In this document: in pieces, positions 1 to 32,218 of the stretch
Numbering within the stretch: position 1 is the stretch's first letter
Layout of the letters: each line of letters begins with the position of its first letter
From: a virus
Taxonomy: Duplodnaviria > Heunggongvirae > Uroviricota > Caudoviricetes > Crassvirales
IMG/VR virus record: IMGVR_UViG_3300020050_008479
DNA length: 32,218 nucleotides
Direction: 5' to 3' (one strand)
Made by a program: the position numbers and the translations under genes
The notes under the pieces: model-generated
What the model was told of the DNA's origin: nothing
The model's database searches: none
What the model saw: only the letters and a program-made list of their open reading frames with translations

Positions 1-860
1 AATTTACCAACTCTTTCTTCCATTGACTGGTCGTTTAAGTTTTCGAGTAAATCTTGATTGACTCTTTCGTCAAGCAACTCTTTTGTTAAAGATTCAATCG
101 CGTAAGATTCTAATCCAAATGTTCTATGAAGATAATCCATAACCCAATTACGGAACGATTCCCAAGTTGATTTAGTTTCAGCAGAAGTTCTTTCGTCCCA
201 TATCTCAGATCCTTTTCTACCGATAGCTGTTGCTAGAATCTCTTTATGCAAATCATCTTCCATAAGCTCAGGATACAGAGCTTCTACTTCTGACCATAAC
301 TTAGTACCTCTAAGAGAAGATAGTCCTTTCTGAAGCCTAGGATTAGCTAATCCTTTAGGAAATGAATCAATAAATATATGACTAAACTCGTGTATGGCTG
401 TAGTCTTGAATATTTTTGCTGGATTAATAAGAATTACTGGCTTTCCAGCGGCAATAGTTCTAGGGTCATTTGATCCAAGTACTCTTGAAGTCTCTACGTC
501 TGAATCCAAAATAACATCAACATTCATGTTCTCTTGAAGTAATTCAATTTTTTGAGCAAACGTATTCATATCTTCTTCTAAATAATCTCCATTTAATTGA
601 GACTTTTCTTGTGCATAGGAAAATCCTTTTGCTTTGTCAATTGCCTGAAAAAGAGCAGTATTTGGTATTGCTTTGTTGTTTTCCTCAAGAAACAACTTTC
701 CTTTAGTTCCGTAATTCTTTTCAGCAAAAGCAGAAAATTTCTTATTACTTTTTCTAAATATATTTTCATCTATAATGTTCAAGAACTTATCTATCGCACC
801 ATTAGTGCGCATCCACGCTTTGGTGGATGCTTCACTAGTTTTAAATTCACATGATTTCAT
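1..860 (-). CDS. Large virion protein with zincin-like metallopeptidase motif (3'-partial; runs off the left edge; absent from the ORF track)
   Basis: Hand translation from ATG at 860 is open for 286 codons to the window edge: MKSCEFKTSEAS...TAIHEFSHIFIDS...LHKEILATAIGRKG...EERVGK. The HEFSH (HExxH) motif is at 378-392, with a downstream Glu-containing helix (KEILATAIG). The start lies 1 nt after the RNAP stop (TAA T ATG), which suggests translational coupling. Confidence 0.9.
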   Translation of the reverse strand, partial: MKSCEFKTSEASTKAWMRTNGAIDKFLNIIDENIFRKSNKKFSAFAEKNYGTKGKLFLEENNKAIPNTALFQAIDKAKGFSYAQEKSQLNGDYLEEDMNTFAQKIELLQENMNVDVILDSDVETSRVLGSNDPRTIAAGKPVILINPAKIFKTTAIHEFSHIFIDSFPKGLANPRLQKGLSSLRGTKLWSEVEALYPELMEDDLHKEILATAIGRKGSEIWDERTSAETKSTWESFRNWVMDYLHRTFGLESYAIESLTKELLDERVNQDLLENLNDQSMEERVGK

Positions 861-861
861 A

Positions 862-3800
862 TTAACAGGTTAATGGGTTTTCACTCGTATTTGTTTCGTC
901 TTCTTCTGACAAAGGTAACGCTTTATTTTCTTTCTCTCTAACTGGGGATAACATATCTTCTTTTAAAAATAATCCTCTAGCTCTAGCTTCATCCATAAAC
1001 TCGTTAATTTGAGTCTGTTGAGACTCACTAATATTGTTTTCAGATATTACTGAGTTAGTTGATTTCTTATCGTATTGATATTCAACTATGCTACCATTAT
1101 TGTATTTTGCTCCAAGTTTAAAAGTTCTCACGTAAGTTGGCATAAACTTTTCTTTCTCATTGCCATTCTTATCAACAGTCATGCTTTTAGACATTCCTAC
1201 TAATTTATAAAGAACGGTAGTTTCAGAAGGAATACCACTATACTCTCCATTGTCTTTAAAAACTCTTGAAACAAACTCAGGATAAGTACCAGCTCCATCT
1301 TTAGAAAGTCCGGTCATAATTCCTCCTTTAGTTTCAGTTCCTTCATCGTAAACAAATCCGGTTGACGCAATTGTATTTCCAACTCTCTTAATGTTTTTAG
1401 AAGATACTCTTTGAACTATCTTTCTATCAGCAGAAGAGTGTCTGAACATTTGGTCCCTAAAATCTTCACTCAAGTCCATAGCGTTCATTTCTTGATGAAT
1501 AGCTTTGATGTGTTCTGATACTCCTGCATTAACTAAAGCTTCATGAGGAATATGAGTAAAGAATTGATTTAGATTAGTTTTAAATCCAGATTGGCTAAAT
1601 GCATATCTAATCAGTCTATTTCCTAAAACTCTTTCTTCTTTTATATTACTTCTTAATAGTTCAACCCAAGCTCTATAGATTTTATTATTATAAGTCTTAG
1701 GCTTATTCTTGCTACTAATTTTCAAGAAGTTATATCCTGCAGAACTTCTTATTTCTAGTTCTTGTATTAAGAAATTAGTAGATCCATCTTCTTTCATTTT
1801 GTATATATCTTCCGGAACTTGTCGGAATAACACATCTATGTCTTTCAAGTTGTCTTTAAAGATGTCAAGTCCAGACATAGCATAAGAATAGAAATCAGCA
1901 GAAATGCTTTTTATAAACTCTTCATTTGTAGATAATGCTCCTTTTCCAGTTCTTTCAGACATGTTGTTTATTGTTGATTGAAGAGTTGGATTTGCAGATA
2001 TGAATAAATCATTATCTACGACTAACTTATTAACCCAATCAATACCATTTTGTCTATAAGTACCTGTAAATGTATCTTTAAATTTATCAACAAAACCTTG
2101 AATTTTGTCGTTGAATAATACATTTTCATACTTGTTTTTAGCAACCATCATTTGAGCAAAATCTCCTGCATCAGGAGTTTTAGACGCTCCTACAGCTTCA
2201 GCAAAGAATTTTGATTTCTCTTGAAAGTACTCAAAAATATTAAGAGTTTCCTCTTGCATTGCTACTTCTTCTTCAGTGAAATTACTCATGTCTTTGTCTT
2301 CGCTGAACTTTTTAATAGTCTCTTCTAATTGTTTAAAAGAATACTTTTTAACATAGTTTTCAACATCAATAGCGTTTACAGGTTTTTTACCTAATCCATT
2401 TGACTTTCTAACAAACTCAGTAGCATTAAATCTTTCACCATCAATTGCTAATTCTTGAGAAGTTATACCTTCTGAATTTTTTGTCGTTCTAGTCATCTCA
2501 GAAAGCATTGGCTGAGCAACAAATCTATTTACCCATTCAACTGGAGTTCCAGCGCGCAACAACATAAAGGTAACTCCTGAAGTTATTCCATTGTGATTAC
2601 CTCTAGAAATGTATGGATCTTTAGCAATATCCACATAAGCATTCAAGAAAGCTGAGATTGCATCTGCAATAGCGTGTCCATCATTTATATCGTATTCATT
2701 ATCAAACTTTGTATTACCAAAATTGTCTTTGGCACCTATACCTAAGTATCCGTCAAAAGTTATGTTCTGGTGTCTATTTACCATGTGATCTACAAGTTGA
2801 TTCGCAGTTTGAGCAACACCAATCTTTCCGGATAAGTATTCAAACTTAGTTTTCATTTGGTAGGCAGGAGAATAAAAAGTCAAATCTTCCAGAGAAGTCT
2901 CCGGAAACATTCCAACAATATCGTCCTTGAAAAATGACGCATCAATAGAAGTCATAACCTTATCGTAAGCGGATTCACTCTTAAGAATTGAAGAATACAA
3001 ATCAATTAATCTATTCTGAACAGCCTTCATGCTTTTTGAATTCTCATCGTGAGGAACGGCAGTAACTTTTCCAGTAGTTTTATCTACATGAAGATTTGGC
3101 ATCATTACATACATTTTATCAATATCAAAATCCGAACCAGTCTTAGCCGGAACAGCATCGTATGCAATTATTGAATCTCCAACCCCTGGAGGAAGTATTC
3201 CAACAATTTCCATCGCGTCATTAGACGACATTCCTTGATTAGGAATTCTATAAGTAACCAGCTGCAAAGCAGAAGGATCTATCATTGCCATTAATTGCTT
3301 ACCTGACATTCCATTCCAATCAGTTCCTTCCGGAAGTAATTTAAGTAATGCTGAGTGAGGCATGAAACATTGGCCAGGCATATAAGTTTTAGTTGCCTTG
3401 TCGTAATGTGGCGGTTTCAATCCTTTCTTATCGTAATTGTCAGACACAATCTTAATACCAGATTTCTCAATATCACTAATAGCGTCGAATCCAAATTGAC
3501 TAACTTGAATAAATGAACCACCATTGGTGTAGACCTTTGTCAACTGCTTATTCATCATAGACATAAACACATTCTCAACTTTATTTCTAATTTGAGGTAT
3601 TGCGTCAAATGGCAAATCTTTCTCAAGTGCTGCAAGTATGTTGTCATTTCCACCTCTTGATTTAAACTCAGATATAAGAGAAGAGTAAACTCTATCCATG
3701 TTATTTATCTTCATTTTACCAGTAGATAGATCTTCTTTAATGTCAAATTCTTCCATTAAACTAGCTTTACCCATGTCAGATAAGTTAGATAATGTAGAGT

Positions 3801-6800
3801 GTATCATTTCAAGAACTTTATCTCCTTGAATTTCTTCTCCATTGAAGTTGTAAGTTCCATTTACATCTATACCAGCCAAGATATTTTTTTGAATTTGTGA
3901 ACCAACCATTGTCTCGTGAGCAAGTTTTGTCGGAAGATCTTGTTGTAATTTCCAACCTCTATTCTTTAAAGGAACAGGATTCAATTCAAAATCAACTTTC
4001 ATGTCTCCATTTGGTTCGTGAATTAGTGTAGGTGCAGTAGCTCCAACTTTAATTCCGTCAATAGTTACAACTTCGTGTATCTCATCTTTACCAGAAAGAG
4101 TATTTCCATCTTTATCTTTTGTCATTTTATCCAATAGAGCTTGCATAGGAGTTCCTTTTACTAGCTGTGGTATAAGTACTGCTTGAGAGTATTTAAGATA
4201 AACAGGGACAGTAGAATTAAGCTCAAAGTAAACTCCTTTCATTGGCTGAGCAACTAATTTCATTTCATTTTTAGATAGCTTTTGACCTACTTTTCCATTT
4301 TTAGGATTAACATACATCATTTTTTCCCAAGCAGATTGATGAGATTCTGGACCAGTAGTCCATTGACCTAATCTTTCTTTAAGAAATTTCCATCTTCTTG
4401 GAGTAATCCAGGCTTGAGCATCAGTTGAGTTGACCCCACCTTTAGTGTATGCGTCAGCAATAGATTTGTCTTTTACAGACTCTCTAATTAAATCTACATA
4501 TCTAGAAGATATTTCAACTCCTTTCACAGTTGCTTGATTAAAATACACATGGTCATTAAGCGATAGAAACAATTGTAATCCATCAGTATATGACGCCGGA
4601 GTTCTCTTAATCATGTCAGACATGTTTTTAAAGTATGCAGGATCTCCTAAGAATAATTTGTTATACTCAATTGTATTTATAATACTATTCATAAAGAAGT
4701 CTCCAGACATTGCACGAACCGGATCTCTAGAACCTTCATAGGCTCCAATTATGTTCTCATCAACAGATAAGTTTGTCGCAACTTCAGCAGTGTGAATAAT
4801 TCCCATGTCGTCCATGTTCTTTAAGTTCTCATCTAGTCTAGTTACTAATGCTTTTTTTATTGATTCTTTAACTATAGCTTTTTGCTCATTAGTCATTCCG
4901 GAAGTTGAATACATTCCGTTTTCTTGGCCCAATGGTAATCCGTCTTTATATAAAGTAATGTATTCTAAAGAATCTTTATCCATGTTCTCTGGAGATAAGC
5001 TAGGAAAAGTCTGTGACTTAAGTCCATTAGGAATACCCTTACCTACAGTGTGATAGTGTACTATTAATTTTTCAGGACTTAAAGTCGCAAGTTCGTTGCT
5101 AACTTTTTTCATTCTATTGTACTCATCTTCAAAGTAATCTGATAAAACACTTAAGGTCTCATCATTAATATACCACTCTCCATCAACATAGTCAATTTTG
5201 GAATCAAAAGTTGGCATACCTTCAATCTCAATCTTTCTACCTTTATCAGCAGCAAGAAGAGTTTGTGCGTAATTTTTTCCTCCAGCTTTATGACCAAGAG
5301 TTTTAGCGATTGCGTTGTTAAGCGCATCGACAGGTGAGATTTCTTTGGTGTCTTTACCGTCATTTTCTCCTTTAGATTTGAATGAACTATCTAGTCCAAT
5401 TTGTATTTCTGAGATTCTTCTTTTTGATTCTTTTTCTCTTTTACTTGCATTTGAAGCTATTAAAACTCCTTGTCTACTCTTCTCTGCGTTAAGCAAGTAT
5501 TTAAGCCAAAGAGATCCTTTATGATAAGCACTTACTGCAAGTTTATCTAATTCAGAAGCGTCTCTTTTCCATTCATTTATTACGTTATGTAGGTAAGATG
5601 GATTAGAATAAGCAAAATAACTTTTACCATTATTAGCAAGAACATTGTTTTCAGCCATATTTATTTCAAACAAAGCTTTTGCTCTTGATAATAATTTCAC
5701 AACTTCTTGGTTGTCAAATGGATTTACTTTCTCATCTCCGGCAACCAATGATGTCTTTGGATCAAGTATGTATTTAAGCATGTAGTCAGTTGATTTGAAT
5801 AAATCAAGTATTGACTCAACGGCTTTTTCTTCTCCACCTGTCATTCTCATATAAGAAATAACATCGTTATTAGTTATGTCGGCGCCAAGCCCGTTGAATA
5901 AATCAACTACTTTTGGTATTTGCAACATAACTTGTCTCATTTGAACTGGATGCTCTTGACCAGCTATTAATTGGCCAAAATCTCTCATATTCTCAGTAAG
6001 AGCAATCTTAGTTTGAGCGATAGCATCCCTAGCATCATCAGTTAATTCATCTCCATTAGTGAATGTCTTAGCGAATTTAACTCCCCACTGACCTCGTATT
6101 TTACTGTCTCTTGAATTGGTAGAAGTAGCATTGATTATTTTATACTTATTCGTGGCTTTATCTACCTCAGTTACATAAAAGTTAAGTTTTGATTTAGCAA
6201 AAGTTTGAACAAATTGAGCTTGTTGATTGAGGTCCATTTTGTTTACTCTTTCTAATAGTCCGCCCATCCATGGCTTAACTGAAGCTAAAGCTTTCATTTC
6301 AATCTTCATTATGTCCAATGCGTTGACTAAATCATCGCCATTACTATTGTGAGATACTATATCTGACAATAATGGCTGAAGCGTACCCCAAACATCATCG
6401 AATTCTGCAAACTTAGCTTTACCTAAGAAAGAGTCTCTTTTGTGGCGAATCCTTGGAACAGAAAGATCTTTTACATCCTGCTCGCTAAGATTTCCAATAA
6501 CTTCTCCTTTTAAATGTCTTTGTCTCAATCCGTTGACTTGAACTTGAGTTAATTTATGTCTTTCAGCAACTCTTTTTGAAGCAGCAGAAAACTCAGGATT
6601 ACCTTCAGTGTCCGGCAATAAACTAAGAACTAATTTAATTCTTGCTGGAGCTGTTTCTTTTGAATTAGTTTCAAATGATTCAGCAATATTTATTCCTCCT
6701 GCTTTCTCATCTTCTCCTAATTCAGTTTCGTATTCTCCTTTTTCATTAAGAATGCTTTGACGATAAGTTAAGCCTAATTCTTCAATTTTATTCAACACCT

Positions 6801-7368
6801 CAATCTTAAAATCTTCTTTGTATTTTAAAACCAAATCAGCTCTTCTCAATAATTCTGGATCAGATACTGAGTTTTTGTAGTTTTGAATAAAGTTTTCTAT
6901 AGTAGAGATTACTTTCTTTGGATTTAATTTTGATAAATCTTCAAAGTTCTCAGCCATATTCTCTGTAACAAATGCATTAAGAATTATTTTAGAAACTTCT
7001 TCGGATTGATCTGAAGTCATTCCAGGAAACTTAATTTTGTTAATGTATTTTCTTATTCCATTAGGAAATTGGAAGTAATACTGATCGTATTCAGTAACTT
7101 TGTCTCCTTTGATTACTCTTTTTCTAATCAATTTAGGCTCACCTTGGTCATTAACTCTAGTAGAGATTTTAGATCCTAAAGGTAAATTAATATCTTCTGA
7201 ATGTCCATTTGAAAATGAAGTAGCATAGTCTCCAAAAAGCTCTATGAATTTATTTCCACTAATTTTAGAATACTCAGCAAGTGCCGCGTCTTCTCCTAAG
7301 ATTCTTTCAAGTTCTTTGTACAGTCCGGATTCTCTCCCATCTGTCTTTGCAAATACTTTACAAGCCAT
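862..7368 (-). CDS. Virion-packaged single-chain DNA-dependent RNA polymerase (phi14:2 gp66-like; two-barrel, QDE-1-related)
   Basis: 2168 aa. The catalytic motif GSDFDIDK has D1413-F-D-I-D1417 at nt 3118-3132, preceded by YRIPNQG (3232-3252). Other crAss RNAP-like blocks: DAQAWITP, YLKYS, KLQQDLP, GSQIQKNI, NAYVDIAKDP. Size and motif match phi14:2 gp66 (about 2180 aa, DFDID). Confidence 0.95.
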   Translation of the reverse strand: MACKVFAKTDGRESGLYKELERILGEDAALAEYSKISGNKFIELFGDYATSFSNGHSEDINLPLGSKISTRVNDQGEPKLIRKRVIKGDKVTEYDQYYFQFPNGIRKYINKIKFPGMTSDQSEEVSKIILNAFVTENMAENFEDLSKLNPKKVISTIENFIQNYKNSVSDPELLRRADLVLKYKEDFKIEVLNKIEELGLTYRQSILNEKGEYETELGEDEKAGGINIAESFETNSKETAPARIKLVLSLLPDTEGNPEFSAASKRVAERHKLTQVQVNGLRQRHLKGEVIGNLSEQDVKDLSVPRIRHKRDSFLGKAKFAEFDDVWGTLQPLLSDIVSHNSNGDDLVNALDIMKIEMKALASVKPWMGGLLERVNKMDLNQQAQFVQTFAKSKLNFYVTEVDKATNKYKIINATSTNSRDSKIRGQWGVKFAKTFTNGDELTDDARDAIAQTKIALTENMRDFGQLIAGQEHPVQMRQVMLQIPKVVDLFNGLGADITNNDVISYMRMTGGEEKAVESILDLFKSTDYMLKYILDPKTSLVAGDEKVNPFDNQEVVKLLSRAKALFEINMAENNVLANNGKSYFAYSNPSYLHNVINEWKRDASELDKLAVSAYHKGSLWLKYLLNAEKSRQGVLIASNASKREKESKRRISEIQIGLDSSFKSKGENDGKDTKEISPVDALNNAIAKTLGHKAGGKNYAQTLLAADKGRKIEIEGMPTFDSKIDYVDGEWYINDETLSVLSDYFEDEYNRMKKVSNELATLSPEKLIVHYHTVGKGIPNGLKSQTFPSLSPENMDKDSLEYITLYKDGLPLGQENGMYSTSGMTNEQKAIVKESIKKALVTRLDENLKNMDDMGIIHTAEVATNLSVDENIIGAYEGSRDPVRAMSGDFFMNSIINTIEYNKLFLGDPAYFKNMSDMIKRTPASYTDGLQLFLSLNDHVYFNQATVKGVEISSRYVDLIRESVKDKSIADAYTKGGVNSTDAQAWITPRRWKFLKERLGQWTTGPESHQSAWEKMMYVNPKNGKVGQKLSKNEMKLVAQPMKGVYFELNSTVPVYLKYSQAVLIPQLVKGTPMQALLDKMTKDKDGNTLSGKDEIHEVVTIDGIKVGATAPTLIHEPNGDMKVDFELNPVPLKNRGWKLQQDLPTKLAHETMVGSQIQKNILAGIDVNGTYNFNGEEIQGDKVLEMIHSTLSNLSDMGKASLMEEFDIKEDLSTGKMKINNMDRVYSSLISEFKSRGGNDNILAALEKDLPFDAIPQIRNKVENVFMSMMNKQLTKVYTNGGSFIQVSQFGFDAISDIEKSGIKIVSDNYDKKGLKPPHYDKATKTYMPGQCFMPHSALLKLLPEGTDWNGMSGKQLMAMIDPSALQLVTYRIPNQGMSSNDAMEIVGILPPGVGDSIIAYDAVPAKTGSDFDIDKMYVMMPNLHVDKTTGKVTAVPHDENSKSMKAVQNRLIDLYSSILKSESAYDKVMTSIDASFFKDDIVGMFPETSLEDLTFYSPAYQMKTKFEYLSGKIGVAQTANQLVDHMVNRHQNITFDGYLGIGAKDNFGNTKFDNEYDINDGHAIADAISAFLNAYVDIAKDPYISRGNHNGITSGVTFMLLRAGTPVEWVNRFVAQPMLSEMTRTTKNSEGITSQELAIDGERFNATEFVRKSNGLGKKPVNAIDVENYVKKYSFKQLEETIKKFSEDKDMSNFTEEEVAMQEETLNIFEYFQEKSKFFAEAVGASKTPDAGDFAQMMVAKNKYENVLFNDKIQGFVDKFKDTFTGTYRQNGIDWVNKLVVDNDLFISANPTLQSTINNMSERTGKGALSTNEEFIKSISADFYSYAMSGLDIFKDNLKDIDVLFRQVPEDIYKMKEDGSTNFLIQELEIRSSAGYNFLKISSKNKPKTYNNKIYRAWVELLRSNIKEERVLGNRLIRYAFSQSGFKTNLNQFFTHIPHEALVNAGVSEHIKAIHQEMNAMDLSEDFRDQMFRHSSADRKIVQRVSSKNIKRVGNTIASTGFVYDEGTETKGGIMTGLSKDGAGTYPEFVSRVFKDNGEYSGIPSETTVLYKLVGMSKSMTVDKNGNEKEKFMPTYVRTFKLGAKYNNGSIVEYQYDKKSTNSVISENNISESQQTQINEFMDEARARGLFLKEDMLSPVREKENKALPLSEEDETNTSENPLTC

Positions 7369-7388
7369 ATTTATTATTTTAAATTGTT

Positions 7389-7417
7389 AAAAAATAGCCC
7401 TTCGTTAAAAGGGCTAT
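7389..7417 (-). terminator. Intrinsic terminator between the 1731-aa gene and the RNAP gene
   Basis: Minus strand reads ATAGCCCTT-TTAACG-AAGGGCTAT followed by a T-run: a perfect 9-bp stem, 6-nt loop and U-tract, starting 9 nt after the upstream stop. Confidence 0.85.
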
Positions 7418-7425
7418 ATATTGTT

Positions 7426-10400
7426 TTAGAATCCACAACCTGCTTCATCTTGGAAATCATTATAAAAATCTGACAATGAATCTTCCTCGTTGTATTGAGC
7501 TAGATTAACATCATCATTGCTAACTTGATTAAAATCAGGGACTTTCTCAGTTTCTAATTGAATATCAAGCGTACTAGTTGAATTATTAATTTCATCAAGA
7601 GCAGATAAATCCGCTTGTTCTTGCTCTATCGCTAATTCATTTGACAAATCTACTGAATTCATTCCCATTAATAGCATTTTTGGATCACTAATTTTAGGTG
7701 ATTCTTCTTCTGGATTTTTACTTGCTTGAAGTTCAGCGCTATATGCATCTGCCTGTTCTTTTATAGATATTCTCATTTCAAGAGGAACTGAATCTATCAA
7801 AGCTTGTTCTGATACCGTAAAATCAGTTATCATTTTACCATTGTATAACATTTCTCTAACTAAGTCTTCTCCTGTAGTAGTTATGATTTCTTCAGAACCA
7901 ACCTCTTCAGTTTTACCTGTAAATTTACCGGTGTATTTTGCCATTACTTTGGCTCCAACTGACGATGTAGATAAGATTTCATTACCATTAGAAGCTGAGC
8001 CTGGAGTAATATTGATTATAGTATTTAATGCAGTCGCTGCATAAACCTGATTACCAATAGTTATTTTTTCATACTTAAGAAGTCCTGATTTAAGTAAAGC
8101 TTTGTTGATTAATTTAAAGTCTTTCTTAGGATCTAATTCTTTACCAGTTTTTTCATTAACAACTATCCCTCCATCTTTAATAACTAAGTTGAAATTACTT
8201 TTAGAATCTTTCTTAATCACAACTTTTATTTCATTAGTATCCTGATCAGGCAAGTTTGACATGTCGTTTTGTTCTGAGTTAAGCGCTTTTAATTCAGCAT
8301 CATATTTAGCATTAACTTTTTCTGCTATTTTTGGTATTACAGTTTCTTCAACAAATGCTCTAGCTTCTTCTCTTGTATCAAATCTACCACTTAAAGCTTT
8401 TGAATTTAAATAACCTGTATTAGTATTTGCTTTTAATGCTATATTTACAACAAACTTATCGTCTTGACCATTAATTACACCACCTTCTGCTTCTGAAGTA
8501 TTAAATTCAAATTTTCCAAATTTATATTCTAATTTAGCTAAATCTTCTTGTCTTCTTTTTTCAATTGATTCTACAGTTGGGGAACTATCTATTTTTTTTA
8601 CTTTTTGAGTCTGAACAACTACCTTTGTAGCAGGACCAGAAACTTTCTCTGCATTGTACTTGTCATTAACTGCTTGTTTTGCTAATTCTGCAGTATCTCT
8701 TAATATTTCTACAGCAGTATTAGAAGAGTCATAGTATGTTGCAGCGAATTTACCGTTGGTTGATTTGTCTGAATACGTACCAGCTTTTTCTGACATCTTT
8801 CTTCTTTCAGATTTAGGCTTTCCTCCTGGCACCGGAGGAGTGTGTTGTAATAGTTGAGCTGGATTAGAGACTGGAACTGGTTTAACAGTGTCAGGAGCTT
8901 TAATATAAATATCAGTTTTACCTCCAAATAAAGGCCCGTTAGTTACCGCATCAGTATTTATCAATCCAGAAGATATTGCGTAATCTCTATATGCCGGTGA
9001 AGATTGCCACAATCCAACATTAAATTGTCTTCTTTTAGTATTCATTAAAAACTCAACTAGTTTCTCATGATTGAATAAAGATTTTGGAGTAACTTTTAAA
9101 TCTGCATTACCAAACTTGACCCACTCACCGCTAATAAACAACTCTGAAGCTTTACCTTCAGTTTGAGGAGACACGTATGTAAAGAAATCTACTATATCCA
9201 TTAGAGAAGGATCTGCTTTCTCCATGGCGCCCAACTCTTCTTTCATTGTTTCAAGAATCTTAAGTCTTGTTTCTTCCTTCATTTGTGACAAAGGAGTTTC
9301 AAACTTATTTTCTTTAGTGATTACAGAAGTCAACAATCCTGCTATTATTTCAGCTTCATTTTGACTATGCTTTTTAACGTTAAGTTTTAATGGAAATTTA
9401 GTTCCATCAGCCTTTGGTACTGATAAAAATATTGTACCTCTCATTGGAGTCTTGGCTCCGGTAGTTCCAGTAAGTAACGGAAGCGTTAACTGTCTACCAA
9501 CAAATTCTTTATGACGCTCGCCATCCATATTCATTAACTCTCCGAATTCATTTGTATACATTAAGCTTTCTTCTATAGCCTGAGTCACTTGATCTGGCGA
9601 TGCTTGAGCTCCTTTTAAATCAAACAATTCATCCATTATTGGACCTAAGTGTTGTAAATCACCAATGTTATTCTCTGGTATTACTCCATCAATAGCTGGT
9701 GACGCATTAACTTTTCCTCCATATTGAACAGTTACTTTTGAAGTAGTAGTTTTAGATGGATTAGAATTCATTTGATCTATAAATGCTTTTCTAATAGGAA
9801 AGTCTTGTCTGGCCCAAGCTGCTTCGTATCCTGAATTTTGCCCTTCAAGTCTAGCTGACAAGAATGCACTTCTTTCGTCAAATTCAGTATCTCCATCTTG
9901 CTTATCTATGATTACTTTCAAAGGAAGATGATTGTATACGTTTGCATTTATGATTCCATTATTGAAGTCATCTATTGCTTGTTTTACTAATTGAGGTTGC
10001 TTAGCTCCTGCATAAACTACTGTGCCTGGTTGAATAGTAACCGGAGTTCCTATCTTGTTCTTTCCATTTAACATCCAGTCATTGTAATTTTTATTACCAG
10101 TAGCCCCATAAATACTAGTATTCTCTGAGGCTTCTGACATTTTTTTCTTAGCAATGTCACTTTGTTTAACCATTGCTCCATGAATATCAACCTCTTCTCC
10201 GGCAAGTTCATCTTCTAAATTCTTTCCTACTGGAATTATATTGGCGTCTGGAACAGCGGTTGGATTGTTTATAGCTGAAGCTTGACCTTCTTTAGTAAGA
10301 GTTGTTTTATGCTCGTCTTGCTTAGCTTTAGCGGCACTATTTTTCTCTTCTATAGCTATCTCATCAATTCTTTTATCTACCAACGCGTGTAGTTCAGCTT

Positions 10401-12621
10401 TCTTTTCTTTTGAAGTTTTTGTGTCTTCATCAATATTAGCTTTAGCCTGCATTGCCTGTTCTACTGATTTAAGACTCTTAACTCTATTTCTCATTTGAAC
10501 CATTCTTAATTCTGCCTGATGAGATTTAGATTGAAGCTTAATGTTTTCTTTTTGCATCAAGTTTATAGCGTCAGTAAGTAGAGTATGCTCTGTAGCTTTT
10601 ACTATAAGATCCTCAGAAGATTGCTCATATCCAGCGCCAATTAACTTGTCGCTATCTTTCTCATCTTTTGTTCTTGGATCGTTTGAATTAAGTTCAACCA
10701 TTTTAAGATTTAACTTATCAATTATCTTTTTATTCTTGTCTATTAAGGCCTGTCTGTTTTCTATCTGATACTTTGATTCAGTATTTTTCATTGCAGCTTC
10801 GTGAATCTCATTTGCTTTTTTAAGAGCAACTAAATTTCCTTTTGTTGAGAATTTATCCTGATAATGACTAGTTAATTTGTCTGCATTAGGAACTGAATCT
10901 TTTATGTTTTGAATCTCCTTAGTAACTTCTTTTGTTCTATTATCAAATGATTTTATATAATGGTCATTTGAAGCCATTTTAGCAGCAATATTACTATCGT
11001 ACTTATTGGAATGCTTAAGATAACTTTCTCTTATGCTATGAGCTTGTGATATCAAGCTAGGAACGTATTTCTTAAACAATTCAGGATCTAATTCAATACC
11101 TAAATCTTTTTCAAATCCAGCTTGCTCAGCTTGAGACATTTTTGACATTCCTTGTAAGGATTCAATATACTCAGCAAATTTTCCGTTATCGATAGCATCT
11201 ACTGCCATGTGTACTCCAGAACCGTCAATTGCAGCTTGTCTTTTAACCGGATCTCCAGATTGGTCAGCCTTTGCAATTTCATTCTGCATTAATTGAAATG
11301 AAGCTCCACGTCTAGCGATGTAGTCACCCTGTATCGTAGCGTAGTTTGCTTCTGCATTTTTTCTTTCTGTAGATTTAAACAATTCAGATGTTCCTTTACC
11401 GGCCGCTTGGAAAATATTTCCACCTAATCCTCCCCAGAAGGCAGAAGTAAGCATTTCCTTGTCGCCAATTTTAGAACTTGTTTTTTGATCGTATTCTTTT
11501 TCAGTAATTAATCCTGCTTTTAAATCAGAAAGTAATTTACCTCTCTCAGCTACATAATATTGGTAAGATTCTTCCGCACCCTCTGATGCGAATGTTGCAC
11601 CTCCGGCCATTAATGCTCCTTTTATTCCTGGCTTAACTCCACTTGCAGTTATTTCAGCAATCTTAGATTCCATTTTCATAGACACCGGATTGAATACTTT
11701 TCCTAATGCCAAGTATTGAGGTATGTCTTGAAGCAACATCGCCCAGTCAGATCTGTAAGTAGACGAAGCTCCTTCTGATGCCAATTGAGTTGCTTCTTCT
11801 TCTGTGAAGTACTCTTTAGTTTTTGGATTAATTCTAGACTGAAGTGATGCTTTTTGTTCGTTAAATACTCCTGAAGCTTCCATAGAGTTCTCTATGTGTC
11901 TTGAAACTATAGCTTGAGTAATTCCTTCTGCCATCCATGTTTCGTACTTACCCATTCTTGAAGCTATATCTAAAGATTTGCTGATTATACCGGCTCCTTT
12001 AGAAGCAGTTTTACCAAGCATTCCTAATACTTTAGTTGCGGCTCCGGAAGGAATAAGCATAGACAATGATGAAGCAACAGAAACTCCGTTACTAAACCAC
12101 CATCCGGAATCTCCCATTCCAGAATCTTTTACTTGATGAATAGCCATATTCTCTTGAGCAAATTCACGAGTGTCTTTACCAAGTTCAGTCATCCAGTTTC
12201 CCCAGTTTTGCTCTGTTCCTCCAAGATAATCTATGGCGCTTCCTATCTCTCCAATATAACCAAGTCCTTCTATAGTACCACCAATAACCTCTCCAACAAC
12301 AGCTTGCCCAACCATGTTTCTTGCTTGCTCAAACCATCCTTGTTGATTGGCTCTATCTTCATTAAGAGCCTCAACTCCTCCTGGGCCAAGAACTATATTG
12401 CCTCTGTTGTAATCAGTTTTGTAATCTTCAACATCAATACCTACGTGATAATTAACGTCTCTTTTACCTAAGCTTTTTCTATCAATTCCACCAGGAGCAA
12501 CGTCGTACTCCTGTGGTTTTAATTTTGGTGCTTTTACTGGCGGATCTATTTTTGGTCCTTTATCAATTGTCTTAACTGATTCTTCGGAACTAACTATGTT
12601 GAAATCTTTTTCTTCTGCCAT
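7426..12621 (-). CDS. Giant virion cargo/ejection protein (RNAP-cluster protein)
   Basis: 1731 aa, immediately upstream of the RNAP gene. Gly/Ala-rich hydrophobic and amphipathic segments at about aa 100-410, then a coiled-coil-like region and an acidic C-tail ending in GCGF. No catalytic motif recognised. Confidence 0.75.
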   Translation of the reverse strand: MAEEKDFNIVSSEESVKTIDKGPKIDPPVKAPKLKPQEYDVAPGGIDRKSLGKRDVNYHVGIDVEDYKTDYNRGNIVLGPGGVEALNEDRANQQGWFEQARNMVGQAVVGEVIGGTIEGLGYIGEIGSAIDYLGGTEQNWGNWMTELGKDTREFAQENMAIHQVKDSGMGDSGWWFSNGVSVASSLSMLIPSGAATKVLGMLGKTASKGAGIISKSLDIASRMGKYETWMAEGITQAIVSRHIENSMEASGVFNEQKASLQSRINPKTKEYFTEEEATQLASEGASSTYRSDWAMLLQDIPQYLALGKVFNPVSMKMESKIAEITASGVKPGIKGALMAGGATFASEGAEESYQYYVAERGKLLSDLKAGLITEKEYDQKTSSKIGDKEMLTSAFWGGLGGNIFQAAGKGTSELFKSTERKNAEANYATIQGDYIARRGASFQLMQNEIAKADQSGDPVKRQAAIDGSGVHMAVDAIDNGKFAEYIESLQGMSKMSQAEQAGFEKDLGIELDPELFKKYVPSLISQAHSIRESYLKHSNKYDSNIAAKMASNDHYIKSFDNRTKEVTKEIQNIKDSVPNADKLTSHYQDKFSTKGNLVALKKANEIHEAAMKNTESKYQIENRQALIDKNKKIIDKLNLKMVELNSNDPRTKDEKDSDKLIGAGYEQSSEDLIVKATEHTLLTDAINLMQKENIKLQSKSHQAELRMVQMRNRVKSLKSVEQAMQAKANIDEDTKTSKEKKAELHALVDKRIDEIAIEEKNSAAKAKQDEHKTTLTKEGQASAINNPTAVPDANIIPVGKNLEDELAGEEVDIHGAMVKQSDIAKKKMSEASENTSIYGATGNKNYNDWMLNGKNKIGTPVTIQPGTVVYAGAKQPQLVKQAIDDFNNGIINANVYNHLPLKVIIDKQDGDTEFDERSAFLSARLEGQNSGYEAAWARQDFPIRKAFIDQMNSNPSKTTTSKVTVQYGGKVNASPAIDGVIPENNIGDLQHLGPIMDELFDLKGAQASPDQVTQAIEESLMYTNEFGELMNMDGERHKEFVGRQLTLPLLTGTTGAKTPMRGTIFLSVPKADGTKFPLKLNVKKHSQNEAEIIAGLLTSVITKENKFETPLSQMKEETRLKILETMKEELGAMEKADPSLMDIVDFFTYVSPQTEGKASELFISGEWVKFGNADLKVTPKSLFNHEKLVEFLMNTKRRQFNVGLWQSSPAYRDYAISSGLINTDAVTNGPLFGGKTDIYIKAPDTVKPVPVSNPAQLLQHTPPVPGGKPKSERRKMSEKAGTYSDKSTNGKFAATYYDSSNTAVEILRDTAELAKQAVNDKYNAEKVSGPATKVVVQTQKVKKIDSSPTVESIEKRRQEDLAKLEYKFGKFEFNTSEAEGGVINGQDDKFVVNIALKANTNTGYLNSKALSGRFDTREEARAFVEETVIPKIAEKVNAKYDAELKALNSEQNDMSNLPDQDTNEIKVVIKKDSKSNFNLVIKDGGIVVNEKTGKELDPKKDFKLINKALLKSGLLKYEKITIGNQVYAATALNTIINITPGSASNGNEILSTSSVGAKVMAKYTGKFTGKTEEVGSEEIITTTGEDLVREMLYNGKMITDFTVSEQALIDSVPLEMRISIKEQADAYSAELQASKNPEEESPKISDPKMLLMGMNSVDLSNELAIEQEQADLSALDEINNSTSTLDIQLETEKVPDFNQVSNDDVNLAQYNEEDSLSDFYNDFQDEAGCGF

Positions 12622-12632
12622 GTTTTTATTTA

Positions 12633-14864
12633 TTATCGTTGATAAGCATCTAATATGTCTATAACTGCATCGACTCCTCCTGCTGGAAGACCTTTGCTTT
12701 TAACCACATCTTTTCCGCCACTTTTATTATATCTGTCTTTATCTATCTTGTAAACTACAAAAGATTCTGATCCTTCATCTTCTTTTCTTATTTTCTCAAC
12801 ATAAAGTAATTGACCGTCTTTAGTTTCTTGATTTGGAATAACTCCATGAGAAAATGATTGTTGATGAATTCCCATTCCTCCTACATCTCCTGCGTAATAT
12901 GAATTCTTAATCATTCTATATCCATCGTTTTTGTATGCTCCTGAATTAACTAAAGATTGTCCAACTTGTCTTTGAAGGATTTTACCTTGCTCTCCTCTTG
13001 TTATGGCTCTTGCAGCAAGGAACGTTCCGTCTTTATCTTTAGCAACTAAAGTTTCAATTGGATTTCCAGCTAAATCATAACCATTTGTTGGCATTACGTA
13101 ATACTTAGTTCCTTTTGGTTGAGCATCTCTAAATTCATCTAACGATGCGCCTGAATTAGCTTCTTTCCATCCTTGACCTCCACGAGCGTTGAATGAATCA
13201 GTAAGTGCTTTTTGAGCGGCTCCAGTAACACTAGAATACTTACCTGTTGATGATCCATCAAATGTTTGGTAACTTGCTGCTGCAGGGTTGTCTTTAAGAT
13301 AATTCTTAGCTTTCTTTTCATAAGAATCAGTTTTAGCAAGATACTCTCCGTAAGCTTGATTAACACTTCCATTTTTAGGAAACAATAAGCCTTTATTAAG
13401 CATTATTAATTTTTTAACTTCAAATTTATATGCGCTTTCATTTGGTATAATCATCATTGAAAGTTTTGTTCTTTGAGAATCAGTAAGTCCTAGTTTTTTC
13501 TCTTGAGCTTTTCTGTAATCTCTTTGAACTAATTCTCCTCCAAAAAGACCTCTAATTTTCTCTCCAAAAGAAGGAGCATTTTTAAGCATGTTGTCTATTC
13601 TAGTATCAATACTAGCACCCTCTGCTACTCTTCTTCTATCGATATTATTCATGCCGGCATTAGCTCTTTCGTAAATTGCATTAAGATTAGAAGATAAGTT
13701 TTGATATTTAATACCAGCTTGTTGATTGGCATTATTTAATCTATTCCATTCATCATCAGTTCTTGGATCAATTCCTTTTCCTTTAAGAGCTTCAGCTTTC
13801 TTTCTCAATTGATAAGAAGTAGAATCTATCTCTCCTTTAGCTATACCAAGATTAGATTTTAAATCTTCATATTTAACAGGAGGAATATCTAGTAATCCTG
13901 AATCTGCAGCAATAACCATGTCATTTGCAGCCTTCTCGTCTAAGCCTCTATTCATCATTGCTATTCCTACGTGATCTGTAACCATTGTATACTTAGCGTC
14001 TTCTTTTCTGTAAGCGGCACCTGTAGCAGCTCCAAGTAATTGGGCTCCAAAGTAAGATTTAGGAACAAATACTTCCTTACTAACTCCGTCTTTCTTTACA
14101 ATTTGGTATTCACCAATATTTGTTGGATCTTTTTCTCCAGAAAAGGCAGAAGATTGTTTTAACGAGGCTTGTAATTTATGGTCATATTGAGCTTGAAGCG
14201 CCAATGCCTTGATTATTTTGGAAGCATCTTTATGCTCTACCGTTCCACTCTTCCATGCAGTTTCGAATTGAGCAACAGTCCCATACTTTTGAAGCATGAT
14301 TGGATCTGTATCTGCGGCGACCTTGGCGATATTGTCGTTAATCCATTTATTAGTATCAACATAATCTTCAAGTTCTTTTCCTGAGAAAGAATTGAATTTT
14401 CCTGCTCCTGCATCAGTTCCTTTGAATGATGCTACTTGAGCTTGAGCCCATTTCTTTGCTTCAGAAGGAGACCATCCGGCCTGTCTTTCTTTCTTTTCAG
14501 TAAGATCTTTAACAAATGCTGAAGCTGAGGAGTAATTCGCTTGCGCGTTACCAATCAATCCTTGTTGTCCGAATTCTTTTTCTTTAGACCTCTTAAGTTC
14601 ATTAAGTTTAGCCATAGTGTTTCTATCAACTCCTCTATCTAATAAAGTAGCTGTTATTTTATTTGCTTCACCTCTCAAGCTTTCTAGCTTTCCTGTGACA
14701 GCCTCTCTGTCTTGTTCTAGACTAGATGCTTGTAATGCAGCATATTCATTAGCAGCACTTTGCGCTTCGTCATGTTGCTTTTGCTTAGCCATTGGAATCA
14801 TCATTATTGTCTGTAAATCCAGAGGTTTAAATGATCCAGTGCTTAGTGATGTGTATCTATTCAT
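12633..14864 (-). CDS. Virion cargo protein (crAss-like)
   Basis: 743 aa, Cys-free, helical-looking N-terminus (SFKPLDLQTIMMIPMAKQKQHDEA) resembling crAss cargo proteins; lies within the cargo cluster. Confidence 0.65.
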   Translation of the reverse strand: MNRYTSLSTGSFKPLDLQTIMMIPMAKQKQHDEAQSAANEYAALQASSLEQDREAVTGKLESLRGEANKITATLLDRGVDRNTMAKLNELKRSKEKEFGQQGLIGNAQANYSSASAFVKDLTEKKERQAGWSPSEAKKWAQAQVASFKGTDAGAGKFNSFSGKELEDYVDTNKWINDNIAKVAADTDPIMLQKYGTVAQFETAWKSGTVEHKDASKIIKALALQAQYDHKLQASLKQSSAFSGEKDPTNIGEYQIVKKDGVSKEVFVPKSYFGAQLLGAATGAAYRKEDAKYTMVTDHVGIAMMNRGLDEKAANDMVIAADSGLLDIPPVKYEDLKSNLGIAKGEIDSTSYQLRKKAEALKGKGIDPRTDDEWNRLNNANQQAGIKYQNLSSNLNAIYERANAGMNNIDRRRVAEGASIDTRIDNMLKNAPSFGEKIRGLFGGELVQRDYRKAQEKKLGLTDSQRTKLSMMIIPNESAYKFEVKKLIMLNKGLLFPKNGSVNQAYGEYLAKTDSYEKKAKNYLKDNPAAASYQTFDGSSTGKYSSVTGAAQKALTDSFNARGGQGWKEANSGASLDEFRDAQPKGTKYYVMPTNGYDLAGNPIETLVAKDKDGTFLAARAITRGEQGKILQRQVGQSLVNSGAYKNDGYRMIKNSYYAGDVGGMGIHQQSFSHGVIPNQETKDGQLLYVEKIRKEDEGSESFVVYKIDKDRYNKSGGKDVVKSKGLPAGGVDAVIDILDAYQR

Positions 14865-14899
14865 TATCTATGTTTTAGAAGATTTTATTGTCTTGACTA

Positions 14900-14907
14900 C
14901 AAAAGTA
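14900..14907 (-). promoter_or_regulatory. Candidate Bacteroidota -7 promoter element for the 743-aa gene
   Basis: Minus strand TACTTTTG matches TAnnTTTG, about 35 nt upstream of the ATG. No -33 TTG found at canonical spacing. Confidence 0.45.
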
Positions 14908-14960
14908 ATTATAAAATTAGTATTATACGTGTTTTTCTATATCACTTTGTTATTATTATA

Positions 14961-15002
14961 CAAAATAACCAACGAGTTAAGCTAAGCTAGTCTCGTTGGT
15001 TA
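14961..15002 (-). terminator. Probable intrinsic terminator after the 1015-aa gene
   Basis: 11-bp inverted repeat TAACCAACGAG / CTCGTTGGTTA (14966-14976 and 14992-15002) followed on the minus strand by TTTTG, starting 20 nt after the stop. Confidence 0.7.
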
Positions 15003-15022
15003 AGTTTTAATCTTGTTATTTA

Positions 15023-18000
15023 TTATTCTGTAGCCGCGTCTTTTAATTTCTGATCGGCAAGTAATTTCTTGTATTTACCTTTCCAGTCATAATCAGAACC
15101 CATAAGCTCAGGGAATTTCTTGTACAATTCTTCTTGACCAATTCCACCTAAGTCAGCACCTATGGCAGTTTTTAATCTACTTTTCTCTGTATCATAAGCA
15201 CCTTTATTTCTTGCTCTAATATCCTGAGCAAGAGTTTGTTGTTGAAGATTAGTTGTATCAACTCCAAGATTAAATGACTGTTCTTGAGCATTCTCTCTAG
15301 CATTAGCTTCTTGACTTTTCATAAATGCATCGCTTAAAGCTTTTGTTGCGTTTAATTGAGTTCCAAGTAAGTTTGCTCTAGCTGCATTTCCGGAACCTTC
15401 TGAAGAAGACAATATGGCTTCTCTGTTACCGGCAGTTTCTTCTCTAACTAAATTAACCAATCCTTGTTCGTCTACTACATTTTTCTTGTATCTAGTACTT
15501 AATTCAGGAGTAGTTTCTTGTTCTGGTTTTTTTAGATTAGCTAATTGCATTATGTTTCCAATTGCAGGAGCATACCTTAATGCGTCTTTATTGTTTCCTG
15601 CAAATTCAGCAACATCAATTCCAGTAAGTTTAAGTTTTTGCATCGCAGTCATCTTGTCAGCTTGCTTCTTTCCTAAGTTAGGAAGTTTTATTAAACCAAG
15701 TTTACTTTCCTTTACATAATTATCTTCATTAAGCAAACTAGACTCAAGTGTGTCTTTACCTGTGTAAATCTTATCTAACTTCTTTAATTCTGCAGGCGTA
15801 ATAGTTCCTACTGATTCAATAGTCTCTCTTGATTTTGGCTTAGCCTTTCCTTTTTCTTTTCCTCCTCCGTCAAATCTATTCATTTCTTCACCTCCTAACG
15901 CAAATTTATTTTTATCTAGATATTGATTGTATGCTTTTTCATTGGCAAGATCTTTAGCGTCTTGCTCCATTAAATTAGCGTAGTTTTTGTCTCCAGGATT
16001 ATATTGTTTTCTATACTTCTGAGTATTACCAACAGCTTTCATGTCATCTGCTAAGAAGTCCAAGCTATTCTTTTTACCTACTGTCGGTCCAGAACGAAGC
16101 TTCTTATTATAGTCTTCTACAGCTTTAGGATTTTTTCTAATATACTCGTCAAGTAATTTCTTATCAGATATCTGGTAATACTGTCCATGAAAGTCTTTAG
16201 TAGCTTTAACTCCAGGAGCCTTTAAATCAGCAAAATGTCTTAACGGCTCTGATCCTACATACTTGTCATTACCTTTATAGTTGTTTGACATAGAAAGTAA
16301 ATCTATTGTAGAACCCATTTTTTTAATCTCTTTACCGTAGTTCATGCCCTTTCCGTATTGACCTCCATAATTAGATTCTCTATTTATTGTGGCTCCAAGA
16401 TCACCTCTTTTAAGCCCCGCTCTTTTCTCAGCAGCTTCAACTGCATCAATCAATGCAGTGTCTACTTCAGCAAGCTTGTTTCTACCACCATTTAATTTTA
16501 TATACTTTCCGCTTGGCACAACTTGATTATTTCTTGAGATAGTGTCCATTTTAGCACTCTTAAAATCTCTGTACTCTTTATCAAGAGAGTCAAAATTAAC
16601 TGCCGGTTTGTATTTAGGTTTATTAGAATTTTTTCCAACTGCCATTAACGTTTCTGCTACAGATTTGGGTCTAGGCCCAAATGGATTTTCATTACCTCCT
16701 TCAGCAAACTGACTGTCATTTACAGCGGCGTCTGCATAAGTAGCATTTCTATTAGCAATGTTTGCATCTTTCTGTTGCTTCTTTGCTCCAAAGAATCCTG
16801 CGGCTCCACCAATAACTGCTCCAGCGGCTGCTCCCCATGGCCCTAATACCATTCCGGCAGAAGCTCCTTTTGCGGCACCAGCTAATGCGGCATTACCAGC
16901 TTTTTTACCTTCAACTTTAACTCTACCCGATGTGTCTACTCCTGTTGGACCAAAAGCTTCTTGACCAAGTTCTATTGCTGTGGCTCCCATTTGAGCATAA
17001 CCTGCAACTCCCGGGCCAGAACCTCCGGCAGCTTTTCCTGCTCCATCTGAAATTCCGCTTGTGGCTGGACCCATAGAAGGACTAGGATTAGATTGAGGAT
17101 TGTATCCAGACACAGAACTAAGCTGACTTGCCGTTTGAGGATTGATTCCTTCTTCTCTTACCTTTGGATTTATTTGACCAGGATTTGTAGTGAAGTATGG
17201 ATTGTTATTCTGGTAGTATTCACTTGGATCTCCTCCAAATTCAAAATCATTAGTTTCTTCTTTATCTTCTCCATCAGCTCCAACGCTACTAGCTGTTTTG
17301 GCTAATGACATTATTGATGAAGATATTGATTGGTCATTTGCGGGTATTACTGGAGAGAATCTTTGCTTTGCAGTTTCAGGCATGGAATGCAAGTCTTCTT
17401 CATCTCCACCTAAAGCCATTTTACTTTGTCCTTGCATGTAAGCTTTCCATTGAGGAGTTCTTTGAACAGCCGTCATTTCTTCTTGATTAACAAATTCTCT
17501 ATGTCTTAATGGATCAAATCCAGGTTCACCTGCATTCTTACTGTATAAATAGAATCCACTTTTTCCAGTCTCTCCCGAAGTAACTCCCGGTTGATATCTA
17601 ACAATTTGCTTTGTATCAAAGTCCATGTTTTCATTAGTTGGAGAAGTTCCTATTCCGGTAAGACCTACAACTTTACTTGTTATGTTTGCTTTAGTAGCTG
17701 GAATTTCTTCTCCTGGACCACCATAAGCGTATTGATTGCCTCCATAAGCACTTTGTATTTGACTCATCAAATCTTCTTCTGCTCCTTGCTCTTGATTGTA
17801 CTCTTGAGTTATTTCCTCTTCATCTAAAGGCATTCCTTCTGACCCGGCGACTAAATCTCCTCCACTTCTTTCTGGTTCCTCTTGAGCTTCTTGCTGAGCT
17901 TTTACATGCTCTTGCATTTGCTTAAGTCTGTCAAGCATTTCCTTTTCAGTATTTATTGATTCAGGATCAGTTCTTTCTTTGAATTTAGATTGAATCTTCT

Positions 18001-18070
18001 TACTCGCATCTGCGAAACTAAGTCCGTCTATGTACCTAGGTAGATTGAATTGTTCTAGCATTATATTCAT
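15023..18070 (-). CDS. Modular virion cargo protein with glycine-zipper segment and lytic transglycosylase-like domain
   Basis: 1015 aa, Cys-free. N-terminal SFADASKK...ERTDPES block typical of crAss cargo proteins; glycine zipper at aa 392-428; SLT-like ATINRESNYG (E565) and QYNPGDKNY (Y690); repeated xxxGG motifs. Confidence 0.75.
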   Translation of the reverse strand: MNIMLEQFNLPRYIDGLSFADASKKIQSKFKERTDPESINTEKEMLDRLKQMQEHVKAQQEAQEEPERSGGDLVAGSEGMPLDEEEITQEYNQEQGAEEDLMSQIQSAYGGNQYAYGGPGEEIPATKANITSKVVGLTGIGTSPTNENMDFDTKQIVRYQPGVTSGETGKSGFYLYSKNAGEPGFDPLRHREFVNQEEMTAVQRTPQWKAYMQGQSKMALGGDEEDLHSMPETAKQRFSPVIPANDQSISSSIMSLAKTASSVGADGEDKEETNDFEFGGDPSEYYQNNNPYFTTNPGQINPKVREEGINPQTASQLSSVSGYNPQSNPSPSMGPATSGISDGAGKAAGGSGPGVAGYAQMGATAIELGQEAFGPTGVDTSGRVKVEGKKAGNAALAGAAKGASAGMVLGPWGAAAGAVIGGAAGFFGAKKQQKDANIANRNATYADAAVNDSQFAEGGNENPFGPRPKSVAETLMAVGKNSNKPKYKPAVNFDSLDKEYRDFKSAKMDTISRNNQVVPSGKYIKLNGGRNKLAEVDTALIDAVEAAEKRAGLKRGDLGATINRESNYGGQYGKGMNYGKEIKKMGSTIDLLSMSNNYKGNDKYVGSEPLRHFADLKAPGVKATKDFHGQYYQISDKKLLDEYIRKNPKAVEDYNKKLRSGPTVGKKNSLDFLADDMKAVGNTQKYRKQYNPGDKNYANLMEQDAKDLANEKAYNQYLDKNKFALGGEEMNRFDGGGKEKGKAKPKSRETIESVGTITPAELKKLDKIYTGKDTLESSLLNEDNYVKESKLGLIKLPNLGKKQADKMTAMQKLKLTGIDVAEFAGNNKDALRYAPAIGNIMQLANLKKPEQETTPELSTRYKKNVVDEQGLVNLVREETAGNREAILSSSEGSGNAARANLLGTQLNATKALSDAFMKSQEANARENAQEQSFNLGVDTTNLQQQTLAQDIRARNKGAYDTEKSRLKTAIGADLGGIGQEELYKKFPELMGSDYDWKGKYKKLLADQKLKDAATE

Positions 18071-18074
18071 ATCT

Positions 18075-18569
18075 TTATTTTTTTAATTTTTTTTTATTTG
18101 CTGCTTCTTCTTTAAGAATTATTTCTCTAGACGAAGCTAAATCTTTTCCTGTAACTCCTTCAATAATATTGTCGGCCATTGGAGCTTTTCCTATTGCATA
18201 ATGAAAAGCATCTGCAACTTTTCTGTTCCTAGACAATCTTGAAACTACTTGACTTGTTGTAGATGCGCTTACTTTCCAAGGATTTATTGCACCTAATGCG
18301 TTAAGAGCTGCTCCCGTAAAATCTGCTTTCCCTATATCTTCCATTGCGTCTACTCCTGATTTAAATCTTCTAGCAGGATTTATCATTCCTATTATGTCGT
18401 CAAACTTATTAGTGTTATCTGCTTTTTCAAAATTATCAGGAAGGCCCTCGTTTCTTGCTGCATATCCAAATGCAGTAAACGGATGCGTCGCTACACCCAT
18501 TGCTTTTTCTATCCAATCGAGATCTTTCTGTTGCTTTATATCTCCTTGTTTCTTTTTTGGTTGTAACAT
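18075..18569 (-). CDS. Hypothetical protein, likely small cargo protein
   Basis: 164 aa, packed 3-4 nt from both neighbours, A-rich start context (AAAATAAAAT ATG). Amphipathic segments; no enzyme or endonuclease motif seen. Confidence 0.7.
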   Translation of the reverse strand: MLQPKKKQGDIKQQKDLDWIEKAMGVATHPFTAFGYAARNEGLPDNFEKADNTNKFDDIIGMINPARRFKSGVDAMEDIGKADFTGAALNALGAINPWKVSASTTSQVVSRLSRNRKVADAFHYAIGKAPMADNIIEGVTGKDLASSREIILKEEAANKKKLKK

Positions 18570-18572
18570 ATT

Positions 18573-19115
18573 TTATTTTATTTTATTTCTAGCTTCTATC
18601 GCGTCTTTAAATAATCCGGTTGTGTCTATTCTGTTACTGAAGATATATCCTCCGTCATCGAATTCATATCTAGTTTCTCCTTCTTCTACTGAATTTCTCT
18701 TTCCGTTGGCTCCAATACCTAATGGTATTCCTCCAAGAGAGTTTTGTTCGTGAGTTCCTCCGCCTTTGAATTCAGTCAGTCTGTTACTTGTTCCAGATAT
18801 TGATTCATCTCCTCCGTATGAAAGATGTGTCTCTTGTTCGGAATTAAACGAGTCCTCTTTCTCAATAAGAGAATCTGAACTTAGTTGACTAACATTCATC
18901 TCTTCATCAAAATCATAATCATCTCTCCATGTCTTTCCATCGAGTCTTTCTCCTTCAAGCTCTTCCTGAAGTTGTTTGTTGTAAGCATATTCTCTTTTGC
19001 TTACTTCTTCTAATTCAGGATGCTTATCTCTTAAGTCCCTATACAAAAAATCCCGAGGTTGAATTTCTTCTACCTCAGGCTTATTGATTTCAGGATTATC
19101 TAAATAATTTATCAT
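18573..19115 (-). CDS. Cargo protein: acidic N-terminal region plus conserved crAss GGTHE...VEEGE...FSNR domain
   Basis: 180 aa. C-terminal FKGGGTHEQNSLGGIPLG...NSVEEGET...YIFSNRI matches a block I recall from crAss-like cargo proteins. About 29 D/E in the first 100 aa. Confidence 0.75.
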   Translation of the reverse strand: MINYLDNPEINKPEVEEIQPRDFLYRDLRDKHPELEEVSKREYAYNKQLQEELEGERLDGKTWRDDYDFDEEMNVSQLSSDSLIEKEDSFNSEQETHLSYGGDESISGTSNRLTEFKGGGTHEQNSLGGIPLGIGANGKRNSVEEGETRYEFDDGGYIFSNRIDTTGLFKDAIEARNKIK

Positions 19116-19133
19116 CTCTATCTTGTTTATAAT

Positions 19134-19141
19134 ACAAATGT
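19134..19141 (-). promoter_or_regulatory. Candidate Bacteroidota -7 promoter element for the 180-aa gene
   Basis: Minus strand TACATTTG matches TAnnTTTG in the 69-nt gap after the muzzle gene. The nearest upstream TTG is only 14 nt away, shorter than canonical. Confidence 0.45.
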
Positions 19142-19184
19142 ATTAAGTTTTATTGACAATCTTGCTATTAACTATAACAACAAA

Positions 19185-22100
19185 TTAGTATTCTGTATAA
19201 GATAGTGTTACATCATGAGCAACCATCTTGTATCCGTTAGGATTATTTAAAGTTAATTTTATGTAACTCCATGGATTTCTAATTCTATCTCTAGTTTTTA
19301 AAGCTCCATTCATTGATCTAGGAAATGCTATATTCCAACTTCTAAATCTTCTCTTAAGATTTGATCTTAAAACTAAACTAACCTCTCCTGTGTCTTGGTA
19401 TTCATTCCAAAGTCTTATTGACGTGAATGTACTGTTTGGCAAATCAACTCCACTAGAAGTAGTCATTTCCATTTTGTATTCAGCATTGTTGAAAACAACG
19501 TCGTTGTCCACTCCAGGCGCCGCAAGAAAAGTTATAGAAGATTCATAGTTAGATCCATAAAAGTGATTTCTTATTCCACTGAAATGTTGCCATCCAGAGT
19601 TCCTTCCGGGATTAGTGGTAATCATTCTTTGTCCTTTGTTGATATAAACAGCTGGCTTATAGTCGTAAAAACTAGTGAATGCTTTTTTACTTTCATTGTA
19701 AGCTATTGTATAAGAAGGTATTGACTGCAAGAAAGTCATGTATATCTCATTGTCAATATTATTGTATCCAATAGAAACACCTCTTCCAATTAGCGGATTG
19801 TCCTGAGCCAAGTCTTCAAGTTTCGTGTTATTAGTCATGAAACTATGTAATCCTGCAGCTTCCGACAAACTTACAACTCCTTGTCCAACTTGACCAATAG
19901 ATCTATTTATTACATCGTAGTAATAAATTCCATTAGATGTTGATGCTACTGACCATTTATTCTTTGTTCCTGATTCAGTTGAAAGATAAGTATGGTTGTT
20001 TAACACTGAACCTGTTCCAATTTGAATTGCCAATCCATCTCTAGCAGTTGTTTGTACTCTTGGTTCAATTGATATCTTTGCTATTGCCGTATCTTGAAAA
20101 GTGAATATTTCATCTTCTAATTTAGCAACACCATTGATTGGTCCGTATCTTCCATCAAGCGTTCTAGTTTCATTCTCTAGGAAGTTTGTCCAATTGTCTA
20201 TGAATTCACCGGCAATCTTTTTACTTGAAGAAACAATCTTAGTGTCGAACTCATTTATTGCTTTAAACTTAAATCCAGTTCCAGTTGTCTGAACTAGAGT
20301 AGGTTCTTGAGAATAAACTCTGTTGTAGTTGTGATATTCAACTTCTTTTGGTTGATATCTATTATCCCATTCATTTATTGAGATGTCATTTCTTTGTCTA
20401 AGATTCACTGTAGTTTCTACCGGAATAGATATAATCTCTGTTACTTGTAAGTAGTCTTGATTAGATAATTCAGTATTAGTCTTAGTCATCTTCGCGAATT
20501 TAAAATCACCAACGAATGTGTCTCCTGGAGATTCTATTGTAGTTAGCGCCTCGTCTATCTTTGAGTATGGCCCTATTCCCATGTAGCTACTTCTTGATTT
20601 AGCTTCCATGCTGTTACCTCCATATATTCCTCCAAGATAAGCATGATTGGTGTCGTGAGTAAAATCAACTAACATTCCTGAATTTGATCCAGTTCCTAAT
20701 TGATATATTGGTCCCAACTGTCCTGTACCTCCAGTTACTTCGTGAAACTTAGCGTCTGTGAATATTTTTTCCAAAGACCTTCTTGATGTAATTGGCGTTG
20801 AGGACGAATTGTCTCCTTCCATTAATGTAACACACCTTGCTCCAAAGCTATTAGTTCCTAGAACTTGACATTCTGCATTGTTATTAGAAGCATCTTCACT
20901 CCAGTTATCTATAAGCATAGCTCTCAATGAGTTAGCATATCTAAACAGCGAATTTCCATTGTATGCTTTAGAGTCTTGACCTATCTCTGTCAATTCCGGA
21001 GTACCATAAATATCAGCAGTTTTAATACCGTTGGTAGGAATAGCAATAAATCCGTTTTTAAACTCTCTAAAGAATTGAAATACTCCTGTTCCGTTATCTG
21101 AGTTAGTTGGCCCAAAAATACTACGATCCGCAAGTCCTGAAGCTCCACCTGATATCGGCGTCACTGTAACCCCTGGAGAATCAGAAGTAAATCCATTTAT
21201 AAATTTTGCTTCAGTATCATTTATTTTAGATACTGGATTATACTCTGACATCCAGTTGTTCTTTCTACTCTCTTGTTGTATTCCAACAATCCTAAGCATT
21301 GTAGAAGCATTGAACACTGGGCTACCAAACGTAACTTCCGGAGAGAACACTTGCATCATTTTATTGAATTGAATATTCTGAGCTCTCCATTGTCCAGACG
21401 GAGCAGCCTTAAACCCTTCTCTGTTTCTTCCATTACCCAATGAGTTATTATCGGTGTAAGAATCTGCAGCTAGTTCATGATAATCATTTGCTCCAACAAA
21501 AGGCAATTGTCTTTGTATTAAAGGTCTTTGTAGTGATGGCATTTTCAATGCATCAGAATCATTAGCCAATGTAGCTAATGTAGTTTTGTTTGTTTCTTTA
21601 CCTCCTTTTTTAAGGTTTGCAATCATTGAATTGATTAATCCTTGGCAAATTATAGTTTTGTCTCCTTCTGTACGATTAGATCTTAATATTCTATAACCAA
21701 TAGGTTTTTCATCATTATCTGGCAATGATGCTAACCAAGTATAAAACTCTGGTTTCATAAAAGCAACTAATGTGTTTCCTAATCCATTTAAGTTTCCGTC
21801 CGGAGCTTTTAAATCAGCTATCCATTTAGGAAAACTATATTGTCCTTTCTTGTTATAAAACTCAATTGCAAATCTATATATCTCTCTACTTTTTAAAAGT
21901 TTCTTAGAAGCTAAACTTTCTATTGATACAGGACCGTTTGCGTGATTAACATAAAGAGTTATGTACTTTCCTTCAACTCCAGGCAACGATCCATTTTTAA
22001 TGTACTTGTATGTGTTGTAATCTCTGTTTATTGAATCATGCTTTAAATCTAAAGCGTAAGTTGTAGTGTTAAGTGATATAATGTTTGCTGGAGTATTAGT

Positions 22101-23321
22101 TGTAACACCTCCGGCTCCGTCAGAAACAACGTCGCTCCATACTTCAACCTGTCCTGTAGAACTATGGGCGTAAGCTCTCATGTCAACATCAATATCAAAC
22201 TTCAATTCTTTTACATTAAACAAGAATAATCTTAAGTTTTTAGACTCTATGTGTTTTGGTATTGAAACATTACTTCCAAGAAACAAGAATTCTGCCAATG
22301 ATACTGATTGCACTGATATACCTGGGTCACTAAATTGAGTCTCTACATAATTGCTTATCAAACTATCTGACACTATTGATATCGATGGCGCTTGATTGTA
22401 TGATGTATACTTGATAGCATAAATCTTTATGTGAGTATAATTAGTATCTAGATTCTTAATGCTTATGGTTGGCATTGAAGCTACGATTTCATTTAGATCT
22501 CCGCCACCTGTAGATTTACCTAAGTCTATCATTTCAGATAAAGGAGAGATAGCTGTTTGTGATCCATTTACTCTATATAAGTTATAAGCATACTGAATTA
22601 CTCCGGCAGTATGACTTCCTCCAGATGCAAGAGAAACAAGAGTTGGCTGAGATGTTATAAATCTACCAACAGTATCTATTACTGAAACACTCATGTCTAT
22701 CAACTCTTCTAAATCTTTATTTGCAATTGATTGCTTTAAGTTCAAGAATCTTAATTGACTTCTTCCATCAACCCAATATACTTTTTCTATAATTGAATTC
22801 TCATAGTTGTATATCGCTTGTATTGGATGGTTAGAAGAGAATTGCATGTCGCGCATGTATTTCAGTCTAACAACAATAGGAAGGTTTGTTGATATGTTTT
22901 CAATTTCCCAGATACAATCGAATCCTGCATCATCAGTAGTAAATAAAATTACATTATCTCTTGAGTAAGCTTTTCCTATAATTACCTGTATTCCAGATAC
23001 TTTTGCAGTCTGGTTTGGATTTGTGTATGTAACCTCTATTTCTGAACGAGGAATAGTTACTCCGGAGGTAGCATAAGGAAGATTCATGGCGATGTTATCC
23101 ATTCCAGTATAATTTATCCTTCTGTTTACTAAATCTATCACGGGAATTGGAACAGTGAATAACTGAGAATTACCATGCTCATTAGTTACAGAGAATGTAC
23201 TTTGTTGGTCCGTTGCTATAATCCTAATATTCTTCGCGTCGAAATACATCTGGCCAGGAAATTTACTTTTAGATAAATCCTTAACCATTCCTTCCGGGCT
23301 TAATTTTAATTGCTTCATCAT
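19185..23321 (-). CDS. Tail stabilisation / muzzle protein (P22 gp10-like; crAss001 gp44-like)
   Basis: 1378 aa, beta-rich. N-terminal GMVKDLSKSK...YFDAKNIRI, internal YRFAIEFYNKKGQYS, and C-terminal YGPI, YYYD, FTSFYDY, RRFRSW, RIRNPW blocks. Position after the ring genes is typical. Confidence 0.88.
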   Translation of the reverse strand: MMKQLKLSPEGMVKDLSKSKFPGQMYFDAKNIRIIATDQQSTFSVTNEHGNSQLFTVPIPVIDLVNRRINYTGMDNIAMNLPYATSGVTIPRSEIEVTYTNPNQTAKVSGIQVIIGKAYSRDNVILFTTDDAGFDCIWEIENISTNLPIVVRLKYMRDMQFSSNHPIQAIYNYENSIIEKVYWVDGRSQLRFLNLKQSIANKDLEELIDMSVSVIDTVGRFITSQPTLVSLASGGSHTAGVIQYAYNLYRVNGSQTAISPLSEMIDLGKSTGGGDLNEIVASMPTISIKNLDTNYTHIKIYAIKYTSYNQAPSISIVSDSLISNYVETQFSDPGISVQSVSLAEFLFLGSNVSIPKHIESKNLRLFLFNVKELKFDIDVDMRAYAHSSTGQVEVWSDVVSDGAGGVTTNTPANIISLNTTTYALDLKHDSINRDYNTYKYIKNGSLPGVEGKYITLYVNHANGPVSIESLASKKLLKSREIYRFAIEFYNKKGQYSFPKWIADLKAPDGNLNGLGNTLVAFMKPEFYTWLASLPDNDEKPIGYRILRSNRTEGDKTIICQGLINSMIANLKKGGKETNKTTLATLANDSDALKMPSLQRPLIQRQLPFVGANDYHELAADSYTDNNSLGNGRNREGFKAAPSGQWRAQNIQFNKMMQVFSPEVTFGSPVFNASTMLRIVGIQQESRKNNWMSEYNPVSKINDTEAKFINGFTSDSPGVTVTPISGGASGLADRSIFGPTNSDNGTGVFQFFREFKNGFIAIPTNGIKTADIYGTPELTEIGQDSKAYNGNSLFRYANSLRAMLIDNWSEDASNNNAECQVLGTNSFGARCVTLMEGDNSSSTPITSRRSLEKIFTDAKFHEVTGGTGQLGPIYQLGTGSNSGMLVDFTHDTNHAYLGGIYGGNSMEAKSRSSYMGIGPYSKIDEALTTIESPGDTFVGDFKFAKMTKTNTELSNQDYLQVTEIISIPVETTVNLRQRNDISINEWDNRYQPKEVEYHNYNRVYSQEPTLVQTTGTGFKFKAINEFDTKIVSSSKKIAGEFIDNWTNFLENETRTLDGRYGPINGVAKLEDEIFTFQDTAIAKISIEPRVQTTARDGLAIQIGTGSVLNNHTYLSTESGTKNKWSVASTSNGIYYYDVINRSIGQVGQGVVSLSEAAGLHSFMTNNTKLEDLAQDNPLIGRGVSIGYNNIDNEIYMTFLQSIPSYTIAYNESKKAFTSFYDYKPAVYINKGQRMITTNPGRNSGWQHFSGIRNHFYGSNYESSITFLAAPGVDNDVVFNNAEYKMEMTTSSGVDLPNSTFTSIRLWNEYQDTGEVSLVLRSNLKRRFRSWNIAFPRSMNGALKTRDRIRNPWSYIKLTLNNPNGYKMVAHDVTLSYTEY

Positions 23322-23325
23322 AGTC

Positions 23326-24033
23326 TTAGTGTATTTTCATGAATTCTCTTGATCCTAAATACTTCATTCTTTCGTTGAATTGATTTGTATTAGGCAGTAT
23401 TTGTCGTATGCTATTTGTGAAAGCTTCCATTTCAGCTTCATCTGGCATTATTAAATCAGATTGAGCTTGACCTACATTGAAGCAATAATCAACTTCAGCT
23501 TTATTTAATTTCCTGTCCGACACTTTATCCATGTCGTTCAAGATATCAAACCACCTGTATTTTATGTAGCTCTCAATACATCTAATAAGCTTTATGTTAT
23601 CTGGAATCATTGGATAACAGTCTTCATCGATAGCAATTGCTTTGTATGCTATTGCCAACTCTCCACTCTCCATGTTTGTGTTAATCTTTGAATTAGATAA
23701 ACTGTATGTGATTGAAGAATTATTAGTTTCTGATATTTCTACTTTATCATAATGATCGTGTATAATATCTGTTCCTTTATTCAACGGAACTAATGTTCCT
23801 CCTTTATTGTAATAAACTTGTTCTGTATAAATTAAATCAATTGGCAAGTCTCCTTTGAACTGTTTAATTATAATCTTCTCCATTTTAGTTGTATAAATTG
23901 GAGGCATGTTTACTAGCCTCAGGCATTCAACAGTCTTGTCTATAATGAATTCAAAGTTAAGGTCTTTCATTATAGGATTCATCATCAACCTATCTGCAAT
24001 AGATTTAATGGAAATAAAATGTCCTGATATCAT
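23326..24033 (-). CDS. Tail tubular / ring protein (P22 gp4-like; crAss ring protein)
   Basis: 235 aa with SIKSIADRL, LPIDL, YKAIAIDEDCYPMIPD, AIESY-like CIESYIKY and YVGQA-like FNVGQAQ blocks; directly upstream of the muzzle gene. Confidence 0.82.
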   Translation of the reverse strand: MISGHFISIKSIADRLMMNPIMKDLNFEFIIDKTVECLRLVNMPPIYTTKMEKIIIKQFKGDLPIDLIYTEQVYYNKGGTLVPLNKGTDIIHDHYDKVEISETNNSSITYSLSNSKINTNMESGELAIAYKAIAIDEDCYPMIPDNIKLIRCIESYIKYRWFDILNDMDKVSDRKLNKAEVDYCFNVGQAQSDLIMPDEAEMEAFTNSIRQILPNTNQFNERMKYLGSREFMKIH

Positions 24034-24035
24034 AG

Positions 24036-24575
24036 TTAGTATTCGTTTACAAAAGCATCTATCTTTCCTTTAAATATGGATTGGGATAAATCTCTTTTAA
24101 GTTGTCTGTTAAATTTTATTGTATACAAGCTCTTATTTTTAAAGTCAGCTTTTGACTTAAGATAAGTTATCTTGAATGTATGGCTATCCGTATGTTCATT
24201 AGTGAATCTGATTTTAATCTTCTTCTCTTCTGCTGCCTTATTTTCTAGCCAAAGCTTTCTTGTTTCTTTCCAATTGACTGGTAAATTATTTACTATGTTT
24301 CCATTTGTATCTATCTTTACTTCAGTCTTAGATTTACGCAGCTCAGCTCTTCCCATTTTCTTTGGGAATAAGATATCTTTTCCTTTCATAGAAAGTCCAT
24401 CGCGCAAGAACGCGTTGTATTCTTTGATTATCTCTCCGTAGACCTTCCTGCTGATTTTAGAGTCTTTGTTATTAAGTTTAAACGATCTATAATAGTCGTT
24501 TACTCCGTAGTCAGCAGTTGCTCTATGTATTCTATTTTTCTTCTCTATCGTCTGTTGAATCATTTTTCTCGTCAT
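24036..24575 (-). CDS. Conserved crAss IHF/HU-like DNA-binding protein
   Basis: 179 aa, very basic; FPKKMGRAELRK, PVNWKETRKLW, FTNEHTD and IKFNRQLKRDLSQSI blocks match the crAss IHF-like family as recalled. Overlaps the upstream gene by 44 nt (32 nt if Met5 is the start). Confidence 0.72.
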   Translation of the reverse strand: MTRKMIQQTIEKKNRIHRATADYGVNDYYRSFKLNNKDSKISRKVYGEIIKEYNAFLRDGLSMKGKDILFPKKMGRAELRKSKTEVKIDTNGNIVNNLPVNWKETRKLWLENKAAEEKKIKIRFTNEHTDSHTFKITYLKSKADFKNKSLYTIKFNRQLKRDLSQSIFKGKIDAFVNEY

Positions 24576-25203
24576 TAGGTATCTGCAAAGGTACCATTAA
24601 ATCTTTAACAATCAAAGATACTATGTCGTTAATCATATAACCTTCTAATGGATATTCATTATCTAATTCTTCACATGTAGAGAAGCATGACATTTCATTG
24701 GCTTTAGCAGGAGATTCAAATACACCTCTTGCAATAACTTTACTCATCATCATGAAGTTTACTCTCTTGGAATAAAAGTAAATTCTTCCATCTACATTTA
24801 TAGCAGTATAGATCTGATTGTTTAAGTATTTATTATGTCCAAGGAATGGGAATCTCTCCATTGCAACTGAATTAAATCCAGTTGTGAAGTTGTCTATACT
24901 TCTTACTGTAATCAAATCTTCTCTTCCTGAAATGTTAATTACAGTTGGTATAACTTGCTTAGTTCTAAGTATATGTCCAAACAAAGGAGATCCATTTATG
25001 GCGTCTACAACTTCTAAATCAAGACAAATTTCCGATAGACACGCTACCGGAATTGACTTGGTTATGTTACTGAATGTTTGCTTTATAAGCACCATTCTTT
25101 TTACGTCTATAAGATGAGCAAGATACTCATTAGTAAAGATGTCGTCATCAGTAGTAATTTGTAGCTTCTCTTTTATGTCGTAAATTATTTCTAGTTTAGT
25201 CAT
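24532..25203 (-). CDS. Tail ring / conserved crAss structural protein
   Basis: 223 aa with IYDIKEKL...DDD, KRMVLIKQ, IC-L-LE, YTAINVDGRIYF, VFESP and EYPLE...I blocks; located in the crAss tail cluster. Confidence 0.75.
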   Translation of the reverse strand: MTKLEIIYDIKEKLQITTDDDIFTNEYLAHLIDVKRMVLIKQTFSNITKSIPVACLSEICLDLEVVDAINGSPLFGHILRTKQVIPTVINISGREDLITVRSIDNFTTGFNSVAMERFPFLGHNKYLNNQIYTAINVDGRIYFYSKRVNFMMMSKVIARGVFESPAKANEMSCFSTCEELDNEYPLEGYMINDIVSLIVKDLMVPLQIPNDEKNDSTDDREEK

Positions 25204-26209
25204 TTTTGTATAATTTATTATTAAACAATAATCCTTCGTTATAAGGTATTGCTGTAACTCTTGATATATTATCTACTCCAAGTTTAATGACAGCAAGTCC
25301 ATTTGTCCAAGCTTCTTTCTGGAACCCTGACATGTAATTGAATACAGGTGCAGTTCTATCTCCTCCGAATCCACAGTTGTATGCAGATAAACCACCTTCA
25401 AGGTGAGTGTTGAATCTATGAGTGTGAAAGAAAACTACGTTACGTCTAAGTGTTGTCAAGTGCTTGTGAGCTGAATGAGTAGTACACCACATTCCGTGCA
25501 TAATCTCAGTGTCACCTATGATTACTTTTGCATTTCTCCAGTCTTTCTGGAAGTTATAACCTCTTCCTTCGAAGCATGCATGATAAGGACTTAATGATGG
25601 TTGATGTCCTAGTTTTGAATTGTCTGCTTGTTTTGTGTATTGCAAATACCAGTCTTCATGGTTACCGTAGAAATACTCTTTTTCTACCTTACGTGTTCCA
25701 ATAGCATCATCAATCTGATCCAAGTATTCATTGGCTTCCTTGTACTCTCTAGCTAAGTCATAACCAAGCACCGGCATTAATCCTTTAGCGTGCCTTGATA
25801 TTGAAGACATATCTAAAATGTCACCGGCCAATACTATTCCTTTTAAGTCAGGACAATCTTTAATCAACTTGATTACTGAAGCAAAAAAATCTTCATTAAC
25901 CCAAGGTAAGTGCAGACAGCCCAATACAATGTAGTTTCCTGCCGCGTATTTCCTTTTTAAGTACTTAGGCAATGCCGGAGAATTCCTTGCTTGATTCACT
26001 AAGTCAAGAGCCTTATCGTATTCACCTCTCTTCATTAGTTCTGACAATTCATTAATTCCTTTTGTTGAAGTTTCTGATCTGAATTCTTTCAATACCGCAG
26101 CACAGTCGTTTACATTTTCAATACCTAAAGCTTTTGCTAAAGCGTATTTTCCGAATTTCTTATAACCAGGCTTTTGTTCTAAAAACAATTTAATCTCTCT
26201 CTTATCCAT
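25196..26209 (-). CDS. Calcineurin-like metallophosphoesterase with N-terminal helical (possibly HTH) extension
   Basis: 337 aa. Motifs GCLHLP (C98 where DxH is usual), GDILD (D130), GNHE (182-185), MHG and FHTH (261-264). Confidence 0.85.
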   Translation of the reverse strand: MDKREIKLFLEQKPGYKKFGKYALAKALGIENVNDCAAVLKEFRSETSTKGINELSELMKRGEYDKALDLVNQARNSPALPKYLKRKYAAGNYIVLGCLHLPWVNEDFFASVIKLIKDCPDLKGIVLAGDILDMSSISRHAKGLMPVLGYDLAREYKEANEYLDQIDDAIGTRKVEKEYFYGNHEDWYLQYTKQADNSKLGHQPSLSPYHACFEGRGYNFQKDWRNAKVIIGDTEIMHGMWCTTHSAHKHLTTLRRNVVFFHTHRFNTHLEGGLSAYNCGFGGDRTAPVFNYMSGFQKEAWTNGLAVIKLGVDNISRVTAIPYNEGLLFNNKLYKND

Positions 26210-26229
26210 ATATAAATTTTTTTATGTTG

Positions 26230-26258
26230 CAAAATTAGGGATATGTTTTTAATTTCAA
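26230..26258 (-). promoter_or_regulatory. Bacteroidota/Flavobacterium-type housekeeping promoter for the metallophosphoesterase gene
   Basis: Minus strand TTG (26258-26256), an 18-nt spacer, then TAATTTTG followed by CA (26237-26230), about 20 nt upstream of the ATG. Matches TTG-N17-23-TAnnTTTG. Confidence 0.7.
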
Positions 26259-26268
26259 CATATCCCTA
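26236..26268 (-). terminator. 12-bp inverted repeat after the 1422-aa gene (possible terminator or operator), overlapping the promoter
   Basis: TAGGGATATGTT / AACATATCCCTA with a 9-nt loop; followed on the minus strand by ATTTTG, a weak U-tract. Confidence 0.55.
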
Positions 26269-26275
26269 TAATAAT

Positions 26276-29200
26276 CTAATTGTTAGCTGCATCTTTTCTG
26301 TATCCTCCGAATGGATACGTTTCTCCTAGATTTCTCTGTAAGTGTGCTTCATCTGAAAAAGGAGTAAAAGAAAACTTTCTTACTTTCATCTCTATAGAAT
26401 CAAAGTTAGCTTTCATTCCTCCGTCAACATCTAAGACTCCTCCTCCCCATGCTCTTGTAGGATTTACAAGCCATGGTTTTGCCGGTAATGGAGAACTAGG
26501 AAACCACAATCCAAATGTAAAGAATCCTGGAATGTCTGGTATTGTTGGTCCATCAACAGTGTTTGTATTGGTTCTTTTTAAAACTCCATCAATGTAAAAT
26601 TCAACTCTATCAAAATGCCAGTCGTATCTTAATGTGTGATATTGCCCATCTGCTATATTGAATCCTACAGGTGTAAGGTTATCTCTATATTCTTCCCAGT
26701 ATGACGGATCTGTTATTGGAACGTCCCAGTTTTTCAATTCTCCTCTCCAAGTATTGCATTTCATGTTAGATAATGAAGGATCTGATAAAACGCCTCCATC
26801 TAGGTGAGAAGGAAACTCTATATCAATTTCGTGATTTCTAGTTACATAGAATCCATCTTCTACAGTTCCTTGCTGATGCAATCCTTCTACATTTATCATG
26901 TCTTGATAATTAAGTGATGTTGGATAAACCTCGTTATAAAAAAATGTCCATATTGCATACGCTACTCCAAGGTTATTTGGTATAAAAGCTTCAACTTCGT
27001 ATCTGCCAAACCCTGTTCTTTTATTGTAAACAACACATCCTCCAACTCTATTAGTCCATGGCTGTCCAAGTTTTGGATCGTCAGGATGAGTGTGAAATTT
27101 AGGAAGAGTTTCTCTGTCTACTCCTTGTTGAGTTCCTGAATACAAATCACCGTTTCCTTTTATTATTAATTCTCCTCCTCTTATGAAAACATTTTCAGTA
27201 ACAACTCCGCCATTAGCTCCACCCCAGGCCTTGTTTAACTTATAGTAATTTGTAGTTAATGTTTTTGGATCGCTAAAGTCATCTATAAATTGCTGAGTCT
27301 CCACTTCTGGAGCAACAATGTTTATCATGTAGTTTGACGACTGAGTAATTACAGATCTAACAAATAAGTTGTATTCTCCTAATGGAATTACGTCTGTCTT
27401 TGGAATTGTAACTCCTATAGATGTATTTGTTATTCCTCCTACGTATATCGATGGTATTGTATATTCAACTAATGTTGTTGTATTCTTTAACACAATTTCC
27501 GGAGTTGGCTTTACCTTTAATATTTCTATGATAGTTGGACTAGCGTAGCTTTTATACTTAACGTAAACATTTGCGAACGAACAGTTTATAGCAGAGTCAA
27601 CTAATCCTGCTGTAATTCCAGCTCCAACCTTTATTGGATAAGCCACTGTAGCCGGCGGTATAACAAGACCGGTAAAGTCAATAGTTAATTTAACTCCTGC
27701 TAAGTAAATGAAAGTGTATGCTGCTGATAATCCTTTTCTATTATAAACAAATTTGTTCCATCCAACAGAAACAGTTTCTAAAGAACCAAAAGTTTGAGTA
27801 ATTCCTAATTGCTTAAATTCAAGATAAACTTTATTGTCTACGCCAACATACATCGCTCCATAATCATCGTCAGTTCCGTAATGAAACAAAAATCTCTTTA
27901 CTCCTAATGTAGGTATATGTGCCCACATTGCAAAAATTCCGTCATTCTTTCCATCCGCTCCAACTAGATTGCGTGAATTAAATCCAGTTTCAGACGATGG
28001 AGATAATTGAAAGTAAGTGTCAGGACCAGTTATCTTCCATGATTTTATATTGTCAGTCTCTCCAAATAAACTATTGACACCTATCGCGTTACCTGATGTT
28101 ATGTTTTCAAACACATCGGAGTAGTTTTGTTTTAATTCAAAATGACCTCCAGTCTTTGGAGATACGAATTGAGAGTCAAGGAATTTAGATCCGTAAATTT
28201 CTAAAACATTGTCAGGATTAAGTGTATATCCTTGAAGAGAACTTACATAGAACACAGAGCTTAAATCTAATTCGTCTCTATTGTAAGACATCTTCCAGTA
28301 TCCATTAATACCTATGTATTTTTTAGATACAGATTTCCAGTTGCCATCAACCCCTATATGTCTGTCTGCTATTCTTTTCCATTCATTACTGTCTCCTACG
28401 TATCCTTTTTGATTCTTTACGTTTAGATATTTTGCTGGAGGTATTCCAACCGGTCCAGCCATTACTCTATTGTACACATATTCATTTGCTTCCCACAATG
28501 TAGTAATCGGGTTATAACCCATCATTCTAAATTTAAACTGAATCCAATTTTCTCCTTTATCTACAACCTCTAAAACACCATAAGACTTGTCTCTACTAGT
28601 AAAACTATTTCCAGAATTTTCTGAACTGTTTATCTGATAAGGTCCTCCTTCGAATTCAACATCTTGATCGAATGGTGATGCACACAGATTAGGTATAAGA
28701 TACTCTTCAGATATTTCAGAGTATTGTCTCCTAACTCCAAATTCATCGGTAGAGAAAATAGCGTTTCTTCCGTCATCCATTGCTTGCATGTGAGAATCTC
28801 CTGATACAATTGTAACGTTTTTAATTTGATTGTCATAAATATAGTTCGCTATCTCTTTCTGTTCTGTTGGATAACTACCCCAACTCATTCCTCCACTAAG
28901 AAAACTCATTCCTAATGGATTTTGAACATCTGCTACATAGCAAATTCCAGAGAACCAAATTATTGATTGACCTGCATTCTTAGCTGCTAATAACTCACTT
29001 TTAAGCCACGCTTTTTGAACAGTGCCTAATGTTGTCTTAGTTGGACTATCTACTGTTTGAATAGGGTCTCTGTGCGTCCTGTTGTTTGTCATGATGCATT
29101 TTACTCTACCCATATTCCAGCTAAAATAAATACTATCAGTTACCGGTGTATTTGAACCAAATGTGTAATGAGGAAAGTTTCTATCATAGAAAGGTATGAA

Positions 29201-30544
29201 TTGAGTGAAGTCGTCATTTTTTGTTGGATTAACTCCAATACTGTCATGATTGTCCGCCATATAGGCCATAGCCTGATTCTTAAAAAAATTAGACATCTTT
29301 GGTGACGCTAATGCTAAATCTGTTGCTTCACTGTAATCATGAGGATCTCCTGTGCCGACGTTTTCATAATGCAAGTCACCCATATGAACAAATAAATCTG
29401 CATTTTCTTCAAGCATTCTATCCCACGTTACGGCATTAGATCCAGTAAAGTTGCACGATCCTGTTATTATCTTAAAGCTTTTGTTTGTTGATGAAAGTGT
29501 TTTAAATGAAAATAAATTTCCAGACTCTGGAATTCCATCAACAATAAAACGTCCGTTGTATTTAGTGCTAGATTCTAGTCCTGTAAAATTATGAAGAGTT
29601 GTTCCTTGATTAGTTAAAGGATTTGCTACACTTAATGTAGATTCAATTACCGTATTAAAGTTCAAGTCTTTTGATATTTGAACCTTAACATTAGCATTAC
29701 TTCCAGCTACCTCTCTTGATAAAAATTTAGATGCCGGTATCCCTACATTTGTATAAGAAGAAGCGTCTGTTCCAAACCTTGTCGTTAATTCTCCATCTAT
29801 TACAAAATTTTTAGCCCTTATTGCAGCACTGTCTGCTGAACTAAATAACGTTTGATTACCTGATCCAGTATAACCAGATGTTAAAAAGTTATCAAATTTT
29901 ACAACTAACGCTACGGTTATACTGCTTGGATGATTTGCAGTAGTGTCTAATATCGGAACTTTCATATTTGTCATATTGTCAAAATACAAGGCGTTCTTTC
30001 CTTTTATTGTTTGAATTCCAAACGTTCCTGCTTGTACTGTGGCTACCCTATTTGTTCCTAATGCGGTAGAGTCATTCCAAGACGTAACTCTGTTTGAACC
30101 ATCTAATACAAGCCCTTCTGAATCGAAGTCTAGAAACGCTCCGGAAATTGTTGGCTTTATAGTGTCAACTGAATTTGCAATGTGTCCGTTGCCTAACTCT
30201 GTACCGGATGGTAACCACCTGTCTGCCAACCAATTTGTTAATGCATTTCTATCAGTATCTCCCAACGCACTATTATAAAATGATATAGTAGGCATCAAAC
30301 CTTTAAACCAAGATCCCCCATTGTAATCTCCTCCGAAGTAAATATTTTCTAAATACCTAGTGCTACCTAATTTGGGAGTTGATACAATCAACTCCCCATT
30401 AAGATATACATTAAGTAATGCTTGATCAAATGTCAATACATAAATACACATTGAATCAGTTAAAGGTCCTATGGTATATGGATTCTTGCCACTTACCGTA
30501 GCTTTGCTGTCAGTAACAGCTCCTATCATTACATTTTTTATCAT
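26276..30544 (-). CDS. Multidomain protein: permuted LamG + FN3 + PhoD-type phosphatase/phosphodiesterase + fibre-like repeats + Ig/LamG + GH16 glycoside hydrolase
   Basis: 1422 aa. PhoD motifs GSC (C364), GDLHY (D390, Y393), DNHD (431-434), SGDSH (D583, H585). GH16 motifs FIDDFS (1086), EIDIE (E1239-D1241-E1243) and YHTLRYDW...VEFYIDG. LamG signatures VYLNG...FGG...FKG...YNSAL and WNKFVY...IYLAG. No signal peptide visible. Confidence 0.85.
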   Translation of the reverse strand: MIKNVMIGAVTDSKATVSGKNPYTIGPLTDSMCIYVLTFDQALLNVYLNGELIVSTPKLGSTRYLENIYFGGDYNGGSWFKGLMPTISFYNSALGDTDRNALTNWLADRWLPSGTELGNGHIANSVDTIKPTISGAFLDFDSEGLVLDGSNRVTSWNDSTALGTNRVATVQAGTFGIQTIKGKNALYFDNMTNMKVPILDTTANHPSSITVALVVKFDNFLTSGYTGSGNQTLFSSADSAAIRAKNFVIDGELTTRFGTDASSYTNVGIPASKFLSREVAGSNANVKVQISKDLNFNTVIESTLSVANPLTNQGTTLHNFTGLESSTKYNGRFIVDGIPESGNLFSFKTLSSTNKSFKIITGSCNFTGSNAVTWDRMLEENADLFVHMGDLHYENVGTGDPHDYSEATDLALASPKMSNFFKNQAMAYMADNHDSIGVNPTKNDDFTQFIPFYDRNFPHYTFGSNTPVTDSIYFSWNMGRVKCIMTNNRTHRDPIQTVDSPTKTTLGTVQKAWLKSELLAAKNAGQSIIWFSGICYVADVQNPLGMSFLSGGMSWGSYPTEQKEIANYIYDNQIKNVTIVSGDSHMQAMDDGRNAIFSTDEFGVRRQYSEISEEYLIPNLCASPFDQDVEFEGGPYQINSSENSGNSFTSRDKSYGVLEVVDKGENWIQFKFRMMGYNPITTLWEANEYVYNRVMAGPVGIPPAKYLNVKNQKGYVGDSNEWKRIADRHIGVDGNWKSVSKKYIGINGYWKMSYNRDELDLSSVFYVSSLQGYTLNPDNVLEIYGSKFLDSQFVSPKTGGHFELKQNYSDVFENITSGNAIGVNSLFGETDNIKSWKITGPDTYFQLSPSSETGFNSRNLVGADGKNDGIFAMWAHIPTLGVKRFLFHYGTDDDYGAMYVGVDNKVYLEFKQLGITQTFGSLETVSVGWNKFVYNRKGLSAAYTFIYLAGVKLTIDFTGLVIPPATVAYPIKVGAGITAGLVDSAINCSFANVYVKYKSYASPTIIEILKVKPTPEIVLKNTTTLVEYTIPSIYVGGITNTSIGVTIPKTDVIPLGEYNLFVRSVITQSSNYMINIVAPEVETQQFIDDFSDPKTLTTNYYKLNKAWGGANGGVVTENVFIRGGELIIKGNGDLYSGTQQGVDRETLPKFHTHPDDPKLGQPWTNRVGGCVVYNKRTGFGRYEVEAFIPNNLGVAYAIWTFFYNEVYPTSLNYQDMINVEGLHQQGTVEDGFYVTRNHEIDIEFPSHLDGGVLSDPSLSNMKCNTWRGELKNWDVPITDPSYWEEYRDNLTPVGFNIADGQYHTLRYDWHFDRVEFYIDGVLKRTNTNTVDGPTIPDIPGFFTFGLWFPSSPLPAKPWLVNPTRAWGGGVLDVDGGMKANFDSIEMKVRKFSFTPFSDEAHLQRNLGETYPFGGYRKDAANN

Positions 30545-30554
30545 GTTATTTTTT

Positions 30555-30875
30555 TTATTCTGGATTAGTATATGTTATCCACTCGTCTCCATTTGCTGGG
30601 ATGCCGGTTGGAACTGACAAAGATACTGTTTTATTTCCAGTTAATATTGCAGAAATTACAGGTCTTGTTGGGTCTGATTTATCTATTGATATATTGTCTC
30701 CTTCTATGACATCTATTAAAACTCCTGTTCCGCCTCCTGTTCCTGCGCAATTCTTGAGACTTATAATAAGTTCCATTACTCTTCTCATGTCAGTAGCGCT
30801 AAGTGTTTTGCACTTTTGAAATCTTAATTGAAGAGCTTGCGCTTCAGGTATGATGTTATTACATTCTATTGCCAT
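30555..30875 (-). CDS. Short tail-fibre anchor/adaptor-like protein
   Basis: 106 aa: three-Cys helical N-terminus, Gly linker (GTGGGTG), the fibre linker motif IEGDNISIDKSDPTRPVISA, and PTGIPANGDEWITY. Confidence 0.6.
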   Translation of the reverse strand: MAIECNNIIPEAQALQLRFQKCKTLSATDMRRVMELIISLKNCAGTGGGTGVLIDVIEGDNISIDKSDPTRPVISAILTGNKTVSLSVPTGIPANGDEWITYTNPE

Positions 30876-30938
30876 ACTGCTTTAATTTAAAATTAACTTA
30901 TATTTATGGTTTAAAAAATTACTTGTTTTCATATTTAT

Positions 30939-31103
30939 TTAATTTAATTTATTATAAAATTTTCTTGTTTCTAAATCAAAGTATGGGTTTTCCATTTCTT
31001 CGGTGCGTAATTCCTCGATAGCTATTTCGTTGTCTTTAAAATTGCTTGTATCCTGAGTAGCATATAATTCTTTGCCTTCTAAGTTGATTATTGTATATGT
31101 CAT
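30939..31103 (-). CDS. Small acidic protein, possible tail-fibre chaperone (below the ORF-track size cutoff)
   Basis: Hand translation: MTYTIINLEGKELYATQDTSNFKDNEIAIEELRTEEMENPYFDLETRKFYNKLN* (54 aa). Its ATG directly abuts the fibre gene stop (TAA ATG). Confidence 0.75.
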   Translation of the reverse strand: MTYTIINLEGKELYATQDTSNFKDNEIAIEELRTEEMENPYFDLETRKFYNKLN

Positions 31104-32216
31104 TTAGTTTACCATTTTAATTGAGTGTATCATTGTTGTGTCTGTAGCGTCTGAATTTTGCAATGAAAAAAACCAATATTGCGTAACACTTGGGTCGTAT
31201 GTAATTACTCCTATTTCAGCAGACGAAACAGCCTCATCGTTTACTGATGAGTATGCTGGGTTATAACTCATTAGTTGCCCATTTTGTAGTGTGAAATTAC
31301 GAACAAAAAGAGCGGATCTTGAAGACGTCGACGATGTAAAAAATCCGATATTAGTAGCTGTAGCAAAATCATCTACTGTGTTTACCCTTACTTTAATAGT
31401 TACCGTTCCCACGGTCCCTAATTTAGATATTCTAGCCTTTAGATTAGGCATGCATGAAGATGGTAATTTACCACCAGCAATAGTATAAGTATGCATTAGA
31501 ACCTCGCTTACACTGCCTGTATTTGTACTTGTTGGCGTGTCTATTATAACTGTCTTAACAGCGTCAAAAGTAGCATCATAAACAGCATCTTCACTCGGCG
31601 ACTTATCTGTTACTCCGTTAGTGATTGTTTGGGTAACTATGTCTGTCGTAGCTAAAGTGTAAGTCCCTGTCACAGTCTTTGCAGGGAAGTTTAATGTTGT
31701 AGTTTGAACTGGATCGTCGATTATTATATTGGTACTCCCTGACGTATTTTGTTTACTTACTTTAAATTCGCCATTATCAACAGCCACTCTCGATGAAATA
31801 GTTGGTGAGTTTGAAAAAATATCAGCATATCCTTTTCCTACAAAAGAACCTCCATCATTACCTGACCCGTCTGAAATGTAGCTACTAAAATTCAATTCTC
31901 CATCTTCATCTCCAAAAAAGATATAGCTATTTCCGCCATCTAATTCTGCATAACCCCCAACATCTATAACTTTCTGTAAATCAATAGAACTATTTAAATA
32001 CTCTTTTGTTATTAATATCTTTCCTGTTGAATCTGCATCAATTAAACCAGTAGTTAAACTTGGAGCTTCTACAGACCCATTTAGCCTAACTTTAAACGCA
32101 TCACTTCTAGTAAGCACAGTATAAGTATTATCTGCATTTTGAATAGTTCCATTACCTACCGTAAATAAAGCTTTAGTAGGTACAGTATTAAAATCTAAAA
32201 TAGATTCTGAAATAAT
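31104..32216 (-). CDS. Tail fibre / receptor-binding protein (5'-partial; true start is outside the window)
   Basis: The frame is open to the right edge upstream of the GTG at 32117 (IISESILDFNTVPTKALFTVGNGT...TRSDAFKVRLNG). LFTVGNG...RSDAFKV resembles the segment that follows YadA-like head repeats in Bacteroidota-associated fibres. The beta-rich C-terminal domain looks like a fibre tip. Confidence 0.75.
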   Translation of the reverse strand: MISESILDFNTVPTKALFTVGNGTIQNADNTYTVLTRSDAFKVRLNGSVEAPSLTTGLIDADSTGKILITKEYLNSSIDLQKVIDVGGYAELDGGNSYIFFGDEDGELNFSSYISDGSGNDGGSFVGKGYADIFSNSPTISSRVAVDNGEFKVSKQNTSGSTNIIIDDPVQTTTLNFPAKTVTGTYTLATTDIVTQTITNGVTDKSPSEDAVYDATFDAVKTVIIDTPTSTNTGSVSEVLMHTYTIAGGKLPSSCMPNLKARISKLGTVGTVTIKVRVNTVDDFATATNIGFFTSSTSSRSALFVRNFTLQNGQLMSYNPAYSSVNDEAVSSAEIGVITYDPSVTQYWFFSLQNSDATDTTMIHSIKMVN

Positions 32217-32218
32217 AT

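Follow-up and report, generated by a model that had tools for sequence, protein, structure and literature searches.

Facing terminal cysteines in the separately encoded giant virion proteins of crassviruses suggest a disulfide-linked chain

Introduction

How does a podovirus pass a protein load of megadalton size through a channel of 25–45 Å, in the right order and in the right amounts? The question is common to N4-like phages and to crassviruses, which are more abundant in the human gut than any other viruses. A giant virion polymerase and its partners are encoded in the Schitoviridae ejection operon (gp50, gp51, and gp52 in N4; gp71, gp72, and gp73 in DEV) and likewise in the crassvirus locus considered here. 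The Schitoviridae proteins leave via the narrow podovirus tail, probably unfolded, and Cys is strongly suppressed in all of them (PMC11445570, PMC13434306). The crassvirus locus lies in a 32,218-nt stretch of DNA from a marine crAss-like phage, referred to below as the window. The original prediction, made from these letters alone, was that Cys residues at the facing ends of three giant proteins join them head to tail, by disulfides or shared metal sites, into a "virtual polyprotein" that is threaded through the tail in fixed order and released by reduction inside the host. The analysis reported here supports that interpretation.

Results

All open reading frames (ORFs) are on the minus strand. 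The first link is a 1731-aa protein (7426–12621) orthologous to phi14:2 g067 and crAss001 gp47; the middle link is a 2168-aa virion RNA polymerase (862–7368) orthologous to phi14:2 gp66; and the third link, whose first 286 codons are in the window (3–860), carries a zincin motif and is the orthologue of phi14:2 g065 and crAss001 gp49. In the phage's own genome (L087:70–4224), this protein has 1384 aa at full length. Searches of Pfam and PHROGs returned no family for any of the three chain proteins. The polymerase is 33% identical to phi14:2 g066 over 88% of the query (tblastn) and matches the gp66 structure (PDB 6VR4) with an E value of 9.5e-233. No other PDB sequence reaches E ≤ 1e-3, and an entry for the N4 polymerase, which is T7-like (PMC13434306), is absent at that threshold. 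The catalytic DFDID motif described for gp66 (preprint 10.1101/2020.03.07.982082) is found at residues 1413–1417 (3118–3132). The third link matches g065 (BLASTP E 1e-100 over 1120 residues), and its zincin HExxH motif, HEFSH at residue 157 (392–378), is invariant in 51 homologues. The match of the first link to g067 is weak (BLASTP E 3e-14) and consists of a collinear 310-residue stretch at the same gene position. The gene order equals that of g067-g066-g065, and at ~33% polymerase identity the window phage is a distant member of the phi14:2-type block. The three phi14:2 proteins are virion proteins according to MS/MS notes in its sequence record, as are the crAss001 counterparts gp47, gp50, and gp49 by mass spectrometry (PMC10172136). 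Packaging and delivery into the host are known for phi14:2 (preprint 10.1101/2020.03.07.982082) and crAss001, and by orthology would apply to the window proteins as well.

Four of the five Cys residues in the three window proteins (5 in 5283 residues) fall within 14 facing terminal positions, a pattern with a chance probability of ~2.5e-10. The translations agree with the residues named in the original prediction. The only Cys of the first link is Cys 1729 (7437–7435), two residues before the stop codon in DEAGCGF. The polymerase has three: Cys 3 (7362–7360) in MACK; Cys 2168 (867–865), the last residue, in NPLTC; and a single internal residue, Cys 1334 (3369–3367), in PGQCFMPHS. The last of these is a lineage-specific substitution found in close relatives of the window phage's clade. 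In the third link, Cys 4 (851–849) in MKSC is the only Cys, both in the visible part and in the full protein. All four terminal residues are encoded by TGT. Two further proteins upstream lack Cys altogether, as had also been noted: a 743-aa protein (12633–14864, minus strand), which is probably cargo and does not belong to the Cys chain, and a cargo-like 1015-aa protein (15023–18070, minus strand) with a weak match to crAss_CARG1 (PF25725; E 3.6e-5, under the curated cut-off). Within the window, the tails that precede the C-terminal Cys residues are acidic as described (15 and 14 Asp/Glu in the last 60 residues), but this does not hold as a generality, since the tails of many relatives are Lys-rich.

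The cargo block consists of three ORFs with stop codons, and no uninterrupted reading frame crosses the junctions. The first-link and polymerase genes are separated by a 57-nt spacer that contains a terminator-like hairpin (7394–7417, minus strand; 10-pair stem, 4-nt loop, and TTTTT tail), and the polymerase and third-link genes by a 1-nt spacer and a change of frame.

To place the window among its relatives, 61 clusters of related loci were surveyed, and counts are given per cluster. Where the gp67-like and polymerase genes are separate, Cys occurs on both facing ends in 46 of 47 clusters; at separate polymerase/gp65 junctions the figure is 53 of 53. The outer ends behave differently: no first link has Cys at its N terminus (0/47), and none of the last links has one at its C terminus, L069 excepted. 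Nearly all unfused polymerase homologues contain exactly two Cys, one at position 3–4 and one in the last few residues; 57 of 62 members of the gp67-like family have a single, C-terminal Cys; and the single Cys of gp65-like proteins is at position 3–4. Across 303,854 aa of chain protein there are 205 terminal and 19 internal Cys residues, an internal depletion of ~140-fold. When the C-terminal 150 residues of 44 polymerase homologues are aligned, Cys is the only invariant column. The terminal-Cys pattern is a clade-wide rule and no local oddity.

In one locus, L042, the upstream Cys lies 32 residues from the end. Other departures from the rule are only apparent: P0200 is what the contig ends leave of a fused ORF, namely its tail (L061), and L010 has a broken upstream ORF that is intact in the near-identical L008 and L009. 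ORFs that start with MCAIMSC or MWIMSC probably begin at the inner Met.

Cys is scarce in phage proteins generally, and the partner genes are usually adjacent, so the pattern might be ascribed to chance, composition, gene calling, or a nucleotide-level junction signal. This reading has next to no probability, given the figure obtained for the window and the rate expected from other ORFs of the same loci, which served as the control. Those ORFs contain 0.88% Cys and carry one within the first 8 residues in 4.7% of cases and within the last 15 in 14.2%; Cys on both facing ends is expected at ~0.7% of junctions and was seen at 99 of 100. A nucleotide or translational-coupling signal was rejected on several grounds. 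Both TGT and TGC encode the terminal Cys, intergenic gaps at the junctions range from −13 to +714 nt, the spacer of the window contains a terminator-like hairpin, and the rule still holds in loci with genes inserted between the partners. In crAss001 and IAS virus, the first-link gene (gp47 and gp058, respectively) is on the opposite strand, yet its product has the C-terminal Cys, which identifies a protein-level feature. The pattern thus tracks orthology and not, as stated earlier, gene order as such. A lipoprotein-type N-terminal Cys was also rejected, because the residue is at position 3–4 and neither a signal peptide nor a lipobox is present.

Naturally fused genes provided a direct comparison. 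The fusion state has changed independently at least seven times, at least four times at the polymerase/gp65 junction and at least three times at the gp67/polymerase junction, where the fusion clades include FpV4. None of the nine clusters with fused junctions has Cys at the junction, in agreement with the original prediction, by which terminal Cys should occur together when the genes are separate and be missing when they are fused. Each fusion lowers the Cys count by exactly two: polymerase+gp65 fusions retain the N-terminal Cys alone, and gp67+polymerase fusions only the C-terminal one. In the fused protein of L006, the Cys-free linker measures ~106 aa, compared with ~104 aa for the two tails summed. 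The reverse change is seen in L069, where an extra break is accompanied by an extra Cys pair and an extra 1167-aa link; L066 is unbroken and Cys-free at this place, and the C-terminal Cys of the last link in L069 is matched by the extra protein. Group I introns also break ORFs in some loci; these breaks, used as a negative control, have no Cys. These comparisons show that a Cys pair and a peptide bond are evolutionarily interchangeable. Since the pairs are kept where the proteins are separate and lost where they are fused, an end-to-end tie into one thread is suggested.

The same data bear on two readings in which the ends are not tied to each other. The N- and C-terminal Cys of the polymerase could act together as an intramolecular redox switch, holding the enzyme inactive in the virion, with the partner Cys residues serving separate roles. 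The gp66 protein was crystallized in a self-inhibited form that needs relief after entry (preprint 10.1101/2020.03.07.982082), a point in favor of such a switch. Because the fused forms retain only one of the two polymerase residues, an intramolecular pair is impossible in many lineages, and the idea is very improbable. Alternatively, each terminal Cys may have a different binding partner: the portal or the inner capsid, a second copy of its own protein in a homodimer, or, after entry, a host target. Some smaller cargo proteins of other phages do have a lone, unpaired terminal Cys (Cys 860 of the LMMB 861-aa protein and Cys 5 of FpV4 gp30). Fusion would drop the Cys under such a scheme, as an internal residue could not serve the role. 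The scheme leaves unexplained why Cys is confined to facing ends while outer ends lack it (except for the matched one in L069), why exactly two are lost per fusion, and why both new ends of a new break acquire one; we consider it unlikely.

Discussion

Functional coupling of the protein ends is probably achieved by disulfides. In the model we favor, which we hold with moderate confidence, the gp67-like protein, the virion RNA polymerase, and the gp65-like zincin protein would be tied via their facing terminal Cys into a linear "virtual polyprotein" that is reduced in the host cytoplasm. For the window phage, the simplest arrangement would be two interchain disulfides, Cys 1729–Cys 3 and Cys 2168–Cys 4, formed once the virion has left the reducing cytoplasm and giving one almost linear chain of ~5280 residues. 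With every Cys placed 0–2 residues from the C terminus or at position 3–4 from the N terminus, the side stubs at each joint would be only 1–3 residues, so the joint could thread a narrow channel unfolded. The remaining Cys would have been eliminated, as in other proteins that phages eject, avoiding off-pathway cross-links that block passage, and thiol reductants of the host cytoplasm would cut the joints to free all three proteins. What we infer is the disulfide chemistry, when oxidation takes place, ejection in fixed order as a single thread, and release by reduction. Disulfides are present in crAss001 virions (PMC10172136); the supplement of that study holds no per-protein comparison of reduced and non-reduced samples.

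Several points count against disulfides. The interior of a gut-phage virion may stay reducing, and several copies per capsid could permit promiscuous pairing of C and N termini, of two C termini, or of two N termini. The tails around the Cys residues are poorly conserved, and thus no docking surface that would align the thiols is evident. The displaced Cys of L042 and the unpaired terminal Cys of smaller cargo proteins also fit less well. Searches of the phage's complete 97.7-kb genome for a gene that could catalyze oxidation gave no match to thioredoxin (PF00085) or to Erv1/Alr (PF04777); the latter had no match in any control genome either, so that its result carries no information. A predicted complex of the C-terminal 150 residues of the polymerase and residues 1–286 of the third protein scored 0.00 with an uncertain fold of the partner, and carries no weight for or against binding.

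The comparative data establish functional coupling of the ends and not its chemistry, which leaves room for a junction made by a shared metal ion, a thioether, or a thioester. Given more than one copy of the chain in a capsid, a metal could be shared between two junctions, for example by bringing them together as a Zn(Cys)4 hook. The published figure of 6 copies of each protein illustrates capsid capacity only (PMC10172136). Cys is the sole conserved residue at each end, with no co-conserved His, Asp, or second Cys at either, and no fold that would catalyze thioester chemistry is apparent; a non-disulfide junction is accordingly a minor alternative, only slightly ahead of binding to other targets. 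One Zn(Cys)4 site to which all four termini contribute is excluded, since two Cys suffice in lineages with fused proteins.

The terminal-Cys rule is common to the window phage, phi14:2, and crAss001. In phi14:2 the facing ends read NTIC and MACK at the first junction and QECK and MSCK at the second; in crAss001, gp47 ends in RCNS and gp50 in ICGANTLYEL. The papers on the latter two phages make no mention of terminal Cys or of covalent links among these proteins, and propose non-covalent interactions or cleavage of a fused polyprotein (preprint 10.1101/2020.03.07.982082, PMC10172136). Consistent with the novelty claimed for the original prediction, no description of a terminal-Cys chain was found in the searchable literature. 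Fused forms (FpV4 gp32, the cr118_1 4946-aa protein, and the p-crAssphage-type 4070-aa protein) contain the same domains in the same order, and we read them as the covalent equivalent of the proposed chain. Their links are peptide bonds with Cys-free junctions, and release would need proteolysis rather than reduction; proteolytic release of fused crAss polyproteins has been suggested (preprint 10.1101/2020.03.07.982082).

Two better-known systems delimit the proposal. The Schitoviridae polymerase is one Cys-free chain of ~3400–3500 residues, whereas the crassvirus cargo comes in pieces with Cys at the cut ends, and the two polymerases are of different families. Complete absence of Cys sets the Schitoviridae apart from the window, with its four terminal and one internal residues; internal depletion alone is what they have in common. 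Bacterial AB toxins with an interchain disulfide offer a functional analogy only, with no homology. In these toxins one disulfide holds two chains together, stays intact during unfolded translocation across the membrane, and, once inside the target cell, is reduced by the cytosolic thioredoxin system (PMC6899712). The toxin chains derive from one nicked precursor and their bond is not end to end, unlike the crassvirus chain, in which separately encoded proteins would be joined C terminus to N terminus.

A broader reading, which we offer tentatively and think somewhat less probable than not, is that the Cys pair is a general, movable coupler, interchangeable with a peptide bond, and that the reducing host cytoplasm uncouples the train and activates the polymerase. 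If so, evolution would be free to cut, fuse, or insert modules anywhere along the injected protein train, as exemplified by the extra 1167-aa link of L069 and by the domains, a helicase among them, that polymerases have gained, and the coupler would fix both 1:1:1 packaging and the order of entry. A covalent, reversible end-to-end tie would account for ordered co-ejection and equal stoichiometry, and for the frequent fusions and fissions of genes in the block. If true, the chain would be a natural case of redox-released protein concatenation and a possible design principle for phage-based protein delivery.

RNA-Polymerase Cargo Block and Its Cysteines

The large ORFs of the window are all on the minus strand, in DNA of ~34% GC. 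The 2168-aa protein aligns across 88% of its length, at 33% identity, with gp66 of Cellulophaga phage phi14:2, a virion RNA polymerase; it also matches PDB 6VR4 (E 9.5e-233) and carries the catalytic DFDID motif at residues 1413-1417. The 1731-aa protein is the orthologue of phi14:2 g067 (E 3e-14). The third protein, orthologous to g065 (E 1e-100), was completed from the phage's own genome and has 1384 aa, with HEFSH at residue 157. Given this homology and a source record describing a complete virus of 97,718 bp with direct terminal repeats, the window is the RNA-polymerase cargo block of a marine crAss-like phage. A terminator-like hairpin and T-run (7394-7417, - strand) lie within the 57-nt spacer between the 1731-aa and polymerase genes, so these partners may be on different transcripts.

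Translation bore out the cysteine positions given in the original prediction. The 1731-aa protein has one (Cys 1729, ending GCGF), the polymerase has three (3, 1334, and the final residue, 2168), the third protein has Cys 4, and the upstream 743-aa and 1015-aa cargo-like proteins have none. Cys 4 is the sole cysteine of the full-length third protein. Together the three chain proteins contain 5 cysteines in 5283 residues, four of them within the 14 facing terminal positions (chance probability ~2.5e-10). The internal Cys 1334 (PGQCFMPHS; window 3367-3369, - strand) is a substitution at a variable site inside a conserved polymerase motif, shared by close relatives of the phage (P0006-P0013, P0015).

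Terminal Cysteines Are Conserved at Facing Ends

The pattern is present, and cleaner, in phi14:2 (~33% identity): g067 (1797 aa) has one cysteine, its last residue; g066 (2180 aa) has Cys 3 and Cys 2179; and g065 (1421 aa) has only Cys 3. A collection of 5.8 billion proteins was searched for homologues of each of the three, and their cysteines were listed. With few exceptions, unfused polymerases (~2030-2460 aa, 29-97% identity) contain exactly two: one at position 3-4 and one in the last few residues. A single cysteine lies among the final 1-14 residues in 57 of 62 gp67-like proteins and at position 3-4 in ~55 of 61 gp65-like proteins. Around 90% of N-termini have Cys at position 3-4, and ~80% of C-termini have 0-2 residues after it; Lys is frequent next to it. 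The tails around the terminal cysteines are poorly conserved: when the last 150 residues of 44 polymerases are aligned, Cys forms the sole invariant column. The rule extends to Intestiviridae (CrAssphage LMMB: Cys 1956 in a 1957-aa protein, Cys 3 in a 4070-aa protein) and Suoliviridae; gut lineages tolerate more internal cysteines than others. Two smaller, upstream, cargo-like proteins have a lone terminal cysteine with no obvious facing partner: an 861-aa LMMB protein (1792-4377, Cys 860) and FpV4 gp30 (2087-3883, 598 aa, Cys 5).

Modules of the putative injected chain vary while the terminal cysteines are kept, as judged from the different domains added among homologues. Some polymerase homologues (P0019, P0024, P0028, P0047, P0061, P0064, P0073, and others) carry helicase-type domains (PF13604, PF13245, PF13538) or PF18760, PF25176, or PF08719, and close relatives of the 1731-aa protein (P0126-P0131) have an FtsK-gamma domain (PF09397).

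At the locus level, 77 IMG/VR loci around polymerase homologues were parsed and grouped into 61 clusters (~90% identity). As the original prediction anticipated, separate genes had cysteines on both facing ends in 46 of 47 clusters at the gp67/polymerase junction, the sole exception (L042) having its Cys 32 residues before the end, and in 53 of 53 at the polymerase/gp65 junction. The outer ends of the chain never carried one, except in locus L069. Chain proteins contained 205 terminal and 19 internal cysteines in 303,854 residues, an internal depletion of ~140-fold; control ORFs from the same loci had 0.88% Cys, and a cysteine occurred among the first 8 residues in 4.7% of them and among the last 15 in 14.2%. 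Chance or artefact was excluded as an explanation.

Gene Fusion Replaces the Cysteine Pair

Again as predicted, fused junctions lacked cysteines. The remaining junction retained its pair. Polymerase+gp65 fusions (3354-3650 aa; for example L006, L007, and L031) have only the N-terminal Cys, and the upstream partner keeps its C-terminal one (P0157 with P0020, P0172 with P0032, and P0171 with P0035, pairs whose members were both assigned to an equally long contig). Conversely, gp67+polymerase fusions have only the C-terminal Cys, and the following protein keeps its N-terminal one (for example L040, 3900 aa; L066, 4392 aa; L069; L077; FpV4 gp32, 4287 aa; the 4946-aa protein of cr118_1; the 4464-aa protein of cr52_1). 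BLAST confirmed that the fusions are genuine. In L006, the Cys-free linker (~106 aa) is as long as the two tails it replaces (~104 aa). As minimum estimates from FastTree trees, the polymerase+gp65 fusion state changed 4 times among 119 polymerases, and gp67+polymerase fusions occurred in at least three places on the locus tree, with the separate forms L060 and L062 nested among fused ones.

The reverse event is seen in L069 (chain at 2999-22097), where the counterpart of the 4392-aa L066 protein (single Cys 4391) is divided between two products of 3890 and 1167 aa. A Cys is present on each side of the new break (NCK and MASC). The result is a four-link chain that includes 3890 aa (ending NCK), 1167 aa (MASC to NCK), and 1308 aa (MSSC); this extra Cys-bearing link accounts for the outer-end exception. 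The 1167-aa piece has no Pfam match; it aligns with the unbroken L066 protein over the latter's C-terminal 600 residues.

Breaks of another kind acquired no cysteines. A group I intron splits the polymerase ORF inside DFDID in L070 (11589-11866; RF00028, 85 bits, E 2e-22), L054 (11580-12482; weaker, split matches), and L055, and none of the resulting ORF ends has a Cys; these ORFs are a natural negative control for the rule. The L054 and L055 introns contain a 214-aa Cys-rich ORF, probably a homing endonuclease.

The rule operates at the protein level rather than the DNA level, because partners can be on opposite strands, genes can be inserted between them, intergenic gaps vary (-13 to +714 nt), both TGT and TGC are used, and a hairpin occupies the 57-nt spacer. 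In crAss001, gp47 (2341 aa, with Cys 2339 as its sole cysteine) is on the strand opposite gp50 (Cys 5, 1334, and 2404) and gp49 (only Cys 5), and IAS virus is arranged similarly. Several loci keep the cysteine pair with a small ferritin-like gene or a DUF5856 gene between polymerase and partner. These inserts (PF00210, E 1.5e-14; DUF5856, E 1.8e-19) occupy the polymerase/gp65-like intergenic position in several marine crAss-like phages (L025:14980-15459 and L022:14194-14544; similar ORFs in L026, L028, L032, L034, L044, and L045), and their products have internal but no terminal cysteines.

Collectively, comparison of these genes shows that facing ends are functionally coupled in pairs, by a coupling interchangeable with a peptide bond. 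An intramolecular switch within the polymerase is very improbable, since fused forms that retain just one Cys contradict it. Independent anchoring of each cysteine, or homodimer formation, is an unlikely alternative that accounts for neither the facing-only pattern nor the loss of exactly two cysteines per fusion.

Proposed Interchain Disulfide

The simplest chemistry for the coupling would be an interchain disulfide, favored because the thiol alone is conserved and crAss001 virions are known to contain disulfides (PMC10172136). A metal bridge or other thiol link between facing ends is unlikely; no conserved potential metal ligand other than Cys lies beside the terminal Cys. The disulfide reading leaves pairing specificity among multiple copies unexplained, and no oxidase gene was found in the phage's 97,718-bp genome.

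Full-text literature searches returned no description of such a link, in agreement with the original prediction. The crAss001 atlas (PMC10172136) reports disulfides in tail and portal-vertex proteins only, the gp66 preprint (10.1101/2020.03.07.982082) mentions neither cysteine nor disulfide, and the feature is absent from the N4 and DEV papers (PMC11445570, PMC13434306). N4-like ejection proteins have no cysteines at all (PMC11445570), a parallel to the purging of all other cysteines from the crAss-like chain.

The proteins must pass constrictions of 25-50 Å at least partly unfolded, which also fits a disulfide: with the cysteine at the extreme terminus, stubs are only 1-3 residues long and the joint would stay thread-like. 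Reduction in the host cytoplasm would then release the linked proteins, as we infer from the analogy of interchain-disulfide toxins (PMC6899712). The tie may serve co-packaging, ordered co-ejection, or both.

Follow-up and report, generated by a model that had tools for sequence, protein, structure and literature searches.

A PhoD-GH16 fusion protein encoded in the morphogenesis module of a marine crAss-like phage is a candidate virion enzyme

INTRODUCTION

Bacillus subtilis PhoD (2YEQ; PF09423) is an Fe3+/2 Ca2+ phosphodiesterase/phosphomonoesterase for which ligand roles have been assigned, and in which the substitutions N271A and N272A abolished activity and D266A reduced it drastically (PMC4223295). 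The same Pfam family includes viral phoD genes, which have been read as phosphate-acquisition AMGs, and one phage PhoD was active on pNPP (PMC10987575). PhoD/PAP-like proteins, whose phosphoesterase domains are homologous to that described here (25-31% identity), are also encoded by Microbacterium phage Rowlf (gp26), Streptomyces cluster BE phages, and Anabaena phage Elbi (PHROG 13624, 24476, and 25497). They have no GH16 domain, and the authors who described them called their function unknown (PMC12352085). The Rowlf gp26 gene lies between those for the major tail protein and the head-to-tail adaptor.

Plant purple acid phosphatases (PAPs; 1KBP and 1XZW) share the PhoD-type catalytic fold and have a tyrosinate-type Fe site. 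G-N-H-(D/E) is a motif of active two-metal PAPs. Among glycosidases, the closest described enzymes are the Bacillus 1,3-1,4-beta-glucanases (lichenases 1GBG, 3O5S, 1U0A, and 3WVJ), which belong to GH16. Here we describe a phage protein that joins a PhoD-type module to a GH16 domain.

RESULTS AND DISCUSSION

A single ORF encodes a genuine PhoD-GH16 fusion

In the window, a 32,218-nucleotide stretch of DNA from an IMG/VR virus record, positions 26276-30544 form one ORF of 1422 aa on the minus strand. The genome to which it belongs is that of a 97.7-kb marine crAss-like phage, kin of Cellulophaga phage phi14:2. The features of the ORF and of its small partner are as follows.

26276..30544, minus strand: whole ORF, in the order PhoD (with a LamG-like region nested in it), triple repeat, LamG-like region, small beta region, GH16
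30476..30544, minus strand: residues 1-23, which probably form the first strand of the FN3-like N-terminal domain of PhoD, from a stand-alone-PhoD profile and the alignment
29720..30472, minus strand: residues 25-275, LamG-like region inserted in the PhoD N-terminal domain
28430..29710, minus strand: residues 279-705, remainder of the PhoD N-terminal domain and the PhoD/purple-acid-phosphatase-type catalytic domain
29240..29254, minus strand: D431-N432-H433-D434-S435, derived motif in place of W-D-D-H-x-F-G-x-N-N, with the Asn-Asn CaB ligands gone
28274..28426, minus strand: residues 707-757, three short G-x-W-K repeats
27275..28267, minus strand: residues 760-1090, LamG-like region with a small beta region on its C-terminal side
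26297..27274, minus strand: residues 1091-1416, lichenase-like GH16 beta-jelly-roll domain
26816..26830, minus strand: E1239-I-D1241-I-E1243, GH16 catalytic motif
30555..30875, minus strand: 106-aa partner ORF, 10 nt upstream of the PhoD-GH16 gene, proposed adaptor (function inferred)

Pfam matched the protein to PhoD (6e-15; 55.6 bits, cut-off 27), Laminin_G_3 (2.7e-6), and Glyco_hydro_16 (8.4e-6; 25.8 bits, cut-off 22). Full-length homologues, 21 of them at 29-64% identity, recur in independent assemblies, and the fusion is therefore a genuine protein rather than an assembly chimera of PhoD and GH16, a possibility that these homologues rule out. The start M1 is kept among them. Ten residues named in the earlier note (C364, D390, Y393, D431, H433, D583, and H585 in PhoD and E1239, D1241, and E1243 in GH16) were correctly positioned, and all ten are invariant in the 21 homologues. 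Direct reading of the N terminus found neither a twin-arginine (R-R) motif nor a hydrophobic leader, in agreement with the earlier statement that the protein has no Sec or Tat signal; B. subtilis PhoD, in contrast, has a Tat signal.

Residues 707-1422 match a complete, widespread stand-alone phage protein composed of the triple repeat, a lectin-like region, and a C-terminal GH16 domain, and the start of the repeats at residue 707 coincides with the N terminus of those stand-alone proteins. Judged from these alignments, the PhoD module (residues 1-706) is a graft at the N terminus of a GH16 protein; a LamG-like domain is nested within the first domain of the graft. Among 49 family representatives, fusions to LamG (19), SPRY (7), PhoD (5), GDSL esterase (3), and Phage_min_tail (1) were found. 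The enzyme domains are the best-conserved parts of the fusion, with mean pairwise identities of 0.61 for GH16 and 0.51 for PhoD compared with 0.29-0.43 for other regions. The most conserved part, GH16, occurs alike in Vibrio, Pseudomonas, and flavobacterial phages, which is not the pattern of a receptor-binding tip specific to a strain and counts against display on the virion.

The PhoD module has a derived metal site

The AlphaFold2 model of residues 275-705 (pLDDT 86.6) has an FN3-like N-terminal domain and a metallophosphatase beta-sandwich, the two-domain fold of PhoD. Its top match in the PDB was B. subtilis PhoD 2YEQ, with a Foldseek E value of 2e-20 and, by VIA, a Z of 28.9 and an rmsd of 3.2 A over 380 aligned residues; a profile of the homologues matched 2YEQ with an E value of 9.7e-17. 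The alignments stop short of the C-terminal capping helix of 2YEQ. The nested LamG-like domain and the fusion to a GH16 protein further distinguish the phage protein from the Bacillus enzyme. Assignment of residues 1-23 to the same N-terminal domain is probable: a stand-alone-PhoD profile matched homologue P0020 at the equivalent of residues 3-23 (conditional E 0.0017) and resumed near residue 279, and the N termini are conserved across the homologue alignment. The same profile did not report an N-terminal match in the 1422-aa protein itself (P0001).

The predicted Fe-site ligands are C364, D390, Y393, and H585, which align with C180, D207, Y210, and H438 of 2YEQ and are all invariant; Y210 and H438 were assigned here as Fe ligands from the PAP-like ligand set in PMC4223295. 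This is the Cys-type site (Cys, Asp, Tyr, His) of B. subtilis PhoD, whose G-D-x-x-Y and G-D-x-H motifs are also present. D431, N432, and D583 are the predicted ligands of the second site. At the CaA-type site (D265, D266, and D436 in PhoD), D431 and D583 are retained and D266 is replaced by Asn (N432) in 19 of the 21 homologues, the change in D-D-H that had been reported from the sequence. The CaB ligands N271 and N272 align with G437 and V438, which are variable columns, and the 19 homologues that are missing the Asn-Asn pair have D-N-H-D-S in common. Every stand-alone relative has a CaB pair (Asn-Asn or Asp-Asn), as do the two homologues of ~2070 aa, and these relatives together with the two longest homologues retain the canonical motif. 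The earlier description of a near-complete ligand set was thus right in the seven residues that it named, but it did not list the absent CaB pair, and the set is less complete than it appeared.

The phage protein resembles plant PAPs in fold (Z about 24-25), in its tyrosinate-type Fe site, in the Asn-His-(Asp/Glu) form of the third motif, and probably in having a two-metal site. Its first ligand, however, is Cys where PAPs have Asp, its last motif (G-D-x-H) has Asp where they have His, and by both sequence and structure it scores better against PhoD than against PAPs. The site is a derived variant of the PhoD site, probably with two metals, and may be active.

The C-terminal domain belongs to GH16

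By sequence, fold, and motif, residues 1091-1416 belong to GH16, and glycosidase activity is predicted. The AlphaFold2 model of residues 1040-1422 (pLDDT 87.4) matched Bacillus lichenases best (Z 23.5-24.0; rmsd 2.3-2.5 A), and the 210-215 aligned residues span almost all of the lichenase chain; against 3WVJ, 215 of 220 residues aligned with a Z of 24.0 and an rmsd of 2.4 A. The GH16 profile matched lichenases with an E value of 1.4e-11, and PF00722 was matched by 40 of the 49 family representatives (best 1.7e-32). E1239, D1241, and E1243 lie on a predicted strand (model strand 192-205). The triad is intact, as first noted: E-x-D-x-E is invariant in 50 family representatives and kept in the Vibrio phage proteins, and the hexapeptide E-I-D-I-E-F is identical in lichenases and the phage domain. 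At ~330 residues, compared with 214 in lichenase, the phage domain has ~26 residues added after the W-T-F-F strand and before the catalytic strand, other insertions, and a conserved C-terminal G-E-T-Y-P tail, and it is one part of a phage protein of 1422 aa.

LamG-like regions and repeats

The support for the two LamG domains proposed earlier consists of a partial Pfam match and language-model look-alikes. For residues 25-275, Laminin_G_3 matched at residues 35-96, a match confined to the profile's C-terminal half, and the ESM Atlas look-alikes were viral LamG clusters (score 0.96); LamG identity of this region is a lead. The look-alikes of residues 760-1090 were LamG clusters as well (score 0.90), and homologues have Pfam LamG and SPRY at the corresponding positions. 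The model of residues 1040-1422 places short strands ahead of the GH16 core. What had been described as fiber-type repeats amounts to three short G-x-W-K units (residues 711-755).

Gene neighborhood and a conserved partner ORF

The gene lies inside the morphogenesis module, with the major capsid and auxiliary capsid genes on one side and the Ring_2, Ring_1, and muzzle genes on the other. The order is major capsid, auxiliary capsid, 182 aa, 921 aa, 106 aa, PhoD-GH16, metallophosphoesterase, Ring_2, 179 aa, Ring_1, muzzle, cargo proteins, and RNA polymerase. The 921-aa and 106-aa ORFs matched no known family. The earlier note placed the gene among fiber genes, but none of its immediate neighbors is a demonstrated fiber gene. 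The phage endolysin (Peptidase_M15) is encoded elsewhere, away from the PhoD-GH16 gene. Another crAss-like phage has the same gene in its morphogenesis module, as do non-crAss phages of ~40 kb, and in a related phage an SPRY-GH16 variant fills the slot. However, position alone is weak evidence for a role in the virion because the equivalent interval of phi14:2 is mixed: structural proteins verified by MS are interspersed with others, the syntenic metallophosphoesterase among them, that went undetected in virions.

Pfam and PHROGs recognized no virion-anchoring domain in the 1422-aa protein, whose chain begins with the probable PhoD strand. The 106-aa ORF ends in a conserved peptide, V-S-x-x-x-P-T-G-I-P-x-x-G-x-E-W-I-x-Y, with the core P-T-G-I-P-x-D-G-x-E-W. 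A small ORF with this motif lies 3-10 nt upstream in all seven metagenomic contexts with DNA, and the pattern has five exact matches in IMG/VR, each at the C terminus of a small ORF, with a GH16-type ORF next wherever downstream sequence is present. The partner ORF accompanies this protein family across unrelated phage backbones, occurring also in phages pVco-14 and STP12 (motif profile E 1.4e-11); KF1 gp15 gave no match to the motif profile. It is possible that this separate small ORF, through its conserved C-terminal peptide, supplies virion anchoring.

The relatives in cultured phages are KF1 gp16 (Vibrio phage vB_VpaP_KF1), pVco-14 gp034 (Vibrio), and a 913-aa STP12 protein (Pseudomonas; "putative glycosyl hydrolase"), with 34-37% identity in GH16 over 370-450 residues and the stretch R-N-H-E-I-D-I-E conserved in all three and here. 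They differ in lacking the PhoD module, in their length of 900-913 aa, and in their backbones, which are T7-like or siphovirus with proteobacterial hosts, unlike the crAss-like phage. KF1 gp16 occupies the T7 tail-fiber slot ahead of terminase and follows its partner there, a 203-aa protein consisting solely of the T7 tail-fiber N-terminal domain (Pfam 8.8e-17). In pVco-14 and STP12, the homologue, which has the N-terminal G-x-W-K repeats and the motif-bearing small upstream ORF, is in the siphovirus tail-tip cluster, flanked by the tape-measure gene and, downstream, by a large ORF that carries the annotation "putative tail protein" in pVco-14 and is 999 aa long and unannotated in STP12. No biochemical characterization of these three proteins was found in the searchable literature.

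Virion display and its alternatives

Because the gene lies among those that build the particle and has a small conserved partner, its product is probably a particle-borne enzyme. From this comparative genomic context, we lean toward virion display, so that the virion-displayed two-enzyme appendage of the earlier note survives as the best reading, although its PhoD site is not near-canonical. An unlikely alternative is a soluble, nonvirion enzyme, made late and freed at lysis, that degrades capsule, biofilm matrix, or organic phosphate for progeny escape or nutrient scavenging. The lysozyme, holin, or GH19 genes that adjoin the family gene in several phages would suit such an enzyme, but with no export signal its release would depend wholly on lysis. 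No anchor domain is recognizable, and gp086-gp090 of the equivalent phi14:2 interval were not detected in virions; against this stand the tight coupling of the conserved partner ORF over unrelated backbones, the T7 fiber slot or siphovirus tail-tip cluster of cultured relatives, the Phage_min_tail fusion in one relative, and the protein's size and lectin-like domains, which are typical of particle appendages. A phosphate-acquisition AMG, in which cytoplasmic or exported PhoD boosts host phosphate supply during infection, seems very improbable. The Pfam PhoD match speaks for this role. The treatment of phage phoD as a phosphate-acquisition gene in published AMG surveys speaks for this role and for the soluble enzyme, and the activity of one phage product on pNPP speaks for the latter (PMC10987575). 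However, the viral phoD AMGs have canonical D-D-H and D-x-H ligands, whereas the present gene, neither stand-alone nor outside the structural genes, encodes a derived site fused to GH16 and lectin-like domains, has no signal peptide, and belongs to a morphogenesis-module cassette with an adaptor-like ORF. The earlier view that it is not a cytoplasmic phosphate-stress AMG was reasonable. No support was found for a particle-borne enzyme that releases nutrients.

It is also doubtful that the PhoD domain is a dead module that binds phosphate or phospho-glycan, which would make the protein a GH16 enzyme or an adhesin with an extra lectin-like domain. In 19 of the 21 homologues, the Asn-Asn CaB ligands are gone and Asn stands in for the second Asp of D-D-H, positions at which substitution abolishes (N271A/N272A) or drastically cuts (D266A) activity in B. 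subtilis PhoD (PMC4223295); the canonical motif is kept in the stand-alone relatives and in the two longest homologues. Yet the seven PhoD residues are invariant, D-N-H-D-S is shared by those 19 homologues, and the catalytic domain is better conserved than the lectin-like parts. D-N-H-D also resembles the PAP motif, and the fold matches PAPs (Z about 25).

Under virion display, a gene of the late morphogenesis module would give rise to a leaderless multidomain protein with two hydrolase-type domains, mounted on the virion. The 106-aa upstream protein would serve as a backbone-specific adaptor, attaching the enzyme protein to the virion through the adaptor's conserved C-terminal peptide. In the extracellular space, the GH16 domain would cleave a beta-linked glycan, and the PhoD domain, as a two-metal, purple-acid-phosphatase-like site, would cleave phosphodiester or phosphomonoester groups in polymers of the capsule, LPS, or matrix. 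By gripping the polymer, the lectin-like domains may allow the particle to reach the cell surface.

The PhoD-GH16 fusion protein

The open reading frame at 26276-30544 (minus strand) translated to 1422 residues, and each of the ten PhoD and GH16 residues that an earlier note had named was at its assigned position. Pfam recognized PhoD (6e-15), Laminin_G_3 (2.7e-6), and Glyco_hydro_16 (8.4e-6), each over the curated cutoff, and the PHROGs matches were to "hydrolase" and "phosphodiesterase" families. Searches of ENA, JGI, NCBI, and Logan assemblies recovered 21 full-length collinear homologs with 29-64% identity. Because these homologs came from independent assemblies, the fusion is genuine and not the assembly chimera against which the earlier note had cautioned. 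Residues C364, D390, Y393, D431, H433, D583, H585, E1239, D1241, and E1243 were invariant in all 21 homologs, and N432 was nearly invariant.

The best solved match to the AlphaFold2 model of residues 275-705 (pLDDT 86.6) was Bacillus subtilis PhoD (Foldseek E 2e-20; Z 28.9, rmsd 3.2 A, 380 residues), followed by purple acid phosphatases (Z about 25). The model of residues 1040-1422 (pLDDT 87.4) matched Bacillus lichenases over nearly whole chains (Z 23.5-24.0, rmsd 2.3-2.5 A), with E-I-D-I-E on a predicted strand.

Stand-alone phage proteins (~890-1017 aa) aligned from their first residues to positions 707-714 and continued through to the protein end. Their N termini have the same three G-x-W-K repeats that are found at 711-755 in the fusion protein. 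Because of this shared start, residues 707-1422 are a complete pre-existing protein, onto which residues 1-706 were grafted. The stand-alone PhoD profile matched homolog residues 3-23 and resumed near residue 279, an interruption that makes the LamG-like region (about 25-275) an insertion within the PhoD N-terminal domain. The LamG-like assignments of 25-275 and 760-960, drawn from a partial Pfam match and language-model look-alikes, are leads, as are the Ig-like domains named in the earlier note.

The PhoD metal site

The metal ligands of B. subtilis PhoD that have been examined by mutagenesis are C180, D207, D265, D266, N271, N272, and D436; activity was abolished by N271A and N272A and drastically reduced by D266A (PMC4223295). 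In a profile alignment with the B. subtilis structure (PDB 2YEQ), D431-N432-H433 aligned on D265-D266-H267, and N271-N272 aligned to the variable residues G437-V438. The earlier note described a near-complete PhoD ligand set. That description held for the residues it named but not for the Asn-Asn pair of the third metal site (CaB), because 19 of the 21 fused homologs have D-N-H-D-S and lack the pair. The motif W-D-D-H-x-F-G-x-N-N, or a close variant, was kept in the two longest homologs (2071 and 2076 aa) and in all stand-alone relatives. Thus, the Fe site and the second site (Asp, Asn, Asp) are fixed, and the absence of the CaB site is a derived loss. We take the derived motif to resemble the Asn-His-(Asp/Glu) motif of two-metal purple acid phosphatases. 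The D-N-H-D-S site is a natural experiment on whether PhoD needs the third metal.

Gene order around the fusion gene

The window corresponds to bases 12711-44928 of one 97,718-bp contig (~34% G+C), and its long ORFs are all on the minus strand. The major capsid protein was 52% identical to crAss-like phage counterparts, and Pfam recognized crAss auxiliary capsid protein, Ring_2, Ring_1, muzzle, and cargo domains. The muzzle protein (1378 aa) had 40% identity to gp082 of Cellulophaga phage phi14:2 (Crassvirales, Steigviridae). Megablast of the neighboring 7 kb matched no near-identical cultured phage. A scan for sigma-70 promoters and terminators yielded no usable transcription signals, with promoter-like sites fewer than the shuffled expectation.

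Gene order as transcribed
Block 1: portal, 543-aa ORF, 387-aa ORF, Peptidase_M15 endolysin
Block 2: major capsid protein, crAss001 gp33-like protein, ring protein, auxiliary capsid protein
Block 3: 182-, 921-, 54-, and 106-aa ORFs, then the 1422-aa ORF
Block 4: 337-aa metallophosphoesterase, Ring_2, 179-aa ORF, Ring_1, muzzle protein
Block 5: cargo proteins, 2168-aa ORF

The 2168-aa ORF is in the same position as the giant ORF of phi14:2 (gp077) and of crAss001 (gp47, "putative RNA-polymerase subunit"). No homolog of crAss001 gp38 or gp39, the tail-hub proteins THA and THB, was detectable. The interval in which they would be expected (genome G000:C1 10269-13825, locus L001; window 31104-32218 and beyond) contains the 182-aa and 921-aa ORFs, which had no Pfam match; the 921-aa ORF had a single weak PHROG match, to a function-unknown family. 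Both ORFs are candidates for a tail hub or fiber. No tblastn similarity was found between the phi14:2 tail-fiber region and the 1422-aa, 921-aa, or 106-aa ORFs. The 54-aa acidic ORF (window 30939-31103, minus strand), which falls outside the 80-aa ORF list, begins directly behind the 921-aa ORF's stop codon; between it and the 106-aa ORF is an AT-rich gap.

Directly downstream of the fusion gene is the 337-aa metallophosphoesterase (window 25196-26209, minus strand). Its homolog in phi14:2 is gp086 (28% identity over 145 aa, E 6e-8), a protein whose record entry carries no MS/MS annotation. The first motif of the 337-aa protein is G-C-L-H, in contrast to G-D-L-H in gp086; Cys in place of the usual Asp is likewise found at the first ligand of PhoD.

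GH16 relatives in other phages

In a second crAss-like phage, the gene lies between the capsid and Ring_2/Ring_1/muzzle genes. In ~40-kb non-crAss phages, it comes after portal and DUF6712 genes and adjoins lysis or terminase genes; a relative of one of these phages has a SPRY-GH16 protein in the same slot instead. The homolog on a 78-kb contig with queuosine genes was 64% identical over its full length.

GH16 homologs in cultured phages had 34-37% identity, with R-N-H-E-I-D-I-E conserved. Vibrio phage pVco-14 and Pseudomonas phage STP12 have the tape-measure gene on one side of the GH16 gene and, downstream, a large ORF, which is a "putative tail protein" in pVco-14 and an unannotated 999-aa ORF in STP12. 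In Vibrio phage KF1 (L010), the GH16 protein gp16 follows a 203-aa protein and precedes the terminase. That 203-aa protein, gp15 (L010 5205-5816; "tail fiber protein"), has just the T7 tail-fiber N-terminal domain and a short stalk with a weak YadA_stalk match, so the sole candidate for a distal fiber part would be gp16. The only annotation of the Vibrio phage GH16 proteins is "putative glycosyl hydrolase," and plaque haloes are mentioned in one paper.

A profile search of 1.84 billion cluster representatives found 735 members of the GH16-module family at E up to 0.001, of which 169 had E values of 1e-30 or below. Pfam domains among 49 top representatives were GH16 (40), LamG (19), SPRY (7), PhoD (5), GDSL esterase (3), and Phage_min_tail (1). 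Thus, the PhoD fusion is a minority variant of the family. The array is extended in the longer homologs P0021, P0022, P0023, and P0028 (L006 10001-16231), which are 2045-2076 aa. An N-terminal GDSL/SGNH esterase is added in P0021 and P0028 and a SPRY domain in P0023 and P0028; the latter two retain the canonical W-D-D-H..N-N PhoD motif. In L006, a patatin-like 797-aa gene is two genes downstream.

One GH16-module protein of alignment A7 matched Pfam Head_fiber_dimeric (4.6e-8), and phmmer with the crAss001 dimeric head fiber gp29 found P0086 (1230 aa, GH16 module) at E 1.2e-6. Another GH16-module protein of A7 is fused to Phage_min_tail. Because a gp29-like domain is found in one member and Phage_min_tail in another, the GH16 module may be attached to heads or to tails, depending on the phage.

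The small partner ORF

In all seven metagenomic contexts with available DNA, a small ORF (69-132 aa) preceded the large gene by 3-10 nt. It was also found in pVco-14 and STP12 (motif profile E 1.4e-11 in STP12).

Small partner ORFs in the window and at other loci (L-numbers)
Window 30555-30875, minus strand: 106-aa ORF
L007 9667-9993
L006 9714-9953
L016 9674-9997
L015 9774-9998
L014 9703-9990
L013 9663-9998
L011 4227-4457
L022 3362-3583
L017-L021

Across unrelated phage backbones, the small ORF accompanies the enzyme gene. The N termini are unrelated, and the C termini share V-S-T-x-P-P-T-G-I-P-x-D-G-x-E-W-I-x-Y. A scan of IMG/VR with an exact degenerate (IUPAC) pattern for this motif found five loci, in all of which the motif was at the C-terminal end of a small ORF. 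Wherever downstream sequence existed, a GH16-type ORF followed (three full with E-x-D-x-E, two cut by the contig end). Unrelated N termini combined with a shared C-terminal peptide beside GH16-type genes suggest that the small ORF is an adaptor specific to each backbone, with a docking peptide in common. Complex prediction with the 106-aa ORF (alignment A5) and the GH16 module (alignment A3) gave no verdict either way (score 0.00); a docking site, if there is one, may be the internal repeat, which lies outside the modeled pair.

Other assignments were rejected. A reading of the peptide as a fourth repeat unit was dropped, as the motif profile had no significant match in the large proteins. The profile also did not detect a degenerate motif in KF1 gp15, and KF1 was retained on position alone. 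The 106-aa ORF had no similarity to THB, HFD, or HFT of crAss001.

Location and role of the protein

Several features favor display on the virion: the gene is in a morphogenesis context in five kinds of phage backbone, cultured relatives occupy tail-gene slots, the partner ORF travels with the gene, the endolysin is separate, and the protein has lectin-like domains and no export signal. Against display, no recognized anchor domain was found in the 1422-aa protein, and no proteomic detection of any member was found. Furthermore, the equivalent interval of phi14:2 includes proteins undetected in virions, such as the syntenic metallophosphoesterase, and conservation within the protein is highest in the GH16 domain, which is unlike a strain-specific receptor-binding tip. 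Several contexts also adjoin lysis genes, as would be consistent with a soluble enzyme freed at lysis. However, the traveling partner ORF and the tail-gene slots in cultured relatives argue against such an enzyme, which we consider unlikely. Participation in phosphate acquisition as an auxiliary metabolic gene (AMG) is highly improbable given the morphogenesis context and the lack of an export signal. On balance, we lean slightly toward a particle-borne two-enzyme protein, on either tail or head.

Phosphoesterase activity of the PhoD domain is plausible because this domain is the second most conserved part of the protein. That it instead serves as a binding-only module, a question separate from that of location and overlapping with it, is an explanation to which we give little credence.

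We offer a broader proposal only tentatively, as one that may well prove incorrect. Unrelated phages would share a portable two-gene cassette that equips their particles with exchangeable enzyme arrays, by means of a backbone-specific adaptor ending P-T-G-I-P-x-D-G-x-E-W and a GH16-tipped protein that could carry PhoD, GDSL esterase, SPRY, or LamG domains. The cassette lineages would include crAss-like phages, lambda-like siphoviruses, T7-like podoviruses, and ~40-kb flavobacterial phages. PhoD would be a new two-metal subtype without the third calcium that cleaves phosphodiester bridges in surface glycans, and many "viral phoD AMGs" would be virion enzymes, not phosphate-scavenging genes.

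Implications for phage phoD genes

Virion-borne depolymerases and phosphodiesterases are already known. Our literature search found no paper on a PhoD-GH16 fusion, the derived metal site, or the adaptor cassette, and none on GH16-type phage tail proteins or PhoD in crAss-like phages. Phage phoD genes have been published as phosphate-acquisition AMGs, one of them active on pNPP (PMC10987575). Microbacterium phage Rowlf has a purple acid phosphatase (PAP)-like gene in its structural module, with function stated as unknown (PMC12352085), and, for Thermobifida phage P1312, teichoic acid was proposed as the target of a metallophosphatase encoded beside the tail genes (PMC4569894). Nothing here is categorically new; PhoD/PAP-like genes in phage structural modules have already been annotated.

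The small partner ORF common to cultured Vibrio and Pseudomonas phages makes the GH16 family accessible to bench tests of virion location, docking, and substrate. At the locus described here, the PhoD domain is within a morphogenesis-module protein, beside a glycosidase. Thus, some of the phoD genes counted as AMGs in virome surveys may encode particle enzymes that degrade the host surface or matrix.
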